Assembly (NCBI GenBank): GCA_963579555.1
Contig: CAUZHA010000002.1
Span: forward strand, 4,307 to 68,306
Reading direction: 5' to 3'
DNA length: 64,000 nucleotides
Source of the DNA: Planctomycetes bacterium UBA1146
GTDB lineage: Bacteria > Planctomycetota > UBA8108
Every line of letters begins with the position of its first letter. Position 1 is the first letter of the stretch. Below the pieces are notes generated by a model. That model saw only the letters and a list, made by a program, of their open reading frames with translations, ran no database searches and was not told the DNA's origin. This document shows positions 1 to 64,000 of the stretch, in pieces. The position numbers and the translations under genes are program-made.

Positions 1-1
1 C

Positions 2-907
2 GGCAGAACGGTGGCGGAGCTTGTCGTTAAAACGCCATCGGCCATGAAGCTCTCGCTTCAGCCCGCCTCCGGTGAAAACAGGATGGGGAATATGGCCGCG
101 CTGCGGAAATCTTTCTACGATTTCTATTCCAGGATGAAGGCTATCCAGGGGTCCGGCGGCGAGGCTCCGTTGATTGAAAAGACGAAGCTCTCCCTGACCG
201 ACCTGGTAAATACCCGTCCAGGCTGGGGAGAGATTGACTGGAAGAAGGTGCCGTCCGAAAAGGTCAGCGAGCGAGACCGGCCCATGCGAGACCTGGTGAG
301 GGGAAAGCTCCGCGCCTTTATCAACTGCCCGACCGCTTCCGATGTTTTCAAGGCTTTCGAGCTTATCGATGCCAACCATCTTGACGCGACGCTCGTGCTC
401 GGGCCGGACGCCTGGAAGCTTGCCGACATCCTGGCGGCTCGCAAGGGCCTCGGTCCTGTGATTATCAATTCGCAGCTTGAGGTTTGGGACAAGAATGATG
501 AGACCGGAGAGGAGAAGCGGCACATCACTCCCATCCTCCTTCACAAGGCTGGAGTTCCCTTCGTCCTGCAGGTGCTCTCCGATTCGAATTTCAATAAAGG
601 CCCCTACTTCGGGCGCAGCGGTCCCTACCATCACTGGTACCAGGCCGCGCGGCTGGTTCAGTTCGGTATGCCCAGGGACAAGGCCCTCGAAACCATCACG
701 ATCATTCCCGCCAGGCTCATCGGCATTGACAACCGTGTCGGCTCCATAGAGGCCGGCAAGGATGCGAACATCGCCATCTTCTCAGGTGATCCGCTCGATG
801 CCCGCAGCTGGGTTGAACGAGTCTTCATCGAGGGCAAGGAGGTCTATGAACGCAGCAAGGATCGTGACCTCGAGCGGTTGCTCAAGGATCCGGAGAGGTC
901 GTTCTGA
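2..907 (+). CDS. Amidohydrolase family protein, C-terminal portion (5' end lies outside window)
   Basis: Open frame runs to base 2 with no upstream stop. C-terminal motif GSIEAGKDANIAIFSGDPLD matches the tail of the downstream amidohydrolase paralogs. Length 298 aa versus about 420-470 aa for the paralogs implies truncation by the window edge. Confidence 0.6.
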   Translation, partial: GRTVAELVVKTPSAMKLSLQPASGENRMGNMAALRKSFYDFYSRMKAIQGSGGEAPLIEKTKLSLTDLVNTRPGWGEIDWKKVPSEKVSERDRPMRDLVRGKLRAFINCPTASDVFKAFELIDANHLDATLVLGPDAWKLADILAARKGLGPVIINSQLEVWDKNDETGEEKRHITPILLHKAGVPFVLQVLSDSNFNKGPYFGRSGPYHHWYQAARLVQFGMPRDKALETITIIPARLIGIDNRVGSIEAGKDANIAIFSGDPLDARSWVERVFIEGKEVYERSKDRDLERLLKDPERSF

Positions 908-945
908 AGCGCCTGTCCGGGAATAGAAAAACCAGGGAAAGAAAA

Positions 946-3489
946 ATGCAGAGACCCGTACATCCACGAGAGCTGAGCCCGGCAAGGGGCCGCGTAAGCG
1001 GCGCCCGGCGTATGGCTGCCTGGTGCCTGCTCGTCGTATTCGCGGCGCTTTTGCCGGCCGTTCTTCGTGCCGGAGAGGGAGCCCCGCCGCGCACCTTTGC
1101 CCTGCGCGGCGCGACGGTCTACACCGTCTCAGGGGAGATTTATGTGAACTCGAACCTGGTTGTCGAAGACGGCAGGATCAAGGCTGTTGGAAAAGATGTG
1201 AAAATCCCCGCCGGGATAAAGACCCATGACCTGCATGGCTACGTGGTTATGCCGGGTCTTCTTGACGCCGAGACCAACCTCGCCAGCGACAATAGGGAGA
1301 CGCTCGGGAGCCTGTCTCCCCAGGTCCAGGCGCTCGATGGTTGGGATTTTTATCGTGAAAACCGCGAGCTGCTCAAAGGCGGGGTGACCTCGGTCTACCT
1401 GGCGCCGGGAGTTCCAGTTGGGAAGACGAGAACGAGGCTGATTTCGGGGCAGGGAGCCGTGGTCAAGACCGCCGGCTTCAAGGCCAATCCCAGGATGCGA
1501 GTTGTTGCGGAATCGAGTGGTTTCCAGGTCACTCTTGGAGAGCTCTCCCGTATCCAGCCTTCGATCTACTCCCCTCCGATCGGGGCCTCACCGGACAATC
1601 CGTTCGAGGTGCTTGTGCCGCCGTTGCCCCAGTCCCGTGCCGGGGAGTTTCTTGCTCTCAGGCAGGTGATCTCCAGGGCCCGCGGATACCGCGATTCACT
1701 TGCCGGCCACCTGCGAGATGGAACCTCCCGACCGGCCTACGATCCCATCTCTGCGAGCCTCTACCCTGTTATAGCCGGTGGCGATCATCTCCGTGTGCGG
1801 GCCAATAAGGCGAGAGACATCTATCATATCCTCGAGCTTGCCCGCGAGGCTGGCATCAAGGTGGTGATCGAGGGGGGGGCCGAGGCCGAGAAGCTTACGT
1901 CCTGGCTTGCCAGGATGAAGGTCCCTGTGATTTTCCCCGGGGCGTTTCAGTCCGGCAAGCTGCCCGGGGGAGATCTGCAGAGTCCAGCCATCGAGGGCCG
2001 GCTCCAGGAGGAGTCCATCTTGAGGATGCATCGCGCCGGAGTCCAGGTGATACTTAACAGTCCTACCGATGCCGAGGGGAAGAACCTCCTCCTGCAGGCC
2101 GCCGCGGCGGTAAGAGTTGGAATGGAACCCCACGAGGCCCTGCGGACGATCACTCTGAATCCCGCGCGGGTCCTCGGGGTGGCTGACCGCATTGGCAGTA
2201 TCTCCGAGGGTAAAGACGCGGACCTGGTCGTACTCGGCGGTGACCCGCTGGGTGCCGACAACCATGTACAGGCCGTGTTCATCAATGGCGAGCTGGTGTT
2301 CAACCGGGCCCCTCCGATCACAGAAGATTGCACGGTCATTCGTGCCGGACGTCTCGTCATTGGCAGCGGCGCGGAGTATTCCAACGGCATCGTGATCGTC
2401 AGGAAAGGCAAGATCGAGTACGCTGGTCCCGGCCTGCTTCATGACGGAATGGACAAGGCTGTACGGGTTATCGACGCGTCTTCCCAGACGGTCATTCCCG
2501 GCCTGATCGATGCGGGTGGGACCGTCGGTTCTCGCGCCGAGTCCCTCGTGCCGGGCTTCGATGCGGCTCCCGGCAGCGCGGGGGCGGGGAAGGCAGCCGA
2601 TTTCAGGCTCGTCGACTCGATCGATCCGCGTGACCCCGCGTTGATGGAGCTGGTCCGAGCCGGAATTACGACGGCGCTGATAGCACCTCCGGTCGCCGGA
2701 CAGGTTTCCGCCCTGAAGCTTGCGGCCAATGATCCTGCAGCCGCGGTGATCAAGCCCTACGCTGCGCAGTATTTCTCCAATTCATCGAGCAAAACCCTCA
2801 AGGCCGCCAAGGCCTACCATGACAGCTGGGTAGCGTTTGAGAAGAAGAAGGAGGCGGCGGAGAAAAAAGGCGCTGAATTCAAGGACAAGGCACCCAAGCT
2901 CCAGGAAGCCTATGAGCCTTACAGGGCGCTTTTCACGGGCGCGGTTCCGGCGCTGGTCGAGGCGCCCAATGCCGCATCTATTCCCGCCATCGTCGCGCTC
3001 TACACCGACCAGTATAAAATCCGGGTTCTCTGCAGCGGTCTCGCTTCGCTGAAAAGAGATGAGAACCTCGCCGAGATGGCCGGCCTGCTCCTTGCCAAGA
3101 CGGGGGGGCTTGTCCTGCAGAATCCACTGGTCGTCAAGCAGGGCAACAAGACGGTTAACTGGCCTCAGCGGTTGAGCGCTCTCGGTGTCAGCTTCTCAGT
3201 TCGTTCCCGAGTCGCCGATGGAGCCAGGCTCTTGCCCCTGCAGGTGTCCTACGCTGTTCGAGAAGGCTGGAATTCACGGCTTGCCCTGCGCTCGATGACC
3301 ACCGTGCCCGCGGAGCAGTTCGGGATCTCCGACCGGGTGGGCAGCATCGAGAAGGGCAAGGATGCGGATCTCGTCATTCTTTCCGGCGAGCCCTTCTCAC
3401 TAACGTCCAGGGTTCTTGGAGTGATGGTCGATGGGAAGCTGGTGCATGGAGTCGATAAATTCAAAGAACAGGTAGATGCAAATGAATAG
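946..3489 (+). CDS. Secreted tandem-domain amidohydrolase family protein (two amidohydrolase-like modules)
   Basis: 847 aa with an N-terminal signal peptide (LLVVFAALLPAVLRAGEG). Two amidohydrolase C-terminal signatures: GSISEGKDADLVVLGGDPLG and GSIEKGKDADLVILSGEP. The positions where the HxH metal motif is expected read PGLLDAETN and PGLIDAGGT, so both modules lack HxH. Confidence 0.75.
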   Translation: MQRPVHPRELSPARGRVSGARRMAAWCLLVVFAALLPAVLRAGEGAPPRTFALRGATVYTVSGEIYVNSNLVVEDGRIKAVGKDVKIPAGIKTHDLHGYVVMPGLLDAETNLASDNRETLGSLSPQVQALDGWDFYRENRELLKGGVTSVYLAPGVPVGKTRTRLISGQGAVVKTAGFKANPRMRVVAESSGFQVTLGELSRIQPSIYSPPIGASPDNPFEVLVPPLPQSRAGEFLALRQVISRARGYRDSLAGHLRDGTSRPAYDPISASLYPVIAGGDHLRVRANKARDIYHILELAREAGIKVVIEGGAEAEKLTSWLARMKVPVIFPGAFQSGKLPGGDLQSPAIEGRLQEESILRMHRAGVQVILNSPTDAEGKNLLLQAAAAVRVGMEPHEALRTITLNPARVLGVADRIGSISEGKDADLVVLGGDPLGADNHVQAVFINGELVFNRAPPITEDCTVIRAGRLVIGSGAEYSNGIVIVRKGKIEYAGPGLLHDGMDKAVRVIDASSQTVIPGLIDAGGTVGSRAESLVPGFDAAPGSAGAGKAADFRLVDSIDPRDPALMELVRAGITTALIAPPVAGQVSALKLAANDPAAAVIKPYAAQYFSNSSSKTLKAAKAYHDSWVAFEKKKEAAEKKGAEFKDKAPKLQEAYEPYRALFTGAVPALVEAPNAASIPAIVALYTDQYKIRVLCSGLASLKRDENLAEMAGLLLAKTGGLVLQNPLVVKQGNKTVNWPQRLSALGVSFSVRSRVADGARLLPLQVSYAVREGWNSRLALRSMTTVPAEQFGISDRVGSIEKGKDADLVILSGEPFSLTSRVLGVMVDGKLVHGVDKFKEQVDANE

Positions 3490-4732
3490 ATCCTGGAAGG
3501 CTGCCATACTTCTGCTCGCGGTGAGTTTTCTCGCCCGGTCGCTTTATTGCGAAGACGGCATCTCTGCGCAGCGGTGGGCCATTCGAGGCGGCAAGATCGT
3601 CACCGTGACAAAGGGAGTTGTCGAGGGAGGAGTCCTGCTCGTCTCAGGCGGTCGCATCGAAAAGATTATCGCGGCGCCCGCATCGGACTGGAAGCCCCCG
3701 GCGGGCTACCAGCTTATCGATGCCAGCGGGCGTTGGATCGTCCCCGGCTTTGTGGAGCTCCACTCGCATATCGCAGGCGGCGACCTCAACGATATGGTCT
3801 ACTCGGTGAACCCGGGCTTCAGGACGCTCGACAACATCATGCCCCGCAACGCCCTGCTCAAGAGAGCCCAGGCCGGCGGGGTGACCACGGCGCTCTTCAT
3901 TCCCGGCAGCGGTACGAATATGGGAGGCTTTGGCACCCTGATCAAGACCGCGGGGAAGGATCTCAGTGAGATGCTCATACGTTTCCCCGGCGCCCTGAAG
4001 ATCGCCCAGGGAGGCAATCCCGAGCGGCGTGGAGGCGATCTCGGCTATTCCAGGATCGGCATGAACTGGTTGATCCGTAACGCCCTGAAGGAGGGCAAGC
4101 TCTATACCGAGGCCTGGGATGCGTGGGAGGCTGACAAAACGAAAAAGAAGCCGGTCAAGAATCCCCGCCTGGAAATGTTCCGCGGACTGTTTCACAAGGA
4201 GTACCCGGTCGTGGTTCATACCCAGGGATATCAGCTCATCCTTTCGACCATCAGGCTCCTGCATGACGAGATGGGACTCTGGGTCGTTATAGATCACGGC
4301 ACCTTTGATGGCTTCGAGCTGGCTCCGGAGGTTGCGAAGCGCGGCATCCAGGTGATGAATGGCCCCCGACAGTTCCGCTGGGACAATCGCCGCGGAGGTT
4401 TCCGGGGTCTCGCCTACGAATGGTATCGCGGTGGAATCAAGACGGTTGGCGTCAACACCGACGCTCCCGTGGTTCCCGCGGAGGAGCTCATCTACCAGGC
4501 GGCCATGGCCGTACGCCTGGGGCTCAAGGAAGATGTGGCCCTCGCGGGTATCACCATCCATGCCGCCCGGGCCCTTGGAGTGGAAAAGAGAATCGGAAGC
4601 CTCGAGGCCGGCAAGGATGCGGATATCGTCATCTGGACAGGTGACCCACTCGATCCGCGCCAGTCGGTGGTGCTGACGATGGTGAATGGAAAGATAGCCT
4701 ACGACACGAGCAAGGAGCCCCAGCGTTTCTGA
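3476..4732 (+). CDS. Secreted amidohydrolase (canonical metal-binding HxH retained)
   Basis: Signal peptide present. N-terminal PGFVELHSHIAGG carries the HxH motif, and the C-terminal GSLEAGKDADIVIWTGDPLD signature is present. Overlaps the upstream gene by 14 nt, consistent with an operon. Confidence 0.8.
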   Translation: MQMNRSWKAAILLLAVSFLARSLYCEDGISAQRWAIRGGKIVTVTKGVVEGGVLLVSGGRIEKIIAAPASDWKPPAGYQLIDASGRWIVPGFVELHSHIAGGDLNDMVYSVNPGFRTLDNIMPRNALLKRAQAGGVTTALFIPGSGTNMGGFGTLIKTAGKDLSEMLIRFPGALKIAQGGNPERRGGDLGYSRIGMNWLIRNALKEGKLYTEAWDAWEADKTKKKPVKNPRLEMFRGLFHKEYPVVVHTQGYQLILSTIRLLHDEMGLWVVIDHGTFDGFELAPEVAKRGIQVMNGPRQFRWDNRRGGFRGLAYEWYRGGIKTVGVNTDAPVVPAEELIYQAAMAVRLGLKEDVALAGITIHAARALGVEKRIGSLEAGKDADIVIWTGDPLDPRQSVVLTMVNGKIAYDTSKEPQRF

Positions 4733-4754
4733 GGCCGCTGGAGCGGAGTCTGTT

Positions 4755-6158
4755 ATGAGATTAAAGATGTACCAGGATCAAGACAATCGCGGGCGCGGCC
4801 GAGCGCGGATCGCCCGGCTGCTTCTGCCGGTGCTGCTCGCTGTTCTCAGTCCCGCCGTGGCGGCGGGCGAGGAGGTGGTGGCCTATCGAGCCGGGAAGAT
4901 CATTCGCTCCGCCGGGGAGGCGGCCGCTCCCGGGATCCTGATCGTTCGTGACGGCAAGATTGAAGATGTGCTTGCCGCGGGCGCGAAGACCCCGGAGGGA
5001 GCGAAGGTCGTCGAGCTGCCAGGGGCGGTCGTTCTTCCAGGCCTGGTGAATCCTCTCAGCGGGATCAGCCAGGTGAACTTCACCTCGGGCCCGGGAAGAG
5101 CCTCCCAGTCGAACTCGTCTCCCACCGATGGACGCAAGGCTGTCGGCCTGTCGTCTCTGAACCTGAAGCACGAGGTCTACAGGCGTCTTGGACGAACCGG
5201 CTATACCACCTTCGCGGTGGTTCCCAACGATACCCGGGGACTCATCGCCGGCCAGGCCTCCGTTATCAGGCCCGCCCTTGGTAAGGAGAAGGATCCCGGG
5301 GAGCTGGTCCTGGAAAAATCGGCCTATCTCCTGCTGGGCTTTTCCTCCGGAAAGGCCTGGCATGATGCCGGCCTTCGCTACCTGAAAAAGGCGGTTGACG
5401 ATATTCTCAAGGAGAAGGCGGCGAAGAAGAAGGCTGAGGAGGACGCGCGCAAGAAAGCCGAGGCAGCCAAGAAAAAGGCCTCCCAACCGTCAACAGGAGA
5501 GAAGAAACCAGCTCCCGCTCCCCCGCCGGCCAAGCCTGCCGCGGCCAAGCCGCCGGCCAAGCCCAAGGCTCCGGATCCCCTGGTCCAGCTTTTCAAGGGT
5601 GAGAAGAAGGCCTTTGTCAGGGTGACGAGCCCGGCCGCCCTCGCTCATTTCTTCGTCTTCTTTGACAAGCTGCCGATCAAATTCCAGTTTGTCCTGGTGA
5701 CAGGTCCGCAGCCTCCGGAGGTCGTCGAGATGCTCATCGAGCGCAGGAAGCAGATCACGGCCGTTATCCTGGAGCCTCGCATGGGACGGATCCCGGAGAC
5801 GAGTATCTATGTCAACACAGCGAGGTTGTTCCTTCGCAGCGGTATGCCGGTGGCTTTTGTTCCCCTGAGGGACACCATCGATGGACACCGGGAGATCTTC
5901 TTTCAGCTTGCCGCGATGGTCAAGTCGGGGGTCCTTCCCCATGAGGCTCTTGCGGGCGTGACCTCGGTTCCCGCTGACATTGTTGGCCTTGGCGCGAAGG
6001 TGGGCAGCCTCAAAAAGGGAGGTCTGGCCAATTTTGCCTGCTATGACAGGGATCCCCTCTCAGGGACAGCCAGGCTGCTCGCGGTTTATGTCGAGGGCCG
6101 GAAAGTTTTCGAGGATGATCCTTCTACCGGAGAGTTGAGCGGGGAGGCGATTCGATGA
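4755..6158 (+). CDS. Amidohydrolase-like protein with internal Lys/Pro/Ala-rich linker
   Basis: Signal peptide present. PGLVNPLSGIS stands in place of the HxH motif. Contains a low-complexity KKKAEEDARKKAEAAKKKASQPSTGEKKPAPAPPPAKPAAAKPPAKPKAP linker. The C-terminal domain is related to the neighbouring paralogs (KVGSLKKGGLANFACYD). Confidence 0.65.
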   Translation: MRLKMYQDQDNRGRGRARIARLLLPVLLAVLSPAVAAGEEVVAYRAGKIIRSAGEAAAPGILIVRDGKIEDVLAAGAKTPEGAKVVELPGAVVLPGLVNPLSGISQVNFTSGPGRASQSNSSPTDGRKAVGLSSLNLKHEVYRRLGRTGYTTFAVVPNDTRGLIAGQASVIRPALGKEKDPGELVLEKSAYLLLGFSSGKAWHDAGLRYLKKAVDDILKEKAAKKKAEEDARKKAEAAKKKASQPSTGEKKPAPAPPPAKPAAAKPPAKPKAPDPLVQLFKGEKKAFVRVTSPAALAHFFVFFDKLPIKFQFVLVTGPQPPEVVEMLIERRKQITAVILEPRMGRIPETSIYVNTARLFLRSGMPVAFVPLRDTIDGHREIFFQLAAMVKSGVLPHEALAGVTSVPADIVGLGAKVGSLKKGGLANFACYDRDPLSGTARLLAVYVEGRKVFEDDPSTGELSGEAIR

Positions 6159-7450
6159 CCATTAGAACACGCGAGCCGGCCGTACTACTTTCTCTCGTCC
6201 TGTCAGCGTTTTTCTGCGCCTTGCTTGGCGCTGAGGAGACCAAGGAAAAAGAGAAGAAGCCCGTCGTCCAGGCGGTCGTCGGCGCCACCGTTCTGCCGGT
6301 CTCCGGCCCCATGGTGCGCCGAGGCACCGTGATCTGGAAGGATGGAAAAATCCTCGAGGTTGCGGCCGAGCTCGCAGCGCCGGAAGGCGCCCGGGTTCAT
6401 GACGCTGAGGGCCTGTATGTTTGTCCGGGCTTTGTCTCTGTAGTCGCCATGGGGGTGGGGATCGAGACCAGCTCGGGCAATATCGGCAATGGTCTGAATC
6501 CCTGGGATCGTGAGCTTACGATAGCCCTCGCCAATGGAATCACGACGATGCAGGTGCTTCCAGCCCCGTTCTTTGGCGGCTTCGGACAGGATGGTCCACT
6601 TCGCGGCGGCAGCAATTCAGCGATTATCAAGCTCACCCAGGGTGACCTGGGGGGGATGCTGGTGAAGGAACCGGCGATGAACTATTTCTCGTTACCCACT
6701 CGCCAGCTGGAGCTTAACTATTTTCTTTTGAGAGAGCGCTTCAAGCAGGCAAAGGCCTATCTCGCCAAGCGAGCCGAGGCCCGGGCGAAGAAGGCCACCG
6801 AACCGAAGCTCATCTCGAGCCTCAAGCTCTATGTGAGTGTTCTGGAAAATACCCGCCCGACGGTTTTTTCTCCGGCCAATAACCACGAGGTGAAGATCGT
6901 TCTCTCCCTCAGCAGGGAGTACGGTTTTGACGCCGTACTCAACGAGCCCAAGGACGCCTGGATGATGGCGGCGGACCTGGCGGTCGCGAACGTGCCGGTG
7001 CTGGTCAAGTCACGTGGCCCCGATTTCGATTTCAACACTACCGGGCCCCTGTTTGAAAAAGGCCAGATGGCTCCCGTTCGTCGTCCTGCAGCCTTTGTCC
7101 GGGCCGGGTGCCAGGTCTCGATTCTTCCCTATCGCCGCGGGATCAGCCTGGCGGGTCTTGCCGGGCGCGACCTGGGCACCCTGCATATGGACGCGGCCTT
7201 TGCCGTACGCGGCGGAATGTCGAATGAAGACGCCCTGAAGGCCATCACCCTGAACCCTGCCCGCACGCTTCGTGTGGATGACCGGCTGGGTAGTCTTGAA
7301 AAAGGAAAAGACGCCGACCTGCTGATCCTGAGTGGACATCCGCTTGATTACCGAAGCTTCGTCCTCAAGGCCTTCATCAACGGCAAGCTCTACTATGATC
7401 GTGAAAAGTCGAGGATCTACCGCGAGATCCCGCTGACCGGAGAGAAGTAG
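6155..7450 (+). CDS. Secreted amidohydrolase family protein (HxH absent)
   Basis: Signal peptide present. PGFVSVVAMGVG stands at the expected HxH position. C-terminal GSLEKGKDADLLILSGHPLD signature. 4-nt overlap with the upstream gene. Confidence 0.75.
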   Translation: MTIRTREPAVLLSLVLSAFFCALLGAEETKEKEKKPVVQAVVGATVLPVSGPMVRRGTVIWKDGKILEVAAELAAPEGARVHDAEGLYVCPGFVSVVAMGVGIETSSGNIGNGLNPWDRELTIALANGITTMQVLPAPFFGGFGQDGPLRGGSNSAIIKLTQGDLGGMLVKEPAMNYFSLPTRQLELNYFLLRERFKQAKAYLAKRAEARAKKATEPKLISSLKLYVSVLENTRPTVFSPANNHEVKIVLSLSREYGFDAVLNEPKDAWMMAADLAVANVPVLVKSRGPDFDFNTTGPLFEKGQMAPVRRPAAFVRAGCQVSILPYRRGISLAGLAGRDLGTLHMDAAFAVRGGMSNEDALKAITLNPARTLRVDDRLGSLEKGKDADLLILSGHPLDYRSFVLKAFINGKLYYDREKSRIYREIPLTGEK

Positions 7451-7504
7451 AGCAATCTTCACCGAAGGGCTTTTCGAGGGGCGTTTTAGCGGTAGAATCC
7501 GGCT

Positions 7505-9034
7505 ATGTCGCCTTCTCTCCTGAAGCTCAAATTCGCGGTGTCTGTTGCGCTCGCGGCCGGGATGATCTTCCTCTCCTCCTGCGGGAAGGATCCGGTCGCG
7601 CTCGAACAGGCGGCGACTCCCGAGAAGAGGGTGGAGACCTTCTGCTCTGCCTGCCATCTCCTGCCTCCTCCGGCAACGCTCCCGCGCGGGATGTGGGAAC
7701 GCAAGATCGATGAGATGTACGAGCTGGCCAGGGGGTCGCAGAAAGAGCTGCCGGCCGGGTTGCCGCCGCGAGGGGAGGTGATCACCTATTTCACCAGCCG
7801 CGCGCCAGAGGGACTGCCGGGTCTCTCCCATACGGTCGGCAGGAGGAGTCCCGTCCTCGGCTTCGATCCCATCGGGGTTCGCATCGGCGGGCTCGAATCT
7901 TATCCCGGCGTCTCCAGCGTTCGGCTTGTCAACCTGTCGAGTGTGGATCGCTTTGATCTGCTGATCTGCGAGATGCGCTTCGGCCTGGTGCTGGCGGCGC
8001 GACCTGATCTCGAGCCTCTCGATATACGTGTACTTGGCCGTTGCGACAATCCCTGCACCGCTGAGGTTGTTGACCTCGACCGGGACGGGCACCGTGACCT
8101 GCTCGTCGCGGACCTGGGAACAAGAACGCCGTCTGATGTCAAAAATGGCAAGGTGCTCTGGTTTCGCGGTGATGCGAAGGGGGAGTTCGACGTCATTCCA
8201 CTGGCCAGCGGCCTCGGGCGGGTAGCTCATTGCCAGGCGGCCGATTTTGATGGTGACGGCGATCTCGACATCGTCGTGGCGGTTTTCGGCTGGCGTAAGG
8301 TCGGGAACATCCTGCTTCTTGAAAATGAGACCTCAGATTTTTCTTCTCCCCGGTTCGTGCCGTATGTTCTCGATCCGCGCCCTGGAGCGATCCATGTTCC
8401 TGTTGTGGATCTTGACGGGGATGGTGACCAGGATTTTGTCGCCCTGATATCGCAGCACCATGAGATGATCGTCGCCTTTCTTAACGATGGCAGCGGGGGC
8501 TTCAGGAAGGAGACTGTTTTTCGGGCGCCGCATCCGAACTGGGGATCGACTGGTATCCAGCTGGTCGATATGGACAGGGATGGCGATCTTGACGTCCTCT
8601 CCAGCAATGGCGACAGCCTGGATGATTTTATTCCGAAGCCCTATCACGGCATCCAATGGCATGAGAACGACGGCAGCTATCCATTCCGGGTTCATCCGCT
8701 GACCAATCTCTACGGCTGCAACGCGGCGAAGGCCGCTGATATCGATGGAGACGGGGACGTGGATATCTTCGCCAGTGTCTTCCTGCCCTACATCAGGAAG
8801 GAAACTCCCGGCTCGGAGTTCACCGAGTCGCTGATCTGGCTGGAGCAGGTTGAGCCGGGGCGTTTCGAGCGTTACTCGCTGGAAAAGATGGCCTGCTTCC
8901 ATCCAACGCTTGACCTCGGTGATTTCGACAATGATGGCGACATGGATTTCGTGGTTGGAAATATGACCATGGCCAGGCGCAAGGAGGACACCCTGGCGTA
9001 TTGGGCCGTGCTGTGGAAGAACACGCGTCGCTGA
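7505..9034 (+). CDS. FG-GAP/VCBS-repeat lipoprotein with N-terminal CxxCH heme-binding-type motif
   Basis: Lipoprotein signal (LSSCGK). CSACH motif near the N-terminus. Six Asp-rich FG-GAP-like repeats (DLDRDGHRDLLVAD, DFDGDGDLDIVVA, DLDGDGDQDFVAL, DMDRDGDLDVLSS, DIDGDGDVDIFAS, DFDNDGDMDFVVG). Confidence 0.7.
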   Translation: MSPSLLKLKFAVSVALAAGMIFLSSCGKDPVALEQAATPEKRVETFCSACHLLPPPATLPRGMWERKIDEMYELARGSQKELPAGLPPRGEVITYFTSRAPEGLPGLSHTVGRRSPVLGFDPIGVRIGGLESYPGVSSVRLVNLSSVDRFDLLICEMRFGLVLAARPDLEPLDIRVLGRCDNPCTAEVVDLDRDGHRDLLVADLGTRTPSDVKNGKVLWFRGDAKGEFDVIPLASGLGRVAHCQAADFDGDGDLDIVVAVFGWRKVGNILLLENETSDFSSPRFVPYVLDPRPGAIHVPVVDLDGDGDQDFVALISQHHEMIVAFLNDGSGGFRKETVFRAPHPNWGSTGIQLVDMDRDGDLDVLSSNGDSLDDFIPKPYHGIQWHENDGSYPFRVHPLTNLYGCNAAKAADIDGDGDVDIFASVFLPYIRKETPGSEFTESLIWLEQVEPGRFERYSLEKMACFHPTLDLGDFDNDGDMDFVVGNMTMARRKEDTLAYWAVLWKNTRR

Positions 9035-9052
9035 GAGGTCTGCGGGGCTGTC

Positions 9053-9439
9053 TCAGGCCGACTTGAGGTTCCTCACCCTGAGCCGGTTGTGGAGACTGGA
9101 GCCAAGCTCCTTGAGCGAGCTCCTGATTATTCTTGATATGGCGACGGCGGACTCGAGGCGTCTTGAGTCCAGGAGAAGTCGATTCTCGTAGTCGTCAAAT
9201 TCGACAAGGCGGGCCTCGGGCCAGGGGGCGGCTATCTTTGCGAGGCCTGCCGCCCGACCTGTCTTTGCGGATTTCTTGATTGCTGGCCAGAAGCTCATCA
9301 CGGCCTCGTTCTGATTGAAGAATATTCTACCGCTCAGGTGACAGACTTTGTCACTAATGACAAATCCGGGCGCGCCAGGTGTCGTTCTTTGCTCGCGGAT
9401 CGGTTGGCTTAAGGGTTTATGTTCTTTCGGAGTAAGCAC
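9053..9439 (-). CDS. Hypothetical protein
   Basis: 128-aa ORF convergent with the FG-GAP gene. Amino-acid composition is plausible but no motif was recognised. Confidence 0.35.
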   Translation of the reverse strand: MLTPKEHKPLSQPIREQRTTPGAPGFVISDKVCHLSGRIFFNQNEAVMSFWPAIKKSAKTGRAAGLAKIAAPWPEARLVEFDDYENRLLLDSRRLESAVAISRIIRSSLKELGSSLHNRLRVRNLKSA

Positions 9440-9615
9440 TTGTGATTATTAAACAGGTTGGCACGGGACTTGATCTGTATTCCGAGGGGAAGCAGTGTAG
9501 ATAGCCGGTAATGATCAGAGAAATTGTCGAGGTAGAGTGGTTGCCAGGATCAGCGTTTGGACAAAATGAGGATTCACGCCCTGCGGCGGGTCCCTACGGA
9601 TTCGAGGTTCTCTCT

Positions 9616-9996
9616 ATGGAGGATGCTTGCGTCCGCACCGATGAGACGCGGGAGCGCGGCTTCAGCCTGCTCGAGGTCGCCTTGTCGACGGTGATTCTCG
9701 GCGCGGTGCTCATCGGTACGCTCGGCTCGCTTTCAGTTGCGGCCATCGGCCAGCGTCACGATGGGTCGAGGGTGGAGAGCCAGCTGCTGCTGTCTCGTGT
9801 CATGGAGGAGCTCCGAGCCACGGCGTTCAATTCACTGGTGAGCTATGATGGGACCTGGATCGAGGAGGGCCGGCATCGAGCCGACATCAATGTCTCTCCC
9901 CGCGGCCCCGGCCTGCTCAAGCTCTCAGTGAGGGTTTGGCAGCTGGAAAATGAGGAGATCGAGACACGCGGGGTCCTGCTGGTTACGAGCCCCTAG
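9616..9996 (+). CDS. Prepilin-type N-terminal cleavage/methylation domain protein (pseudopilin-like)
   Basis: A start at the internal ATG gives a 15-aa leader MEDACVRTDETRERG, followed by FSLLEVALSTVILGAVLIG. This fits the G-F-[ST]-L-[LI]-E prepilin signature with a hydrophobic helix. Confidence 0.55.
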   Translation: MEDACVRTDETRERGFSLLEVALSTVILGAVLIGTLGSLSVAAIGQRHDGSRVESQLLLSRVMEELRATAFNSLVSYDGTWIEEGRHRADINVSPRGPGLLKLSVRVWQLENEEIETRGVLLVTSP

Positions 9997-10009
9997 GAGC
10001 TTTTTTCTG

Positions 10010-10636
10010 ATGAACACAACTCTACGACAATTCAGATCTCCTTCAGCACCCGGCGCTCATCCTTCCGAGGCGGGCTTTACGCTGGTGGAGGTTTCCGTCG
10101 CGGTGGCCGTGGGGGCGCTCTGTATGATGGTACTCGGCCAGGCGCTCTCGAGCGCGGCGGGTTCGAGCGAGTCCATCGTTCGCCAGGCTGAAATGCTCAA
10201 CGGAGTCCAGAGGTGTATGGAGGATCTGCGCAAGGAGCTGCGCTGCGCGAGCGCCGACCTGGCGGAAATATCCGGCTCGGATGGAAATGATGTCCTGGTG
10301 CTCAAGACCAGCGGTTCTTTTTCCGACGGCTTTCGTTGGGGTGCCTGCGACGAGACGGGCGTCTGGCAGGCGGGCTGGTCAGCGCGCTTTCGCGTTGTTG
10401 ACGGCCACCTGGTGCGTGAGGCGCTTGATATTGCCGGGCGCGTCAGGGGAGAGGCCCGGTTGCTGGTGAGGGGAGTGGCTGCAGAGGGGGGTGACGAAAA
10501 GGGCTTCTCGGTTGAGAAGACCGGCTCTCTTTTCAATGTGGAGCTCAGGTTGCTGAGGAGATTTCGCAACGGGACGGAGCTGCGGCGTGTTTTTTCGACA
10601 TCGGTTAAATCCTTGCCCGGCCTTCTTGGAGGCTGA
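10010..10636 (+). CDS. Prepilin-type N-terminal cleavage/methylation domain protein (pseudopilin-like)
   Basis: Leader MNTTLRQFRSPSAPGAHPSEAG, followed by FTLVEVSVAVAVGALCMMVLG. Start chosen at the ATG at 10010 inside the longer ORF. Confidence 0.55.
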   Translation: MNTTLRQFRSPSAPGAHPSEAGFTLVEVSVAVAVGALCMMVLGQALSSAAGSSESIVRQAEMLNGVQRCMEDLRKELRCASADLAEISGSDGNDVLVLKTSGSFSDGFRWGACDETGVWQAGWSARFRVVDGHLVREALDIAGRVRGEARLLVRGVAAEGGDEKGFSVEKTGSLFNVELRLLRRFRNGTELRRVFSTSVKSLPGLLGG

Positions 10637-12633
10637 TGGCCGGCCGCGCGACAAGAGGTCCGGAGGAGTTGATTCCAGTGTTACGAGATACTAAAGATTA
10701 CCAGGGTGCGAGCACGAGCGAAGCGGGCTATTTCAGCCTGCTGCTCGTTGTTGGCGTGTCGCTGATCGCCACCGCCGTATTGACCGCGACGGCTACGATG
10801 GCCACATCGACACGAGATGTTCGCCGCAGGGGGAACCTCGCCGCCGCCCGCCTGGCGGCCCGGTCGGGAATTGCCGAACAGGTTGCTGATATTGTCGCTG
10901 TACGTGACATGGCCCCGGTCGGCGAGCCCTTCAGCGGCCTGGACAGCATTGACAGGAACCAGCTCCAGGGGCCGGGAGGCTTCACGGCTACGGTTACCGG
11001 CAGGTTCCTGGATGATCACGAGGGAACGCCGGTTGCCCAGTACGATGTCTTTGTCGATTCGCTGGCGGGCTCCTCGATCTCCCGCCGCCTGGCGATCTCT
11101 TCTTACGCCTACGTCCCTGGCAAGGCGGCTTACGATTCGGGGGATCCGGATGCCGCCAGGGCGGATGCCCACGCCGTGGTAGAGGTTCGTTTCCAGGGCA
11201 GCGAGGTCTTTGACTATTCGTATTTCATCAATCACTGGGGCTGGTTCTTTGGCGATGATATCGCTTCCAACGGTAACGTTCGCTCCAACGGCCAGTTTGA
11301 TTTCGGACATCACAGCTCCGCCGTCAATGGTAGCCCGCGATACGAGGCTTCCCATGGCTCCCAGCTGCTGGGGTACATTGATGACAATGGTGATGGCGTC
11401 AAGGATGGAAGCGATGGGGGAGTTTATTCCTCCGTCTCCGTCATGAACGCCGACAATGTAAATGGGAGCGCCGGGGTGTCGAGCAATCGTCACGTAACCC
11501 CTGAAGTGGTCGAGATGCCGAATCTGGACAATCTCTCTTTTTACGAACAGAAAGCTGTTGCCCGCAACTCCAGTATTGGTGTGGCGGGGTCTTTTGAGGT
11601 AGACGGCGTTCTTGGTGATGGCGACACAGAGCCGCAAAACCTCTACCTGGTTGGAACGCGAGAGGCACCAGTTGTTCTCAACGGTCCGGTGGTGGTTCGG
11701 GGGAGCGTCATTATCTCAGGCTACGTAAGCGGGCAGGGCTCCATCTACGCCGGCGGCAATATCTACGTTGCCGACGATCTGCTCTATCTGAACCCGCCCG
11801 ACAGCATTCGTCCGGATTCGAATGACCAGCAGAGTGTGGAGAGATGGCGGTCTGAATCCGCCGCACGGGACTCGCTGGGTCTCTTCGCAAGGGAACATAT
11901 CGTGGTGGGCGATTATACCGATGATTGGTGGCAGACAAATGTTTCCGACTGGGTCAACCACGATCTGAATAAATCCCGCGAAGATGCCGGCAGCGATGGA
12001 ATCCAGAATACCCGCGAGGGCCCCGATGGCATCCTGGGCACCGCGGACGATGATTTTATGGAGGATGATGGAGTCTGGACCGTGAACCACTACACCGAGG
12101 AAGATGCCGAGAGAGGGCTGATTCCCGAGGGCAGCAGGCCTGGCGATGTCATCCCCGGCAGCGGGGAGGATATCGATGGAGATGGTCGGTATGACGACAC
12201 CACCAGGATGTCGGAGTTTGATCTTCCCCAGGCGCTCTCACAGGAGGCCTGGGGCGGCAATCTCCAGGAGGGCGAGGATCTCACCTATTCGCAGGTCGCC
12301 ACGTCCGAGATCGGGCGTCTCGATGCGGCCTTCTACACCAACCACACCTTTGCGGCAGTGGTTTCGAATCCTAATGGGGTTATCCAGGTGAACGGCGCGG
12401 TTGTTTCCCGTAATGAATCGATCATCTATGCAGCAGATGGACTGGAGCTGAATCACGATGAGAGGCTCACCGGCAGGGGAAACCAGCAGAGTGGTTTTGA
12501 TAGTCCTCTCGGCTGGGATCCGGTCAGGTTTATCCACTGGGATTTTGACAAGCTTCTCCCGGCGGAGATTGTCACTTCTACAGAGAGGATCGCCGACTAT
12601 CTTGGCGGCATTTCAGGCGGAGGAGGAGAATGA
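10636..12633 (+). CDS. Large secreted Asp/Gly-rich protein with pilin-like N-terminal hydrophobic segment
   Basis: 665 aa. The N-terminus SEAGYFSLLLVVGVSLIATAVL resembles a pseudopilin anchor but lacks the conserved Glu at +5. Many DG/DD-rich stretches suggest calcium binding. Start overlaps the stop of the previous gene. Confidence 0.5.
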   Translation: MAGRATRGPEELIPVLRDTKDYQGASTSEAGYFSLLLVVGVSLIATAVLTATATMATSTRDVRRRGNLAAARLAARSGIAEQVADIVAVRDMAPVGEPFSGLDSIDRNQLQGPGGFTATVTGRFLDDHEGTPVAQYDVFVDSLAGSSISRRLAISSYAYVPGKAAYDSGDPDAARADAHAVVEVRFQGSEVFDYSYFINHWGWFFGDDIASNGNVRSNGQFDFGHHSSAVNGSPRYEASHGSQLLGYIDDNGDGVKDGSDGGVYSSVSVMNADNVNGSAGVSSNRHVTPEVVEMPNLDNLSFYEQKAVARNSSIGVAGSFEVDGVLGDGDTEPQNLYLVGTREAPVVLNGPVVVRGSVIISGYVSGQGSIYAGGNIYVADDLLYLNPPDSIRPDSNDQQSVERWRSESAARDSLGLFAREHIVVGDYTDDWWQTNVSDWVNHDLNKSREDAGSDGIQNTREGPDGILGTADDDFMEDDGVWTVNHYTEEDAERGLIPEGSRPGDVIPGSGEDIDGDGRYDDTTRMSEFDLPQALSQEAWGGNLQEGEDLTYSQVATSEIGRLDAAFYTNHTFAAVVSNPNGVIQVNGAVVSRNESIIYAADGLELNHDERLTGRGNQQSGFDSPLGWDPVRFIHWDFDKLLPAEIVTSTERIADYLGGISGGGGE

Positions 12634-13148
12634 TGCGGGTGCTCAGGCTGTTTGCTTTCCTGGTTGTGATCGGAATATTCGTGCCGTCCTCGGCGGGAGC
12701 CGGAGAAAAATTACTCCAGCCCAGCTCCGGCAGGAAGGCCACCCCCACGGCGGGGGTCAGGCATCTCTTCATCAACAAGACGGCTATCGCTGAGCGTGCC
12801 GAGGCCCGGCGGAAGGCTCTTCCATCTCAGGGGAACCCGAACGCGGGCCGTGGATTCCTCCTCGAGAAGGCCCAGGGAGGGCATGGTACCGACAGGCTCT
12901 CAATGGCGAAGCTGCGTCATCGGCAGCTCGAGGGCTATAGGCGCCGGGAGATGACTTCTGCCTCGCCCGCGGACCTTGCCGGGAAGCGAGAGGCTCAGGC
13001 GAGTGGAGCATCAGTGAAGAAGGAGTCTGGAGGCGGCTATTCCGCGATCGCCTGCGCCTTCGGCGCCCTGGCAGCCGCGGTCTTCGTGGTATCGCTCAGG
13101 CGCAGGGGACGTCGAGAGGGTGAAAAGAAAAAAGCGCGCAGGTTCTGA
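12630..13148 (+). CDS. Secreted protein with C-terminal hydrophobic anchor and basic tail
   Basis: Signal peptide (LFAFLVVIGIFVPSSAGA). C-terminal GGYSAIACAFGALAAAVFVVSLRRRGRREGEKKKARRF. 4-nt overlap with the upstream gene. Confidence 0.45.
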   Translation: MMRVLRLFAFLVVIGIFVPSSAGAGEKLLQPSSGRKATPTAGVRHLFINKTAIAERAEARRKALPSQGNPNAGRGFLLEKAQGGHGTDRLSMAKLRHRQLEGYRRREMTSASPADLAGKREAQASGASVKKESGGGYSAIACAFGALAAAVFVVSLRRRGRREGEKKKARRF

Positions 13149-13194
13149 GCGAACCGGCGCGCTTATCCGCCAGGAAGGGGTCTGCGTGGAAGCC

Positions 13195-13446
13195 TTACTT
13201 GAGCTTCGCGAGGACCTTCTGGGCGTTTCGGGGAATCTTCGGCGCTTCAACCTTGCCGAACTCCGACAGCTTGTATTCAAAGTGAAAGGCCGCGTGCTCA
13301 CCGCCGATGATCTTATTGCCTTTGCGGCGGGTCTTTCCTTTGCGGCCCGTCAGCGCGGTAACCTTGATACGGATGGGAAGTGAGGTTTCGGGATCAATCT
13401 CGATTTCATAGAAGGCGTTGGTCATTGTCTTGTCCGCACCGGACAC
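13195..13446 (-). CDS. Small hypothetical ORF, same frame as and 5 codons downstream of the lipoprotein TGA
   Basis: GTG/ATG-initiated ORF (…MTNAFYEIEIDPETSLPIRIKV…). It may be an independent small gene or a continuation of the upstream ORF through the TGA. Confidence 0.3.
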   Translation of the reverse strand: MSGADKTMTNAFYEIEIDPETSLPIRIKVTALTGRKGKTRRKGNKIIGGEHAAFHFEYKLSEFGKVEAPKIPRNAQKVLAKLK

Positions 13447-13461
13447 GAATTCGGAAACCGT

Positions 13462-14118
13462 TCAGCCGCCGCCGAGACAGCCGGATTTTTCGACTGTCAG
13501 GTAGTGATCGAGAGCCTCCCTGGTCGGGGTTTCGACGAGCATGATGGTCGGCATGATGGCTTCGGCCTCTTTGCCCGGGAGGCGCTTCTTTGAAACAACC
13601 GTTCTGCCGCTCTCATCGAGCTCGATTTCCTCGGCCGGCTTCGCCGGGTTTGCCTCGGCTGCAGCCTGTTCAGCGTCGAGCCACCTTCCGCTTCTTTTTG
13701 CGTGGCGCAGCGCCCGTTTGAGAACCTCCTGGGGGAAATTAAAGAAGGTCTGGAGCTTCCTGCCTTGCGGATCAGAGTAGATGTTTCTCCACGCACCCTC
13801 GAAAAAGCGAACACCCTTCCTGGGAGTCTTGTAGGACTCCGCCGCCGAGATGTGGATCAGCCCCTTGTAGATGTCTCCCTGGTAGCTTTCCTTGACCGCG
13901 AATTGGTGGATCTTGTGATCCTTGGTGTTGGAAAGTCCGCCCTGGACGGTGAGGGTTGTTTTGAAGCCCTTGATCTTTGAGAGGTTTTTCGCGGCCTTCG
14001 CCAACTGCGAATAGGGAGAGGGAATCTTCTTCTTGGAAGAATCTCCTGCGAAGAGAAGTCCCGTACAGGCGGTCATTAGCGCCACGGGTAGCAGGATCCT
14101 GGTAAAGAGTGATCTCAT
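13462..14118 (-). CDS. Putative lipoprotein (ends at TGA, see findings)
   Basis: Lipoprotein-type signal (LLPVALMTACTG). 218 aa. Terminates ...HYLTVEKSGCLGGG followed by TGA. Confidence 0.55.
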   Translation of the reverse strand: MRSLFTRILLPVALMTACTGLLFAGDSSKKKIPSPYSQLAKAAKNLSKIKGFKTTLTVQGGLSNTKDHKIHQFAVKESYQGDIYKGLIHISAAESYKTPRKGVRFFEGAWRNIYSDPQGRKLQTFFNFPQEVLKRALRHAKRSGRWLDAEQAAAEANPAKPAEEIELDESGRTVVSKKRLPGKEAEAIMPTIMLVETPTREALDHYLTVEKSGCLGGG

Positions 14119-14276
14119 GATGTCACCTTTCTATAGGGGGCGATTTATGTTCACTGGTTTCCGGTTAAGCAGGTCTTTTGGCCACACGGAAATTGTATTT
14201 TCCTTCTGGCCGGTGAAACAAGAATATTCTCTATTGCGTGACGCAACAGGCCCGTCACAAAACTGATTAAGTCGTT

Positions 14277-17200
14277 TTATTTTATGACCTTGCGGGTTAC
14301 CCGCAGGCCGCTGAGTATCGGCGGAAGCTCTCCATGGGCTTTCAACTTCAAGCGCAGGTTTTCTTCCAGGAAGACATCTTCGATTGTCTTGATGATGCTT
14401 CGCCGAGGGCCGCCGGCCTCAGCGGCAATGTCCAGTTTCTCGATCCGTACGGTTCCATCAAGCACTACATCGAAGATTCGCCGACCCGCTGCGGCGTCCT
14501 CCGGTTCGGCGAATACAAGCTGGACGGTGTAGAGGTTCTTGGCTGCTTCTTTCGCGGGCCTTCGCATATTCCAATGGCCAGCGATATTCTCAGCGGCAAC
14601 GGCCGCGTCTTTTTTACACAGGAATTGAGCTGGCGAAAGACTTACCTTGGAGACCCGCAGCTCGTCGATGAGGTTGTTACCTCCCTTGGCGCCCTTGGCG
14701 AGCTCGTATTTCGGTTTTTTATCGTCCCACCACAGGGCTCGGTTTGCTGGTCCCTGGTGGTCGCCCGCCAACTCGCCATCGATATACAGGGCGCCTCGTC
14801 CTGTTGCGGCATCGTAGGTGAAGGCTATGTGGGTCCATTTGTCCCCGGGAAGCTCCTTGCCGAGCTCGAGCCGGATCTCCTTTTCGTTGTTGTCGCCGGC
14901 CTCGTTGGCGACAAAGTACCGAACCCTAACCTTGCGGTTGTCGACTACGAATCCGTGCTGCTTATCCTTGCCCGATCCCCTGGTATCAACATAGTCGATG
15001 TTGGAATTGACAAGCACCTTCATTTCGACAGAGATGCTGGCTGGCGCGAGTTCCTCGTAGCCCTCGATCTTTGCTTCGATCGCATCCTTGCCGCCGTCCT
15101 GTCCAAGGCTGCCGGAGAGTCCCGGGTTGCCCCCGGCGTTTCCAGGCGAGTCGTCGTAGAGCTTCGCCCGGCTGGCGATGACTGGGCTTCGGCCCTTGAC
15201 GAGATTCTCAAGCTCAAGGGCCCGGGCTGTTTTCTTCCTGAGAGGAATGATGATTTCCGCCTCTCCCTCAAGGACAGAAGAGGCCACCCAGGGGAGCTCT
15301 CCAGCCTCCAGCAGGCCGGAGTGGATGCGCCTGTACCGGAGGTCTTTGCCGCTCAGCTTGACCCTGGCGTCAGGCGATGGGCCGCCCACGCTGGGGTAAT
15401 CAATCCAATAGGTGCCGTCTTTCGCCCGGCGGTCTCCCGGCGCTCCGAAGTTGAGGCCGAGGTCGCTGACGTCTTTGTCATCATTCTTGTAGGTGGTGAA
15501 GGTCCACATCTCGGCTTCGGGCATGTGCACAAAGGCGAGAGAGGCCTGGTTTTGATAGGAGCAGGTACAGGTGCGAGTGTAGTCGGGGGCGTTGAGGATC
15601 CCCCCAGCTGGGATCAGGTTGGCTGTGCAGCCGGATCGGAAACCCCCGAGGTTACCGGTTCCCGAGTCGCTGGTGAGATCGTAGTAACCCGCGGCCGCCG
15701 AGCGGAAGGTTATCATGGTGGGGCAGCCGATGGCGGTATTGCAGCCATAGTTTCTCGTATAGGACCAGTTCACCGGTTGGCCGGAGAAAGGATGAGTCCG
15801 CTGGATTCGCTTGCCTGTCTTCAGCTCGTAGGCATGTCCGGCATTGGCATCGGCCTGGGTCACGATCATCTGCCCAACGAGGATCGGGGGGCCGAAGTAT
15901 TTTTCGGAATGTTCCCACAGCTTCTCGCCGGTGGTTCCCCGGTAGGCGACCATGCCCTGGCCGACCTCATCTCCAGCCCGGTCCCTCGCCTTGCTGCCCG
16001 CCTGGAGCAGGATGTCGAATTCTTCCGAATAGCCGAGCCAGGTTCCGAAGACTCTCTCCTGAACCTTCCAGAGCAGTTTTCCGGTGCCCATCTCTAGCGC
16101 CTTGATGGACCGGGCTTCCTGGGCGACCTTGCCTCTTCGCTTGAAGTAGTTGAGCTGCGCGTCCGTCAGCCGGTCCACGAAGAAGATCTTGCCGTTACCG
16201 GCGGCCAGGGTGTTGTGTCGGATATTGTAGCTCGCCTCGTGTTCGCAGATGATCTTGCCGGTCTTGCGGTCCAGCACCGCGACCTTCTTGCTGCCGACTC
16301 CGACCCAGCTGCCATCCTTGCCCGCGGCCTTGGGCTTGTATTCTGGCAGGCCGAAGATCTTGCTGAAGATCGTTCGCTTGATCCGTACGGCCGCGGCATC
16401 CGATGCGGTCCTTCCGGGAACCGCCTCCAGGTATTTGCGCAGCTGTTTCTGGAGCTCGTCGGTTCCGGCCTTTGCCCTGACCTTGGGGGGTATCTTCTGG
16501 TAAATCGCCCCGGAGGTCAGGAGCCTGTTGAGATTCACGCCCAGGTGATCTTTGCTGTTCTGCTTCTTGCCCCTGGCTGTCACCTCGAAATTTTTCAGGC
16601 TGGCGAGCCGTCCAAGCAGGTTCTTGACCTTGTCATCTTTCAGCCCATCAATTTCAGCCTTCGAGTAATCCGGATAGCGCAGCTCTGTCGGCTGGATTCC
16701 TGCGATGAGGTAGTCTCCCCAGATTCCCAGGTAGCCCCATCCGACTGGTTGGGGCTTTTCTCCGTTGCCGTTGATCTTGAACTCCGAAAGGGTTTTTCCC
16801 GTGTCAGGGTCGAGCTTGAGACAGCTCTTTTTGTAGATCGCGTAAATGCCATCAGCTACCGAGACGTAATTGCTGCCGAGGATATTGGCACCCGGTTGAT
16901 GGTCGGTGTTGTCGTAGGGAACTCCGATATCCTTGAGGGTTCTCTCCCAAAGCAGGCGACCGGTATAGGCATCGACAGCGCGCAGCATGTCACGTCCCTC
17001 GATGATGATCCGTCCCTCAATGAACTGGGGTATCGGTCCGTGGCCATGGCGTGGCAGCACGCCTGAGTTGGACGGACCTCCGAACCAGAGCAGGCCAAGC
17101 GGTGCCCGGACATTCATTTCAGCGGATGCTACGGAATGCGACACATCTCCATACTGATGGCTCCAGCTTCCGGAGCCTGCCGGAGCCGAGGTCTTCCTGA

Positions 17201-19604
17201 CGACCAGGAGATCCTCGCCGGATTCGATTTTGCAGCCATGCAGCTTGTTCGAAGCGAAGGCTTCTTTCAGGGATCCGTCGCCGGTCGGGAGGCAGGCCAT
17301 CCCTGTGAAGGGCCGCAGCAGTTTGAAGACAGCCCGGGTCGAGTCGGCTGGTTTTTCAAGGAGGCCGGTCAGCTGCTCAGAGACAACCAGGTCTGCCATA
17401 TAGGGGGCCAGGGGGAGCCCCACAGGCTTGCCTTCTATGATGGCGACACGCTGCCCGTAGAGGCTCTTTTCATCCAGGCGCCTCCTGGCGGCGGCGACCT
17501 TGTCGCCGTTCGCTTCGATGACGACGATGTGAAGCTCCGACTGCTCCGCCAACGCTGAGACGAGCTGACCTGAGCCGAGCCCGAGAGCCAGGCAGTAGCC
17601 CTTTCGCGTTTTCATACCCTGGAGGATCCGAGTTGCCACGCGCGCCCATTTTTTCTGGGGGTCAGTTCCCTCAACGGCTATTTCAGGTTGGAAAATTCGC
17701 TTCGGGCTGGTGAGAGGGGTCAGGCTCAGGTCGAAGGTCAGGTCCGAGCTGTCGGCTCTTTGTTGATGGACGGCTACCGCCAGCAGATTTTTACCCGGAT
17801 GGAGAAGATTTCCGGGAAGCTTCAGCTTGTCGAAGGTGTTTTCATTTTTGATCTGTATTCCGGAATAGGTCTGGTGGTTGGTCTCGCCTTCGGGCATGCG
17901 CAGGCGGGCGGCCTGCTTTCCGTTGAGATAGATGATGGCGCTGTCGTCGGCCAGGATCTGCAGCTCGAGATCACCGAACTGGAGCCCATCCGGAAGCTCA
18001 AAGGCGTGTCTGAAATAGCAGGCCGCGTGTTTCTTCTTGTCGTTTTTACCGAAGCCAAGACGGGTCTTTTCGTTATTTTCGCCGTATCCAAGCCTGGCCG
18101 GACCCTCCTTCCACTTTGAGTCGTCAAAGCTGATCGATTGCCAATCGGCGCCCGGTCCCTGGCCATCATCCTGATATTTCCAGGTGGCTCCCTTGGATAC
18201 GATGCTCTTGATCTCGACTTTCTTGGCAGCGGGCTCCTTCTTTTTGACCGGGAGCTGGAGGTCTGTTCTCTCTCCTCCAAAGCAATAGATTCTGCCAGCG
18301 GCGGTGCTGACAATGAGCTTCTCATCTCCGGCGATCATGTTGAGCGCCTCGTCGGGGATCGCCATGCTCCAGGCGACCGAGGCTCCGGCGATGATATTGG
18401 AAAAATCGACCGCGAGGATCCGGCTGTCCTCTCCGCTGCAGTAGAGGTGTCTACCCGCCTGGATAAAGACCTTCTTTACCTTCTGGTCAATGGGAGCGGC
18501 CCAGGTTTTGCGAATCCGGATGGAGCTCTGCGCCTTGCCCTTTCGGTCCTTGGTCGTGTGCTTTTCCCATCGCGGCTGGAAGCCTCTGAGGCCCTCTCCA
18601 TCGTGGCAGATGATGGAGCGGTCGTTGATCAGCAGGGCGTCTATCTTGGTGATGAATTTGCCATTGTCCAGGCGGTAGGCGCATTCCCGGTTCAGGTAGA
18701 AATTTTCTCCAAGGACCACATCATAGCCGCCGCCGCCCTTGGTTCCCATATTACGGGCGCTGACGTCGTAGTGTTTTATGGCGCCTGTCTTCCTGTCGTA
18801 GACGGCCGGCATAGTCCGGCCACCGGAGACGACGAGAAAATCTTCGTTCGCAGCGAGGTACCCTTGTGGGGCTATTCCGGAGAAGGCCGGACTGCCATGC
18901 TGCTGGGTCTGGAAGCTGGAGCCCTCGCCGCTATTGGTCCAGATCAGGCGTCCGGTTTCGGCGTCAAGGGCATGCAGGAAGATGCCCATGAAGGGCCAGA
19001 TCCCCGCGCCAAAGTAGATCTTGTCATCGTAGACGACGGGACCGCCGCGAGCGGGCCAGGTGCTTATGAGGCGATCATTTCCGAGCACCCGTCTTTCGTT
19101 GGGACCACCGCGGAACTTCCAGGCGAGCGCGCCATCGGCGGTGTTGAGGCAGTAGAGGTAGCCGTCATCGCAGACGATGAAGATTTTGTCTTTCCAGATG
19201 GCAGGCGCGAATCTGACGGGGCCATTGGTATAAAAGCGCCAGAGCTCTTTCCCTGAGTCGGTATCAAACGCGGTGAGCTTGTCAGAGATCATGGAGGGAA
19301 CGAAAAGCCGTTTCCCAGCGAGAACAGGCTCGTAGAGACGGTCAAATTGCAGCTTTTCCTGGTCAGCCGGCCAGGCGGTGTCAGGTTTCGGCAACTCCAG
19401 CGTCCACTGAAGATAGAGCTTCGCGGGAAGCTCGGCTGCCGAGGTCCCCCGGCGCGAGGCATCTGCCCGCCACATGGGCCAATCAGCCGCGAGGGCGTGA
19501 ACACTGGTGATCAGCAGGAGCGCGATCAGCAGTGGGGCTCTATTCATAAAGAGGGGAAGCAAGACGGAGGTGCGCGGTATTTTCATGAATTCAATAATAG
19601 CCAT
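14277..19604 (-). CDS. Giant secreted PQQ-like beta-propeller repeat protein with embedded class I methyltransferase-like, galactose-binding-like, LamG/ConA-like and malectin-like domains
   Basis: 1775 aa with a signal peptide. Repeated PQQ/BamB-type motifs (DTDSGKELWRF, NTADGALAWKF, DAETGRLIWTN). A region with the Rossmann-type motif LALGLGSGQLV ... ADLVVSEQ. DDSKWKEGPARLGYGEN jelly-roll-like region. C-terminal LELGKELPGDKWTHIAFTYDAATGRGALYIDGEL (LamG-like) and YTVQLVFAEPEDAAAGRRIFDVVLDG (malectin-like Y-V-x-L-x-FAE). Confidence 0.8.
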   Translation of the reverse strand: MAIIEFMKIPRTSVLLPLFMNRAPLLIALLLITSVHALAADWPMWRADASRRGTSAAELPAKLYLQWTLELPKPDTAWPADQEKLQFDRLYEPVLAGKRLFVPSMISDKLTAFDTDSGKELWRFYTNGPVRFAPAIWKDKIFIVCDDGYLYCLNTADGALAWKFRGGPNERRVLGNDRLISTWPARGGPVVYDDKIYFGAGIWPFMGIFLHALDAETGRLIWTNSGEGSSFQTQQHGSPAFSGIAPQGYLAANEDFLVVSGGRTMPAVYDRKTGAIKHYDVSARNMGTKGGGGYDVVLGENFYLNRECAYRLDNGKFITKIDALLINDRSIICHDGEGLRGFQPRWEKHTTKDRKGKAQSSIRIRKTWAAPIDQKVKKVFIQAGRHLYCSGEDSRILAVDFSNIIAGASVAWSMAIPDEALNMIAGDEKLIVSTAAGRIYCFGGERTDLQLPVKKKEPAAKKVEIKSIVSKGATWKYQDDGQGPGADWQSISFDDSKWKEGPARLGYGENNEKTRLGFGKNDKKKHAACYFRHAFELPDGLQFGDLELQILADDSAIIYLNGKQAARLRMPEGETNHQTYSGIQIKNENTFDKLKLPGNLLHPGKNLLAVAVHQQRADSSDLTFDLSLTPLTSPKRIFQPEIAVEGTDPQKKWARVATRILQGMKTRKGYCLALGLGSGQLVSALAEQSELHIVVIEANGDKVAAARRRLDEKSLYGQRVAIIEGKPVGLPLAPYMADLVVSEQLTGLLEKPADSTRAVFKLLRPFTGMACLPTGDGSLKEAFASNKLHGCKIESGEDLLVVRKTSAPAGSGSWSHQYGDVSHSVASAEMNVRAPLGLLWFGGPSNSGVLPRHGHGPIPQFIEGRIIIEGRDMLRAVDAYTGRLLWERTLKDIGVPYDNTDHQPGANILGSNYVSVADGIYAIYKKSCLKLDPDTGKTLSEFKINGNGEKPQPVGWGYLGIWGDYLIAGIQPTELRYPDYSKAEIDGLKDDKVKNLLGRLASLKNFEVTARGKKQNSKDHLGVNLNRLLTSGAIYQKIPPKVRAKAGTDELQKQLRKYLEAVPGRTASDAAAVRIKRTIFSKIFGLPEYKPKAAGKDGSWVGVGSKKVAVLDRKTGKIICEHEASYNIRHNTLAAGNGKIFFVDRLTDAQLNYFKRRGKVAQEARSIKALEMGTGKLLWKVQERVFGTWLGYSEEFDILLQAGSKARDRAGDEVGQGMVAYRGTTGEKLWEHSEKYFGPPILVGQMIVTQADANAGHAYELKTGKRIQRTHPFSGQPVNWSYTRNYGCNTAIGCPTMITFRSAAAGYYDLTSDSGTGNLGGFRSGCTANLIPAGGILNAPDYTRTCTCSYQNQASLAFVHMPEAEMWTFTTYKNDDKDVSDLGLNFGAPGDRRAKDGTYWIDYPSVGGPSPDARVKLSGKDLRYRRIHSGLLEAGELPWVASSVLEGEAEIIIPLRKKTARALELENLVKGRSPVIASRAKLYDDSPGNAGGNPGLSGSLGQDGGKDAIEAKIEGYEELAPASISVEMKVLVNSNIDYVDTRGSGKDKQHGFVVDNRKVRVRYFVANEAGDNNEKEIRLELGKELPGDKWTHIAFTYDAATGRGALYIDGELAGDHQGPANRALWWDDKKPKYELAKGAKGGNNLIDELRVSKVSLSPAQFLCKKDAAVAAENIAGHWNMRRPAKEAAKNLYTVQLVFAEPEDAAAGRRIFDVVLDGTVRIEKLDIAAEAGGPRRSIIKTIEDVFLEENLRLKLKAHGELPPILSGLRVTRKVIK

Positions 19605-19717
19605 CTACAGATGTATTCCCCGCTCCAAAAAGCCGATGTTAGCGTCTTCAATAGTTTAAATCCAGTTCAGGTTGACGCCAAGCGGGAGAGATCTATGCGT
19701 TTTGTTTGCAGGGGAGG

Positions 19718-21235
19718 TCAATCGAGGTCGAAGCGGACGCCTTGGGCCAGCGGCAGCTCCGTTCCATAGTTGATCGTGCAGGTCTGGCGGCGCATATAGG
19801 CTTTCCAGGAGTCGGACCCGGCCTCCCGCCCGCCGCCAGTCTCCTTTTCACCTCCGAAGGCTCCCCCTATCTCGGCGCCGCTTGTTCCGATGTTGACGTT
19901 GGCGATTCCACAATCGCTGCCGGCAACGGAAAGGAATCGCTCCGCGTTCCTGACCGAGTCGGTGAAAATCGCCGACGAAAGGCCCTGTCGAACGTTGTTC
20001 TGCGCCGAGATGGCTTCATCCAGATCATCCGTCTCTAGCAGGTAGAGAATGGGGGCGAAGGTCTCTTCACGGACGATCTCCATCCCGGAATCAGCCTTGA
20101 TAAGGGTGGGCTGCACGAAGAAGCCCGGTCCCTCGATTACCTGGCCCCCGGTCAGGATCTCGCCGCCGTTGGCGCGGGCCGTTGCTACGGCTTTTTCAAA
20201 GGTTCTGACCGCATCCTCATCGATGAGGGGGCCGACCAGGGTCTTTGGGTCAAGCGGGTCGCCCACGATGACGGATTCGAAGGCCTCGGTCAGTCTCTGT
20301 GCCAGCGTTGGGAAGATTCTTTTTTGTGCCAGCACTCTCCTGGTCGTTGTACACCGCTGCCCCGCCGTTCCCAGTGAACCGAAGAGTACGGCCCTGAGGC
20401 CCAGATCGATGTCGGCATCATCCAGGATGATGATCGCGTTGTTGCCGCCCAACTCGAGCAGGCTTCGTCCCATTCGTCCGGCGACGGCCACAGCTACTTT
20501 TCGTCCCATTCGGCAGCTTCCGGTCGCGCTGATCAATGGCAGGCGTTCATCCGTCGCGATTCGCTCGCCGGTTTCAATTCCTCCGCAGCAGAGGTTGAAG
20601 ACCCCGGCGAGCCCTTCTGGTTCGAGCACCCGGTTGCAGATTTTTTGTACGGCAATTGCCGTCAGGGGCGTTTTCTCGGAGGGTTTCCAGACGATGGTAT
20701 CACCGCAGATGGCCGCGACCAACGCGTTCCAGGCCCAGACGGCTACGGGAAAGTTGAAGGCGGTGATGACTCCCACCGGGCCAAGGGGGTGCCATTGTTC
20801 GAACATCCTGTGATCAGGACGCTCGCTTGGCAGGGTGGCTCCGCCGATCGTACGTGAGAGTCCTACCGCGAAGTCGGCAATATCAATCATCTCCTGGACT
20901 TCTCCCTCACCCTCGGAGAGTACCTTGCCGCACTCGAGGGAGACGAGCTTTCCAAGGGGTTCCTTGAACCGCCTGAGCTCTTCACCAATAAGCCTGATAT
21001 ATTCTCCCCGGCGGGGGGCTGGGAGCTTTTTCCAGCCTTCAAATGAGTTGTACGCGCCCTGGATGGTGTTAAGGGTTTCCTCCGAGGTTGCACCAGCCAC
21101 CCTGGCAAGCTCTTCAGAGTTCGCAGGATTGATGGAGACAAGCTCTTCACCTTGTCCGGACCAGTTACCATTCGAGCAGACTCCAGCCTCTACAGGCTGC
21201 AGGTCGAGCTCTGGGGGTATTTCGCGAGTATTCAT
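19718..21235 (-). CDS. Aldehyde dehydrogenase, ALDH7 (antiquitin / alpha-aminoadipic semialdehyde dehydrogenase)-like
   Basis: LECGKVLSEGEGEVQEMIDIADFAVGLSR closely matches the ALDH7 signature region. ELGGNNA and GQRCT catalytic-Cys motifs are present. Confidence 0.85.
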   Translation of the reverse strand: MNTREIPPELDLQPVEAGVCSNGNWSGQGEELVSINPANSEELARVAGATSEETLNTIQGAYNSFEGWKKLPAPRRGEYIRLIGEELRRFKEPLGKLVSLECGKVLSEGEGEVQEMIDIADFAVGLSRTIGGATLPSERPDHRMFEQWHPLGPVGVITAFNFPVAVWAWNALVAAICGDTIVWKPSEKTPLTAIAVQKICNRVLEPEGLAGVFNLCCGGIETGERIATDERLPLISATGSCRMGRKVAVAVAGRMGRSLLELGGNNAIIILDDADIDLGLRAVLFGSLGTAGQRCTTTRRVLAQKRIFPTLAQRLTEAFESVIVGDPLDPKTLVGPLIDEDAVRTFEKAVATARANGGEILTGGQVIEGPGFFVQPTLIKADSGMEIVREETFAPILYLLETDDLDEAISAQNNVRQGLSSAIFTDSVRNAERFLSVAGSDCGIANVNIGTSGAEIGGAFGGEKETGGGREAGSDSWKAYMRRQTCTINYGTELPLAQGVRFDLD

Positions 21236-21678
21236 GAAACCTTGCTGCTGAGCCGTAATGAAGTGGTTTTAGGATTCCAGAAGGGAATTGTCCCTTTCAG
21301 CATACAAATATCCACTACCGTCTTTCTTCCGGAACCATTGTCATTTACCCGTAGTTCCCGATTCCGAAATAGCCCATATGGGTTTTGGAATTCCGATAAC
21401 TCTATTTTTTACAATATGTTGTGTCATCCTGCCTGGCCTGGAACGCGTTCTGGAGGCTTCTGTGACAGGTATAGAGGGTTTGAGGTGATCTCTGAGGGCT
21501 GGTTAGAACTATTTTAAGTCATTGTACTGTATGGATTTGTGTTTTTTTAGTAAGGCATTTACAGGACTTAGAGACCTGGGGCGAATCTTCTGTAAATAGG
21601 TCTTTGTCGCGTGTATCCTTTTACGACTGAACTAATTGGGATCTGTTAAAAAAAACCGACATTGGAGGCGCTCCATAC
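21236..21678. promoter_or_regulatory. AT-rich divergent intergenic/promoter region between ALDH (minus) and HEAT-repeat gene (plus)
   Basis: Markedly lower GC than the flanks. Perfect palindromes TTCCGGAA (21327-21334), GGAATTCC (21387-21394) and GAACGCGTTC (21441-21450). GGAGG RBS lies 9 nt before the ATG at 21679. Confidence 0.4.
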
Positions 21679-23499
21679 ATGGACGCAACCACCAAGAAAC
21701 TATTGAATTTGCTGGGTTCTGACGACTTGGAATTACGAGTCGCGGCGGCCCAGGTTTTTTCCGAGCTCGGGATCTCTACGAAGCCTGTTATCAAGGCTCT
21801 CGGGAATTGTCTCAGGGAACCCTATGAGCCCATGCAACTGGCTGCTTTGAAGGGACTTGCGCGCCTGGGGGCGGCTGATGTGTCCCACCTGGTGCTGCCC
21901 ATGATTCTCAAGGGAGGCATCATCCGGGAGCATTCAATGGCTGTGATTACGGCCATTGGTCCTTCCGCTGTCCCGCAGCTTCGCGATCTCTACCAGGAGG
22001 CTGATTTCAATGGCCGCCGGGCGATTATATCGACCCTGTCGGCTGTGAATGGAAAATCCGCTGTAGAATTCCTCCTGAAGAAGTTCGAGGAAGAATCCTT
22101 TGAGCAGCAGCAGCACCTGCTGGCGCGTCTCTCGGATTCGATCAACGCGATGAAGCCTGCCCAGCAGACCCCGGTGTTTCCGCTTGTGCAGAAGCTTCTG
22201 CGCGGGAAGCCTGCTTCGGCCAGTCCTTACCTGCATATCGCTGGTCTCATTCTGCTCGGCTGTTTCAAGGGCAGGTCGCTTGTCGGGCGGGCCAGGAAGA
22301 TTCTCAGGAATTACGCTGACCAGAGGCACCTCCCGGAGATCCGGAAGTTTGCATTCATCTCGCTCTACAGGCAGTCCGATGAGTTGAAGGCGACGCCGGA
22401 TTACACGCGTTTCCTGCACAAGAGTCTTTGCGATGCGGACTGGGAGAATGTCGCCCAGCATGCCCTGACGGGTTTCAAGAAAATCGATCTTCCCGCCAAG
22501 GACTCCATCAAGCTTGTTCAACTGCTTAACAAATCTCCGCACTTCGCTGTGCATATTCATATCTTCGAACGGCTCAAGGGGATCGACAAGCCCGAGATCG
22601 CCGCGGCGATTGTCCCCTTCCTTTCGGACTCACGTTTCCGGGTTCGCGAGGCGGCGGAGGCGACCTTGCGCGAGATCTCTTCGGGTATCGAGAGTCTCTT
22701 CAAGACTCTTGTCGAGTCCGAGGATCTCGAGGTCACCCAGAGAGTGAACTCGATTCTCCAGGAGTTCCCCCAGAAGACACGCCGCAAGTATCTCGATCGC
22801 GCAGTGAAGCGCCTGATTCTTCTCTTTGAGAGAAACGATGTTCGCCATCGCTCCTTCCTGGAATTTGTAAAAGGTGTGGATACGGATCCGCTGCGAGCCA
22901 AGGTGTATCAAAAGGCCGTTAAGCTGAAGAATGGTTCGAGCCGCGATAAGTGGGTTCGCATCACCGAATACATGCAGCTGCTGTGGGACCACCACATGAT
23001 CACCTCCGAGGGGCGGTATTTCTTCGCTATCGCTCTCATTCGCCAGAGCTCGAGGGATCTTGATCCGGCCTCTCGCAGATCGGATCTCGGCTTGCGGGTT
23101 TTGCGCGCGCTGATCTACGACAGCTATCAAGAGCTCGTGGAGAAGATCACTGTCGATAAGCACATCGACCCCGAGGATTACTATTATCTCGGTTTCCATT
23201 TTGCCGAAGAAGGTGAGCAGATGGGCCGGTTTGGCATTCGCATGCTGAGGCACCTGGTTGAGGCTTTCCCCCGTAATAAGGTCTCGGAACAGGCCCAGCA
23301 GAAGCTGAGACTTCATCTCGGAGATGAGGCTGAAGAAGAAGAGCCCGCCAACCCCTCCAAGACCGAAAAGGCAAAGAAGCCCGCCGGGAAGAAGAAGTCC
23401 AAGAAGGCCTCCAGTCGCCGGGTAACGATCGATGTGAGCGCCTCGACCAGCGCGGCTCGCAAGGCCCGTTCCGCAAAGAAGAAGTCCAAAGGCAAGTAA
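21679..23499 (+). CDS. HEAT-repeat protein with poly-Lys C-terminal tail
   Basis: Repeated LxxLxxDxxxxVRxxAAxALGxI-type HEAT units (ELRVAAAQVFSELG, MQLAALKGLARLG). C-terminus KKPAGKKKSKKASSRR...SAKKKSKGK. Strong RBS. Confidence 0.7.
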   Translation: MDATTKKLLNLLGSDDLELRVAAAQVFSELGISTKPVIKALGNCLREPYEPMQLAALKGLARLGAADVSHLVLPMILKGGIIREHSMAVITAIGPSAVPQLRDLYQEADFNGRRAIISTLSAVNGKSAVEFLLKKFEEESFEQQQHLLARLSDSINAMKPAQQTPVFPLVQKLLRGKPASASPYLHIAGLILLGCFKGRSLVGRARKILRNYADQRHLPEIRKFAFISLYRQSDELKATPDYTRFLHKSLCDADWENVAQHALTGFKKIDLPAKDSIKLVQLLNKSPHFAVHIHIFERLKGIDKPEIAAAIVPFLSDSRFRVREAAEATLREISSGIESLFKTLVESEDLEVTQRVNSILQEFPQKTRRKYLDRAVKRLILLFERNDVRHRSFLEFVKGVDTDPLRAKVYQKAVKLKNGSSRDKWVRITEYMQLLWDHHMITSEGRYFFAIALIRQSSRDLDPASRRSDLGLRVLRALIYDSYQELVEKITVDKHIDPEDYYYLGFHFAEEGEQMGRFGIRMLRHLVEAFPRNKVSEQAQQKLRLHLGDEAEEEEPANPSKTEKAKKPAGKKKSKKASSRRVTIDVSASTSAARKARSAKKKSKGK

Positions 23500-23553
23500 T
23501 TCCGCGGCTTCTCGGGGAGGTTGACTGATGGAGCGTTAGCCCCGGGTCTTTTC

Positions 23554-24072
23554 TCAGATGACCTTCAATCCCCTGATGTGGTTCCAGATCTCCAGGCCAT
23601 CGGGGACGAAGTTCCATTCGCCGATCTTCGCCTCGATTTCTTCGATGCTCATATAGCTTCCCCATTCAACCTCTTCCGGCTGGTGGCGGATTTTCCCTTC
23701 CCAGGTCACCTTGTAAACCGCCACCAGGCTGCGGTTCAGGGGACCAAGGTAGAGATATCGGCAAATGGGTTCAGGCTGGGGCCCCTTGATTCCCAGCTCT
23801 TCGGCGATCTCCCTGGCGGCGGCCAGGTCACAGTCTTCGCCCTGCCCCACGACTCCACCAACGAACATATCGTACATGCCGGGAAAGACATCCTTTGTCT
23901 CCGTGCGGCGATGAACGTAGATCCGCCCAGTGGGATCAAGGCAGAGAATCCCGACCCCGCGGTGGAGCAGGTTCAGGCGGCGGATCCTTTCACGGCGCGC
24001 CCAGCCGATGACACGGTCCTGTTCGTCGATCAGGTCTACGAGCTCTTCACGAGGGTCCATCATTTCTCCCAT
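23554..24072 (-). CDS. NUDIX hydrolase
   Basis: Nudix box GGVVGQGEDCDLAAAREIAEELGI (GX5EX7REUXEEXGU). Confidence 0.75.
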   Translation of the reverse strand: MGEMMDPREELVDLIDEQDRVIGWARRERIRRLNLLHRGVGILCLDPTGRIYVHRRTETKDVFPGMYDMFVGGVVGQGEDCDLAAAREIAEELGIKGPQPEPICRYLYLGPLNRSLVAVYKVTWEGKIRHQPEEVEWGSYMSIEEIEAKIGEWNFVPDGLEIWNHIRGLKVI

Positions 24073-24176
24073 ATTGCATGCGGGCCAGAGCCTGTATCTT
24101 ATGCTGTAGGGAAGGAGGGTTCCTCCCCGGTTTTTGTTTTCGCACGGACTCCATTCAGGGTGGAAGATTTATTTCG

Positions 24177-24734
24177 ATGCAGGAATTTGCGAGCGCCATC
24201 CTCCGGCCGGACTGTCTTGCGGGCGGAGAGCTGAGAGTAACGGCCAGCCCGAAGGGTGTTCGACGTGTGGAGCTCTTTGAGGCCGCGCCCACGCCTCCAG
24301 GCAGAGCGCCGCGGAGAACTGGGAATTCTACCGGCGAGATTCTTGAGCGGGCCTGCGCAGAGCTGGACCGCTATTTTTCCGGTGAGAAGATAACCTTCCG
24401 TTCTCCCCTGGATTTCGACGGCTCGGGTACGCCGTTTCAGCTGCGGGTCTGGAAGGCTCTCTTCGAGATTCCCCGAGGCGAGTTTCGTACCTACGGGGAG
24501 CTTGCCGTCCGGGTCGGATCGCCGCGCGCCGCCCGGGCTGTGGGCCAGGCCGTCGGGAAGAATCCGCTGCCGGTCATTTTCCCCTGTCACCGGGTGATCT
24601 CAGGCGATGGCAGCCTGGGCGGGTTCTCCTGCGGCGTGCGCCTGAAGGTCTTCCTGCTCGAGCTCGAGGGCCTGGCCGTCGCCGGCAGCCTCCCGCTTCC
24701 CGGCTCCAGGTGGAGCGCTCTGCGTATGAGCTGA
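24177..24734 (+). CDS. ogt: Methylated-DNA--protein-cysteine methyltransferase
   Basis: PCHRVI active-site motif. FQLRVWKAL...YGELA signature. Start placed at the internal ATG, giving about 185 aa and a divergent intergenic region with the NUDIX gene. Confidence 0.8.
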   Translation: MQEFASAILRPDCLAGGELRVTASPKGVRRVELFEAAPTPPGRAPRRTGNSTGEILERACAELDRYFSGEKITFRSPLDFDGSGTPFQLRVWKALFEIPRGEFRTYGELAVRVGSPRAARAVGQAVGKNPLPVIFPCHRVISGDGSLGGFSCGVRLKVFLLELEGLAVAGSLPLPGSRWSALRMS

Positions 24735-24902
24735 GAGAAGCGGCGCCTGGCGGTCACAAGTGGATTGCGAATCGTCCTGCTGGAAAATAAAATGATCTGA
24801 AAGAAGTTTCAGCGGGGAGGACGAACCACGCGATGTGATTTGAGCTTTCCGGATGATCTAATACTGACCCACACGGTCTCTCCTGAATCGTCAACACCAT
24901 CC

Positions 24903-26858
24903 ATGAAATCAATCGCCTGCATGATCCTGCTGCTGTTGCCCGGTATGGGGCCAGGCCTGGGGGCCGCTGAGCGGTCCCCGGCCCTGGAGGTTCTCGAATC
25001 TCGATGTCTCGGCTGTCATGACTCGGACACGCGCAAGGGGGGGATCGACCTCGAGCAGCTTCTCTCCGCCCCGGATCCACTCGCTGAGAAGATCGCGGCC
25101 CTGTGGGAGAAGGTCGACCAGGCCGTCGGCGAAGGCGAGATGCCGCCAAAGAAGAAGAAGCCCCTGACCACCGCGCAGAAGGCGCAGATCGCCGGCTGGT
25201 TCGAGGAGACCTACGTCCTGAAGGACGGCAAGGAACACATCGGCGAGTCGAGGCTGCGGAGGCTGAGCCGCTATGAGTTCATCAATACGCTCGAGGAGCT
25301 GTTGCGGGTCTCGCTGAAGCAACCCTATGTCTACAGCCCGGAATTCCCCGCCTTCCTGCCCTCCACGCTGGAGACGATCCTGCCGCCTGATGCGCCGGGT
25401 GAATCCGGCTTCTGCAATGACGCGGCTCAGCTGGCCGGATCCAGGCCGCCGATCCTGAAATACAATGAGGCTTTCGACTACGCCCTGAGGATTTTTGAGC
25501 AGGCCCCCGCGGCTCGCGAAAAAGTTTTCGGGTTCAAGGGCGCCTCGCCCAAGCTGACCGAGGAGCAGGCCGGGAAGATTCTCCGCCGCTTCCTGGCCCG
25601 GGCCTGGCGCGGCTATAAGAACGCGGAGAGTGAAGAGGTGGTGCTGAACGCCTACCGCACCCGCCGTAAAAAAGAGGCGCCGGTTTCTTCACTTCTGTAT
25701 GCGCTGAAGATCGGCCTCCTCTCGCCGCCCTTTGTCTACCGGATCGAGACGGTCAGGAACAAGGCGCTGCCCTACAGGGTCAGCGCCTACGAGCTCGCAA
25801 GCCGTCTCTCGTATTTCCTGTGGGCCTCCATGCCCGACGATGAGCTGTTCGCCCTGGCGGCGGATGGTCGCCTGCTCGATGAGACGGTTCTCGCCGGGCA
25901 GGTCGGCCGGATGCTGAAATCTCCCCGCCGCATCTCCCTGTCGGAAGATTTTGCCGGGCAGTGGCTGGGATTTGGCGAGCTGTGGACCAACAAGGCCTTC
26001 TACCGGAACGAAAGATGGAGCCGCGGCATCTACGATGAGCTGCTGTTTTTCTTCGATGAGCTGATCAAGTCCGACCGCAGCATCCTGGAGGTCGTCGACT
26101 CGGACTGGATCTACCAGAGCGACTACACCGGCGTTCGTACCGCGGGCAAGGGGCACTCTTTCGCCACGAAGCATGGGGACATTTTCGGGTCGCGCCGCGA
26201 GAACCCCCCGGGAATCCAGGAACAATTCTACAAGCCTCCGCGTCTTATCAGGATCAAGAGCGAGCAGCGGGGAGGTCTCATTACCACCGTTGGAATTTTG
26301 CGGGTGACCTCCGCTCCCGAGAAGACGAATCCCATCCGCCGGGGAGTCTGGCTGCTGGACAGGATCATCGGGCGTCCGCTGCACGCGCCGGAAAATGTTC
26401 CGGCCCTGAGCAAGAGCGAGAAGGTGGATGGGAAGAAGCTCACAGACCTTGCCGACATCCTGAAGGCGCATACCGGCAAGGCGATCTGCGTCAGCTGTCA
26501 CAAGCACATCGACCCTCTCGGGCTTGGTCTCGAGAACTTCGATCCCTTCGGGAAATGGAGGACCTCCTACAGGAACAAGCGTCCGGTCAGGTCCAGCGGA
26601 GTGTTTCCCAATGGAGACACCTTCAAGACGCCGCGGCAGATGAAGCAGATCCTGGTGGAAGAATACCGCGAGCCGATCGTGAAGAACGTCGCCGCCCGGC
26701 TGCTCTCCTACGCGCTCGGCCGCAAGCTGCGGCCCTATGACCGGACCGAGCTGAAAAGAATTTGCGACAACCTCGAACGGGATGGCTTTAAGATCAACTC
26801 GTTGATTGCCGACATCATCAGGAGTAAGCGGTTTCAATGTCGACAGGACCAGCCATGA
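24903..26858 (+). CDS. DUF1592/DUF1585/DUF1587/DUF1588/DUF1595-family protein with Planctomycete cytochrome-c-like CxxCH motifs
   Basis: Signal peptide. LESRCLGCHDSDTRKGGIDL (PSCyt-like). RLSRYEFINTLEELL. C-terminal CVSCHKHIDPLGLGLENFDPFGKWR. Typical partner of a DUF1552 gene. Confidence 0.75.
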   Translation: MKSIACMILLLLPGMGPGLGAAERSPALEVLESRCLGCHDSDTRKGGIDLEQLLSAPDPLAEKIAALWEKVDQAVGEGEMPPKKKKPLTTAQKAQIAGWFEETYVLKDGKEHIGESRLRRLSRYEFINTLEELLRVSLKQPYVYSPEFPAFLPSTLETILPPDAPGESGFCNDAAQLAGSRPPILKYNEAFDYALRIFEQAPAAREKVFGFKGASPKLTEEQAGKILRRFLARAWRGYKNAESEEVVLNAYRTRRKKEAPVSSLLYALKIGLLSPPFVYRIETVRNKALPYRVSAYELASRLSYFLWASMPDDELFALAADGRLLDETVLAGQVGRMLKSPRRISLSEDFAGQWLGFGELWTNKAFYRNERWSRGIYDELLFFFDELIKSDRSILEVVDSDWIYQSDYTGVRTAGKGHSFATKHGDIFGSRRENPPGIQEQFYKPPRLIRIKSEQRGGLITTVGILRVTSAPEKTNPIRRGVWLLDRIIGRPLHAPENVPALSKSEKVDGKKLTDLADILKAHTGKAICVSCHKHIDPLGLGLENFDPFGKWRTSYRNKRPVRSSGVFPNGDTFKTPRQMKQILVEEYREPIVKNVAARLLSYALGRKLRPYDRTELKRICDNLERDGFKINSLIADIIRSKRFQCRQDQP

Positions 26859-28447
26859 GCGGAGAGTCTTATCTTATCCCGAGACGGTCGTTTCTCCGGG
26901 GCGTTGGCGCGGCCCTCGCGCTGCCCTCGCTCGAGATCATGTCCCCGGCTCTTGGCTATGCCCGCTCGGCGGCGGCGAAGAACCTGCGTCTCTGCGTCCT
27001 GTTCAAGGGCGCGGGAGTGAATCCCAGCTCGTGGGATATCACCGGCGCGACGGAGACGGAGTTCACGCTCTCGAAACTTCTCAGCCCGCTCGAGAAAAAC
27101 AAGAAGGACATTGTCATCCTGCGAAACATCGATGGCGACCAGCGGGCCAATGGCGGGCATGAAAACGTAACGGTGACCTTCATGACCGGAAATGTTCGCA
27201 AGTCCCGTCTTGTACAGAGGCAGTCCTTTGACCAGCTCATCGCTGATCACGTTGGCGGTGAGACCCCGGTCAAGTCGCTGCAATTGCGCAGCGACACCTA
27301 TCTCGACGCCAACGATCCCTCGGAGAACTTTCTCTCCTACGGAGAGGACGGCCGGGCTCTGCCGGTTGAACACAACCCGGAGGTCGTTTTCAACCGGCTC
27401 TTCAAGGGTTTCAACAACAGCGGCTTTCGCAAACGGACCGCAAGCGTCCTCGATGAGGTGAAGGCAAGCTACCAGTCAATCGTTCGCAAGGCCAGCCATC
27501 GCGACCGGCAGGTCCTGGAGCACTACCTGCAGTCGGTTCGTGATGTGGAGCGCGAGCTCGGGCAATTCAAGACCCTTGGCAATCCGGCGCGTGATTCCAG
27601 GATGAAGCGAATCCAGCCGGTGCCGGCCGCCACCGACCTCGCGCAGCGCACACGGGCCATGCTGGACCTGATCGCGCTGGCCTATTGGACCGACATGACG
27701 CGGGTGAGCACGTTGATGATGGCTCACACCGAGAGCAGGTCGACCTATGATTTTCTCGGAGTGAACGATGAGCTTCACTCCCTGAGTCACTTCGTTCGTA
27801 CCCGCAACCGCTCTTCCGGGCTCTCGGGCTATGACAAGATCAACCACTGGTATGTTCAGCAGTTCTCCTATTTCCTCGAGAAGCTCAAATCTCTCGACGA
27901 TGAGGAGGGCTCGGTCTTCGACAACTCGATTGTCCTCTTCGGCTCCGGCATCAAGCACGGAGACTATCACTCGGTGACCGATCTGCCGCTGGTGCTCTCC
28001 GGCGGGGGGGGCGGCCAGGTGCTGCCGGGACGCTATGTGAAATATCCAAACACCCCTAACGGCAACCTGCTCCTGAAGCTGATGGACATGATGGGTGTGA
28101 AGCGGGAGAGCTACGGCAACTCGAACGGTCTCCTCACCGGGATCTCCGAGAAGGCGAACCTCGCCCCGAAATATGTCGATGATGGCTCCTGGAAGATCCT
28201 CAAGGACGAGGGAGGCAGGCTCCAGGTCAAGGGCATGCTGAAGATCAGGGTCAAGGCAGACGACCTGAATCTCTATCTCGTACAATTGTCCGGCGGCGAG
28301 AGCCTCGAGCTGCGGACCGACTTCGGCACCATCCACAACCTGAAGATCGATGCCTGTGTCGGCTCGGTTGTTGAGCTCGAGGGCGAGTACAAGGTGACGG
28401 ACGGCCGCAAGATCATCACCAGGGTCAAGCGCTGCAGGCGGCTGTGA
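26855..28447 (+). CDS. DUF1552 domain-containing protein (Tat-secreted)
   Basis: Twin-arginine motif PRRSFLRGVGAALALP. DLPLVLSGGGGGQV motif. ATGA start/stop overlap with the upstream gene indicates translational coupling. Confidence 0.75.
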   Translation: MSGESYLIPRRSFLRGVGAALALPSLEIMSPALGYARSAAAKNLRLCVLFKGAGVNPSSWDITGATETEFTLSKLLSPLEKNKKDIVILRNIDGDQRANGGHENVTVTFMTGNVRKSRLVQRQSFDQLIADHVGGETPVKSLQLRSDTYLDANDPSENFLSYGEDGRALPVEHNPEVVFNRLFKGFNNSGFRKRTASVLDEVKASYQSIVRKASHRDRQVLEHYLQSVRDVERELGQFKTLGNPARDSRMKRIQPVPAATDLAQRTRAMLDLIALAYWTDMTRVSTLMMAHTESRSTYDFLGVNDELHSLSHFVRTRNRSSGLSGYDKINHWYVQQFSYFLEKLKSLDDEEGSVFDNSIVLFGSGIKHGDYHSVTDLPLVLSGGGGGQVLPGRYVKYPNTPNGNLLLKLMDMMGVKRESYGNSNGLLTGISEKANLAPKYVDDGSWKILKDEGGRLQVKGMLKIRVKADDLNLYLVQLSGGESLELRTDFGTIHNLKIDACVGSVVELEGEYKVTDGRKIITRVKRCRRL

Positions 28448-28469
28448 GCCGGGCGGGTTGGATTCCCGC

Positions 28470-29939
28470 TCAGGCGAAGATTCCTCTGGCCACCTCGCCG
28501 TGCACGTCGGTGAGACGGAAGTCCCGCCCAGCGTAGCGATAGGTCAGGCGCTCGTGATCGATGCCCATGGTGTGCAGCAGCGTGGCGTGCAGGTCATGGA
28601 TGGTCATCCGGTTCTCGATGGCGTAGTAGCCGAACTCGTCGGTCTTGCCGTAGCGGAAGCCGCCCCTCACTCCGGCGCCGGCCATCCACATCGTGAAGCC
28701 GTCGGGATGGTGATCCCGTCCGATGGTGGCCTTCTTTCCCTCCTGGGCCGTTGGCGTGCGTCCGAACTCGCCGCCCCAGAGAACCAGGGTGTCCTCAAGC
28801 AGCCCGCGCTGCTTCAGATCCTTGATCAGCCCGGTGATGGGCTTGTCGATCTGGGCGACGTTGATCGCGTGTCCCTTCTTGATGTGGCTGTGCTGGTCCC
28901 ACTGCTCGTTGTTGAAGGGCAGGGTGTGCGCATGGCTGACCTGGATGAAGCGGACGTCTCGCTCGGCGAAACGTCTTGCCATGAGGCACATGGTTCCGAA
29001 GTTCTGCGTGTTCGGATCGTCCATCCCGTAGAGCTCCCTCGTTTGGGGTGTCTCCTTCGCGAGATCGACCGCTTCGGGCGCGGCCTGCTGCATCCGAAAC
29101 GCCATCTCGAAGCTCGCGATCCGTGCCTCGAGGTCCGAATTCGGGCCGGTTGCCGCGAGGTGGTGCTGGTTGAGGCGCTTGAGGTAGCGCAGCTGCGCCT
29201 GCTGCTGTCCGGGTGTTCTGAAAGAATTTTCGAGGAACTCGAATTTCGCGTTCTTCATCAGGGTGTTCGGGTAGCCGGGTGTGCCGAGGGGGACGCCCTG
29301 GTGTATGGACGGCAGGAAGGCGGTGCCGAAGTTGTCGACACCTCCGTGGAGGCTCGTCGGGCAGATCGTGATGAAGCTCGGCAGGTTCTGGTTCTCGGTG
29401 CCCAGTCCGTAGCTCATCCAGCTCCCCATGCTCGGGCGCAGCAGGGAGTCGCTGCCTGTGAAGAGCTTCATGCAGGCGCCGCCGTGCGCTACGTTCTGGT
29501 CGCAGAGGCCGTGGAGCATGCAGAGCTCGTCAGCGACCTCCGGCAGGTGCTGCCAGAGCTCGCTCATCGGGATCCCGCTCTTGCCGGTCGGACGGAACTT
29601 CCAGGGCGAGGCGAGCAGGTTGCCGCGCGCGGCGAACTTCACCCGGGTGCGCTGGAAGGGAGGCGGTTTGCCGTCGTTTTTCTGGAGCTCCGGTTTCGGG
29701 TCGAAGAGGTCGATGTGAGAAGGGCCACCATGCATGAAGAGAAAGATGATCCGCCTGGCTCGCGGCTTGAAATGCGGTTTCCTGGCGGCCAGGGGATGGA
29801 TCGGAACGCCACCACCGGTTTCACCCTCGGCCTGGAGAAGGTCGGCGAGGGCGAGCCCTCCGAATCCCAGGCACCAGGACCTCAGCAGGTCTCTGCGAGC
29901 CGGGAGGTGCCGGCCGGGTTGTAAAGGCTGGTAGGTCAT
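28470..29939 (-). CDS. DUF1501 domain-containing protein (sulfatase-fold, Tat-secreted)
   Basis: Tat motif ARRDLLRSW. MHGGPSHIDLFDPKP signature typical of DUF1501. Confidence 0.8.
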   Translation of the reverse strand: MTYQPLQPGRHLPARRDLLRSWCLGFGGLALADLLQAEGETGGGVPIHPLAARKPHFKPRARRIIFLFMHGGPSHIDLFDPKPELQKNDGKPPPFQRTRVKFAARGNLLASPWKFRPTGKSGIPMSELWQHLPEVADELCMLHGLCDQNVAHGGACMKLFTGSDSLLRPSMGSWMSYGLGTENQNLPSFITICPTSLHGGVDNFGTAFLPSIHQGVPLGTPGYPNTLMKNAKFEFLENSFRTPGQQQAQLRYLKRLNQHHLAATGPNSDLEARIASFEMAFRMQQAAPEAVDLAKETPQTRELYGMDDPNTQNFGTMCLMARRFAERDVRFIQVSHAHTLPFNNEQWDQHSHIKKGHAINVAQIDKPITGLIKDLKQRGLLEDTLVLWGGEFGRTPTAQEGKKATIGRDHHPDGFTMWMAGAGVRGGFRYGKTDEFGYYAIENRMTIHDLHATLLHTMGIDHERLTYRYAGRDFRLTDVHGEVARGIFA

Positions 29940-29969
29940 CGTGAATGCGCCGGGGATTTCCGGGTTGGG

Positions 29970-32900
29970 TTAGCGGGTGTAAAGGAACTCGCTCGACATG
30001 AGCATTGTATGACAGAGCGATTGCCAGTCCGCCAGGGGAAGTTTCTCGAGGTCGGTCTGTCCACGTACGGTGTCCAGAAGTTTTTCAGCCGCCAGGAGAT
30101 CGTCTTCCACGGGCAGGCGGCCGAGCAATGATTCGTAAAGGTAGCTGAGGCGCTCACGGTCGGTCTTGAGAGCTGCGGTGACATTTTTCGCGATGTCCGC
30201 AGCTAGCTCGTTCATCCACGGATTGTTCATCAGGAACAGAGCCTGGGTTGGAACGGTGGTGGTGGTGCGGTTGCCGGCCGGTGCCGCCGGGTTGGGGAAA
30301 TCAAAGAGCGTGAAGAGCTTGTAAACATTGGTTCGAATAATGGGCAGATAGACGGAGCGCCGCCGGCTCGATTCGTAAAAGGCCCGGTTCTGCCGCAGGT
30401 TTTCCGGCGAGGGGTCCTGGGAGCGAACCTTGCTGGTTGGTCCTCCCCCGAGCGTCCGGTCAAGACGCCCGGCGGTGAAGAGAAAGGCATCGCGGATGAT
30501 TTCCGCCTCGAGCCGTTGTGGTTGGAATCTCCAATACCAGCGGTTCTCAGGGTCGATGTCGGCGCTTTCCGGGGCATAGGAGCCGCTCATCCGGTAGGTG
30601 TGAGAGGAGACGATATACCGGTTGAGCTTCTTGATGGACCATTTGAATTTGATCAGCTTGAGGGCGAGGTGATCGAGCAATTTCGGATGGGATGGTTGTT
30701 CGCCTGAGTGGCCGAAGTTCTCGGTGGTCTTCACCAGGGCCCGTCCGAAATGCCAGCGCCAGATCCTGTTGGCGATGACGCGGGCGGTCAGGGGATTCGA
30801 GGGAGAGACGATGGAGTTCGCCAGCCGCAGCCGTCCGCTCTGGCCTTTCGGATATTCCGCCTGCCCGGGTCCTTCGACAATAGTCAGGAATCGCCGTGGA
30901 ACAACGGGGCCTTTCTGGAGGTGATTTCCGCGGATGTAGACGGGGTGGTCGGTTGCCGAGCCGTCTCTCACGGCCATCACGGTGATAGCTGGAATATCCT
31001 TCGCCCTGTCCTCCAGCATGCCGATGGACCGGGTGAGGGCGGTGACGGCTTGTTGTTCGCCCGGGGAATAGTGCGTGGTTGTGTGGCGGTAGGGGGTGAA
31101 GGGGCCCTGTTTCCCGGTGAGGGCCCGGTGGAGCGGTTCGAGCATCGGGATGCGGTCTTCAGCCAGTGCCGCGGTAACCAGCAGCCCGGCCCGGGCTGCG
31201 AACTCACCGGGAATTTTCGGGACCGGGGTGAGCAGCTTCCTGGAGATGGGATTGCCCGGCTTACGTTTGGCGAGAGAGTCTTTGTTTCCCGCCAAGAAAT
31301 TCTCGTTCCCGTGGCTGAGATTGTTCAACAGGTAGAAGGGGGCGTTCGATTTGTCCTGGGTAGCGATGAACCGGGCCCATTGGTGAAGCGCTCCGAGATC
31401 GAGCTTGTTTTCGCTGGCCAGCCGCGCGGGCGAGGGGAGCTTGCGAGTGCCGGGGACCGGAGGAACCAGGCGCAGCTGGTCGAGGTGAGAGACGGCTCCT
31501 TTTCGTTCGAATCGCAGGGTGTGCTGGCCTGCGGCCAGCTCGAGCTCGAGCTCGAGCTGCCATCTCTGGTGGGGTGCCCCCCAGCCGCCGCTGGTGCGGG
31601 CCATCGCTTTTTCCGAGAGGACCTTGCCATCGACGGACAGGACCATCGGTCGCGACGCGAGCGCGGCGTAGCGCAGCAGGAGGGAATAGGCGCCGTCAAC
31701 GGGCGCCTCGATGTCGTATTCCATGAAATAAACGCTGGCGGTATTCGAGGGGTCCGAGATGTAGACCACGTCATCTGCTGTGTAGGGCTTGACGTTTCCT
31801 CTCTGGAAGCTCTCGGCCTGGATTGCCGGGGAGGAAAGTGGCGCTATCCGGGCTACCACGAGCTTGTCGAGGTGAGACATGAGGCCGGTGGCCTCGAAGC
31901 GCAGGATGTTCCTGCCCGCCTTGAATTTGTAGCGCCCCTCGACAAACCACTTCTGGCTGTCGGGGTACCAGGTGCCGGTCACCTGCTCCATGCTCTTTTC
32001 GTTGACGACCTTGTCGTTGATCGAGAGCTTTCCGGGACGGGAAGCCTCGGCTGCATAGCGGAACTCAACCTGGTAGATCCCCTCTTCAGGCAATTCGATA
32101 TCGTATTCGGCCCAGGTCAGCGGTGCCCCCTTGTCCGAGATGATGCCGATCCCCTTGCCATAGCGCTCATCCGGTCGCGCTGTGCCGCGGTCGTAGGTCT
32201 CCGCCTCGCGAAGGAGATGATGCAGGGAAAGCTGCTTGATGTTGACGGTGGAGGCCGCCGGTGTATAGGGGGCATCGGTTGTGTCGGCGAGGGCGAGCTG
32301 CAGGGCGACCGGGACAGAGTGCCGTTGCCATTCGAGCACACCGACCGCGTGCTGGAGATAGGCCGCGATATTCTCTTTCGCTTCTCTGGCGATCCGGGCG
32401 TCAGCTTTCGCGCGCAGCTTCTCGCTGTCTTTCTTGAAGCGATCGATTTCTTTCTGGAGCACCCGCCTCTCGCCGGAATCAAGCTTTCGATTGGCCAGGT
32501 CGGTACTCCTGAGCACTCCGGCCATGGCGTAATAGTCGGTCGTCGGAATCGGATCAAACTTGTGGTCGTGACAGCGGGCGCAGGCGACGGTCACACCCAG
32601 CAGCGAGCGGGAGATCGTATCGATCTGTTCGTCGATGATGTCGGATTGTTTCTTTTCTCCGTCCTTCTCGGCAGCAATCTTGATTCCCATGGCGAGATAG
32701 GTGGTCGCCGTCAGCCTCCGGTTGGTGATCGAGGCCTCGCCGGGGTCCGGCAGGAGGTCGCCCGCGAGCTGCTCACGGACAAACTCATCGAAGGGCCGGT
32801 CCTGGTTGAAGGCATCGATGACGTAGTTGCGGTAGTGGTAGGCGAGGGGATAGGACTTGTTTTCATCGGCGCCGTTGGAGTCGGCGTAGCGTACGACATC

Positions 32901-33698
32901 GAGCCAGTGACGCCCCCAGCGTTCGCCGTAGTGGGGTGAGGCCAGCAGCCGGGTAACGAGGTTCTGCCAGGCACGCGGGTCCTTGTCGTTGACGAAATCG
33001 TTGATCTCCGCGGAGGTAGGTGGGAGCCCGATGAGGTTAAAGGAGAGCCGGCGAATGAGCGTCCTGCGGTCCGCTTCACCCCGCGCCTGAAGCTTGTTGC
33101 TCCCCAGGCGGCTGGAGATGTAGCTGTCGATCGGATTTCGAATCACCGCGCGGGAATCGATCTCCCTGGCCGGGTAATCGGTCAGCGGCTTGAACGACCA
33201 GAAGCCGGCCTCTGCTTTCCAGTCGATCGTTGTTTCTGGAGCGGCTGCAGAGACCGGGCTTCCAAAGGAAGACGGTGCCGGGGCTCCCAGCCGGATCCAG
33301 CCTTCAAAGTCTTTCGCTACGGCCTCCGGCAGCTTTCCGCCCGGCGGCATCTTGAGCTCGTCGTACCTCAGCGCCGCGAGCACCAGGCTCTCTGCCGGAT
33401 TCCCGGGAGCGATGGCGGGCCCGGTTTCGCCTCCCTTGAGGAGTCCCTCCAGGCTGTCGACCCGCAGCTTGCCCTTGAGCTTCTTCGACCCGGCGGAGTG
33501 GCACTTGTAGCAACGCTCGACGAGCACCGGCCGGATTTTCTTCTCGAAGAGCTCGATGCCGGCTGTCTCGTCAAGAGCGCGGGCGCTGCCGGTGTTGAGG
33601 AATACAGCGACCAGCGCTACGGCAGAAAGAGTACGCAGGTTTCCCGCTCCCCGGATGCCGAATCGAGTTGTAAGCGCGGGTAGTTCAGACATGCTCAT
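29970..33698 (-). CDS. PSD1-type protein: Planctomycete cytochrome-c-like domain + DUF1549 + two internal repeat modules + DUF1553
   Basis: Signal peptide. CYKCH motif. CARCHDHKFDPIPTTDYY (DUF1549). Two about 85-aa internal repeats (…EFRYAAEASRPGKLSINDKVVNEKSMEQVTGTW… and …LLRYAALASRPMVLSVDGKVLSEKAMARTSGGW…). The C-terminal region is typical of DUF1553. Confidence 0.8.
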   Translation of the reverse strand: MSMSELPALTTRFGIRGAGNLRTLSAVALVAVFLNTGSARALDETAGIELFEKKIRPVLVERCYKCHSAGSKKLKGKLRVDSLEGLLKGGETGPAIAPGNPAESLVLAALRYDELKMPPGGKLPEAVAKDFEGWIRLGAPAPSSFGSPVSAAAPETTIDWKAEAGFWSFKPLTDYPAREIDSRAVIRNPIDSYISSRLGSNKLQARGEADRRTLIRRLSFNLIGLPPTSAEINDFVNDKDPRAWQNLVTRLLASPHYGERWGRHWLDVVRYADSNGADENKSYPLAYHYRNYVIDAFNQDRPFDEFVREQLAGDLLPDPGEASITNRRLTATTYLAMGIKIAAEKDGEKKQSDIIDEQIDTISRSLLGVTVACARCHDHKFDPIPTTDYYAMAGVLRSTDLANRKLDSGERRVLQKEIDRFKKDSEKLRAKADARIAREAKENIAAYLQHAVGVLEWQRHSVPVALQLALADTTDAPYTPAASTVNIKQLSLHHLLREAETYDRGTARPDERYGKGIGIISDKGAPLTWAEYDIELPEEGIYQVEFRYAAEASRPGKLSINDKVVNEKSMEQVTGTWYPDSQKWFVEGRYKFKAGRNILRFEATGLMSHLDKLVVARIAPLSSPAIQAESFQRGNVKPYTADDVVYISDPSNTASVYFMEYDIEAPVDGAYSLLLRYAALASRPMVLSVDGKVLSEKAMARTSGGWGAPHQRWQLELELELAAGQHTLRFERKGAVSHLDQLRLVPPVPGTRKLPSPARLASENKLDLGALHQWARFIATQDKSNAPFYLLNNLSHGNENFLAGNKDSLAKRKPGNPISRKLLTPVPKIPGEFAARAGLLVTAALAEDRIPMLEPLHRALTGKQGPFTPYRHTTTHYSPGEQQAVTALTRSIGMLEDRAKDIPAITVMAVRDGSATDHPVYIRGNHLQKGPVVPRRFLTIVEGPGQAEYPKGQSGRLRLANSIVSPSNPLTARVIANRIWRWHFGRALVKTTENFGHSGEQPSHPKLLDHLALKLIKFKWSIKKLNRYIVSSHTYRMSGSYAPESADIDPENRWYWRFQPQRLEAEIIRDAFLFTAGRLDRTLGGGPTSKVRSQDPSPENLRQNRAFYESSRRRSVYLPIIRTNVYKLFTLFDFPNPAAPAGNRTTTTVPTQALFLMNNPWMNELAADIAKNVTAALKTDRERLSYLYESLLGRLPVEDDLLAAEKLLDTVRGQTDLEKLPLADWQSLCHTMLMSSEFLYTR

Positions 33699-33805
33699 AT
33701 TCTACTGAAACCCGGGCCCTGGGAAAAATCCTAATGACCGGGAAGCGGTCGATGGTTCGATGGTTGATTCCAGGTTTTGGTCCGGGAGTGTTGTGTGAAG
33801 CGAAC

Positions 33806-34756
33806 CTAGGGCAGGTCGGTATTGCCGCCGGTGAGGATGGTCACGACCCGCAGGCCGGCGAGCTCCTCACAGCCGAGGAGGGCCGCGACGCCTGCCGCTC
33901 CCGAGGGCTCCACCAGGAGCTTGGCGCGCTCCAGGAGCAGGCGCTGGGCGCGCAGGATCGAGTCATCGTCGACCAGCAGGACCCTGTCGACGTGTTCGAG
34001 TGCCGCCTCGAGCGTCAGCTTGCCGGGGGCCATCGGCTTCAGACCATCGGCGATGGTTCCCGGGACCTTCTCGAGAGTGACGATCTCACCGGCCTCGATC
34101 GACAGCGCCATGGCGTTCGCCTCGGCCGGCTCGACCGCGATGACGCGGGTCGATGGGTTTCTGTTTGACAGCGCGATGGCCACGCCGGCGAGCAGGCCGC
34201 CTCCGCCGGTCGGCACCAGGATCGCATCGACCTCCGGCAGCTCATCGATAATCTCGAGGCCGGTGGTCCCCTGGCCGGCGATCACATCCGGATGATCGAA
34301 GGGGGGGATGACCAGGCTGCCGTTTTCTGCGGAGAGCTCCAGGGCTCGCTGGTGCCTGTCGGTCGAGGTGAGCCCGGCGATCTCGAGCCTGGCTCCGTAG
34401 GCCTCGATGGCGGCCCTCTTGACCGCCGGGATGTCCTCCGGGACTACGATCGCCGCGTCGATGCCAAGCGTTCTCGCGGCCAGGGCGACCGCCTGCCCGT
34501 GGTTGCCCGATGAGAAGGTGATGACTCCCGCCCCGGGCATCCTCTCCTCCTCCATCGCCCGCAGGCAGGCGTTCATGGCACCGCGGAACTTGAAGGCCCC
34601 GGCCTTCTGCAGGTTCTCGCATTTGAGCCAGACGTCCGTGTTCGAGAGCTCGCCGATCGACCGGCTGCTCAGCAGGGGTGTCCAATGCGCGTGCGCCCCG
34701 ATACGGTTCCTAGCGGCCTCGATCGCGAGGAGATCTGGAAGCTGGAGATCCGGCAT
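33806..34756 (-). CDS. PLP-dependent threonine/serine dehydratase (serine racemase-like) family protein
   Basis: PLP lysine motif KCENLQKAGAFKFRGA. SGNHGQAVALAA. Glycine-rich PTGGGGLLAGVA loop. Confidence 0.75.
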   Translation of the reverse strand: MPDLQLPDLLAIEAARNRIGAHAHWTPLLSSRSIGELSNTDVWLKCENLQKAGAFKFRGAMNACLRAMEEERMPGAGVITFSSGNHGQAVALAARTLGIDAAIVVPEDIPAVKRAAIEAYGARLEIAGLTSTDRHQRALELSAENGSLVIPPFDHPDVIAGQGTTGLEIIDELPEVDAILVPTGGGGLLAGVAIALSNRNPSTRVIAVEPAEANAMALSIEAGEIVTLEKVPGTIADGLKPMAPGKLTLEAALEHVDRVLLVDDDSILRAQRLLLERAKLLVEPSGAAGVAALLGCEELAGLRVVTILTGGNTDLP

Positions 34757-34804
34757 GGGGTTCAGTCTTTCCTTGCTTCTCCCGGGCGCGGGAGGCCGTT
34801 CTTT

Positions 34805-35884
34805 TCAGGGGCCGTCCGTGATCGTTATCACGGATCTGTATTGTCCATCGACACCCGCGGGCTCGTAATCGAAGGGCTGGATCGCGAGGTACAGCCTGCC
34901 GGTGGCCCTGGACCGCAGGCGATATTTCTTGCCGGCCTTGAAGGGCTTGCCGCTCTTGCCGATCTTTCCGACCAGCGAGAGCATGGGAAATCCCTGGTTC
35001 GATTTGAAGGTGGAGTAGCGATTGGTTCCGTCCGGGTTGGCGGCCAGGCTCCAGCTCCCGATCGAGGTCTCGCCGCTGGATTTGATGGTGAGCAGCTTGT
35101 TTTTGCCGACATCCATCCTGGTATCGAGCCAGGTCCCCGAGGGTTGGAAGCTGGGAGCGACATGAACTACGCGGTTGGTTCGCCCATCTGCTTTGAAGCG
35201 GATGGACTCCAGGTCCACGGCCTTGATGAGAAGTTCCCCATAGCGGGTCTTGAGCGGAAAGCCTTCGGTCAGGATTTCTCCCCTGAAGGTCATCAGCTCG
35301 GTATGGATTTCGTCCATGGCGCCGTTGTACTTGCCCGCACCGCGGCTCTTTTTTTTACCGGTCTTCTCGATCCTGGAGACAACCTCCAGGATTCCGGGGC
35401 GGGTCTCCTCTCCGGCTCCCTGGGCGAGCCGCTTGAGGATGGCCAGGGCGGGCTCACCAAGATTGACCATGGCATCGGCGGCGGCCTCTCTCTCGGGGGC
35501 GGCGCTCGAGCCGAGCCGCTCAACGAGGGCAGCTGTTTTTTTCTCCAGGGCGGGATCGATACGGGGGGCGAAGCGCACGGAGATGAGCTGCTCCCGGGGA
35601 ATTTTGAGGATGCCGTACCGGGTGCGAACGCTGATCGTTTCGAAGGCGGGCCGGGCCGGGATCCTTGCCTGGTCACGCAGGAGAAAGATGGGGAGACTTT
35701 CTTCTTCCACCGTCCGGGTCTTCGAGGGAGTCTTCGGGCCCGTTTCTTCCTTCGCCTCGGCTGCCTTGCGAAGGATCTCGGCGATCTTTCCGGCGTCCTG
35801 GCCCCAGCCGGGCCTGGCCGCCAGCAGCGCGCTTAAGAAAACCAGCGGGAGCAGGGCGCGTGAAGGAATCATCTCTCGCAGCAT
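34805..35884 (-). CDS. Hypothetical secreted protein
   Basis: Start chosen at the internal Met, which gives a signal peptide (MLREMIPSRALLPLVFLSALLAARPGWG). Natural-looking composition. The overlapping plus-strand ORF is G/R-rich noise. Confidence 0.5.
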   Translation of the reverse strand: MLREMIPSRALLPLVFLSALLAARPGWGQDAGKIAEILRKAAEAKEETGPKTPSKTRTVEEESLPIFLLRDQARIPARPAFETISVRTRYGILKIPREQLISVRFAPRIDPALEKKTAALVERLGSSAAPEREAAADAMVNLGEPALAILKRLAQGAGEETRPGILEVVSRIEKTGKKKSRGAGKYNGAMDEIHTELMTFRGEILTEGFPLKTRYGELLIKAVDLESIRFKADGRTNRVVHVAPSFQPSGTWLDTRMDVGKNKLLTIKSSGETSIGSWSLAANPDGTNRYSTFKSNQGFPMLSLVGKIGKSGKPFKAGKKYRLRSRATGRLYLAIQPFDYEPAGVDGQYRSVITITDGP

Positions 35885-36104
35885 CGAAGTCACCATGAAG
35901 GGTTCGGGGGGCCATGGTTCTCGGGCCGACGGAAGCCGCGAGTGACCTGTAGCCGGATCATAAGCTCCGCCGCGGGGGGGACACAGCATATTCTCCCCAT
36001 CCCGCCCCCCGGGGTTTTACGAGGCGGGATTCGAGGGGGATGCTCCCGGCGGGCGTTTCGGTTAACCTCAGCATGGTAGACAATCAGGGACAGGTACTGT
36101 TTTG

Positions 36105-37208
36105 ATGAATGATGTCGCGATCCTGGGTGGAGGAGTTGTCGGACTCTTCACGGCGCGCCGGCTGGCCCGCGAGGGCTGGAGGGTGACCCTCTTTGAGGCC
36201 CGCCAGCTGGGCGCCGGCGCGAGCGGTTCCGCTGTCGGGGTCCTGCCGGCCCCCAGGCTCTCACAGTCCGCTTTTTCGAGGCTGTCGCGAGAGGGAGGTG
36301 ACTCTTACGGGGCGATCGCGGCCGAGCTGCTCGAGGAGACGGGTATCGATACGGGCTATCGCTCCTGCGGTTGTATCCACCTTCGCCATGAGCTGCCGAG
36401 CGATCCGGAAAGAGAGCTGACCTTCTGGAAGAATTCCGGGGTGAAGGCATCCTGGTGCGGCCGCGACAGGATCGAGGAACTCATTCCCGGCTACGGCGGC
36501 GAAGAGACGTTCGGTCTCGAGCTCGACCGGGAGGCCATCATCGATCCGGCCTCCCTGCTGGCGGCCCTGCGCTCCTCCTGCCTGCGGCTCGGTGTCGAGC
36601 TGGTAGAGGAGACGGGCAGGCTGGAGCTGTCTGAAGAGTCAGGCCGGGCGGTCCTGCCTGAGCCCTGGTCTTCCCGCCCGGGCCCGCAGGCCCGGGTGGT
36701 TGTCGCCGCCGGTTCCTGGACCCCGCACGCCGTCGAACGGCTCGGCTCGCGCCGGGTGGATGTGGGGCCGGTGCGGGGCCAGGCGATCGAGTTGGAGCTT
36801 CCGCCGCCAGGCTGCGTGGTACACTTCGCCCTGGCCGGCTCCGGGAACGCCTACTACCTGGTTCCGAAACCGGGGGGCAGGACCTGGGTCGGCAGCACGG
36901 TCGAGGAGGCGGGCTACGATGAGTCGACCACGCCGCATGGTCTCGCCGAGCTGCTGGTCGCCGCGCGGACGATTCTTCCTGCGGCGACTGAAGATGTGGT
37001 GAGCAGGCAATGGGCCGGCCTGCGGCCGAAGGCGATGCGCCTGGGCGGTCCCTTCATCGGCAGGTGGCCCGGCATCGAAAATCTCTGGATCGCCGCGGGT
37101 AATTTCAAGACCGGCATCATCCAGGCCCCGGCGACCGCGCGGATCCTCTGTGATGCCATGACTGGCGGTGGAGAGATCGACGAGAGCTTCGCCCTGCTGG
37201 GCGGCTGA
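36105..37208 (+). CDS. FAD-dependent oxidoreductase (glycine oxidase ThiO / D-amino-acid oxidase-like)
   Basis: N-terminal dinucleotide fold VAILGGGVVGLFTARRLAREGWRVTLFE. Confidence 0.75.
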   Translation: MNDVAILGGGVVGLFTARRLAREGWRVTLFEARQLGAGASGSAVGVLPAPRLSQSAFSRLSREGGDSYGAIAAELLEETGIDTGYRSCGCIHLRHELPSDPERELTFWKNSGVKASWCGRDRIEELIPGYGGEETFGLELDREAIIDPASLLAALRSSCLRLGVELVEETGRLELSEESGRAVLPEPWSSRPGPQARVVVAAGSWTPHAVERLGSRRVDVGPVRGQAIELELPPPGCVVHFALAGSGNAYYLVPKPGGRTWVGSTVEEAGYDESTTPHGLAELLVAARTILPAATEDVVSRQWAGLRPKAMRLGGPFIGRWPGIENLWIAAGNFKTGIIQAPATARILCDAMTGGGEIDESFALLGG

Positions 37209-37299
37209 TCCTTTCGCGGAAGATTGATCCCGGGTCTTCGCGCGGGTAGGCTGTGGGGTACGGTTTCTTTGATCCCTTTTCCACTCCATGGAGTTTCCG

Positions 37300-38055
37300 A
37301 TGAGACCCACCCTGATGCTGACAATCCTCTGCGGCCTTTTCTTTACCACTGTCTGCGCTTCCTCCCCGGCGGAGGAAAAGCCCGTTCCCGGCTCCCAGGT
37401 CGCTCGCGAGGTGAAGGTGAAGGCCGCCGGCAAGGAGGTGACCGTACGCTATTGGCAGTTCGTTCCGAAGGGCTACGACGGCAAGAAGACGCTGCCCCTC
37501 ATGCTCTTTCTTCACGGGGCGGGCGAGCGCGGCAACAACCTCGAAAAGGTCAAGCAGTGGGGGCCGCCCAAGCTCGTCAGGAAGAGAAAAGATTTTCCGT
37601 TTGTGTTGATCTCTCCTCAATGTCCCAAGGGTACCTGGTGGAAGGTCGAGGATCTGTATCATCTGGTAAACCATGCCGCCGGTAAACTGAAGGTCGACCG
37701 GCGCCGAATGTACGTCACAGGTCTCAGCATGGGCGGCTTCGGTAGCTGGAACCTGATGGACCGCTATCCCGGATTTTTCGCCGCGGGGGTGCCGATCTGC
37801 GGGGGAGGGAACGCCGCCGGAGCCAGGAACCTGGTGAAGACTCCGATCTGGGCGTTTCATGGAGACGCAGATGGGGTGGTCAAGGCGGACCTCAGCAAAT
37901 TGATGATCAAGGCGATTGAGAAGGCCGGCGGCAAGAAGGCGAAGCTGACCCTCTACCCGGGCGTTGGGCACAACTCCTGGAGCAGGGCCTATGCCAATGA
38001 GGAAGTCTACAAATGGCTCCTTTCCCACAAGACCTCCGGTTCCACGAAAAAATAA
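37300..38055 (+). CDS. Secreted alpha/beta-hydrolase esterase (phospholipase/carboxylesterase-PHB depolymerase-like)
   Basis: Signal peptide. LFLHGAGERGNN. Nucleophile elbow GLSMGG. GGAG RBS 8 nt upstream of the chosen ATG. Confidence 0.7.
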   Translation: MRPTLMLTILCGLFFTTVCASSPAEEKPVPGSQVAREVKVKAAGKEVTVRYWQFVPKGYDGKKTLPLMLFLHGAGERGNNLEKVKQWGPPKLVRKRKDFPFVLISPQCPKGTWWKVEDLYHLVNHAAGKLKVDRRRMYVTGLSMGGFGSWNLMDRYPGFFAAGVPICGGGNAAGARNLVKTPIWAFHGDADGVVKADLSKLMIKAIEKAGGKKAKLTLYPGVGHNSWSRAYANEEVYKWLLSHKTSGSTKK

Positions 38056-38277
38056 GCCCGCGGGACCCCTTCGCTGCCCCCGATGGCTTGAAAAGGACAG
38101 AAAGCGGGTGTTCTTTCCATCTGTATCAAAAAGCGGCCTGAACCGTCCAGGAGCCCTGCTGGGCTGATTTTATAGATGTTTTCGATTTTGTGGTGTCGGG
38201 CTGGATCGCCCATCTGCGTTGCCTTTGGCCTGCGCAAAGTGTACAAACGATGGTTCGGATCTTGACGGTTACGACAA

Positions 38278-39447
38278 ATGAATAGCGACCAGCAGAAAAA
38301 CAACTCAGATCTTTCGCGTCGGCAGTTTCTCGTTCATTCCGCCGGTGTTGCTGGAGCCTCGATGGGGCTTCGTGCGACCCGAGCGGCGGATTCTTCCTGC
38401 TCTGAGGCCGAGGTTCGCCTGGGCTTCATCGGGCTTGGTGACCGGGGCCGGCAGCTCCTGGGCGCCGCCCTCGCTTCCGCCAATGCCCGGGTTACCGCGC
38501 TCTGCGACGTAGATCCCTCCAGGCTCAAGCGCTCTCTTCAGATCGCCAAGGGGAGGGAAGGCTCCGGGGCCGGGCCAAGGGGCTTTACGAATTACAGGGC
38601 CCTGCTTGATTGCAGGGATGTCGACGCGGTCGTCATCTCGACCCCCGTGCACCTGCATCTTTCCCACACCCTGACGGCGCTTGCCGCCGGGCGGCATGTC
38701 TACTGCGAGAAGCCCCTGGGGCTCACCGTGGAGGAGTGCCGGCAGCTGCGGCGCGCCTGTGCGGATGCCGAGGGACGCGGCCAGATCTATCAATGCGGTC
38801 TCCAGAGGCGCTACAACCCGCGCTACCGGGAGAGTGTTCGGTATGTCCAGGGCGGCGAGCCCGGAAGAATTCTCTTCGTGCGGGCCCAGTGGCATGGGAT
38901 TGCCAGCTCGAGAAAGAACAAGCCCTGGCTCTTCCGCCAGGAGAAATCAGGCGGCCTGGTCCTCGAGCAGGGAACCCATCAATTCGATGTCTTCAACTGG
39001 GTCTTCTCCTCCACTCCGGTGGCGGCGGTGGCCCTTGGCGGATTGAATCATTCCTCCGCCTCCGCCCCCCTGCAGGACACCATGGATCATTATGGAGCTG
39101 TCCTGGAATATCCCGGTGGCGCCAAGGTCCAGCTCAGCCACATGAACTTCTCGATTCCGGATCGCCGCTTTTCCGGCGCCTACGAGCTGGTGTTCTGCGA
39201 GAACGCCGGCGTCGACATGGCCAATGCCATGGCCTGGGATGCTTCCGGCAAGAGCCGCGAGCTGTGCCAGGTCCGCGGCAATGAGACCCACCTGGCGATG
39301 GCATCCTTCCTCGAGAGCCTGCTCGATGGGAAGAGGCCGGAGGCCGACATCGAGGTGGCCTACCGCGCGACGCTCTCAGCTCTCCTCTGCGCCCGGGCCA
39401 TGGAGAGCGAAGGCCGGGTCACCTGGGATGAGCTGGAGTCATCCTGA
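38278..39447 (+). CDS. Gfo/Idh/MocA family oxidoreductase (Tat signal)
   Basis: Tat motif SRRQFLVHSAGVAGA. Rossmann LGFIGLGDRG. The EKPL motif of the family. Confidence 0.75.
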   Translation: MNSDQQKNNSDLSRRQFLVHSAGVAGASMGLRATRAADSSCSEAEVRLGFIGLGDRGRQLLGAALASANARVTALCDVDPSRLKRSLQIAKGREGSGAGPRGFTNYRALLDCRDVDAVVISTPVHLHLSHTLTALAAGRHVYCEKPLGLTVEECRQLRRACADAEGRGQIYQCGLQRRYNPRYRESVRYVQGGEPGRILFVRAQWHGIASSRKNKPWLFRQEKSGGLVLEQGTHQFDVFNWVFSSTPVAAVALGGLNHSSASAPLQDTMDHYGAVLEYPGGAKVQLSHMNFSIPDRRFSGAYELVFCENAGVDMANAMAWDASGKSRELCQVRGNETHLAMASFLESLLDGKRPEADIEVAYRATLSALLCARAMESEGRVTWDELESS

Positions 39448-39466
39448 GGAGGAGCCGGAGCAGGTC

Positions 39467-40060
39467 ATGAGGATCACCAGGGTTACCACCGGCGATGGAG
39501 ATGAGGGAAACACGGGCCTGGGAGGCGGCCAGGTGGTGTCGAAGGACTCGCTGCGAATCGAGGCCCTCGGCGGAGTCGATGAATTGAACGCTCTCATTGG
39601 CCTGGCTCTCGCCGGAGAGCTCGCTGAGGATGTCGCTGAAGAGCTTGGCCTGGTTCAGAATGATCTCTTCGATCTCGGTGCGGATCTTGCCGTCCTGGAG
39701 ACCGATAAGCCGGCCGAGGACGCCTGTCGGATCGAGGGCGTCCAGGTCGATCGCCTGGGGAATAAGGTCGATGCGCTGCAGCGGGAGCTGGGCCCGCTGG
39801 AGGAGTTCATTCTGCCGGGGGGGTCGGCGGGCGCCGCGACCCTGCACCTGGCGCGCACGGTCTGCCGTCGGGCGGAGCGCGCGGCCGTCGCTCTCTGCGG
39901 GGAGGAGGTGATTGGCGCGCAGGTGATTCCTTACCTCAACAGGCTCTCGGACCTGTTCTTCGTGCTTGCCCGGAGGCAGAACCAGGCCGAGGGGGAACAG
40001 GAAACCTATTGGAGGAAGGGCGCCGCCGCCGACTCAGCCGCGCAGCAAACCGGTCAATAG
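39467..40060 (+). CDS. Cob(I)yrinic acid a,c-diamide adenosyltransferase, PduO-type
   Basis: MRITRVTTGDGDEGNTGLGGGQVVSKDSLRIEALGGVDELNALIG matches the PduO-type ATR N-terminus. GGAGG RBS upstream. Confidence 0.8.
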   Translation: MRITRVTTGDGDEGNTGLGGGQVVSKDSLRIEALGGVDELNALIGLALAGELAEDVAEELGLVQNDLFDLGADLAVLETDKPAEDACRIEGVQVDRLGNKVDALQRELGPLEEFILPGGSAGAATLHLARTVCRRAERAAVALCGEEVIGAQVIPYLNRLSDLFFVLARRQNQAEGEQETYWRKGAAADSAAQQTGQ

Positions 40061-40845
40061 CGAGTCGATTCGCCGCCTTCCCCGATGCCGGCCTCTCTGA
40101 GAGAGTTCTTCGCGCCCTGGAGCATCAGCGCGACATCACTTCCGAGCGCAAGGAAGGTCCAGCCCTCATCGATCCTGCGGCGGAGCTGCTCGGGAAGAAG
40201 GGTGTGGAGCCCGGGGGCAACGCCGTGCTTGAGGGCGGTCTCTCGCAGGTGGTTCATGGCCTCGACAAATTCCTTGTCATCGGATTCCATTCCGGGAGTT
40301 TTTTCCATGGACTGTAGCAGGTCGTTCGGTCCGACGAAGATGGCATCGACGCCCTCTACCGCGCAGATCTCCTCGGCGTTTTCGACCGCCTGGATGTGCT
40401 CGGTCTGGACGGCGACAAAGATCTCGTTGCTGGCCTCGGCGTAGTATTCCGGAGCGGGTACGCCGAAGTTCAGGCAATGGAGGCTTCCCCCGACGCTGCG
40501 GTTTCCGGCCGGATGGTATCTCGTGGCTGCCACCGCCGCTCGCGCCTCCTCCGCGGTATTGACCATCGGCACGACGATACCGAAGGCCCCGTTGTCGAGG
40601 CAGCGCTTGATGTTCTCATGCGAATTGGAGGGCACCCTCGCCAGCGGGACGATGCCGGCCTCGGCGATGACTCCGAACATCTGGGCCGCCGTCTCCCAGT
40701 TCACCGGGCTGTGTTCGATATCCACGGTCAGCCACTTGAAGCCGGCTCGGGCGAGAAAGCGCGCCGCGAAGGGGCTGCACAGGTTCAACCAGCTTCCAAC
40801 CTGGACCTCGCCCCTTGAGAGCGCGGATTTGAGGGGGTTGTTCAT
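40054..40845 (-). CDS. HpcH/HpaI family 2-keto-3-deoxy-sugar acid aldolase
   Basis: GSWLNLCSPFAARFLARAGFKWLTVDIEH... matches the HpcH/HpaI aldolase fold family. Convergent 7-nt overlap with the adenosyltransferase gene. Confidence 0.8.
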   Translation of the reverse strand: MNNPLKSALSRGEVQVGSWLNLCSPFAARFLARAGFKWLTVDIEHSPVNWETAAQMFGVIAEAGIVPLARVPSNSHENIKRCLDNGAFGIVVPMVNTAEEARAAVAATRYHPAGNRSVGGSLHCLNFGVPAPEYYAEASNEIFVAVQTEHIQAVENAEEICAVEGVDAIFVGPNDLLQSMEKTPGMESDDKEFVEAMNHLRETALKHGVAPGLHTLLPEQLRRRIDEGWTFLALGSDVALMLQGAKNSLREAGIGEGGESTRY

Positions 40846-41005
40846 TCGGGTTACTCCTGGTCAGGATCGCGGAGGGCGCAGGTTCAGCAAAGGCCTGCCT
40901 GGCTGGGCAGTATGCCAGCCAGGGGCTGGAATCTCCAGCCCTGCCGGATTCTTCTTGCCGGAAGCGGCCGGGTGAAGCTTCGATATCAGGAGACCATCGG
41001 GAAGA

Positions 41006-41731
41006 TTGGAAAAGCTGATGCGCGGCGCAACGAATGAAACGAGAAGACAAGGCGGGATTGACTGGCGGCTCTGGCTGCGGGGAACGATCCTTCCCGGCGG
41101 CGGCCTGATTTTCAGCCTGCTCTCCCGGAGCGAGACCTTTGAGCACGGCCGTCTTCATGAGCAGCGTCCGCTTCTCCTGGTGGTCACGGTGCTGGCCGTG
41201 TCCGCTATCGTCTATTTCCTCGCCGCCCTGCGCTCGGGTCTCGAGCTTCTCGGAATCACCGGGGAGTACGAGCTGGCACTTGGCGGCGCGCTCTATGGAT
41301 TTGAACTTTCGGGAATCGTCGCGCGCTCGGTCTGCGCCCTGCTGATCGGGGGGATCGTGATCCTGCTGGCGATGAGGTCGCGTTTCGATGAAGAGGCGGG
41401 TGTCTTTCTGAGCTCCTGGTTCCATGCTCTCGCGGCGCTTCTGCTCCTGGGGCCACTGGGCTCTCCCTGGTACTTCACCTGGTGCATCCCGCTGCTTCCT
41501 TTTGTACGGTACCGCAGCTGGCTGCTGCTGCCGTGTTTCTTAATGGTCTATTCTCTCGGTTTCTGGTACGAGTATCGTATTGATGACGAAAGCCTGGCGG
41601 AACGGTTTGCTGACAGGGACCTGCTTGTCAGCTTCGGCCTGTTCTATCTTTGCCTGGGCTTCGAATGGTGGAGAGAAAAGAGAGCAGGAAGAGATGGTGA
41701 AGAGGAACAAGAGTCACTTTGTGACGCGTGA
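41006..41731 (+). CDS. Hypothetical polytopic membrane protein
   Basis: Several predicted TM helices (LLLVVTVLAVSAIVYFLAAL, LLIGGIVILLAM, ALAALLLLGPLG). The overlapping minus-strand ORF looks like noise. Confidence 0.5.
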   Translation: MEKLMRGATNETRRQGGIDWRLWLRGTILPGGGLIFSLLSRSETFEHGRLHEQRPLLLVVTVLAVSAIVYFLAALRSGLELLGITGEYELALGGALYGFELSGIVARSVCALLIGGIVILLAMRSRFDEEAGVFLSSWFHALAALLLLGPLGSPWYFTWCIPLLPFVRYRSWLLLPCFLMVYSLGFWYEYRIDDESLAERFADRDLLVSFGLFYLCLGFEWWREKRAGRDGEEEQESLCDA

Positions 41732-42281
41732 GGAGACACGGGTCGAGCGTTATCCCTGGGGACCCCATGACTGGCTGTGCCGCCCTGACCTGGTGGACTC
41801 CGATGGCCTGTTGATGGTAAGGGTCGAGGTTCCACGGACCGAGGGCATTCCCTTCCATCTTCATCCGGGGATGGAAGAGATCATCTACGTCCTGCAGGGC
41901 AAGGCCGAACAATGGGTTGGTGAGGAAGTGCGGATTATCCAGGCCGGGGAGATCGCCCACATCCCGGCCGATACGGTCCATGCGACCTTCAACGCCGGCC
42001 GGGGAGTACTGAAGCTGCTGTGCGTGAACGGTAAGCCGGAAGAGGCCGGAGCGTCTCTCGTCGATGTGCAGGATGAAGAGCCCTGGTGTTCGATTCGTTC
42101 ACTTGGCAGCGCCAGGCTGTCGGAAAAACTGCAGGTACTCAAGCTGGCCAGGAAGAAACCTGAAGTCGATGGTCGCGAGATACGCCGTACGCTCAAGAGT
42201 GTACGTTCAGCTGCCAGGAACGCCGCTCCCGTTCGCGCAAAGAGCTCGCGGGATCGCCAGCGGCGCGGAAAAGACAGCTGA
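41694..42281 (+). CDS. Cupin domain protein
   Basis: FHLHPGMEEIIYVLQGKAEQWVGEEVRIIQAGEIAHIPADTVHATFN cupin motifs G(X)5HXH...H. Start placed at the ATG with an upstream purine-rich RBS. Confidence 0.65.
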   Translation: MVKRNKSHFVTREETRVERYPWGPHDWLCRPDLVDSDGLLMVRVEVPRTEGIPFHLHPGMEEIIYVLQGKAEQWVGEEVRIIQAGEIAHIPADTVHATFNAGRGVLKLLCVNGKPEEAGASLVDVQDEEPWCSIRSLGSARLSEKLQVLKLARKKPEVDGREIRRTLKSVRSAARNAAPVRAKSSRDRQRRGKDS

Positions 42282-42293
42282 CTCCGTCCCGGC

Positions 42294-43241
42294 CTATAAA
42301 TCCTGGTCGCAGAAGGGAAGCCCGGCGAGCTCGGTATTGAGACCAAAGAGCAGGTCACCGGCGGCCATCTCTAGCTGGCCGATCAGATCCTCGACGAAGA
42401 GGTCCTGGAAGCCAGCCAGCAGGCTGCAGATGAAGCCTCCCCGGGCGTTGAGCTCGATCACGACGCTGTCTCGGTCAAATTCGATCGGCAGGATCTCGAC
42501 GAGGATCAGATTGTCCTCATCATCAAAGCCGGTGACGAAGGGGACGACCATATCGCCGGAAAAATCGATGTCGACCTGGCAGTTGGTGTCACCGCCGAAG
42601 CCGGAGTCCACCCGGATCGTGAGACCCCGGACATTGCCCTCCATATGGCCGATCAGGCGTTCGTTGTCCATGTCGAGCTCCGTCGTGATTTCCGTGACCG
42701 CCACGGGGCAGCCGGGCTCGCCCTCGCACAGGGTGTCTTCATCCGCAGGGCAGATGGTGGCCGTCATGGTGTCGGTAACCTCGATGACTGCGGCATCAGG
42801 GGCGATGCAGATGATCGGAGCGACCTCCCTGCGGACCATCTCGGTGAGAAATTCCTGGTCGATGCATCGGGGGGGCTCAACGATGCCGCAGGGGTCCGCG
42901 GAGCAGCCGTCGGGGGGCGTCTGGCAATCAAGCGCGTCATCGTCGGTCTCATCGCAGCCGCATTCACCGAAGGGAGGCGGCGGCATTCTTCCACCCGAGA
43001 AAAGATAGGCGAGGGTAAAGATCGCATCGGAGATGTCGGCTTCACCGCTGTCATTGGCATCCTGTGCATCCGCGCAGCCGGGAGCCTCATTGCCGAGGAA
43101 GAGGATTCCCAGCAGCGCGACCGGGTCAGAGATGTCGACCTGGCCGTCAAGGTTCGAGTCACCACGGATGAATTGAGCGCTCTGGGCCTGCCGGGCGCCG
43201 AGCATAGAGACTACAAAAACCAGGACTACCTTCATTCTCAT
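42294..43241 (-). CDS. Secreted protein with N-terminal dockerin-like Ca-binding repeats and Cys-rich C-terminal region
   Basis: Signal peptide. Dockerin type-I-like repeats GDSNLDGQVDISD and DANDSGEADISD. C-terminal region rich in Cys/Asp. Confidence 0.65.
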   Translation of the reverse strand: MRMKVVLVFVVSMLGARQAQSAQFIRGDSNLDGQVDISDPVALLGILFLGNEAPGCADAQDANDSGEADISDAIFTLAYLFSGGRMPPPPFGECGCDETDDDALDCQTPPDGCSADPCGIVEPPRCIDQEFLTEMVRREVAPIICIAPDAAVIEVTDTMTATICPADEDTLCEGEPGCPVAVTEITTELDMDNERLIGHMEGNVRGLTIRVDSGFGGDTNCQVDIDFSGDMVVPFVTGFDDEDNLILVEILPIEFDRDSVVIELNARGGFICSLLAGFQDLFVEDLIGQLEMAAGDLLFGLNTELAGLPFCDQDL

Positions 43242-43413
43242 GTGAGGACCTCCAGCCCTTTTTGTTCAAACTGACAGGTTGTTTTTTCAGCGGACCAAAG
43301 CGTAGCCTGTCCGACTAGCTAAGGATAAGTCAATAAAGGACCCTTTATTAAGGTAATTGTCCGATCTCCAGGGGGGCAATGCAATTTCGAATTCACCCTG
43401 CCCGGGGTGGTTT

Positions 43414-44610
43414 TTAGAGGAGCTGGGCGCCATCGCCAATATTTGTTTCGAATATTCGCAGTGGTTTCATAAAGCGGGCGGTCCATTTCTCCGCGAGCCC
43501 AGCCTGGAATTCTGCAGCTGACTTTTTTTCTACCAGGTTGACGGTAGCTCCGCCGAAGCCACCGCCTGACAGCTTTCCGCCGATAAATCCCGGCAGGCCG
43601 GAGGCCGCCTCTACGAGGAAATCGAGCTCTTCACAGGAATTGCCGAAGAGATCCCGACTGGATGCATGGGACGCGATCATCAGCTCTCCGAGTTTTCCGC
43701 TGTCACCGTTTCGCAGAGCCTCGATGCCGTCCAGCACCCGGCCGTTTTCCCGGAGAACATGTTCCGCGCGTCGACGAGCCTCCGGCTCGATGGTGTCCCG
43801 GCAGTCGAGAAATTCTTCCAGCGTCACCTCCCGAAGGCTCGGCACCGGCCGCCCCAGGGCCTCGGCCAGCTGCCCTGCCGCGCTCTCGCAGTGAGCGCGC
43901 AGCCTGGCGTATTGTCCATCGGTCAGCTGGTGCTGCACCTCGGAATCGGCGATGACGAGGGAGATCCTGGAGCCGCGCAGGGGCAGGCGCTCGAAGTCAA
44001 GCGTCTTGCAGTCAAGGAAGAGGACGTGATCGCGTTTTCCGAAGAGCGCCGAAAATTGATCCAGGATCCCGCAGGGTACGCCGACGAAATCATTTTCCGC
44101 CCTCAGGCAGAGCTTCGCGATCTCCATGGGCTCCTCCGGCCGTCCGCCCAGCAATCCGTAGGCCGCCTCAGCCGTCGCCAGCTCGAGTGCCGCCGACGAG
44201 GAGACTCCCGCTCCGCTTGGCAGTGAGCTTTCCACCGCAAGGTTGATCGATGGCAGTCGCCTGCCGCCCTCCATGATCTCGCGAAGCACTCCCAGTGGGT
44301 AGTTGATCCACGATCCCCCCAACGGCGATGGCTTTTCGAGGCCGGCATCGATTCTCTCGTTGAGTTCGGAGCTCCAGCCGGCGAGGCGGCGGGGAGAGGT
44401 CTCGTCTTTTCCTGCCGCGAGGACGACCGCCAGCTCGAGGGCGACCGACAGGATGTAGCCGTTGTTGTAGTCCGTATGGTTTCCGAGCAATTCCAGTCGT
44501 CCCGGGGCCCTGGCCAGGACGCCGGGGTCCGAGCGGAATTGTTCCCGGTAGCTTTTCCGCGCGCGCTCAGCCAGCTCTTCGCAGGCTGGGAAACGTTCTG
44601 GCGTCATATC
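43414..44610 (-). CDS. galK: Galactokinase
   Basis: RAPGRLELLGNHTDYNNGYILSVALE galactokinase signature. GHMP kinase motif PSGAGVSSSAAL. Start placed at the internal Met (MTPERF...). Confidence 0.85.
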   Translation of the reverse strand, partial: DMTPERFPACEELAERARKSYREQFRSDPGVLARAPGRLELLGNHTDYNNGYILSVALELAVVLAAGKDETSPRRLAGWSSELNERIDAGLEKPSPLGGSWINYPLGVLREIMEGGRRLPSINLAVESSLPSGAGVSSSAALELATAEAAYGLLGGRPEEPMEIAKLCLRAENDFVGVPCGILDQFSALFGKRDHVLFLDCKTLDFERLPLRGSRISLVIADSEVQHQLTDGQYARLRAHCESAAGQLAEALGRPVPSLREVTLEEFLDCRDTIEPEARRRAEHVLRENGRVLDGIEALRNGDSGKLGELMIASHASSRDLFGNSCEELDFLVEAASGLPGFIGGKLSGGGFGGATVNLVEKKSAAEFQAGLAEKWTARFMKPLRIFETNIGDGAQLL

Positions 44611-44735
44611 GAGCTCCGATTCTCCAGGTCCGGTTTCGCGGTTATTGCTGGCACGATTGTGCGTCGCCCGCCGGTGAGCGTCAACGCAGATGAGGGAGCT
44701 TGTCATGGTCCCGGCGGCGTGGCACTATCGGCTCC

Positions 44736-45188
44736 ATGATGGATCCAGGGGAATCTCCAGGCTCAGCCGGCTCCCGTCCTCATGCGGAGGTGGTGGCCGG
44801 CGTCCTTGTTCGTGCCGATGCCTGCCTGCTCTGTCGGCGACCGGAGGGCAGCAATATGGCCGGATATTGGGAGTTCCCGGGCGGCAAGGTCAAGGAGGGA
44901 GAGACCCGTGAGGAGGCGCTCCGCAGGGAGCTGGAAGAGGAGCTTGGGGTCGCGGTATCAGTCGGAGAACATCTCTCGACCCTTGAATACAGCTATCCTC
45001 ATCTCGACATAACCCTCCATCTTTTCAGCTGCGACTCCTTCGAGGGAGAGCCGCGTGAGCTCTACCACCACTCCATCAGCTGGATCGTTCCTGGAGAGGT
45101 CGATCGGTCCTCGCTGGTTCCATCCAACCTGCCCTTTCTGGACATTCTCCTGCGCTCTGGAGAAGATACTTCGCGCGAGCCGGCCTGA
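44736..45188 (+). CDS. NUDIX hydrolase, MutT-like
   Basis: Nudix box GGKVKEGETREEALRRELEEELGV. Confidence 0.7.
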   Translation: MMDPGESPGSAGSRPHAEVVAGVLVRADACLLCRRPEGSNMAGYWEFPGGKVKEGETREEALRRELEEELGVAVSVGEHLSTLEYSYPHLDITLHLFSCDSFEGEPRELYHHSISWIVPGEVDRSSLVPSNLPFLDILLRSGEDTSREPA

Positions 45189-45241
45189 GAATTTGCGGGG
45201 GGCTCGGCTCTTTCACTTCCCGGCACTCTTAACAGGACCTG

Positions 45242-46495
45242 ATGATGACCAGCACCTTCGATCCTGATTCCTGTCGACAGAATTTTCCGGCCCTTGAGAG
45301 AGAGGTCGATGGGCTGCCCGCGGTTTATCTCGATGGCCCGGCAGGCAGCCAGGTCCCCCGGAGCGTGATCGATGCCATGGGAGCTTATCTTGGCGGCCGT
45401 AACGCCAACCACGGAGGGAATTTTCTAACCAGCCGTGAGAGCGATGCGATGCTCACCGAGGCCCATCGCGCGGCGGCCGATTTTATGGGCGCCGCCGATT
45501 CCGACCTCGTTGCCTTCGGCGCCAACATGACGACCCTGACCTTCGCCCTGAGCCGCGCCCTGTCAAAAACCTGGAAGCCCGGTGACGAGGTGATTGTGAG
45601 CCGCTCGGCCCATGATGCCAACTTCAGCCCCTGGGTGCTCGCGGCCGCCGACGCGGGGGCGACGGTGAGCTATGTCGACATCCGGGCCGAGGACTGCACC
45701 CTCGACCTCGATGACCTGGCCGCGAAGCTCTCCAGCCGGACCCGGCTGGTGGCGATTGCCTGCGCGTCCAACTTCAGCGGGACGATTCATCCGGTGAAAA
45801 AGATCACCGCGCTGGCGCATGCTGCGGGAGCCCTCGTCTATGTCGATGCGGTGCACTACGCTCCCCATGCTCCGCTGGAGGTTGAGCGCTGGGGCTGTGA
45901 TTTCCTGGTTTGCTCGGCGTACAAGTTTTTCGGGCCTCACGTGGGACTGCTCTGGGGAAGACGCGAGTGGATGGAGGAATTGCCGGCCTACAAGGTAAGG
46001 CCGGCGGAGAACACCTCTCCTGGCCGCTGGATGACCGGCACCCAGAACCATGAGGGCATTGCCGGTACGCTGGCTGCGATCGACTACCTCGCGGATCTCT
46101 CGCGCACCGATGGCCAGCCTGCGGATCGAAGAGAGGCGCTGCTGAGGACCTGGGAGCTCATCGGTGAATACGAGAGGCTCCTGTTGAGGCGGCTGCTCGC
46201 TGGGCTTGCCGGGGTCAAGGGGCTGAAGGTCTGGGGCATCACCGATCCGGAGCGCGAGCGCGAGAGGGTTCCAACTGTCTCTTTCACGATCGAGGGATAT
46301 ACGAGCGTGGAGGTCGATCGCCACCTGGCCGCCCGCGGTATTTTCGCCTGGAGCGGCAACTTCTACGCCCTGCCGCTCTCGGAGGCCCTGGGTCTCGAGC
46401 CCGACGGGGCACTGAGGGTTGGACTGTTGCACTACAATACCTCCGGCGAGGTAGACCGCCTTGTTGCGGCCCTTGAGGAACTGGTCGGCGGCTGA
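45242..46495 (+). CDS. Aminotransferase class V / cysteine desulfurase-like PLP enzyme
   Basis: Overall similarity to the SufS/CsdA-type fold (…SAYKFFGPHVGLLWG… PLP-Lys region). Confidence 0.7.
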   Translation: MMTSTFDPDSCRQNFPALEREVDGLPAVYLDGPAGSQVPRSVIDAMGAYLGGRNANHGGNFLTSRESDAMLTEAHRAAADFMGAADSDLVAFGANMTTLTFALSRALSKTWKPGDEVIVSRSAHDANFSPWVLAAADAGATVSYVDIRAEDCTLDLDDLAAKLSSRTRLVAIACASNFSGTIHPVKKITALAHAAGALVYVDAVHYAPHAPLEVERWGCDFLVCSAYKFFGPHVGLLWGRREWMEELPAYKVRPAENTSPGRWMTGTQNHEGIAGTLAAIDYLADLSRTDGQPADRREALLRTWELIGEYERLLLRRLLAGLAGVKGLKVWGITDPERERERVPTVSFTIEGYTSVEVDRHLAARGIFAWSGNFYALPLSEALGLEPDGALRVGLLHYNTSGEVDRLVAALEELVGG

Positions 46496-46504
46496 GAGCA
46501 GTGC

Positions 46505-47254
46505 TCAGGCATCTCCCGGGGGAGGCTTCGCCTTGCGTCCTGGCCGCAGGGAGGTCATGTAGATCTGCTCCATCGAGCTCAGGCGTATGTCGGCCTTCAC
46601 GGGCGATTCCGGGGTGTAGTTGACGAGCCGCAGGAGAAAGGATCCATCCGCGTCCAGGTCGATGATGTTGATGCAGCCGGCATCCTGCTCGATTCGGCCG
46701 AAGGTGTCGAGGCCGCCGCCGAGGGCCCTCGACAGGATCATCCGGTTGGTGCCCCCGTGCGTCACCAGGAGAAGCTCTTTCCAGTCGTCGCGTGCCGCCA
46801 GGCCTTCGAAGGCTGGGACCACCCTGTCCTCCAGTGAACCGAAGGTCTCCCCGCCGAGAAACTCGGTGTCCCGAGTGAGGGACTTCCGCAGTGAATTGGC
46901 GAAGGCGAGGTCGGCGCCTTTGCCGGTGTTTTTGAAGGCATCGCCGGGCCTGATCTCGCGCAGGGTCTCGATCATTTCAGTCTGCGGCCTGGAGCCGATC
47001 TGCTCCAGGGCCAGCTCGGCGGTCTGCAGGGTTCGCGGCAGGCCGCTGGTTATTACCAGGTCAATTTTCGCTTCGCTGAGAGCCTTGCCGGCGGCGCGGG
47101 CCTGGCTCCGGCCCTCGCCGTTCAGCGGGACCTCTGCCTGCTGGTAGGGGAGCCCGCTGGGGTCAAAGTAGCTGACCTCGCCGTGGCGAAGAAGATAGAT
47201 TCTTCGCCGTGCGTTGATCACGTTTTCAAGCTCGGTTAGCATATCGTCGCGCAT
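46505..47254 (-). CDS. Histidine phosphatase family protein (phosphoglycerate mutase-like)
   Basis: RIYLLRHGEV (RHG catalytic motif). Start placed at the internal Met. Confidence 0.65.
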   Translation of the reverse strand: MRDDMLTELENVINARRRIYLLRHGEVSYFDPSGLPYQQAEVPLNGEGRSQARAAGKALSEAKIDLVITSGLPRTLQTAELALEQIGSRPQTEMIETLREIRPGDAFKNTGKGADLAFANSLRKSLTRDTEFLGGETFGSLEDRVVPAFEGLAARDDWKELLLVTHGGTNRMILSRALGGGLDTFGRIEQDAGCINIIDLDADGSFLLRLVNYTPESPVKADIRLSSMEQIYMTSLRPGRKAKPPPGDA

Positions 47255-47314
47255 ATTAGTTCCGCCGGGCCGATGGTTCAAGATGATCAGGCCGCGGGTC
47301 TCAGGGAGTAAAAC

Positions 47315-48109
47315 ATGAACAACCAGCTGCTGGAACAGGTATTGGAGGTCGCGGCAGCGGCCGGACGCGCCGCGATGGAACATTACGGAAGCGATGCCCC
47401 GGTGGAGTACAAGGAAGATAATTCACCGCTTACGCTTGCCGACAAGGCGGCCCACTTCGTGATCGTGAACGCGTTGCAGGTGCTGGATCCCTGGCTGCCG
47501 GTGCTGTCGGAGGAATCGGACAAGGATGAAATAGCCGACCGCAAGAGCTGGCATGATTTCTGGGTCGTCGACCCTCTTGACGGGAGCAAGGAGTTCATCA
47601 AGCAGAGCGGCCAGTTCACGGTGAATATCGCGCGGGTCCAGGGAGACGAGCCGGTGCTGGGTGTTGTTCACGCGCCCGCCACGGGTGAATACTATTACGC
47701 CGCGCGCGGCGATGGAGCCTTCGCCATCCGCGCGGATGGATCCGTCGACGAGATCGTCGTGAGTCCGGCTGATCCGCCGGGCCTGAGAATCGTGGCGAGC
47801 AAGGACCATGCGGGTCCGCAGGTGGAGGCTCTGCTCGAACGCCTCGATGACGCCGAGAGCGTCAGCATGGGGAGCTCGCTGAAGTTCTGCCTGGTGGCGG
47901 AGGGCGCGGCGGATTTCTATCCGCGTCTCGTCCCGACCATGGAGTGGGACACCGCCGCGGCCCAATGCATTCTCGAGACGGCCGGGGGCTACCTGGTCGA
48001 TCTCGCTGGACGCCGGCTTCGCTACAATAAGGATGACCTGCGCAATCCTTCCGTTCTCGCCTATGGAGATGATTCCATGGACTGGCGGGCCCTCCTCGAA
48101 GAGGACTGA
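47315..48109 (+). CDS. cysQ: 3'(2'),5'-bisphosphate nucleotidase CysQ (inositol monophosphatase family)
   Basis: WVVDPLDGSKEF motif. Overall IMPase family pattern. Confidence 0.8.
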   Translation: MNNQLLEQVLEVAAAAGRAAMEHYGSDAPVEYKEDNSPLTLADKAAHFVIVNALQVLDPWLPVLSEESDKDEIADRKSWHDFWVVDPLDGSKEFIKQSGQFTVNIARVQGDEPVLGVVHAPATGEYYYAARGDGAFAIRADGSVDEIVVSPADPPGLRIVASKDHAGPQVEALLERLDDAESVSMGSSLKFCLVAEGAADFYPRLVPTMEWDTAAAQCILETAGGYLVDLAGRRLRYNKDDLRNPSVLAYGDDSMDWRALLEED

Positions 48110-48132
48110 GAGTCCTTGCTGGCGGGGGAGGG

Positions 48133-48176
48133 GGCCGCGGTCCGGTGGCTCCCTGGAGGAGCCCCGGGCCGCGGTC
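48133..48176. terminator. GC-rich imperfect inverted repeat between convergent cysQ and the glutathione peroxidase gene (candidate bidirectional terminator)
   Basis: GGCCGCGGTCCGGTGGCTCC ... GGAGCCCCGGGCCGCGG forms a stem of about 17 bp. It is followed on the plus strand by the T-rich TCTGTTTCC. Confidence 0.35.
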
Positions 48177-48190
48177 TGTTTCCGCGCGTT

Positions 48191-48835
48191 CTATCCCTTC
48201 TTCTTCACTGCCGCGGGCTTCTTGTAGGCGCCGCGAGCGGTCAGGGCCTTGTCCAGCGCCGCCGTTACCTTCGCGCCCATGGGATTCTCCCTGGGCGAGA
48301 ATTTTGCCAGGACCTTTCCCTCATGGTTGATGAGGTATTTCTGGAAGTTCCATTTTACGGCTCCACCGAGCTTGAGATTCTTCTTGTCGGTGAGGAACCT
48401 GTAGATGGGGTGTATGTCTGCGCCCTTGACGGAGATCTTGGAAAAGAGAGGGAAGGTCGCCTTCTTCTCTTTCCTGCAGAAGGACTTGATCTCCAGGTCG
48501 GTGCCGGGTTCCTGTCCGTTGAAGTTGTTGGCCGGAAATGCGAGAACCTGGAAGCCCCTGGACTTGTACTTTTTCTGGAGTGACTCGAGACTCGAGTACT
48601 GTGGTCCGGTGAGGCCTCACCTGCTGGCGACATTGACGACGAGGAGGATCTGGTTCCTGAACTTGTCCAGGGCTACGGCCTTGCCGTCGATGTCCTTCGC
48701 CTTGAATTCAAAAAGCGAATTCAGCGTCTTCGCGTTCTTTCCGGCATCATCAGCCACGGCTCTCGCCATGAATCCGCCGGCGAGGAGCGCAAGACCGAGG
48801 ACGAGATATTTTCTGCGCATGTCTGCTCCTTGCAT
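48191..48835 (-). CDS. Selenocysteine-containing glutathione peroxidase (BtuE-like), periplasmic; in-frame TGA (48617-48619) decoded as Sec
   Basis: Manual translation through the TGA gives MQGADMRRKYLVLGLALLAGGFMARAVADDAGKNAKTLNSLFEFKAKDIDGKAVALDKFRNQILLVVNVASR-U-GLTGPQYSSLESLQKKYKSRGFQVLAFPANNFNGQEPGTDLEIKSFC...TFPLFSKISVKGADIHPIY...VKWNFQKYLINHEGKVLAKFSP. This is collinear with E. coli BtuE (VNVASKCGLTPQYEQLE..RGFMVLGFPCNQF..WNFEKFL), with the TGA exactly at the catalytic Cys position. Stop is TAG at 48191-48193. Confidence 0.85.
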
Positions 48836-48954
48836 AAGGGGGCATAAGGGGTTGGTGTCTCACGGCTGGTCGCCGCGACGAACATTCAGCATAGCAGCAA
48901 CCCCGGGCTAAGAAAAGAACCGCTGTCGTATCGGCGGGCCGCTCCGACAGGATC

Positions 48955-50379
48955 TTACATGGAGCAGGACCAGTCCTCGAGCCGCAGGCGCTCTTCGAGG
49001 CTGAGCTCGCAGGCGTAGCCGAAGCCCTCGCCCTGCAGGGAGGCTACCTTGAGGCTGCCGTTTCGAATCAGCAGGCGGGCGGAACGGCCAAAGGGCTGGT
49101 AGAGGTCCGGATGGGCCTTCAGGACGGCCGCCACCTCGGCCGGGGGCAGGTGATCGAGTCCCCGGAAGTAGTGGTGGCCATTGCGCTCCACATGGGGAAT
49201 TCCCAGGGCCGCTACCGTGGCGAGATCCTGCTGGAGAGGAATGATGGGAAGATTGGCGAGATCTTCGGCGCTCTGGAAATAGCGTTCTTCGCCGGCCTCT
49301 CGGTTGAGCTCGCAGACGATCCGGCGGTTGTGGAGGCTCTTGAAGATTCCCTTGCAGTTCTTATGCGAGGTGCCGCTGTAGCCGAGAGCCACGGCCCTCT
49401 TGAAGCTGTCGAGGCTGTCGTCGGATTCATCGATGATGATCGGCCTGGTTCCTGCCAGCTCACGCAGCCCCGCCTCCTGGCCGCAGGAGAGCGCGGTTTC
49501 CCGGCTGAGCGGCTGCTCGATAAAGAGGATCCGTTCGCAGAAGCGCTCCGTTGCGGTCTCCCGGGAGAGTCTGTCGAGCAGCTCGATCAGCTGGCGGGGA
49601 TCCTTGTATTGTTCGTTCCCATCGAGGGTGATGGAGTAGCCATCGGCGCAGCGCTCCTCGAAGAGGCGGGTCAGCTCTCCGATGCGTTCGAGGTCGGTGT
49701 CATCATCGCCGCAAACTTTCACCTTGAAATAGCTCAGGCCGTATTCGTCGATGCATTCATCGAGAGCCTGCGGCAGCCCATCGCGCAGGCGGTCCTCACT
49801 GGAGATATCGCTGGCGCGGATCGGGTCGCCCAGGCCTACGGTATGCCGGCAGTAGAGCCGTTCGAGCGGCTGGTCAGGAAGTATGGTGGAGGTCTCGAGT
49901 CCCGTGAGATTATTTTTCAGCAGCTCGAAGAAGGACAGACCGCGGAGCCTGGCGAGAGCATCGAGCATCGCCCGCTCGAAGAAAGAGCTGCCGAAGGCAG
50001 AGGTCAGCGCGTTGAGTCCGGCCCTGGAGCCATCCTCGTAGACCCGGGGAAGAGCGGCCTGCCAGTGCTCGGCCGCGGTCGCGGCGCGGGCTCCGCAGTC
50101 GAGGTAGATCTCCCGGGCCAGGACCATCGCCGTCACCTGGTCCTCGACGTTCCGCCGCAGGCTCTTTTCCGGGTCCTTGTCGAACCAGCGCGGCGGCAGG
50201 CCGTCGGCGGCGACTCCTCGGGCGGTTTTTCCATTGGAGTCCTCGACCGTGAGGCGTATGTGGAGGGCTGGAGCCGCCGTCATGCAGGCGATACCGTAAC
50301 GAAAAGGCATCCGCGTGGAGATGTCATGGATGAAGGCCTCAACCTCTATCAGCCTGATGAGCGGTGCCTCGTTTCGCAT
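48955..50379 (-). CDS. Enolase-superfamily protein (mandelate racemase/muconate lactonizing enzyme-like)
   Basis: KVKVCGDDDTDLERIGEL (KxK). LDGNEQY metal-ligand region. Paralogous to the partial gene at the window end. Confidence 0.7.
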   Translation of the reverse strand: MRNEAPLIRLIEVEAFIHDISTRMPFRYGIACMTAAPALHIRLTVEDSNGKTARGVAADGLPPRWFDKDPEKSLRRNVEDQVTAMVLAREIYLDCGARAATAAEHWQAALPRVYEDGSRAGLNALTSAFGSSFFERAMLDALARLRGLSFFELLKNNLTGLETSTILPDQPLERLYCRHTVGLGDPIRASDISSEDRLRDGLPQALDECIDEYGLSYFKVKVCGDDDTDLERIGELTRLFEERCADGYSITLDGNEQYKDPRQLIELLDRLSRETATERFCERILFIEQPLSRETALSCGQEAGLRELAGTRPIIIDESDDSLDSFKRAVALGYSGTSHKNCKGIFKSLHNRRIVCELNREAGEERYFQSAEDLANLPIIPLQQDLATVAALGIPHVERNGHHYFRGLDHLPPAEVAAVLKAHPDLYQPFGRSARLLIRNGSLKVASLQGEGFGYACELSLEERLRLEDWSCSM

Positions 50380-50530
50380 GGATGAAGCATACCGGATCGC
50401 CGACTGGCCCGGTATCCGCTTCCAGTGGCCGCCTTCATCATTTTAGCAGCTTGCGGGATCACTCCCGATTCAAGACAATAGGCATCATGGACACCCCGGT
50501 TTTCCGTTCTCTCCTGCGAGGATCCTGTTT

Positions 50531-50944
50531 TTGGAACGACATCTGAAGGCTATCCATTGCGTGACTTTTTTCAGGCTCCTGCTCGAACTGAGCCTCGGCG
50601 TCTGGATTACGCTTGTCGCGGTGGGGTGGGCAGGGGAAGCCGGTGGGTGGTTGCCTACCTATCATTCTTCGGCTCGTCCGGAGCCAGGGGACCGGGGGGC
50701 CTTCTTCCTTCTTGGAGGGGGGCTGGTGTTCCTGGGGCTTCTCAGGGCGGTCCAGCTGCTGGCCGCCACTCGCCCATTCCCCTGGTCGCGCAGGCTCGGG
50801 CAATGCCTGGGAGTGCTTGATCTTCTCACCCCGCTGACTTTGCCCCTGGGCCTCTGGGCGCTGCTGGTCTACCGGCATCCCGATACGCGGCAGATTTTCA
50901 GCCGGGGATTGCCGGGTGACGCTCCATCGGTTCAGGCCCGGTGA
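50531..50944 (+). CDS. Possible small membrane protein
   Basis: 137-aa ORF with three hydrophobic segments in an otherwise unassigned 600-bp gap. No homology recognised. Confidence 0.25.
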   Translation: MERHLKAIHCVTFFRLLLELSLGVWITLVAVGWAGEAGGWLPTYHSSARPEPGDRGAFFLLGGGLVFLGLLRAVQLLAATRPFPWSRRLGQCLGVLDLLTPLTLPLGLWALLVYRHPDTRQIFSRGLPGDAPSVQAR

Positions 50945-50991
50945 GCGGATCTATATTCCTGCCGGGCTGAAACAAAGTACGGGTAATGATC

Positions 50992-51801
50992 ATGGCCTAC
51001 TGTCCTGGATGCGGCGAGGAGGCGCTCAAGAACGCGACCTTCTGCGATTATTGCGGTGGTGACCTGCCGCGGGGCCAACCGGGGCTGGAAGAATCTCCCG
51101 GCGATGCGCCCGCGAGGATTTTCGCAAGGGCAGAGGAGAAGCCATCTTCACGAGGCCCCGCCTTTCTTGTCCTGTTTTGCGCCCTCCTTGGGGCTCTTCT
51201 CACAGGCGTCTTGCTTTTTCGGTTTGTCGGCGACGGGGGAGATCCCGGTGAGTTGTTGGGCATCATCATCTATGGCAGCTTTGCCGGAGGTTTTCTTTCA
51301 GGCTTGGTGGCGAAGGTAGCCGTCCGGATAGTGAGGGGGCCTAAACCTTCACCTTATTCGGGGGAGATATTTACCTATCCTGGGCCTAGGTCTGAAACGC
51401 CAGGGATGTCCGGAGCGCGTCCACTGCCGGAGTCGGCGGGTCGTCTCAAGATATGGAGAGGAGTCCTGCTGAGCATCGTTACTTTCGGCTTCTACTTTTT
51501 TTTCTGGAAACACCATCAGATCAAGGTGCTGAACTCCTGGCTTGGCCGGCAGGAGCACAGCCTCTGGAAGTGGCTGCTGCTCAGCCTGCTCACCTGCGGT
51601 TTCTACATGCTTTACCATGAATACAAGACGGGCTGCGACATCAACGAGATCCAGCGCAGGATGGGTTGGCCGGAAGACAGCTTCCTGGGAATCTTCAGCT
51701 TCCTGGCTTGTCTGTGCGGCCTCCCGCTCGTGTCGCTGATCCTTCAGCAGGTTGCGATCAACAGCTTCTACAGCTTCGCCGGCAATAAGGACCCGGGCTG
51801 A
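50992..51801 (+). CDS. Zinc-ribbon + DUF4234-like membrane protein (paralog 1)
   Basis: N-terminal CPGCGEEALKNATFCDYCGG zinc ribbon. Hydrophobic helices. C-terminal module YFFFWKHHQIKVLNSWLGRQEHSLWKWLLLSLLTCGFYMLYHEY conserved with the next gene. Confidence 0.6.
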   Translation: MAYCPGCGEEALKNATFCDYCGGDLPRGQPGLEESPGDAPARIFARAEEKPSSRGPAFLVLFCALLGALLTGVLLFRFVGDGGDPGELLGIIIYGSFAGGFLSGLVAKVAVRIVRGPKPSPYSGEIFTYPGPRSETPGMSGARPLPESAGRLKIWRGVLLSIVTFGFYFFFWKHHQIKVLNSWLGRQEHSLWKWLLLSLLTCGFYMLYHEYKTGCDINEIQRRMGWPEDSFLGIFSFLACLCGLPLVSLILQQVAINSFYSFAGNKDPG

Positions 51802-51943
51802 TGGTTACGTTAGCCGAACCTCGTTCGGCTGTTCCTGGCCGGGCGCGGTTTTTCCCTGGCAGGCAGGCTCAGGTCTTTTCCGATAAGGCCGAGTCGGTTA
51901 TTCTGCAGGAGGAATCTGGGTATTGATATCGAGGTATTGAGAG

Positions 51944-52438
51944 ATGGCTGCTTGTCCAGCATGCGGCGAACGTCTTGTTGGGGCCGCGGAATTTTGTGAC
52001 TACTGCGGGGAAAAACAACCCGGGGAGACCGGCCGCCAGGCCGCCGCCTACTCTTCCTACAGGAATCCTGCTCCTGTTCCGAGAGAAGAGGCTTTTGTCA
52101 GCATCGGCACGGGAATCTTTCTGACCCTCCTCACCTGCGGAATCTACAGCTTGTTCTGGCAGGCGCGGCAATTCAGGGTTCTGAATGCCTGGCTGGGCAG
52201 GCGGGAGTACAGTTTCTGGTCGTGGTTTGGACTCTGTCTCATCACCTGTGGTTTCTACGGTATTTACTCTGAATATCAGATGGCCAAAAGCATCCTCGAA
52301 ATCCAACGTAAGCGGGAGTGGCATACCGACCCTAACCTGGCGACGCTATGTGCTGCGGTGTCGATGTGTGGATTTCCCATCGCCTCGATGGCTATCCAGC
52401 AGGAAGAGATCAACAAGTTCTATAATCCAACCAAGTGA
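51944..52438 (+). CDS. Zinc-ribbon + DUF4234-like membrane protein (paralog 2)
   Basis: CPACGERLVGAAEFCDYCGE zinc ribbon. YSLFWQARQFRVLNAWLGRREYSFWSWFGLCLITCGFYGIYSEY shared module. Confidence 0.6.
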   Translation: MAACPACGERLVGAAEFCDYCGEKQPGETGRQAAAYSSYRNPAPVPREEAFVSIGTGIFLTLLTCGIYSLFWQARQFRVLNAWLGRREYSFWSWFGLCLITCGFYGIYSEYQMAKSILEIQRKREWHTDPNLATLCAAVSMCGFPIASMAIQQEEINKFYNPTK

Positions 52439-52444
52439 CGCAAG

Positions 52445-52819
52445 ATGCTTACGCACTCACACCTTGCAAGGTTGTTTCTACTTGGAATCGGAGGGTTGGG
52501 CCTTTACCTGGCTCTCTTCGGGAGCCCGGAGGGGGGAATCGCCCTCATTCCCTGTCCTGTTCGATCGGCCATCGGTATTCCTTGTCCAGGCTGCGGGATG
52601 ACGCGTTCCTTCCTGGCCCTGGTGCAGGGTGATTTTGTTTCCGCATGGAATTCCCACCCCTTTTCCTTTTTCCTGGTGGCCCTGGCGGTTGGCGTGGGCT
52701 TTTTTTCGACCGCCAGCAGGTCTCTCTGGAATCGTCTCTCGCCAACGGTTCGCGGCCTGTTTTTTTTCAGCCTGATCGCGCTTTGTCTTGGCCGCTGGAT
52801 CGGACATTTTTTCGATTAG
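52445..52819 (+). CDS. DUF2752-like membrane protein
   Basis: CPVRSAIGIPCPGCGMTRSF motif followed by hydrophobic helices. Starts 7 nt after the previous gene. Confidence 0.55.
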   Translation: MLTHSHLARLFLLGIGGLGLYLALFGSPEGGIALIPCPVRSAIGIPCPGCGMTRSFLALVQGDFVSAWNSHPFSFFLVALAVGVGFFSTASRSLWNRLSPTVRGLFFFSLIALCLGRWIGHFFD

Positions 52820-52933
52820 ATGTTCTTCCGTACTAATGCGTGAAGACGAATCTTCAGCGATGATGGTTAGCTTGGCCTGCACGGCTTTGCAGGTCTTTTT
52901 CCCCGCATCCTGATCAGTTCATGGAGCCTGACC

Positions 52934-54724
52934 ATGTTTTCACCTTCTAGCGATATTGAGACGCGTCGATTTTTCCTGGCGCTTTGTTTTGCCGCCGTCT
53001 TTTTTCCCCGACCCGCTCTCGAGGCTGATTCATCCGGTGAGTGGCCGCAGTGGCGGGGGCCTAAGCGTGATGGGAAATCCACCGAGACCGGATTGCTGAA
53101 AAAATGGCCCGTGGGCGGCCCGAAGCTGCTCTGGAAAGCTGAGGGGGCGGGGGCAGGCTATTCAGCCTTCTCGATCTCCGGTGGCCGCCTCTACACCATG
53201 GGCAGCGTGAAATCCGACGAGAAGCTGCACGCCTTCGAGCTCGCCACGGGCAAGCTCCTGTGGAGCGTCAAGGTGGGAGACCATTTTACGAATAGCCGGG
53301 GCGGTGGTCCGCGGGGTACTCCCACGCTTGTTGATGATCTGGTTTACACGCTTGGTACCAGCGGTTGGCTCGGCTGCTACAAAGCGGCTGATGGGGCCGA
53401 GGTCTGGAAGTTCAGCGTCTTTGATCGTTTTGGAGCGAAGAATATCAACTGGGGACTTTCGGAATCGGTGCTCATCGAGGGGGATCTTTTGATCTGCGGT
53501 CCTGGGGGCGAGGGCTCGTCCGTGGTTGCCCTTGACCGAATGACTGGTAAAACCGTCTGGACATCGAAGGGACTGGATGACAAGGCGGGCTATGCCTCGG
53601 CTGTCGCCGCCACGATCGCGGGCAAGAGGCAGGTCATCCATTTCAACCACAGCTCCGCGGTGGGTGTGTCTCTTGCCGATGGCAGCAGTATTTAGCGGTA
53701 CACCAAGGCCAACAATGGCGTTTGCAATGTCGCTACCCCGGTGGTCGTTGGCAACAACGTATTTCTGACCAGTGATTACGGCGCCGGTTGCGCGTTGCTG
53801 GATATTTCGGGTTCCTCCGGCTCCGGTATAGAGGGAGATTTCTGGCTCAAGCCGGATTTTGATGACACCAAGTGGACTTCGGGAAAAGCCCCATTAGGCT
53901 ATGGTGAGGCCGCTATCGCTGAAAAGAAGGGGTCCACCGTCAGCGAAAAGGGGCAGTCGTTGCTTCTCCGCAGGAAGTTCACGGTTGATCCGAAGCTAAT
54001 CAATTCCAAGTCCGGGTTTGAGTTGCTGGTCGCCTCTGATAATTCGGCGACGGTGTGGATCAACGGTCAGCAGGTTGACAGGGAACAGGGGGATCACGAG
54101 CCGGAGTACTGGAATCGCATGGTCGAGGTTGCCGCCGGGATACTCAAGAAAGGCGAGAATGTAATCGCGGTTCGGGTGAACAACAACAGCGGCTCCAGCG
54201 ATGTTTTTCTCGATTTGCAGCTCGGGTCCGCCGCCGAGCCGGTGATTGCCGCCTCAAGTGATGGGTGGGAATATACCGTCGCTCCCGCCACCACAGGTTC
54301 TGCCAGGGAGGTTTATTACAACAAGGATTTGCAGAACCATCATGGTGGAGTCATTTATCTCGATGGGAAGATCTACGGGCACTCCGGTGGAAATTCCAAA
54401 CGTAGCCACACCTTTGTCTGTATGGATTTCAAGACCGGCAAGGTTGTCTGGAAGGACAAGGGGCTTGGCAAATGCTCGGTCGTCTGGGCTGATGGACTGT
54501 TCTACTGTCTGACCGAGGACGGCAAGATGGGGATCGCTAGGCTTAGCCCTGCAGGTTATGAACTCGTCAGTTCGTTTGTCTTCAAGAAATACAAACTCTT
54601 CAAGACCGGCGGGATTCGTGAGGATGATGAAAACCCCTGCTGGACGCATCCGGTGGTCGCCGGCGGCAAGCTCTTCCTGCGCGACCAGGACAGCATTTTC
54701 TGCTACGACATCTCGGCGAAGTGA
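52934..54724 (+). pseudogene. PQQ-like beta-propeller + galactose-binding-like domain protein interrupted by in-frame TAG (53693-53695) at a conserved Trp position
   Basis: ORFs 52934-53695 and 53741-54724 are in the same frame and separated only by TAG. The surrounding sequence SLADGSSI-*-RYTKANNG aligns with the PQQ repeat consensus xxDGxxxWxx (compare ALDRMTGKTVWTS and AADGAEVWKF in the same protein). TAG therefore replaces TGG. The C-terminal part has a DDTKWTSGKAPLGYGE jelly-roll region like the giant protein. Confidence 0.6.
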
Positions 54725-54744
54725 TCTCCGGGAGCCGATGGGTT

Positions 54745-55407
54745 CTAGCCGACGAGGCGCCCTTCTGAGATTTCCACCGTTCGGTCGGCGTGTTCTTCGA
54801 CTCGTGCGTCGTGCGTAACCAGCAGCACGGCCCCGCCGTTGCTGGTGAAGGATGAGAGCTGTTCGAGCATGCTCTCGGCGTTGTCGCGGTCGAGGTTGCC
54901 GGTCGGCTCGTCCGCCAGGATGAGCTTCGGGGTGTTAAAGAGCGCCCGGGCCATCGCGGTGCGCTGCTTCTCTCCAGTGCTGAGCGCCGCGGGCACATGG
55001 CGCGCCCGGTGGGTGAGTCCGAAGTGCTCAAGCAGTTTGTCGGCCATTTCCTCGTCGCCAGCCCCGGTCGCCAGCGAGGCTGCGAGGATGTTGTCACGGA
55101 CATCGAGGTAGGGGATGAGATGAAATTGCTGAAAAACGAAGCCGATGTTTTCCGCCCGGAACCGGGCTTTGCCATCCTGGCTCAGAGAGTAGAGGTCGGT
55201 TCCCGAAACGCTGACCGACCCGCCGCTAGGCTCGAGGAGCCCGCCGGCCGCCATGAGGAGGGTTGACTTGCCGCAGCCGCTGGGGCCTCGCAAGGCGACG
55301 AATTCGCCGTCGGCTATTTCCAGGGTTACGTCGATGACGGCGTGGACCTCCTCGGCTGCGTCCGGAAACGACTTGCTGAGATTCTCTACCGAGAGGGCTG
55401 CTGTCAT
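54745..55407 (-). CDS. ABC transporter ATP-binding protein (LolD/MacB-type)
   Basis: Walker A GPSGCGKST. Signature LSTGEKQRTAMARAL. Walker B LILADEPTGNLD. Confidence 0.8.
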   Translation of the reverse strand: MTAALSVENLSKSFPDAAEEVHAVIDVTLEIADGEFVALRGPSGCGKSTLLMAAGGLLEPSGGSVSVSGTDLYSLSQDGKARFRAENIGFVFQQFHLIPYLDVRDNILAASLATGAGDEEMADKLLEHFGLTHRARHVPAALSTGEKQRTAMARALFNTPKLILADEPTGNLDRDNAESMLEQLSSFTSNGGAVLLVTHDARVEEHADRTVEISEGRLVG

Positions 55408-55411
55408 TTGT

Positions 55412-56641
55412 TCAACTTCCGGCGCCTTTGCGTGCGATCGCCGAGCCGGTCGCCAGGACAACCAGCAGGAGGGCGCCCAGGGCGATCACCAGGGTCTTCG
55501 TGGTCGAACCTCCGGAGCCAGGGCCAGGCCCCGTGCTTTCCTCCCCGGTGTTTTCAACCTTAGAGACGATCTTCGCTTCGGGAGCGGTGGTGGGTGTCTC
55601 TTCTACAGGGATCGGGTCGATGGTCACCTCGCTGTAGCCAAGCTCGAATTCTTCGAAGCCTCCCAGGCCGGCCAGCTCCTTCGGTTTCTTCTTTTCCCCC
55701 TTGATGCTGCGCAGAACCTCCGGGTCGAGAGGATCGAAGCCCAGCTGGAGGGTCGCCATGGAGCGGATCTCCGGGCTCCAGGTGAGCGGGATCGCCTTGC
55801 CGATGAGCCAGACCGGGGAGGTTGTGCAGGAGCAGCTCCTGCCGAGCATCTCGAGCAGCGCGCTCATTTTTTCCTTGTCGACGTTTTCGCCTTCCAGGGT
55901 CGGCCCGCGGGTCTCTCCCCGGCCGGCGAGCGCGAGGGCGCGGGCGGGTCTTTCCTCTTCGCCATCGGGGGCGGCAAGACCCAGGCTCCAGAGAACGATC
56001 TCTTCCTCCGGCTTCTTCGGGTCGAGGGTGAGAATAAGCGGGGCTGTGTCGATCGATTTATTGAGCTCGGTCTTTTTGCCGACAACCGCCTTTGCCGCGA
56101 GCTCGATGCCGGCGAGAGCGTCAGCATTCTTTTTCGCATCGGTTCCCGGAACAAAAACGATAACGCACCAATGCCTGACAAGCTTTTCCTGCAGTCCGCG
56201 GCGCAGGGGCGATTCCACCACCGGCCCCATCAGCTCCATGACGGTGTCGGTGGGCTTGTCTGAAAGCTTGAACTGTCCCAGGTCGAGGGTTTTACCCGAA
56301 GGAGAGACCAGGATGGCGGCGGGCAGCAGGGAGTTGTCGCTGTAGCTCTCCTGGAGTTCGGCGGAAACCTCGTTCTTCTCCGGCCCGTCAAGCTCTACGA
56401 CCCGGGCGACGACGTTCGAGTCCCGCAGCCATGCTGCGGCGGCTGTCTTGACCGCCTCGGCGAGCTTGTCGTTGCCGGGGGTTGTCGAGGTCGACAGGAA
56501 GACCAGCCGGAAGGGGACCCTGGAGCCCCGCCCGATAAAGGCCGAATCCCGGATCGAGTAGGGACAGGCCGTCAGGATGGTGGTGCAGAGGAGGCAGCTT
56601 GCCGCCGCGACCATCGTCAGCAGCAGTCTCAGCGTTTTCAT
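55412..56641 (-). CDS. Hypothetical secreted protein with C-terminal transmembrane helix, co-directional immediately upstream of ABC ATPase
   Basis: Signal peptide MKTLRLLLTMVAAASCLLC. C-terminal TLVIALGALLLVVLATGSAIA. 4-nt gap to the ATPase gene. Confidence 0.5.
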   Translation of the reverse strand: MKTLRLLLTMVAAASCLLCTTILTACPYSIRDSAFIGRGSRVPFRLVFLSTSTTPGNDKLAEAVKTAAAAWLRDSNVVARVVELDGPEKNEVSAELQESYSDNSLLPAAILVSPSGKTLDLGQFKLSDKPTDTVMELMGPVVESPLRRGLQEKLVRHWCVIVFVPGTDAKKNADALAGIELAAKAVVGKKTELNKSIDTAPLILTLDPKKPEEEIVLWSLGLAAPDGEEERPARALALAGRGETRGPTLEGENVDKEKMSALLEMLGRSCSCTTSPVWLIGKAIPLTWSPEIRSMATLQLGFDPLDPEVLRSIKGEKKKPKELAGLGGFEEFELGYSEVTIDPIPVEETPTTAPEAKIVSKVENTGEESTGPGPGSGGSTTKTLVIALGALLLVVLATGSAIARKGAGS

Positions 56642-56852
56642 GGGGTCACCATCTGTATTCGTGTTCTTGAAGCGCCGTCGAATCATCGAGGCGGAAATCT
56701 ATTCCTCTCCAGGGGTCATATTAGCGGTTTGCCTTCGCCTGCGCCACATCAAGGGGTGGTCATGTATTGTACCCGGGGGGCGGGCTGTTCTATATTGGTT
56801 CGTTCAGCGGCCCTCTTGCGCGGCCGTAACTAATTGAGAGGAAAATGACTTC

Positions 56853-58385
56853 ATGAAAACCAGCAGAGTTTTTCTTGGTTCCTTCCTCCTGGTGATCGCA
56901 ATCATCTACCTGATGACACGCGGTGGCAGCCGGGGAGAGAGTATCGGTGAGTTGTACCTGTATTGTGCCGCGAACATGCGCAGGCCGCTTGAGGAACTGG
57001 CGGAGCGTTATTCCGAGAAGTACAAGGTCACCATCGTGGCTGACTACGATGGTTCAGGGAGTCTCCTGGGCAAGCTGCAGGCTGAGGCTGGCAGCGCCAG
57101 GAAGGAAAAACGCGGTGATCTGTACCTGGCTGCTGATGACTCCTACATTCTCAAGGCGAGAGAAAAAGGAATTGTCGATGAGAGCCTGCTCGTTGCTTAC
57201 ATGCATCCGGTCATAGCTGTGCCGAAGGGGAATCCGAAAAACATTTCCGGTGTTGCTGATTTGCTTGGTGATGGCCTCAAGGTGGCGATTTGCAACCCGG
57301 ACCAGGCGGCGGTTGGCCGCAGCGTTCGCAGGGTTCTGCAGGAAAGTGGACAGTGGGATCGTCTTGAGAAAAAAGTGACGGTCATGAAGCCGAAGGTGAC
57401 CGATCTCGCCAATGACGTGAAGCTGGGAACGGTGGATGCCGCGATCGTCTGGGACTCGACGGTGGCGATGTACCCGGAGCTCGAAGAAGTACGGGATCCG
57501 CTGCTGTACAAGGAGCGTGTGAACGTTACTCTTGGCGTCGTGAGTTCATCCCGGAACCCCTCCATGGCGTTGCGTTTCGCCCGCTTTCTCGCAGCTGAAG
57601 ACGAGGGCCTGCCGGTCTTCAGGGAATTCGGTTTTAAAACGCCGGAGGGTGATCCCTGGGAAGAGAGGCCGGAGTTGGTTGTCTGGAGTGGCGGAGTGAA
57701 TCGACTGGCGATCATGCAGACCATCAAGGAGTTCCAGGAGCGTGAGGGGGTGGCGGTCACCACCACCTACGGTGGCTGTGGAGCTCTCACTGCCCAGATG
57801 AAAACTGTCTGGGAGAAGCCGGGTTTTCCCGATGTTTATTTCGCCTGTGACCGGGTCTATATGGAGAACGTCAACGATTGGTACCTCGCGAGCAAGGATG
57901 TCTCCGAAACGGATATGGTCATCCTGGTCCCGAAGGGCAATCCGCGTAAGGTCCGCGGCCTCGAGGAGCTCGGCGCTGATGGGATACGACTCGGGGTTGC
58001 CGACCCCGTCAAGAGTGCCCTCGGGCGCCTGACCGTCGACCTTCTGAAGAAGTCAGGGTTGTACGAGAAGGTCTACAGCAAGGTGGAAACCAAGGCCGGA
58101 ACCGCCGATCTCCTCGTCAACCAGATCGTCGTTTCAGGTGGCAAGAGCCTCGATGCGGTGATCGTCTATCGTGCAAATACAGCCAAGGTTCAAGACAAGG
58201 TGGCGATCGTGAACATCGACCACCCAGCTGCCCTCGCCAGCCAGCCCATAGCCATCAGCCGCATCTCAAAACGCTCTCAGCTTGCACGCCGTTTTATCGA
58301 TAAGATACTTTCGCCCGCCTCCCAGCGGCGCTTCGAGAAGGTGGGCTTTCGCTGGCATCCAGGGGGAAAGGAAGGTGGCGAGTGA
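56853..58385 (+). CDS. modA: Tandem-duplicated molybdate/tungstate ABC substrate-binding protein (two ModA-like domains fused)
   Basis: N-terminal signal anchor. First module YLYCAANMRRPLEELAERYSEKYKVTIVADYDGSGSLLGKLQAEAG...DLYLAADDSY. Second module LAIMQTIKEFQEREGVAVTTTYGGCGALTAQM...DVYFACDRVY. Both fit the ModA/WtpA periplasmic binding fold. Confidence 0.65.
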   Translation: MKTSRVFLGSFLLVIAIIYLMTRGGSRGESIGELYLYCAANMRRPLEELAERYSEKYKVTIVADYDGSGSLLGKLQAEAGSARKEKRGDLYLAADDSYILKAREKGIVDESLLVAYMHPVIAVPKGNPKNISGVADLLGDGLKVAICNPDQAAVGRSVRRVLQESGQWDRLEKKVTVMKPKVTDLANDVKLGTVDAAIVWDSTVAMYPELEEVRDPLLYKERVNVTLGVVSSSRNPSMALRFARFLAAEDEGLPVFREFGFKTPEGDPWEERPELVVWSGGVNRLAIMQTIKEFQEREGVAVTTTYGGCGALTAQMKTVWEKPGFPDVYFACDRVYMENVNDWYLASKDVSETDMVILVPKGNPRKVRGLEELGADGIRLGVADPVKSALGRLTVDLLKKSGLYEKVYSKVETKAGTADLLVNQIVVSGGKSLDAVIVYRANTAKVQDKVAIVNIDHPAALASQPIAISRISKRSQLARRFIDKILSPASQRRFEKVGFRWHPGGKEGGE

Positions 58386-59269
58386 GTCAGCCGGATGTTA
58401 CCAGCAGGCGCTCTGATGCGGCGAAGGCAGGCTCGCCGGGCGGGAGCATCTCGCGCTGGCTCGGCAACAGCGGCTTTCTCGTTGCCCTTATCCTGGTTGG
58501 TTCCTTCTACGTGATCATGCTCCTGGCGATGCTGGCGGCGGACCTGACCTGGACCGCGCCCGGGGATTTTATCAAGGCCCTCTCTTCCGAAGAGATCCAG
58601 TACTCGATTCGCCTGAGCCTGATGTCGTGTACCGTTGCAGCGATCCTCTCGGTTTGGGTTGCTGTGCCGATCGGCTACCTGATGTCCCGCTTCAACTTCT
58701 TCGGCAAGGGGTTTGTCGATGCCATACTCGACATTCCGATCGTCCTGCCGCCGCTGGTGGTCGGGCTCAGCCTGCTCGTTCTTTTTAGTACCACTGCCGG
58801 CGTCTGGGTGGAGGAGCAGTTCAAGGCGGTCTTCGGTACGGGGATCACCTACCAGATTCCAAGTGTCGTGCTGGCACAGTTCATGGTCGCCTGCGCCTTC
58901 GCTGTGCGCACTATGCGGACCACCTTTGACCAGATCTCGGTGCGGCAGGAGGATGTCGCCCTGACGCTGGGTTGCAGCCGCTTCCAGGCCTTCTGGCGGG
59001 TCACCCTGCCGGAGGCGCGCAACGGGCTGATTACCGCGCTGACTCTTGCCTGGGCCCGCTCGCTGGGCGAGTTCGGACCAATCCTGGTCTTTTCCGGGGC
59101 GACTCGCATGAAGACGGAGGTTCTGCCGACCACCGTTCACCTTGAACTGACCACAGGGGATTTGGAGGCTGCCGTGGCGGTTTCGCTCCTCATGGTGGTC
59201 TGCGCGGTCGGAGTGTTGTACGCGATCAGGCACTTTGGCAGTGACAGGGCCATGGGGCGGGTTATCTGA
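58382..59269 (+). CDS. modB: Molybdate ABC transporter permease
   Basis: Six hydrophobic helices. ABC permease EAA-like loop LTLGCSRFQAFWRVTLPEARNGL. Overlaps modA by 4 nt. Confidence 0.8.
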   Translation: MSQPDVTSRRSDAAKAGSPGGSISRWLGNSGFLVALILVGSFYVIMLLAMLAADLTWTAPGDFIKALSSEEIQYSIRLSLMSCTVAAILSVWVAVPIGYLMSRFNFFGKGFVDAILDIPIVLPPLVVGLSLLVLFSTTAGVWVEEQFKAVFGTGITYQIPSVVLAQFMVACAFAVRTMRTTFDQISVRQEDVALTLGCSRFQAFWRVTLPEARNGLITALTLAWARSLGEFGPILVFSGATRMKTEVLPTTVHLELTTGDLEAAVAVSLLMVVCAVGVLYAIRHFGSDRAMGRVI

Positions 59270-59276
59270 GACCATG

Positions 59277-59930
59277 ATATCAGTCAAGAAGCTCAACCTG
59301 TCGGTAGGGGAGTTCGCCCTGCAGAATGTGAGCTTCGAGGTTCCGACCAGGTCCTATTGCGCGCTGATGGGTAAGACCGGTTGTGGCAAGACCACCATCC
59401 TCGAAGCGGTCTGCGGTCTGCGTAACGTCGATTCCGGAAGCATCATCCTGATGTCGCGGGAGGTTACCAGCCTGCCGCCGGCGGAGAGGGGAATCGGCTT
59501 CGTTCCGCAGGACGGCGCTCTTTTTTCCAGTATGACGGTCGAGGAGAACCTCGGTTTTTCGCTGGCGGTGAGGAACAGACCGAAGGGAGTTGTCGCGGAG
59601 CGTGTGAAGGAGCTGGCGGAGCTCCTTGGCATATCCAGCCTTCTCCAGCGGAGGATCCAGGGACTCAGCGGAGGTGAAAAGCAGCGGGTAGCGCTTGGAA
59701 GGGCTCTCGCCTTTGAGCCCGGCATTCTCTGTCTCGATGAGCCCCTCAGCGCCCTCGACGATGATACCAAGACGGGACTCGTCGATTTGCTCGCCAGGGT
59801 CAGGGAGGAAACCGGTGTGACGACGCTTCATATCACCCACAGCCTGCAGGAGGCGAGGTCTCTCTGTGATATGCTCCTGGTGATGGAAGACGGCCAGGTG
59901 AGGGAGTTGCCGGTGGAGGGCGAGGCATGA
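59277..59930 (+). CDS. modC: Molybdate/tungstate ABC transporter ATP-binding protein (no TOBE domain)
   Basis: Walker A GKTGCGKTT. LSGGEKQRVALGRAL. CLDEPLSALD. Only about 217 aa. Confidence 0.75.
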   Translation: MSVKKLNLSVGEFALQNVSFEVPTRSYCALMGKTGCGKTTILEAVCGLRNVDSGSIILMSREVTSLPPAERGIGFVPQDGALFSSMTVEENLGFSLAVRNRPKGVVAERVKELAELLGISSLLQRRIQGLSGGEKQRVALGRALAFEPGILCLDEPLSALDDDTKTGLVDLLARVREETGVTTLHITHSLQEARSLCDMLLVMEDGQVRELPVEGEA

Positions 59931-60205
59931 AGGTGAAGATTCGTTATTGCGGACAACTCAAACAGGGCGCCGGCTGCGCTGCGGAGGCGGTCGATCTCGG
60001 AGGCGAACTGAGCGCCCAGGAGCTGATTGCGAGCGTGGCGGCGAGGCATGGTGAACCGCTCACCGGGTACCTGCTCGATGAGAGCGGGCGCCTGAGGGCG
60101 ACGGTGCTCGCCTTTGTGAATGAAGAGCAGGTTGACTGGGAGACCGCAAGACCGCTGGGCGATGGAGACGAGCTGGTTTTCATGTCGGCGATCGCCGGCG
60201 GTTGA
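59927..60205 (+). CDS. MoaD/ThiS-family sulfur-carrier protein
   Basis: 92 aa ending in a Gly-Gly C-terminus (...MSAIAGG). Beta-grasp-like pattern. Overlaps modC by 4 nt. Confidence 0.65.
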   Translation: MKVKIRYCGQLKQGAGCAAEAVDLGGELSAQELIASVAARHGEPLTGYLLDESGRLRATVLAFVNEEQVDWETARPLGDGDELVFMSAIAGG

Positions 60206-60233
60206 GCCGGTCGAGGTAAACGGATCCGGAAAA

Positions 60234-60959
60234 ATGATCGAACCCAAATCACTCACCGACGAAGAGCGCGCTGTCTACGAATGGCAGATGTGGGTCCCCG
60301 AATTCGGCGAGGAAGGGCAGGAGAAGCTCAAGGGGGCCTCGGTGCTGATCTCCCGCATCGGCGGACTCGGGGGCGTGGTCGCCTACGAACTCGCCGCCGC
60401 CGGGGTCGGGCGCCTGGTGCTGGCTCACGCTGGGGATGTGAAACCCAGTGATCTGAACAGGCAATTGCTCATGACCCACGACGGCCTCGGAAAATCGCGG
60501 GTGGAGTTGGCCGCGAGGCGTCTGCGGGAGCTCAACCCCCGTCTCGAGATCGAGGCCGTCGCTGAAAATGTCAACGAGGACAACGCCGCGACGCTGGTCG
60601 GGAGCGTCGACCTGGTGGTCGATTGCGCCCCGCTTTTCGAGGAGCGCTTCCTGTTGAACCGCGAGGCACAGAGCCAGGGCAAGCCGCTGGTTGAGTGCGC
60701 GATGTATGAGCTCGAGGCGCAGCTGACCACCTTTCTCCCCGGGAAAACCAGCTACCTGCACGAGCTCTTTCCTGAAAAGCCCGGGTGGTGGAAGCGCGAG
60801 TTCCCGGTATTCGGCGCAGTCTCCGGCGCGGTGGGCTGCATGGGAGCGATGGAGGCCATCAAGGTCATCTCGGGGATCGGCGAGCCGCTCGCCGGTGAGC
60901 TGCTGGTCTTCGATCTCGGTGAGATGCGTTTTCACAAGATGAAGCTCGGCGTTTCCTGA
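60234..60959 (+). CDS. ThiF/MoeB/HesA family E1-like adenylyltransferase
   Basis: Rossmann motif ISRIGGLGGVVAYELAAAGVGRLVL. Family-typical DLNRQ motif. Confidence 0.75.
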   Translation: MIEPKSLTDEERAVYEWQMWVPEFGEEGQEKLKGASVLISRIGGLGGVVAYELAAAGVGRLVLAHAGDVKPSDLNRQLLMTHDGLGKSRVELAARRLRELNPRLEIEAVAENVNEDNAATLVGSVDLVVDCAPLFEERFLLNREAQSQGKPLVECAMYELEAQLTTFLPGKTSYLHELFPEKPGWWKREFPVFGAVSGAVGCMGAMEAIKVISGIGEPLAGELLVFDLGEMRFHKMKLGVS

Positions 60960-60967
60960 GTGCTGCT

Positions 60968-61726
60968 ATGAAAAACGCATCGACGAGGCCGTGGATTCTC
61001 CAGGCGGTCTGCCTTCTTCCCCTGCCTGCTCTCGCCGCAGTGTTGTTTCTTTCCTCCTCATTCCAGGCAGGAGCCAGCGAGGCCTTTGACCTTCTTCGCT
61101 CAGGGGATCTTTCCGGCCTGGAGGCCTGGGCGCGCGCTACGGGTGGGTGGGCTCCGCTCATCATGGCGGGGCTGATGGTCCTGCAGGCCATCTCGCCCAT
61201 CCCGATCCCGGCATTGCTGGTGACGGTCACCAATAGCTTTCTCTTCGGCCCGCTGCTGGGCGGGCTGCTGTCGATCCTGTCGGCGAACGTGGCGGCCATG
61301 GTTTGTTTCTCCATCGGCCGGCTCTTCGGCCAGCAGGTCGTTGAGAGGTTTGTCAGCGAAAAGACGAAGAAACGAATCGACCGGTTGGCCGGCACCCACG
61401 GTACCCGGGCGGTTTTCGTCGCCCGCCTGGTACCCATCGTGCCTTTCGACGGGGTCAGCTATCTCTGTGGGATTGGCCGGGTTCGGGCGGCGCCCTTTTT
61501 CTTCGCGACACTGCTGGGCCAGGCTCCTGCCGCGATGACCTACTCCTTCCTTGCACAGGAGGCGGCCGCGGGGCTGAAGGGCGAGCGCGCCCCCTGGCTC
61601 GTTGCCACGACCATCGTCCTGTCGGTCCTCAGTCTTCTCCTGCTGAGCTGGTGGATTCGAGGGGCCCTGCTGGGTCGCCGGGAGACCGGTGGAGAGCCGG
61701 GCGGGGACACTCCGCCCCAGAGCTAG
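60968..61726 (+). CDS. DedA/TVP38/TMEM64 family membrane protein
   Basis: Hydrophobic profile. LVPIVPFDGVSYLCGIG (DedA signature). Confidence 0.75.
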   Translation: MKNASTRPWILQAVCLLPLPALAAVLFLSSSFQAGASEAFDLLRSGDLSGLEAWARATGGWAPLIMAGLMVLQAISPIPIPALLVTVTNSFLFGPLLGGLLSILSANVAAMVCFSIGRLFGQQVVERFVSEKTKKRIDRLAGTHGTRAVFVARLVPIVPFDGVSYLCGIGRVRAAPFFFATLLGQAPAAMTYSFLAQEAAAGLKGERAPWLVATTIVLSVLSLLLLSWWIRGALLGRRETGGEPGGDTPPQS

Positions 61727-61789
61727 TTGGACTTCAACTCGCCGCCTTGAGTATATTGGGTTGATCATACCCAACAGGAGGAAGACAGC

Positions 61790-63148
61790 ATGGAGGGTCC
61801 CATGGACAGGCGCGATTTTCTCTCGAAGAGCACAAAAAGTGTATTCCTGATGTCGGCGGCGGGTTCCACCCTGGCCGCCCGTAGTCCCGTGAAGGCTATC
61901 GCTGCCAGCGACAAGGTGCGGATCGCGGGGATCGGCTCTGGTGGACGAGGCTCGAGCCTGGTCGCCGGTTTTCTCGACCACAAGGAGGTTGAGATCGCGG
62001 CGATCTGCGACCTCGATCCTTCGCGCGGCGGCTCCCTCGTCAAGCATTGCGAGGGTCGCCAGGGAAAGAAGCCGGCGCGCATTCTCGAGTACCGCAAGGT
62101 GCTCGATGACAAGAATATCGACGCGGTCATCAACGCCACTCCGGATCACTGGCACGGCCCGCTGACGGTTTTCTCCTGCCAGGCCGGTAAGGATGTCTAC
62201 GTCGAGAAGCCGCCCTCTCACAATGTCTGGGAGGGCCGCAAGATGGTCGAGGCGGCAAGACGCTACAAGCGGATCGTCCAGGTCGGCACCCAGAACCGCA
62301 GCGCGCCCTACGTGCAGAAGGCGCTCGAGCTCATTCGCGGCGGCGGAATCGGCGACATCAAGGTGTGCAAGGTCTTCAACATGAAGAACGGTGGTCCCTA
62401 CAGGGAGCCGTCTCCGGGCACCAGGCCCAATGGAGTCGACTACGACACCTGGCTCGGCCCCGCCCCCAAGCGGACCTTCAGCCGGGCGCATTTCCACGGC
62501 AGCTGGCACAAATACTGGGCCTATTCCGGCGGCGACATGGCTGATTGCGGCGTCCATCAGCTCGACATCGCCCGCTGGCTCTGCGGCGTCGATTTCCCCT
62601 CGGCTGTTCACGCCTCCGGCGGCAATTTCGTCCACAAGGATGACAGCGAGGTGCCCGACACCCAGATCGTCACCTACGAATTCGAGAAGATGCTGATGAC
62701 CTTCGAGTTGACCCATTGGGCGCCCTATATGCGCAAGACCAACGGCCAGACCCGAAACGGCAGCGTCCACCCCTTCTGGCCGCAGAACGCCACCCGGATC
62801 GAATTCTACGGCACGAAGCAGCTGATGATTCTCGGTCGCCACGGCGGCGGCTGGCAGGTCTTCACCGGCGACGGCAAGGTCGTAGAGCAGCTCTACGGCC
62901 GCTTCCCCGATCCCCCGCACAAGGCGAACTTCATCCAGTGCATCAAGAACCGCAAGCTTCCCAATGCCGACATCGAGGAGGGCCATCGAAGCGCTGTCCT
63001 CGTCCACCTCGGCAACATCGCCTACCGGGTGGGGGGTCGAAAGCTCCATTTCGACAAGACGACCGAGCGCTTCCGGACTGACAAGGATGCCAACGCGCTC
63101 ATCAAGCGCGAGTACCGTGCGCCCTTCGTGATTCCCGAGAAGGTGTGA
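61790..63148 (+). CDS. Gfo/Idh/MocA family oxidoreductase (Tat signal)
   Basis: Tat motif DRRDFLSKSTKSVFLMSAAGS. Rossmann IAGIGSGGRG. EKP motif. Confidence 0.75.
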   Translation: MEGPMDRRDFLSKSTKSVFLMSAAGSTLAARSPVKAIAASDKVRIAGIGSGGRGSSLVAGFLDHKEVEIAAICDLDPSRGGSLVKHCEGRQGKKPARILEYRKVLDDKNIDAVINATPDHWHGPLTVFSCQAGKDVYVEKPPSHNVWEGRKMVEAARRYKRIVQVGTQNRSAPYVQKALELIRGGGIGDIKVCKVFNMKNGGPYREPSPGTRPNGVDYDTWLGPAPKRTFSRAHFHGSWHKYWAYSGGDMADCGVHQLDIARWLCGVDFPSAVHASGGNFVHKDDSEVPDTQIVTYEFEKMLMTFELTHWAPYMRKTNGQTRNGSVHPFWPQNATRIEFYGTKQLMILGRHGGGWQVFTGDGKVVEQLYGRFPDPPHKANFIQCIKNRKLPNADIEEGHRSAVLVHLGNIAYRVGGRKLHFDKTTERFRTDKDANALIKREYRAPFVIPEKV

Positions 63149-63175
63149 GGGCGCGATGGAGCTGAGCAGCTGAGC

Positions 63176-64000
63176 ATGCCGCGCGCTACAGATATCAGTG
63201 TCAAGGGGGCGACGCTCTACTACCTTCCGGTAGAGACCCGGGTGCCGCTCAAGTTCGGGCCCGAGACGCTCTTGAGCGTCACCTGCGCCCGGGTCGAGCT
63301 GACGGTCGCCGATGGCGCAGGGCGTACGGCCGCCGGCTGGGGCGAGACCCCGCTGAGCGTACAGTGGGTCTGGCCGAGCGCGCTGTCCTACGGCGAGCGC
63401 CACGGGGCGCTGAAAGAGTTCACCGAGCTGCTGGCGAAGAGGTGGGCGGAATATCCGGGCAGCGGCCATCCGATGGAACTCGGCAGGGATTTTCAGCAGC
63501 ACGTGCTGGTGCCGGAGCTTGAATTTTTCAACGAGGCGAGGGGCGATTCGGAGCCCATGCCCTGGCTCGCGGCGCTGGTCTGCTGCTCGCTCTTTGACCT
63601 GGCGCTCCACGATGCCTACGGAGTTCTGCACGGCGTCGATGTCTACACAACCTACAACAGCGACTTCATGAGCCGCGACCTGTCGGGCTTCCTGGTCGAC
63701 TCGGGTGGTTCAAAAACCGTTTTCGAAGGAAAATACCCCGCCGATTATCTTGTCGAAGAGCGCCCCTCGAGCCTGCCGGCCTGGCATCTCGTGGGAGGCA
63801 AGGATCTGCTCGATGCCGCCGAGCTCGACGGCTCCGAGCCCGATGATGGTTATCCCGTCCTGTTGGCGGACTGGATTGAGCGCGATGGATTGAGCTGTCT
63901 GAAGGTCAAGCTGCGCGGTGATGATTCGGTCTGGGACTACGAGCGCCTGGTGAGCGTCGGGCAGCTCGCCCTCGAGGGGAGCTGCCCCTGGCTGACGACG
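63176..64000 (+). CDS. Enolase-superfamily protein, 3'-partial (runs off window)
   Basis: ATG at 63176 with no stop before the window end. The N-terminus (SVTCARVELTVADGAGRTAAGWGETP) is paralogous to the gene at 48955-50379 (IRLTVEDSNGKTARGVAADGLPP). Not in the ORF track because it lacks a stop. Confidence 0.6.
   Translation, partial: MPRATDISVKGATLYYLPVETRVPLKFGPETLLSVTCARVELTVADGAGRTAAGWGETPLSVQWVWPSALSYGERHGALKEFTELLAKRWAEYPGSGHPMELGRDFQQHVLVPELEFFNEARGDSEPMPWLAALVCCSLFDLALHDAYGVLHGVDVYTTYNSDFMSRDLSGFLVDSGGSKTVFEGKYPADYLVEERPSSLPAWHLVGGKDLLDAAELDGSEPDDGYPVLLADWIERDGLSCLKVKLRGDDSVWDYERLVSVGQLALEGSCPWLTT

Follow-up and report, generated by a model that had tools for sequence, protein, structure and literature searches.

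A conserved planctomycete array of nine amidohydrolase-fold modules, one with a complete metal site, as a candidate exported hetero-oligomeric hydrolase

Organization of the array

The window is the whole 64,000 nucleotide stretch of DNA that was analyzed, from a marine Planctomycetota genome. At positions 2-7450 it contains five co-directional open reading frames on the + strand that encode six amidohydrolase-fold modules. We named the module classes, in array order, A1, A2, A3, B, C1~C2, D, E, and F. Those in the window are the end of B (G1), C1~C2 (G2), D (G3), E (G4), and F (G5):

G1: 2..907, + strand, C-terminal 301 amino acids of class B, degenerate; N-terminus outside the window
G2: 946..3489, + strand, 847 amino acids, two degenerate modules fused, N-terminal signal peptide
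G2 module C1: amino acids 1-461, nucleotides 946-2328, + strand
G2 module C2: amino acids 462-847, nucleotides 2329-3489, + strand, internal, without a signal peptide of its own
G3: 3476..4732, + strand, class D, 418 amino acids, signal peptide, full metal-ligand set
G3 ligand codons, + strand: H96 3761-3763, H98 3767-3769, K175 3998-4000, H248 4217-4219, H274 4295-4297, D329 4460-4462
G4: 4755..6158, + strand, class E, degenerate, 467 amino acids, signal peptide
G5: 6155..7450, + strand, class F, degenerate, 431 amino acids, signal peptide; last gene of the array

The window start cuts the array, and this region is the 3′ two-thirds of a self-contained, nine-module operon. In MAGs that are 94-96% identical, the upstream part carries the N-terminus of G1 and three more modules, encoded by one gene of 1343 amino acids (A1~A2~A3). 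The five genes and six modules of the original prediction are therefore right for the window, but the full array in close relatives has nine modules. The predicted gene overlaps are there, 4 nucleotides between G4 and G5 (ATGA) and 14 between G2 and G3; in the L005, L007, and L008 genomes, as in the window, stop codons overlap with start codons or lie next to them.

All of the strand-1 motifs quoted earlier were found: ELHSHIAGG in G3, PGLLDAETN and PGLIDAGGT in G2, PGLVNPLSG in G4, and PGFVSVVAM in G5. The C-terminal signature GS[IL]E[AK]GKDAD had been assigned to every module; it is exact in C2, G3, and G5 but reads GSIEAGKDAN in G1, GSISEGKDAD in C1, and GSLKKGGLAN in G4. A signal peptide, also expected on each module, is predicted for G2, G3, G4, and G5, but C2 is internal and lacks one, and the window starts downstream of the G1 N-terminus. 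In five genomes the N-terminus is hydrophobic in all of the separate genes. Since each polypeptide has its own predicted Sec-type signal peptide, we predict that the products act outside the cytoplasm.

Fold of the modules

All modules have a common fold, that of the 3OOQ-type branch of the amidohydrolase superfamily, based on Pfam, paralogue alignments, and AF2 models searched with Foldseek. The Pfam gathering scores for Amidohydro_1 (PF01979) and Amidohydro_3 (PF07969) are passed by G1 (via its C-terminal part), G2 (Amidohydro_1 at 112.9 bits over two stretches), G3, and G5 (44.5 bits), and G4 falls under both cut-offs (25.7 vs 29.7 bits and 19.9 vs 25). Two PG-x-x motifs and two GSI..GKDAD motifs mark the two modules in G2. 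The AF2 models of G2 (pLDDT 84.3, pTM 0.78) and G4 (pLDDT 83.9, pTM 0.81) match amidohydrolase structures only, with PDB 3OOQ as the top match (G2, E 1e-33, TM 0.86; G4, E 3.8e-22, TM 0.73), ahead of the next structures by 10-17 orders of magnitude. The pTM of the G2 model suggests that the contact between C1 and C2 is confidently placed. Profile searches and structure predictions thus gave what was expected of related genes, with G4 recognized by structure, and the possibility that the genes are unrelated in fold came out negative.

3OOQ is also the best sequence match. For G3 the phmmer E value is 1.4e-48, with the six ligands aligned (next match 7.6e-12), and for G5 it is 1.3e-28 over amino acids 43-417 (next match 1e-7); both alignments span almost the full length. 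A G2 profile of 51 orthologues matches 3OOQ at 1.3e-86 (next match 1.3e-24). Identity between paralogues within the array is only about 25-30%.

We found no dedicated Pfam or NCBIfam model for the 3OOQ-type subfamily. Two named families were rejected: NCBIfam NF051886 (Xaa-Pro dipeptidase/Lys-Arg carboxypeptidase, COG1228), for which G3 scores 65 and G2 119 bits against a cut-off of 500, and the HutI imidazolonepropionase (TIGR01224), with 54.4 and 84.3 bits, respectively, against 298. No hut genes were seen beside the array in the loci examined. The JGI automatic name for homologues is “imidazolonepropionase-like amidohydrolase.”

One complete metal site and eight degenerate modules

G3 encodes the complete set of binuclear metal ligands (H96, H98, K175, H248, H274, and D329); in enzymes of the D type the strand-4 lysine of the metal site is carboxylated. 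The HxH motif was predicted to be kept by G3 alone, which is the case in the window, and the finding extends to all six ligands: the binuclear set is found in G3 and is incomplete in G1, C1, C2, G4, and G5. The ligand string of D is HHKHHD in every genome mapped, and the six ligands, like many residues near them, do not vary across 32 orthologues of 51-88% identity. With a binuclear site made of HxH, a carboxylated-type lysine, two histidines, and an aspartate, D should be able to hydrolyze a substrate. We predict from sequence that it is the sole catalytically competent module of the nine.

The eight other classes are degenerate in every genome mapped. The residues at the six ligand positions are E, N, Q, R, G, P in C1; G, T, Y, E, S, R in C2; L, G, L, R, T, L in G4 (class E); and V, M, Y, S, E, Y in G5 (class F). 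For class B we used the G1 orthologue of the close relative L002 (443 amino acids, 8631-9962, 95% identical, with a signal peptide), which has PGIVDAHSV, with one histidine only, and H, V, K, N, L, L at these positions. The upstream modules A1-A3 of L002 also lack a complete set; the middle one (A2) has PGFIDAHSH but is missing the strand-5, strand-6, and strand-8 ligands. In seven of the eight degenerate classes, orthologues differ freely from one another at the former ligand positions. The exception is class B, with an H-x-K-Y-L pattern that is conserved in most genomes.

G4 includes the long Lys/Pro/Ala-rich linker that had been noted in one paralogue (amino acids 219-275, nucleotides 5409-5579). 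It lies between barrel strands 4 and 5, and the AF2 model has a helix (200-241) followed by disorder (243-274) in this region. The insert and the C-terminal tail (...SGEAIR) are conserved in composition across orthologues, and K/E/P/A-rich inserts of conserved composition occur in classes A1, C2, and E. Class E is itself weakly conserved; for two genomes, its BLAST top match in L002 is B and not E.

Estimates of dN/dS against L002-L004 are 0.10-0.19 for every gene, degenerate or D (G1 0.10-0.18, G2 0.10-0.13, G4 0.10-0.12, and G5 0.16-0.19). The metal site was lost long ago in eight modules, which have been retained as distinct orthologous classes under purifying selection.

Conservation across genomes

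The order of the nine classes is the same in the close relatives L002-L004 and in L005 (the isolate SH139), L006 (a Gemmataceae MAG), L007, and L008 (a MAG labeled Myxococcota), so the array is conserved in both near and distant genomes. The order is also found in 22 metagenome contigs that were left out of class-model building. SH139 has been cultured and its genome is complete. None of the reading frames is broken in L001-L004, four MAGs that are closely related. The eight degenerate classes are present either all together or not at all and in fixed order, and wherever flanking DNA was available every true D orthologue seen lay with the array. D is the best-conserved module, with 50-55% identity in distant genomes vs 25-36% for the other classes. 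It is present in one, two, or four copies depending on lineage, always fully liganded, and the total per array ranges from 9 to at least 11 modules.

Fusion state varies by genome, with A1~A2~A3 fused, A1~A2 fused, or all separate; C1~C2 is mostly fused but is separate in L021. Fusions between neighboring genes carry less weight as evidence than fusions between genes that lie apart. Relatives of G5 number 257 cluster representatives at E<=1e-30, rising to 2712 at E<=1e-10. In 66 of the best 149 G5-like representatives a fully liganded module and one or two degenerate modules are in one chain (34 degenerate~catalytic~degenerate, 22 catalytic~degenerate, and 10 degenerate~catalytic). Because such fusions, above all the three-module form, are frequent among the closest G5 relatives, the pairing of active and inactive modules recurs in the subfamily and is no planctomycete oddity. 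At 31-37% identity to G3, the more distant relatives are for the most part stand-alone genes with a full ligand set, and they score lower on a crude measure of N-terminal hydrophobicity.

We saw no conserved gene neighbors among the loci examined; there is a Tricorn protease in L005 and lineage-specific genes elsewhere. A version in Acidobacteriota adjoins a TonB-dependent receptor, and one in Cytophagaceae adjoins an amino-acid permease. We found no literature on the nine-module array.

Proposed assembly and alternatives

We propose that the array encodes a hetero-oligomeric hydrolase, exported by Sec, in which one paralogue (D) is catalytic and eight form the scaffold, and put the probability of this reading at roughly 0.55. 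The nine modules would join in the periplasm as a hetero-oligomer derived from a homo-oligomer of the kind formed by stand-alone relatives such as 3OOQ. D, in one to four copies or isoforms by lineage, would do the chemistry; the eight degenerate paralogues would provide the scaffold, capture substrate, or act as gates, and flexible tethering may be the role of the K/E/P/A-rich arms in A1, C2, and E. For the periplasmic multi-subunit complex of the original prediction, the single competent module, the shared fold, and the retained pseudo-classes all hold; association itself we infer, and it is made likelier by the fixed order, the all-or-none classes, the codon overlaps, the variable fusions, the chains in which a catalytic module lies between degenerate ones, and the homo-oligomeric 3OOQ. 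Counting against a complex, the chains are exported singly and must meet their partners in the periplasm. By analogy, the reaction might be hydrolysis of an amide bond in a peptide or N-acyl amino acid, with a C-terminal amino acid set free, a tentative guess drawn only from distant, characterized COG1228 relatives.

A more specific version is doubtful but worth stating: one defined periplasmic particle, derived from a dihedral 3OOQ-type homo-decamer, with eight fixed non-catalytic positions and the rest filled by exchangeable D isoforms, one in Planctomycetota and two to four elsewhere, and with the K/E/P/A-rich arms as tethers or gates. With 1, 2, or 4 D copies and 9 to at least 11 modules, no single set stoichiometry, for example a strict decamer, would suit every array.

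It is unlikely that the degenerate modules are instead independent periplasmic binding proteins, a diversified set that binds ligands in the old barrel pocket without a stable complex, with substrates perhaps passed to D or to transporters. The own signal peptide of each gene, a barrel that appears retained with high model confidence (G2 and G4), and the receptor and permease beside the Acidobacteriota and Cytophagaceae versions would suit binding proteins, and lineage-varying numbers of D copies and modules fit loose cooperation more easily. However, the former metal-site residues are unconserved except in class B, contrary to a conserved pocket there, one chain very often joins catalytic and degenerate modules, and the eight classes are all-or-none in fixed order. 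A mainly structural role in the cell envelope is improbable. The array would reuse the fold for building, as CRMP/DPYSL do, with K/P/A-rich arms that anchor it to wall or membrane and catalysis by D secondary. This would account for eight of nine modules being non-catalytic, for the composition-conserved inserts in A1, C2, and E, for retention of the array across distant Planctomycetota, and for the lack of a conserved metabolic neighbor at the loci examined. It fits poorly with D being both the most conserved module and the one that is amplified, and the invariance of its six ligands and many nearby residues makes catalysis the most strongly selected feature.

The original prediction had also allowed a different chemistry for the modules without HxH, and the operon could then be a multi-step pathway of enzymes with metal-independent or mononuclear sites. 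The conserved H-x-K-Y-L of class B and the HSH of A2 point this way, but the latter is restricted to the lineage of the window, ligand positions are free to vary in seven of eight classes, none of the degenerate classes has both the strand-5 and strand-6 histidines, and a second conserved motif was not seen in them; we regard this as still less probable than a structural role. Recent tandem duplication with most copies decaying is very unlikely indeed. The genes are tandem and co-directional and have a common C-terminal motif, but the paralogues are highly divergent, each degenerate module has a same-position orthologue in genomes where D is only 50-55% identical, dN/dS is as low as for D throughout, and the frames of L001-L004 are intact. 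The earlier statement that the array is not simple redundancy is thus well founded, since the positional orthologues keep the same order in distant genomes.

If the modules assemble into a hetero-oligomeric hydrolase, the array would be a clear natural case in which a homo-oligomeric enzyme became an obligate hetero-oligomer made almost wholly of pseudoenzymes, conserved across the sampled distant Planctomycetota and relatives. The idea is directly testable because the array is present in SH139. The results also flag a large uncharacterized family with automatic labels of “amidohydrolase” or “imidazolonepropionase-like,” most members of which are predicted from their residues to be unable to bind metal. 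Pipelines that score each of these genes as a hydrolase would put the catalytic capacity of the locus about nine-fold too high.

Comparison with known systems

The metallo-bile-salt hydrolases of Bilophila wadsworthia (BwBSH) are amidohydrolases that depend on metal and are exported by Sec; their genes are two or three tandem paralogues, and the metal-ligand residues are conserved and needed for activity (PMC13081902). They differ from the array in that degenerate partners are not described, and have a 945 amino acid chain, other C-terminal domains, and an adjoining type II secretion system (PMC13081902).

The nearest structure, 3OOQ, is an uncharacterized structural-genomics entry (“amidohydrolase from Thermotoga maritima MSB8”). 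The subfamily motifs GS..N..GG.G and K.A.GENP.R are common to it and the array modules. Unlike the array, it is encoded by one gene, whose product assembles as a homo-oligomer (10 chains in the entry, which has been used to illustrate dihedral symmetry); the aligned chain start has no signal peptide, and the chain carries no degenerate paralogues. The COG1228 enzymes, including the Lys/Arg carboxypeptidase Cc2672 (3MTW), the prolidase Sgx9260b (3FEQ/3N2C), the ochratoxin amidohydrolase ADH3 (8IHQ), and aminoacylases, are the next-best fold matches for the G2 and G4 models. Like D they belong to the superfamily and have a binuclear center with a carboxylated lysine; they hydrolyze amide bonds to release a C-terminal amino acid and crystallize as large homo-oligomers (8-16 chains per entry). 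They are far more distant from G3, with a sequence match limited to the C-terminal ~90 residues, and unlike the array each has one type of active subunit.

CRMP/DPYSL and the inactive dihydroorotase-like PyrC′ of Pseudomonas aspartate transcarbamoylase have the amidohydrolase fold, have lost the metal ligands, and are kept for oligomer assembly or a structural role. Each is one pseudoenzyme type, cytoplasmic or eukaryotic, without an active partner of the same subfamily, whereas the array has eight pseudo-classes and one active class, all predicted to be exported. The beta ring of the eukaryotic 20S proteasome is a hetero-oligomer that arose from a homo-oligomer by paralogue duplication, with activity lost in most subunits. 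It has an unrelated fold, is cytoplasmic, and its assembly is demonstrated rather than inferred as here, but like the proposed assembly it has one fold, many fixed paralogous positions, and a catalytic minority. Should the single-particle version be true, the array would be a bacterial, exported counterpart of this homo- to hetero-oligomer evolution and, to our knowledge, would have the highest ratio of pseudo- to active subunits of any metabolic hydrolase.

The array and its extent

Five genes, G1 to G5, encode six amidohydrolase-like modules at the start of the window. They are listed with their module class ("~" denotes fusion in one chain).

2..907, + strand: G1 (class B), 301 aa, truncated by the window start
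946..3489, + strand: G2 (C1~C2), 847 aa, two modules
3476..4732, + strand: G3 (class D), 418 aa, metal site kept
4755..6158, + strand: G4 (class E), 467 aa, with a K/P/A-rich insert
6155..7450, + strand: G5 (class F), 431 aa, the final gene of the array

Gene spacing is tight, with overlaps of 14 nt (G2/G3) and 4 nt (G4/G5) and remaining gaps of 38 and 22 nt. G1, G2, G3, and G5 score above the Pfam gathering cut-offs of both Amidohydro_1 and Amidohydro_3, and G4 falls slightly under both. G2 contains two complete modules with a border near residues 461/462, and the six modules share ~25-30% pairwise identity over most of their length. The N-termini of G2, G3, G4, and G5 have a basic stretch followed by a hydrophobic stretch, typical of Sec signal peptides, as judged by a crude hydrophobicity heuristic rather than SignalP. 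The motifs quoted in the original prediction, which described five secreted paralogs with six modules and an HxH motif in G3 only, are all present where it placed them. The many long ORFs antisense to or overlapping the array genes (window 124-8902, - strand and alternative frames; e.g., 3644-4561, 305 aa, and 7010-8230, 406 aa) were rejected as genes, as they are expected at ~60% G+C. A promoter and terminator scan of window positions 1-9600 found no sigma-70 sites, and terminator-like sites at chance level.

The array is cut by the window edge. A genome scan identified four marine Planctomycetota MAG contigs (L001-L004) with 94-96% protein identity. Two of these (L002 and L003) have a full-length G1 ortholog (443 aa, with a signal peptide) upstream of the G2 ortholog and, upstream of that, a 1343-1353-aa gene with three further modules, preceded by a divergent transketolase gene. 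Based on these upstream genes, the complete array has nine modules: A1~A2~A3, B, C1~C2, D, E, and F.

Metal site and sequence constraint

G3 matches an amidohydrolase structure from Thermotoga maritima MSB8 (PDB 3OOQ) with an E-value of 1.4e-48, and the HxH motif, strand-4 Lys, strand-5 and strand-6 His, and strand-8 Asp are all matched. The corresponding ligands (H96, H98, K175, H248, H274, and D329) are invariant, 6/6, in 32 orthologs with 51-88% identity to G3. The HxH position can be located in the other modules because an invariant PG before strand 1 anchors the alignment; the residues found there are E/N (first module of G2), G/T (second module of G2), L/G (G4), and V/M (G5). In a profile alignment of the modules, the strand-5 and strand-6 His occur together only in G3. 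These residues leave G3 as the only module in the window able to bind the metals. In the window lineage, A2 keeps PGFIDAHSH and lacks the other ligands, and class B retains one His and the Lys.

The motif GS[IL]E.GKDAD is common to the modules and sits C-terminally, in the region aligned with the end of the Pfam models. We take it, from general knowledge of the superfamily, to be part of the beta-sandwich and not the active site, so its retention would speak for the fold and not for catalysis.

The degenerate genes are as constrained as catalytic G3. Relative to L002-L004, dN/dS is 0.10-0.18 for G1, 0.10-0.13 for G2, 0.10-0.14 for G3, 0.10-0.12 for G4, and 0.16-0.19 for G5. The former ligand positions vary freely among orthologs, which is evidence against a replacement catalytic site; the exception is class B, in which H-x-K-Y-L is kept in most genomes.

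Conservation and order across genomes

The same array of nine modules also surrounds G3 homologs of only 50-55% identity at three sites:

cultured isolate "Planctomycetaceae bacterium SH139": nine-module array
Gemmataceae MAG: array on a contig that stops after D
4.3-Mb assembled contig: nine-module array

The best BLAST match of each protein is nearly always its positional counterpart in L002, the exceptions being E, which is poorly conserved, and some A modules. Gene boundaries vary: the window lineage has an A1~A2~A3 fusion, SH139 and the Gemmataceae MAG have an A1~A2 fusion, and locus L007 has all of them as separate genes. Module order is identical despite the differing fusions, and every separate gene has a hydrophobic N-terminus. 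A MAG labelled Myxococcota (L008) has the same order with D duplicated, both copies fully liganded.

Searching metagenomes with a D profile yielded 80 loci. All 22 loci with a clear D ortholog (38-54% identity to G3) show pieces of the same order; they carry one, two, or four D copies, and the other eight classes are degenerate throughout. Because L002 and L005-L008 served as training data for the class HMMs, and L003 and L004 are closely related to L002, the class assignments for L002-L008 are wholly or nearly circular; independent calls are those for L011-L032 only, and the 22 metagenome loci were outside the training. The array is old and its order fixed, with eight ancient degenerate classes that are each individually conserved.

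Locus L028 (LWDU01040821.1, locus positions ~10001-15000) has four consecutive fully liganded D-type genes in an array that is otherwise canonical, which suggests amplification or diversification of the catalytic subunit while the degenerate set stayed constant.

Fold, inserts, and C-termini

The modules share one fold. AlphaFold2 models of G2 (pLDDT 84.3, pTM 0.78) and G4 (pLDDT 83.9, pTM 0.81) both have 3OOQ as best structural match (E-value 1e-33 and TM 0.86 for G2; 4e-22 and 0.73 for G4), with next-best matches at 1e-16 and 1e-12, respectively. Sequence searches with G5 and with a G2 profile also place 3OOQ at the top. The high pTM of the two-module G2 model would imply a defined contact between C1 and C2.

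For the Lys-rich part of the G4 insert, the model predicts a helix of 42 residues (aa 200-241); beyond it, a Pro/Ala/Lys stretch (aa 243-274) is disordered. Similar K/E/P/A-rich inserts in the same place are typical of A1, C2, and E, with composition but not sequence conserved; none occur in D. Class E orthologs share a conserved tail, DDPxTGxLSGEA[VI]R-COOH (G4 C-terminus, window 6113-6158), and class D orthologs a nearly invariant RRF-COOH end (G3 C-terminus, window 4721-4729). These conserved extreme C-termini may be subunit contacts or active-site plugs.

Wider family

At 31-37% identity to G3, D-like genes mostly stand alone and carry the full ligand set; they have lower N-terminal hydrophobicity by a crude measure, like 3OOQ itself. 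Intermediate forms were also found (deg, degenerate metal site; CAT, fully liganded):

L071 and L082: deg-CAT-deg gene triads
L009: five-module Acidobacteriota array with two catalytic modules
L010: Cytophagaceae deg~CAT fusion

An exhaustive G5 search returned 2712 cluster representatives at E<=1e-10, of which 257 reach E<=1e-30.

Table. Architectures among the best 149 cluster representatives from the G5 search
Single degenerate module: 64
deg~CAT~deg (1300-1500 aa): 34
CAT~deg: 22
deg~deg: 12
deg~CAT: 10
deg~deg~deg: 5
Single catalytic module: 1

Given these fusion counts, active and inactive modules are commonly joined covalently in the subfamily. Weak matches to the C-terminal motif of G2 (P0218, P0220, and P0230 from Streptomyces, with P0224/P0225) combine amidohydrolase modules and Tricorn_N/DPPIV_N/PD40 beta-propellers in one chain (~1000-1130 aa), a separate architecture that ties the broader family to peptide processing.

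Genomic context

No conserved neighboring gene was found at the array loci compared. In SH139 the array is followed by a gene for a Tricorn protease, and some Streptomyces relatives carry fused Tricorn/PD40 propellers. The genes around other arrays are unrelated (transketolase, ECF sigma factor, RecQ, LAB_N, Glycos_transf_3, and methylmalonyl-CoA mutase), and stand-alone relatives directly adjoin genes for Tex, TsaB/RimI, Lon, an Opp ATPase, or GGT. We rejected the neighbors as a clue to the substrate, as the signal is inconsistent and leans only weakly to peptide metabolism. In all three arrays with at least two D copies and an examined downstream flank (L008, L028, and L031), a Glycos_transf_3 gene, of a family like anthranilate phosphoribosyltransferase or thymidine phosphorylase, comes next after F, with an AhpC/TSA gene between the two in L008. 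In L007 and L014, a gene with a LAB_N domain (lipid A biosynthesis, N-terminal) comes after the array. Both associations are lineage-specific.

The following genes lie downstream in the window:

7505-9034, + strand: secreted FG-GAP/VCBS-repeat protein, 509 aa (Pfam FG-GAP_3, 118.7 bits)
9511-9996 and 9950-10636, + strand: two small proteins with prepilin-type N-terminal methylation motifs (N_methyl)
14277-19604, - strand: 1775-aa protein with a PQQ_2/BamB-like beta-propeller and Methyltransf_11 methyltransferase, Laminin_G_3, and malectin domains
24840-26858 and 26837-28447: PSCyt1/PSD2-5 and DUF1552 genes, a planctomycete-specific pair
28470-29939 and 29970-33698, - strand: DUF1501 and PSCyt1/PSCyt2/PSD1 genes, a planctomycete-specific pair

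The FG-GAP gene begins 54 nt downstream of G5; the interval contains no terminator-like site, and the gene may be co-transcribed with the array in the window lineage. It is kept downstream of the array in L002-L004 (dN/dS ~0.15) and is absent from distant arrays; we rejected it as an array component because it is conserved in close relatives only. After the N_methyl pair comes a 665-aa protein without a Pfam match, and the span 9511-12633 (+ strand) resembles a cluster for pseudopilins or type IV pilin-like proteins. The domain combination of the 1775-aa protein is unusual. The planctomycete-specific pairs at 24840-33698 confirm the phylum.

Proposed function

The products of the nine-module array most likely form a periplasmic hetero-oligomer descended from a homo-oligomer of the stand-alone relatives. 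D would act as the catalytic subunit, with the remaining classes as scaffold, capture, or gating subunits. The 3OOQ entry has 10 chains, and the only literature use of it that we found cites it for dihedral symmetry in a docking benchmark. Module counts of 10 in L008 and L031, five in Acidobacteriota (x2), and two in Cytophagaceae (x5) recall this number; we rejected a decamer as a firm claim because planctomycete arrays have nine modules and L028 has at least 11 in the fetched flank. The variable number of D copies (1-4) and of modules in total (9 to at least 11) argues against a rigid particle. The reaction might be amide-bond hydrolysis at a C-terminal amino acid, by analogy with characterized COG1228 enzymes such as aminoacylases, ochratoxinase, prolidases, and the Cc2672 carboxypeptidase, the latter two of which are PDB matches.

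Comparison with known systems

The array genes belong to the 3OOQ-type branch of the amidohydrolase superfamily. All NCBIfam models score far under their cut-off, the top one being a Caulobacter Xaa-Pro dipeptidase model (65 bits for G3 vs 500). The array genes fall short of the curated thresholds of the prolidase and HutI families; "imidazolonepropionase-like", the name given by automatic annotation, therefore does not assign a function. Pseudoenzymes with the amidohydrolase fold are known, including CRMPs and PyrC'. In the full-text literature we found nothing on this array, and no description of a conserved array of eight distinct pseudo-paralogs with one active paralog. The secreted tandem amidohydrolases of Bilophila, described in a preprint as metallo-BSHs, are not the same system, because their metal ligands are conserved and activity depends on them (PMC13081902).

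Follow-up and report, generated by a model that had tools for sequence, protein, structure and literature searches.

The window analysed here is a stretch of 64,000 nucleotides from Planctomycetes bacterium UBA1146. The gene under study occupies positions 14277–19604 on its minus strand and, according to the ORF listing and its translation, encodes a multidomain protein of 1775 aa that is predicted to be exported. The original prediction had reported this ORF correctly, with no strand given, and the minus strand is added here. No internal stops are found within the frame, which forms a single ORF, and public collections contain an identical sequence inside a 52-member cluster at 90% identity. 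A promoter/terminator scan around the gene returned nothing exceeding background.

The N-terminus carries a Sec-type signal peptide (residues 1–39, positions 19488–19604), read from the sequence as …LLIALLLITSVHALA followed by ADWPMWR, with cleavage predicted between HALA and AD. Within this leader, M7 may be the real start codon. A hydrophobic leader followed by DWPMWR is also present in most sampled members of the family, in agreement with the earlier description of the protein as secreted. The predicted cleavage site is without a cysteine, and there is therefore no lipobox at that position. On these grounds, the protein is probably exported by the Sec route and is either periplasmic or surface-associated.

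The mature protein is comprised of a series of domains, all encoded on the minus strand. Propeller 1 (residues 41–446, positions 18267–19484) is a PQQ/BamB-like β-propeller of about 8 blades. It is followed by an accessory jelly-roll, galactose-binding-domain-like and putatively of the CBM67/GH2-N type as judged by profile comparison with the PDB (residues 447–640, positions 17685–18266), and by a class-I methyltransferase (MTase)-fold Rossmann domain (residues 648–806, positions 17187–17663). A hyperconserved linker with the pattern W-S-H-Q-Y…PLGLLWFGGP…LPRHGHGP, delimited by conservation and models (residues 807–866, positions 17007–17186), leads into the first blades of propeller 2, which were placed from models, conservation, and dN/dS (residues 867–981, positions 16662–17006). 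A loop of propeller 2 contains a helical insert (residues 982–1100, positions 16305–16661; helices at model residues 347–449), after which the remaining blades are recognised in alignments and by conservation (residues 1101–1460, positions 15225–16304). The C-terminal part holds an accessory LamG/ConA-like module (residues 1517–1660, positions 14625–15056) and a malectin domain (residues about 1681–1775, positions 14280–14564).

In the Pfam scan, PQQ_2 was matched over four stretches (E 2e-28), together with the PQQ model. Methyltransf_11 covered residues 672–765 with 25.2 bits against a gathering cut-off of 21.2, Laminin_G_3 (PF13385) covered residues 1517–1660 (E 6e-12; 46.4 against 27.6), and Malectin (PF11721) covered residues 1692–1750 (E 7e-9; 36.2 bits against 23). 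The four models named in the original prediction (PQQ_2, Methyltransf_11, Laminin_G_3, and Malectin) are thus all matched, and its domain order, from signal peptide through propeller, jelly-roll, MTase, propeller, and LamG to malectin, is correct, as is its count of three carbohydrate-binding-type modules. No significant family was found for the linker or the helical insert in Pfam and NCBIfam scans.

The protein is a member of a large family, which groups into about 600 clusters at 50% identity and into over 3,000 at 90%; an exhaustive search with the propeller-2 segment 1101–1460 returned 597 clusters at E<=1e-30. The family occurs mainly in Planctomycetota but extends to Hydrogenedentota, Kiritimatiellae, Opitutales, and Armatimonadota, all of which are groups known for polymer degradation. 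Its invariant core consists of propeller 1, the MTase fold, the 60-residue linker, propeller 2, and usually malectin. The present protein has this core in collinear order together with all family motifs (WxHQY…LLWFGG…PRHGHGP, YGC, FRSGC, and PDYTRxCxC), and it is 45% to 92% identical to the full-length members. Databases label the family only as "PQQ-binding-like beta-propeller repeat protein" or "BamB", and no paper on a propeller-MTase-propeller architecture was found in a literature search.

The possibility that the gene is a mis-assembled or mis-called fusion, which had been raised in the original prediction, is refuted by this distribution: the same architecture of 1730–1776 aa recurs on many independent contigs, in homologs down to 45% identity. 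The uninterrupted frame and the predicted structure, in which the core forms one confident body (pTM 0.86), also speak against an artefact, the chance of which we regard as negligible. The model in addition indicates that the three core domains are probably held in a fixed arrangement.

Outside the core, the composition of the family is variable, the carbohydrate-binding modules differing from lineage to lineage. The jelly-roll profile matches the CBM67 region of rhamnosidase 3w5m (residues 250–357, E 1.3e-11), and the same profile, built on residues 447–640, also matches GH2 N-terminal sugar-binding domains (1e-4 to 1e-2). This module is missing from minimal family members and LamG is missing in most members; both are movable accessories. 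Residues 982–1100 represent a variable insertion slot of the family, being missing from the minimal homologs P0086 and P0078, while the slot holds a jelly-roll in P0064, P0083, and P0106. Malectin is present in 28 of 31 diverse representatives, and the decorations seen across the family include Malectin_like, PA14, NPCBM, LamG, and CBM67-like modules. These CBM67/GH2-N-like, Laminin_G_3, and Malectin (CBM57) assignments are above-threshold sequence matches, here attached to a non-CAZyme core, and it is from the lectin-type modules alone that a glycan is suggested as the target.

A second reading frame, at 52934–54724, had been described as a smaller relative. It proved to be a different, stop-interrupted PQQ_2/jelly-roll gene, in which one frame is broken by an in-frame TAG at 53693–53695. 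Its similarity to the 14277–19604 protein is limited to generic PQQ blades (27%) and a shared jelly-roll type (28%), and it has no MTase fold, conserved linker, or propeller-2 motifs; it is therefore not counted as a family member.

With regard to the gene neighbourhood, the gene located 113 bp upstream in the same orientation codes for an aldehyde dehydrogenase. Its product matches Aldedh nearly end to end (residues 28–485 of 505), so that hardly any sequence remains for a leader. Synteny of the aldehyde dehydrogenase, HEAT-repeat, and PSCyt/PSD neighbours is confined to close relatives, and the neighbours of distant homologs are unrelated. A downstream gene for a lipoprotein-like protein of 218 aa, without a significant family in Pfam/NCBIfam scans, follows the gene only in this clade and in L013. 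No conserved neighbourhood, and hence no functional lead, emerged across the homologs compared.

The aldehyde dehydrogenase gene and the Pfam matches to PQQ and PQQ_2 could be taken to mean that the propellers bind PQQ and a metal and catalyse the oxidation of an alcohol or sugar, whose product the neighbouring enzyme could then use. Such a PQQ-dependent dehydrogenase is very improbable and was rejected, because the scores fall far below the curated cut-offs (TIGR03075, 39.7 bits against 480; TIGR03074, 10 against 833). BamB-type propellers match better than true quinoproteins, the neighbour is syntenic in close relatives only and has hardly any sequence for a leader, and the motifs PRHGHGP and CxC are, to our knowledge, not among the quinoprotein signatures. 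The "PQQ-propeller" of the original prediction is thus right with respect to the type of repeat, but PQQ here is the name of a repeat only. An identity as BamB was likewise rejected (TIGR03300, 49.1 against 285; NF008351, 44.8 against 423) for a protein of 1775 aa with two propellers and no lipobox. BamB, a lipoprotein of about 390 aa, and the related YxaL and Rv3035 are single propellers of about 350–400 aa that serve as protein-binding scaffolds, whereas the present protein links two propellers through an MTase fold and a hyperconserved linker and carries lectin modules in addition.

The embedded class-I MTase fold itself is genuine. In addition to the Methyltransf_11 score, the family profile matches 3dlc in the PDB (E 2.5e-6), and an AlphaFold model (pLDDT 83) retrieves 3dlc (1e-9), RebM, Bud23, TleD, and BezA with Foldseek, as well as AtmM, SpnF, and SpnL. 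The model shows a Rossmann-like seven-stranded α/β fold with a β6-β7 hairpin. The MTase-like fold of the original prediction is thereby borne out, both by the sequence scores and by structure prediction of the region. It had also been called unexpected inside a secreted protein; it is no oddity of one gene, as the fold was found in all of 120 close homologs and in all of 101 full-length representatives at 50% identity and forms an obligatory core across the approximately 600 clusters.

In class-I MTases, an acid at the end of β2 binds the ribose of SAM, and an acid after β3 (the GD motif) contacts adenine N6. The present protein shares with such enzymes (3dlc MMP1179 and RebM) the seven-stranded Rossmann topology, motif I, the β2 acid, and LRPxGG, all of which are intact: the SAM-site residues G675-x-G677-x-G679 (GLGSG) and E697 are present. 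The acid after β3 is lacking, K726 standing where the consensus has D, a position assigned from the 3dlc alignment. As judged from the residues, the SAM signature of this copy is almost complete, and it might still bind SAM, SAH, or a different adenosyl ligand to some degree. The earlier suggestion of a degenerate structural domain is therefore favoured at the level of the family but not for this copy, and "degenerate" is used here as a family-level statement only, because GLGSG and E697 are intact in this protein.

For the family as a whole, SAM-site residues were counted in 83 non-redundant representatives and the shares of conserved positions in 101. Only 30 of the 83 have the complete SAM signature. 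G677 is kept in 45 and all three glycines in 37, a charged residue occupies a glycine position in 34, and the β2 acid and a D or E after β3 occur in 72 and 57, respectively. The losses are linked, the β2 acid being present in 37 of 37 representatives with an intact glycine loop and in 35 of 46 with a broken one (Fisher p=0.0009). Erosion thus affects the glycine loop together with both SAM-contacting acids and has occurred repeatedly, in scattered lineages; on a deep, poorly resolved NJ tree, the scatter amounts to 24 Fitch changes over 78 leaves, versus 26±2 for shuffled states. On the other hand, representatives with a broken loop still keep PRHGHGP (36/46) and PDY[TS]RxCxC (40/46).

Rates of evolution follow the same division. 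Relative to four close relatives, dN/dS is 0.24–0.41 for the MTase domain and 0.07–0.14 for the propellers, so that the former evolves about 3 times faster and is the fastest of the core domains; values of 0.24–0.41 are still those of purifying selection. Only 3.8% of MTase positions are conserved in at least 95% of representatives, the polar ones being R707, Y735, and R764, none of which is a canonical SAM contact, and among 31 diverse members, Pfam detects the MTase domain in no more than 7 to 9. Together, these patterns show that SAM binding, as predicted from its signature residues, is not what the family conserves.

An active extracytoplasmic SAM-dependent methyltransferase, acting for example on glycan hydroxyl or carboxyl groups of a substrate held by the propellers and lectin modules, has to be weighed against these data. 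Besides the motifs intact in this copy, its wider subfamily keeps G675, G677, and G679 in 117, 109, and 109 of 121 members and the β2 acid in 120 of 121, and the nearest structures include the sugar and natural-product O-/C-MTases RebM, AtmM, TleD, and BezA. The intact loop in about 45% of lineages, with the ribose acid always kept, has the appearance of a subset under selection to bind a ligand, to which this lineage would belong. However, the loop is disrupted in more than half of the non-redundant members while the propeller motifs are largely kept, K726 replaces the adenine-binding acid, the domain diverges fastest, and R707, Y735, and R764 are the only conserved residues of catalytic type. 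The location also argues against activity: the Sec-type signal peptide directs the domain away from the cytoplasm, and Sec export delivers proteins unfolded into a compartment without a known supply of SAM. No precedent for a periplasmic methyltransferase was found in a literature search. Methyl transfer by this protein is accordingly considered quite unlikely. In contrast to class-I MTases, the host protein is exported by Sec, the signature has been lost in more than half of the family, and conserved substrate-side catalytic residues are lacking. SpnF and SpnL, MTase-fold proteins with roles other than methyl transfer, provide a precedent for such use of the fold.

Conservation is concentrated elsewhere. 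In the linker, 31.7% of positions are conserved in at least 95% of the 101 representatives, the highest share of any segment, and the models show little regular secondary structure there (pLDDT 61–73). The corresponding shares are 11.3% in the first blades of propeller 2, where dN/dS is 0.07–0.08, and 13.9% in residues 1101–1460, which include four Cys in the aligned motifs RNYGC1288, FRSGC1326, and PDYTRTC1346-T-C1348-SYQ. His816, His853, His902, His1130, these four Cys, and several Arg, Tyr, and Asp are near-invariant, and the propellers are 45–50% identical across phyla. With these fixed His, Cys, Arg, Tyr, and Asp residues, the linker and propeller 2 are conserved in the manner of an enzyme.

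The best Foldseek match of propeller 2 is tetrathionate hydrolase 6l8a (1e-12), a PQQ-like propeller enzyme without a cofactor. This hydrolase is exported and needs no PQQ, which shows that a propeller of this kind can be catalytic. It is only 10–20% identical to the present protein and is a single propeller without the MTase fold, lectin modules, PRHGHGP, or CxC. The linker and propeller-2 centre, with PRHGHGP and four near-invariant Cys including the CxC, could conceivably form an exported site of a new kind, catalytic or cofactor-bearing, that resembles none characterised so far.

It could also be supposed that the protein is a non-catalytic glycan-binding scaffold or adhesin, whose only task would be to bind polysaccharide or protein partners on the cell surface or within the matrix in the way that Bap1/RbmC or the BamB, YxaL, and Rv3035 propellers do, as the several lectin-type modules suggest and as would suit the fact that no enzyme-family model matched above its cut-off. 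Adhesins usually diverge fast, whereas this family shows enzyme-like conservation in its propellers and linker, and the lectin modules, the expected business end of an adhesin, are its variable part. Among adhesins, the Vibrio cholerae biofilm matrix proteins Bap1/RbmC offer a comparison, Bap1 being an adhesin that is without an MTase fold or second propeller and does not show invariant residues of the enzyme-like kind. A pure scaffold is thus possible but unlikely. In the "glycan-binding or glycan-processing scaffold" of the original prediction, the word "scaffold" undersells a protein whose linker and propeller 2 are conserved like those of an enzyme.

The reading that we favour, by a little better than an even chance, is that the family comprises exported, glycan-targeted probable enzymes with an exapted MTase-fold connector. 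The MTase-fold domain would serve mainly as a pseudoenzyme-like connector that positions the two propellers and the linker, and the sequence patterns suggest that it is mostly a structural relic, with the working centre in the second propeller. The conserved activity would reside in the linker and propeller 2 and would probably consist in either acting catalytically on a glycan or another polymer outside the cytoplasm or recognising it tightly, at a site predicted from conservation to contain many His, Cys, Arg, Tyr, and Asp residues. The malectin, LamG, and jelly-roll modules would target the protein to carbohydrate. It is conceivable, at rather long odds, that lineages with the full SAM signature, including this marine planctomycete clade, have a working extracytoplasmic cofactor site. 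Their protein would then be either a SAM-dependent methyltransferase that modifies a glycan bound by the propellers and lectin modules, the first such bacterial enzyme in the periplasm or outside the cell, or a SAM/SAH/adenosyl sensor gating the propeller-2 site.

The family offers a natural experiment in which an enzyme fold has been turned into a structural module, the fold remaining obligatory while the cofactor site is recurrently lost, and it directs the search for the functional centre to the hyperconserved linker and propeller 2. If members with an intact signature do bind SAM outside the cytoplasm, methyl transfer in bacteria could no longer be assumed to be restricted to the cytoplasm; if not, two misleading annotations, as a PQQ enzyme and as BamB, would be corrected for thousands of sequences.

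The 1775-aa protein (hereafter the giant) is encoded by a single ORF of 1775 codons (14277..19604, minus strand), as seen in the ORF listing and its translation, and the N-terminus carries a predicted Sec-type leader, read from the sequence as …LLIALLLITSVHALA followed directly by ADWPMWR. Pfam places PQQ_2 in four stretches (2e-28), Methyltransf_11 at residues 672-765 (25.2 bits against a gathering cut-off of 21.2), Laminin_G_3 at residues 1517-1660 (6e-12), and Malectin at residues 1692-1750 (7e-9). The Pfam signal is weak at residues 447-640, where a profile built from family members matches 3w5m, a Streptomyces rhamnosidase, across its CBM67 region (1.3e-11), as well as GH2 N-terminal sugar-binding domains. 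The Pfam matches and this profile therefore bear out the domain order of the original prediction (signal peptide, PQQ repeats, jelly-roll, methyltransferase-like segment, further PQQ repeats, LamG, and malectin), whose observation on this gene is confirmed. A mis-assembled fusion, which had been considered, is ruled out: the exact protein is already present in public collections, its 90%-identity cluster holds 52 members on independent contigs, full-length collinear homologs reach down to ~45% identity, and relatives occur at 42 genomic loci. The closest genomic relatives, marine MAGs of Planctomycetota that include UBA1662 (90% identity), and PSCyt/PSD-type genes nearby place the window in this phylum.

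Comparison of the giant with shorter family members yields a core comprised of propeller 1 (41-446), the class-I methyltransferase (MTase) fold (648-806), a linker (807-866), propeller 2 (867-981 and 1101-1460), and a C-terminal malectin after propeller 2, while the jelly-roll and LamG modules are accessories. The propeller-2 loop at residues 982-1100 (16305-16661, minus strand) is an insertion hot-spot across the family; it contains a helical bundle of ~100 aa in the giant, is empty in minimal members, and holds a CBM67-like jelly-roll in many others. When residues 1101-1460 were used as the query of an exhaustive HMMER search, 597 clusters at 50% identity scored E<=1e-30. Both propellers are present in 101 of the new representatives, every one of which has the MTase-fold domain as well; the shorter matches are N-terminally truncated fragments. 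By this census, the MTase fold is obligatory in the family. Export is predicted from the leader, since most sampled members begin with a hydrophobic segment followed by DWPMWR.

Several lines of evidence indicate that the MTase fold is genuine, as originally called. A profile of 33 family segments matches the SAM-MTase 3dlc at 2.5e-6, with an alignment that spans motif I, the β2 acid, and the GD…LVVS region. In the AlphaFold model of residues 636-1475 (pLDDT 83, pTM 0.83), this part is a domain of alternating β-strands and helices that closes with a β6-β7 hairpin, and Foldseek relates it to 3dlc (1e-9), RebM, Bud23, TleD, BezA, and SpnF, the last of which is a cyclase with an MTase fold.

With regard to the SAM site, the giant has an intact motif I (G675, G677, and G679) and the ribose-binding acid E697, but carries K726 in place of the acid that would contact adenine. 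The 120 closest homologs preserve the signature well. In contrast, among 83 non-redundant representatives, whose alignment was inspected and found sound, 37 have all three glycines, 72 retain the β2 acid, 57 retain the adenine acid, and only 30 show the full signature. G677 is kept in 45/83 and is often replaced by D, E, or R, and a charged residue occupies a glycine position in 34/83. The near-invariant positions of the fold (G669, R707, G717, R719, P733, Y735, and R764-P-Y-x-G768) include no canonical SAM contact. The SAM contacts decay together: the β2 acid is found in 37/37 representatives with an intact loop versus 35/46 with a broken one (Fisher p=0.0009). This coupling, together with the near-complete motifs of the giant, keeps alive the main alternative, in which lineages with an intact signature have an MTase or SAM-binding module that works outside the cytoplasm. 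However, Sec export leads to a compartment without known SAM supply, a literature search found no precedent for a periplasmic methyltransferase, and K726 also speaks against it in the giant. On an NJ tree of the linker and propeller 2, itself deep and poorly resolved, intact and eroded states look scattered (24 parsimony changes over 78 leaves versus 26±2 when shuffled). Broken-loop representatives mostly retain the motifs PRHGHGP (36/46) and PDY[TS]RxCxC (40/46). Loss of the SAM signature is recurrent, and the propeller motifs are retained where it occurs. Out of 31 diverse long members, Pfam detects the MTase in just 7 to 9. Against four close relatives, dN/dS is 0.24-0.41 for the MTase fold versus 0.07-0.14 for the propellers, showing relaxed constraint on the fold.

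Conservation instead peaks in the linker and propeller 2, judging from 101 full-length representatives: positions at least 95% conserved make up 31.7% of the linker, 11-14% of propeller 2, 3.8% of the MTase fold, and ~1% of the malectin. Near-invariant polar residues run from the linker into early propeller 2 (W814, H816, R852, H853, R865, D878, H902, N912, and Y921) and through later propeller 2 (R1113, H1130, D1144, D1208, E1213, R1284, C1288, R1301, C1326, N1329, Y1342, C1346, C1348, Y1350, and R1392), an enzyme-like, not an adhesin-like, pattern. At two positions at least 95% conserved, the giant itself deviates, with S for the family T at residue 815 (17160-17162, minus strand) and C for W at residue 1120 (16245-16247, minus strand). 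Of the conserved parts, the linker and the Cys-rich loops have the lowest confidence in both models, and this confidence rises once propeller 1 is included; the pattern could reflect packing between domains or the absence of a ligand or metal. The giant falls short of the curated models for PQQ dehydrogenase and BamB, and both assignments were rejected.

Comparison of distant homolog loci revealed no conserved gene neighbourhood around the giant beyond close relatives. Directly downstream lies a 218-aa lipoprotein-like ORF (MRSLF…LMTAC; 13462-14118, minus strand) without a Pfam match, possibly a clade-specific partner, whose position is the same in all close relatives and in L013 (about 45-47% identity), a locus with a homolog at 50% identity to the giant, and is lost at more distant loci. 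An aldehyde dehydrogenase gene (19718-21235, minus strand; Aldedh, 6e-127) ends 113 bp upstream on the same strand, a synteny limited to close relatives. Four plus-strand ORFs at 9511-13148 may represent a pseudopilin or secretion-related cluster, because their order is conserved in related MAGs; one of them (9950-10636) encodes a protein with a prepilin-type N-methylation motif, and the ORFs after it, of 665 and 172 aa, gave no Pfam match. A planctomycete-specific PSCyt1/PSD2-5 (DUF1585/1588/1592/1595) cytochrome-like protein and the conserved 536-aa ORF that follows it (24840-28447, plus strand) form a gene pair typical of planctomycetes. A 509-aa FG-GAP/VCBS-repeat protein (7505-9034, plus strand; FG-GAP_3, 1.7e-34) is a further exported-looking, propeller-type repeat protein close to the giant. 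The ORF at 52934-54724 (plus strand), proposed as a smaller relative, does share the jelly-roll type (GH2-N/BetaGal_ABD2, inserted in a blade loop); it is a different PQQ_2 propeller outside the family, with 27-28% identity to the giant in generic parts only. Its one reading frame is broken by an in-frame TAG (53693-53695), which makes the gene a pseudogene or a site of recoding unless the stop is a sequencing error.

The MTase fold would best be seen as an exapted connector, with a conserved, putative activity carried by the linker and propeller 2. All of the variable modules (malectin, Malectin_like, PA14, NPCBM, LamG, and CBM67-like) belong to carbohydrate-binding types, and on this one basis the lectin modules may direct the protein to a glycan. 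The original interpretation, largely right, needs to be reframed from an odd MTase in one giant to a family-wide picture, in which a large group of exported twin-propeller proteins always carries an MTase fold with an eroding cofactor site and probably has its active centre elsewhere.

Follow-up and report, generated by a model that had tools for sequence, protein, structure and literature searches.

The window, a 64-kb stretch of DNA, carries on its minus strand a gene of the glutathione peroxidase (GPx) family with a TGA codon inside its reading frame. When positions 48835 to 48191 of this strand were translated, 72 codons ending in LLVVNVASR led up to the TGA (48619-48617), and 141 sense codons (GLTGPQYSSLESLQKKY...) followed in the same frame up to a TAG (48193-48191). 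The translation agrees with an earlier reading of this DNA (hereafter the sequence-only reading), which had described one continuous frame running through the TGA to the TAG. This is the only in-frame TGA within the 209-codon frame from 48820 to 48191. Its source is an uncultured bacterium of the Planctomycetota, of marine origin. The window holds the Planctomycete-specific families PSCyt1/2/3, PSD1/2/4/5, DUF1501 and DUF1552, and among named relatives the Planctomycetota MAG UBA8108 is the closest. The features of the locus are collected in Table 1.

Table 1. Predicted features of the GPx locus (coordinates refer to the window).
Feature	Position	Strand	Remark
Sec-GPx precursor, full coding sequence	48191..48820	(-)	209 codons including Sec68, plus TAG 48193-48191
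Shine-Dalgarno AAGGAG	48826..48831	(-)	5 nt 5' of ATG 48820
Predicted export signal, residues 1-23, MRRKYLVLGLALLAGGFMARAVA	48752..48820	(-)	likely cleavage before DD
In-frame UGA, predicted Sec68	48617..48619	(-)	peroxidatic residue, motif VNVASR-U-GLT
Extended lower stems, GAGGCCUC pairing with GGGGCUUC, GGAC with GUCC	48550..48618	(-)	start at GA of UGA
Candidate SECIS apical hairpin, AGUACUCGA-GUC-UCGAGU-C-ACU	48579..48600	(-)	comparative conservation
Apical loop GUC (GUU in L029)	48589..48591	(-)	G at loop position 1, 25 nt after UGA
Gln103 codon, catalytic tetrad (NGQEPG)	48512..48514	(-)	aligned with Gln of GPx4 GKQEPG
Cys115 codon TGC, resolving Cys in the 'Cys block' (SFCRKEKKATFP)	48476..48478	(-)	alignment with yeast Gpx3
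Trp157-Asn158 codons, catalytic tetrad (VKWNFQKY)	48347..48352	(-)	aligned with GPx4 IKWNFTKF

The sequence-only reading had the gene begin at 48835. Comparison with the orthologues, which are collinear with the window gene across the entire 630 nt, instead places the start at ATG 48820, and the upstream in-frame ATG (48835-48833) is then not the start codon. The string AAGGAG-CAGAC-ATG, with its Shine-Dalgarno motif, is kept in all orthologues, and the ATG at 48835 is lost in L001 and L004, being ACG in L004 and standing directly before a TAA in L001. The 67-aa N-terminal gene call in public assemblies begins at MRR. The predicted protein starts with MRRKYLVLGLALLAGGFMARAVA, in which a basic n-region and a hydrophobic core precede an A-x-A site (A21-V22-A23); all of this is kept in the orthologues. 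This n/h/c pattern makes an N-terminal export signal plausible and lends support to the periplasmic assignment of the sequence-only reading; the mature enzyme likely acts outside the cytoplasm, with a periplasmic location. Profile searches against Pfam and NCBIfam gave no match of the window protein to a Tat-signal profile.

To place the protein in its family, we read through the TGA with Cys at that codon. The 209-aa protein matched the Pfam GSHPx profile (PF00255) from end to end, with an E-value of 8.2e-37 and 125.5 bits (gathering cut-off 27 bits). The match covers profile positions 1-107 of 108 and lies on both sides of the TGA, and the GPx domain begins at residue 36. The matches in the PDB were GPx4, yeast Gpx3/Hyr1, poplar GPX5 and a trypanosomal peroxidase, with E-values from 1e-36 to 1e-42, and their alignments put the TGA at the peroxidatic Cys/Sec. 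The GPx catalytic tetrad is Sec/Cys-Gln-Trp-Asn (PMC10084747), and in the PDB alignments it is complete in the window protein relative to GPx4 (U68, Q103, W157 and N158). Pfam and PDB alignments thus agree with the proposal of a gene of the GPx family whose UGA falls on the catalytic Cys/Sec site. The further label 'BtuE-like' did not hold. The NCBIfam BtuE equivalog (NF007900) was the best NCBIfam match (E-value 7.5e-48), but it reached 162.5 bits against a curated cut-off of 270 and matched in two stretches, so that BtuE equivalog identity was rejected.

A protein search returned two truncated matches of 118 aa, which were 94% and 79% identical to the C-terminal half of the window protein. 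The two proteins are encoded on contigs of marine metagenomes, TARA among them, and of a single GenBank assembly. Each of these contigs has a GSHPx fragment of 67 aa and the 118-aa piece, with the same TGA in frame. The gene order GPx, CysQ-type phosphatase, histidine phosphatase and class-V aminotransferase is shared by these contigs and the window. Every orthologous contig examined has the same TGA, and different projects have recovered it in more than 15 independent assemblies. Its codon position is unchanged in 10 contigs that carry P0011, and in L011, L017, L103, L121, L168 and L029. The TGA-bearing relatives have 50-94% amino acid identity to the window protein. For instance, L017 (Planctomycetota MAG UBA8108) has the TGA form and 94.7% nucleotide identity to the window over 4.2 kb, and L029 (a Phycisphaerae MAG) has the TGA form at 50% amino acid identity. 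In a scan of one genome per species, the Sec68 codon was TGC or TGT in 78 of 80 GPx loci and TGA in the other two. In five comparisons the dN/dS 3' of the TGA was 0.11-0.33, no higher than the upstream values, which indicates that the frame beyond the TGA is translated.

We also scanned metagenomes for the DNA pattern V-N-[VT]-A-S-x-TGA-G-L-T. The scan yielded 120 stretches, 107 of which were GPx genes with an in-frame TGA. Four of these metagenome pattern matches, together with genome loci, define the clade of the window gene (the window, L001-L011, L017, L103, L121, L168 and L029). Its signature is U-G-L-T-x-x-x-Y-S-S-L-E-S, together with FPANNF or FPANDF and a retained Cys115.

This last residue bears on a second claim of the sequence-only reading, which had taken the Cys of FPCNQF as the resolving one, replaced here by Ala, and had seen in the Ala of FPANNF a feature that fits a Sec enzyme. 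The 2-Cys GPxs carry their resolving Cys further downstream than FPCNQF, in the 'Cys block' helix (PMC10084747). The corresponding residue of the window protein is Cys115, which is present in every clade member (the window, L001, L103, L121, L168 and L029 were aligned). BLASTP aligned SFC115RKEKKATFP of the window protein with QFC82QLNYGVTFP of yeast Gpx3. PDB entry 3cmi (HYR1) is an independent match of the window protein. The close homologues of the Cys type share FPANNF, and FPCNQF is still present in 76 of the 88 metagenomic Sec-GPxs that have no resolving Cys, so the Ala is unrelated to Sec. The resolving Cys is kept in only 8 of 96 scorable metagenomic Sec-GPxs. The usual account is that gain of Sec makes the resolving Cys dispensable (PMC8614756). 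The retained Cys115 is the single mildly unusual feature of the window enzyme.

Downstream of the UGA, the sequence-only reading had noted tandem CTCGAG palindromes able to form a hairpin with a GUC loop. The hairpin is there and stands as a conserved SECIS candidate. The mRNA GUACUCGAGUCUCGAGUCAC (48599-48580) can form a 6-bp stem with a GUC loop. In this core, ACUCGA-GUC-UCGAGU, positions 48597-48592 pair with 48588-48583, and 3 bp beyond a bulged C bring the stem to 9 bp. The 24-nt core CAGUACUCGAGUCUCGAGUCACUC is nucleotide-identical in all clade members but L029, even at 50-64% amino acid identity, whereas elsewhere in the gene 34-50% of the codons for identical residues differ between clade pairs. 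When core identity was compared with the rest of the gene, Fisher's test, run on each of the seven pairs with the window-type core, gave p-values of 0.006-0.04 for six of them, and 0.12 for the window and L001, the closest pair. L029 reads ACUCCA-GUU-UGGAGU, a compensatory G:C to C:G swap by which the stem is kept. The nucleotides that encode the hairpin also fix the peptide Y-S-S-L-E-S.

The minimum free energy (MFE) fold of the window sequence has another apex. For 76 nt around the UGA, RNAfold gave -25.5 kcal/mol (z -2.4) with a UCA apical loop and a helix that starts from the GA of UGA; with the GUC apex forced, a 70-nt structure had -22.4 kcal/mol, compared with the unconstrained -25.5. 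In L121 and L168 the GUC apex is itself the MFE structure. Pair counting over eight sequences gave 97% paired cells for the GUC-loop apex, with the 3-bp extension included, against 83-88% for the rival UCA-loop apex, and the departures from the latter were breaks, with no compensations. The UCA-loop apex was rejected as the functional one, since L121, L168 and L029 disrupt its pairs and show no compensating changes. The lower stems are lineage-specific and partly conserved, with 72-84% of the cells paired, and are broken in distant members. In L001 and L004, an A:U to C:G change at alignment columns 15:58 turns GGAC/GUCC into GGCC/GGCC. Among the eight related sequences, covariation was seen only twice, once in the apical stem and once in a lower stem.

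The GUC loop, the stem length and the 25-nt spacing fit the published rules of the bSECIS model, in which the spacing window is 16-37 nt (PMC13188914). The energy rule of this model is -7.5 kcal/mol or lower, and the isolated 22-nt hairpin, at -6.9 kcal/mol, falls just short of it. A strict bSECIS-type scan was passed by 59 of the 107 Sec-GPx genes and by 2 of 78 Cys forms; the window sequence did not pass, owing to its competing fold and to the -7.5 kcal/mol cut-off. In its place we adopted a purely combinatorial test, which looks for a hairpin of at least six Watson-Crick pairs that obeys the loop and spacing rules. Such a hairpin occurred in 41 of 107 Sec-GPx genes; at the corresponding position of the Cys homologues the count was 1 of 78, and the rate among shuffled sequences was 1%. 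Rfam gave no match for the whole window at gathering thresholds, nor for 48520-48660 at E-values up to 10. In the dominant metagenomic Sec-GPx clade (UGLTPQYAGLRTLH), the same codon positions hold the sequence GUACGCA-GGUC-UGCGUAC, 21 nt 3' of the UGA. Since this clade has an equivalent hairpin, we regard the window element as one more version of the common GPx SECIS rather than a new kind.

We consider it highly probable that 48820-48191 on the minus strand is one intact Sec-GPx gene with an in-ORF SECIS, missed by ORF callers. The basis is the GPx match through the UGA, the correspondence of Sec and Cys at this position, the conserved UGA, the purifying selection, the normal use of TGA as a stop elsewhere and the partly covarying hairpin. 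We infer that Sec insertion at UGA68 is directed by the in-ORF hairpin.

The UGA could also be read through without Sec, either by near-cognate insertion of Cys, Trp or Arg or after lineage-wide reassignment of UGA, which we think improbable. Two observations favor such a reading. The isolated hairpin is thermodynamically weak (-6.9 kcal/mol), and searches of the 64-kb window, of some 9 kb of additional flanking DNA and of related loci turned up neither selA, selB or selD nor a tRNA-Sec. Following the flanks to about 10 kb past both window ends likewise showed no Sec genes. ARAGORN detected no tRNA in the window or in 12 related loci, and an NCBIfam scan of ten window ORFs, which were of suitable size or were gene neighbors, found no SelA, SelB or SelD. 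However, most long ORFs in the window, 31 of 43, end in TGA, which makes it the most frequent genuine stop there, and they include full-length matches to family models: a TGA-ended CysQ gene and a TGA-ended cysteine-desulfurase-like gene match NCBIfam models to their last residues. As TGA is a normal stop elsewhere in the window, the genetic code is standard and not reassigned, and this UGA would be recoded locally. In a window-wide scan for other in-frame TGA codons within coding-like sequence, the GPx gene was the only credible case; six further candidates were gene ends or antisense frames and were rejected. Moreover, the UGA lies at a redox-active Cys/Sec site and is followed by a conserved G-U-loop hairpin at SECIS spacing, and the pairing of UGA with such a hairpin is specific to Sec forms (59/107 against 2/78 Cys forms).

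Less probable still is that translation stops at the UGA, giving a 67-residue secreted peptide and a separate 118-residue protein that starts at an internal GTG (VLAFPANNF...). Public gene calls have just these two products: the public assemblies either split the gene into 67-aa and 118-aa products or drop its 3' half or replace it by spurious small ORFs, which bears out the claim that automated ORF calling misses the gene. In addition, RF2 termination always competes with Sec insertion (PMC4513850). Against two products, the called ORFs are separated by 23 conserved codons (GLTGPQYSSLESLQKKYKSRGFQ) that keep the frame and belong to the GPx domain, the catalytic tetrad is complete in neither half, no Shine-Dalgarno motif precedes the GTG, and the 118-aa piece is not called at all in the window's own lineage. 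Finally, a sequencing or assembly error or a recent nonsense mutation, leaving a broken Cys-GPx pseudogene, would agree with gene callers seeing two ORFs or omitting the 3' half and with the lack of visible Sec machinery in the 64-kb window, but it is extremely unlikely and, as far as the compared sequences can tell, effectively refuted by conservation, because the TGA recurs in more than 15 independent assemblies, including lineages only 50-80% identical, the 141 codons 3' of it are open with a dN/dS of 0.11-0.33, and neither the catalytic tetrad nor the resolving Cys is damaged.

For the intact Sec-GPx gene we propose the following course of events. The hairpin at 48600-48579 would recruit the SelB.GTP.Sec-tRNA(Sec) complex, and the UGA at 48619-48617 would be translated as Sec. 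The 209-residue precursor would be exported and probably cleaved after A21-V22-A23. Sec68, activated by Gln103, Trp157 and Asn158, would attack the hydroperoxide and be converted to a selenenic acid. Because Cys115 is retained, this acid would probably be resolved by Cys115 with formation of an intramolecular Se-S bond, which would in turn be reduced by a thioredoxin-fold protein and not directly by glutathione. The enzyme would accordingly be a Sec/Cys GPx of the '2-Cys type' that has an Se-S cycle and a thioredoxin-fold reductant. More tentatively, and with somewhat more doubt than confidence, we suggest that the window gene belongs to a distinct Planctomycetota/Phycisphaerae clade of exported peroxidases that combine Sec with a resolving Cys, run a selenenylsulfide cycle with periplasmic thioredoxin-fold recycling and have their own GUC/GUU-triloop variant of the SECIS. 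Sec with a resolving Cys is the minority state among environmental Sec-GPxs (8 of 96), and it runs counter to the account in PMC8614756.

The reading as one Sec-GPx gene sets right a systematic error of annotation in public assemblies. A marine lineage of Planctomycetota that has been little studied thereby gains a GPx-type selenoprotein, which implies that this lineage uses selenium. With export and Sec both predicted, the clade offers a natural test case of a Sec peroxidase that has retained its resolving Cys outside the cytoplasm. It also offers an example of a SECIS hairpin that constrains the protein sequence it overlaps. The current understanding of selenocysteine decoding is unchanged by the window gene.

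Kryukov and Gladyshev reportedly described bacterial GPx-like selenoproteins in 2004. Such proteins, with a UxxT motif, have been listed since 2004-2006 (PMC1088965, PMC1794560, PMC13188914), and known examples are the Treponema denticola GPx (WP_010957027.1) and the Sargasso Sea Sec-GPx (Zhang et al. 2005, PMC1088965; PMC13188914). A 2026 review still lists the bacterial Sec-GPx as 'predicted with high confidence' (PMC13188914). Other Planctomycetes have complete selA/selB/selC/selD sets and several selenoproteins (PMC4807772); a keyword search of the supplementary files of that paper did not find GPx. The window gene extends a known family by one new, mis-annotated member, and Sec users were already on record in its phylum.

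Among characterized enzymes, yeast Gpx3/Hyr1 (3cmi), poplar GPX5 (2p5q) and trypanosomal TDPX (2vup) have the same monomeric GPx4-like architecture as the window protein, with no long insertions, and yeast Gpx3 is 41% identical to it. The 2-Cys thioredoxin-dependent GPxs share with it the resolving Cys of the 'Cys block' (Cys115); unlike them, the window protein has a predicted Sec as peroxidatic residue and a putative export signal. E. coli BtuE is likewise a bacterial GPx homologue, but its peroxidatic residue is Cys where the window protein has a predicted Sec.

The SECIS of E. coli fdhF has a GGUC tetraloop, whereas the window hairpin has a GUC triloop, carries its bulge on the 3' side and, in isolation, is slightly weaker than the energy threshold of the bSECIS model. 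An in-ORF hairpin 3' of the UGA with a small loop starting with G-U, a bulged stem nucleotide and a spacing of 16-37 nt are shared with the fdhF-type SECIS and the bSECISearch consensus (PMC13188914).

Among the closest known systems are the bacterial Sec-GPxs. They belong to the same family (PF00255), have Sec at the peroxidatic U-G-x-T as predicted for the window gene, and have an in-ORF SECIS just after the UGA with a G in its small apical loop, as in the window candidate; Cys homologues of these enzymes are widespread. The window clade differs from them in its Planctomycetota/Phycisphaerae origin, in its putative export signal and in having FPANNF or FPANDF in place of FPCNQF. It also differs from most metagenomic Sec-GPxs in its retained resolving Cys, and in its candidate SECIS a GUC triloop follows the UGA at 25 nt, where the dominant clade has GUACGCA-GGUC-UGCGUAC at 21 nt.

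In a contig from the same lineage as the window (L012, 11797-12189), public gene calls put two ORFs, an antisense one of 86 aa and another of 29 aa, within the 3' half of the predicted selenocysteine glutathione-peroxidase-family gene (GPx). The same two ORFs are called at the same positions in four more contigs of that lineage (L013-L016), and the real GPx frame is not called. These spurious calls are an annotation artefact caused by the in-frame UGA. After the UGA, the window lineage has two competing folds (48550-48618, minus strand): the conserved GUC-loop apex of the candidate SECIS (-22.4 kcal/mol) and a thermodynamically preferred fold with the apex loop UCA (-25.5 kcal/mol).

The GPx domain is followed by a Lys-rich tail, KKPAAVKKKG (48191-48250), which is variable within the clade; in a metagenomic member (L121) it is extended by about 50 residues, rich in K and E. 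The tail might have a role in surface or envelope association.

All related contigs keep one gene order around GPx (43414-50379; Table). The desulfurase-like protein in this neighbourhood weakly resembles the selenocysteine lyase SclA, with a score below the cut-off. A sulfur/selenium link is no more than a possibility.

Table. Coordinates of features in the window.
Feature	Position	Strand	Remarks
Enolase-superfamily MR_MLE gene	48955-50379	-	First in conserved order, then GPx
CysQ 3'(2'),5'-bisphosphate nucleotidase	47315-48109	+	After GPx
Histidine phosphatase	46505-47383	-	After CysQ
Cysteine-desulfurase-like TIGR01976 protein	45242-46495	+	After histidine phosphatase
NUDIX gene			Between TIGR01976 protein and galactokinase
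Galactokinase	43414-44706	-	Last in conserved order
1775-aa ORF	14277-19604	-	N-terminal PQQ-type beta-propeller; C-terminal Laminin_G_3 and Malectin
Gene pair 1	within 24840-33698		PSCyt1/PSD5/PSD4/PSCyt3/PSD2 (672 aa) and DUF1552 (536 aa)
Gene pair 2	within 24840-33698		PSCyt1/PSCyt2/PSD1 (1242 aa) and DUF1501 (489 aa)
Two adjoining paralogues (271 and 164 aa)	50986-52438		
ABC transporter (SBP_bac_11 binding protein, permease, ATPase), then ThiS-like and ThiF/MoeB-like genes	56853-60959		

Elsewhere in the window, two Planctomycete-specific gene pairs support the phylum assignment. At least six amidohydrolase-family (Amidohydro_1/3) paralogues form a tandem array (11-7450, and 4584-9962 of L217), and one member, a protein of 1341 aa located directly upstream of the window, contains three amidohydrolase modules. 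The 1775-aa ORF probably encodes a secreted carbohydrate-binding protein. Both adjoining paralogues carry DUF4234 and an N-terminal zinc-ribbon-like motif (CPxCG...FCDYCG), and in related contigs a DUF2752 gene comes next. Elsewhere, MoeB-like proteins form a known selenoprotein family; the region with the ThiS-like and ThiF/MoeB-like genes showed no in-frame TGA.

In-frame-TGA GPx genes accounted for 107 of the 120 DNA-pattern matches in metagenomes (loci L097-L216). Many matches outside the dominant bacterial clade are eukaryotic-looking and have no in-ORF hairpin. The resolving Cys is retained in only 8 of 96 scorable metagenomic sequences; it is absent from the dominant bacterial clade (UGLTPQYAGLRTLH), whose SECIS, GUACGCA-GGUC-UGCGUAC, lies 21 nt 3' of the UGA.
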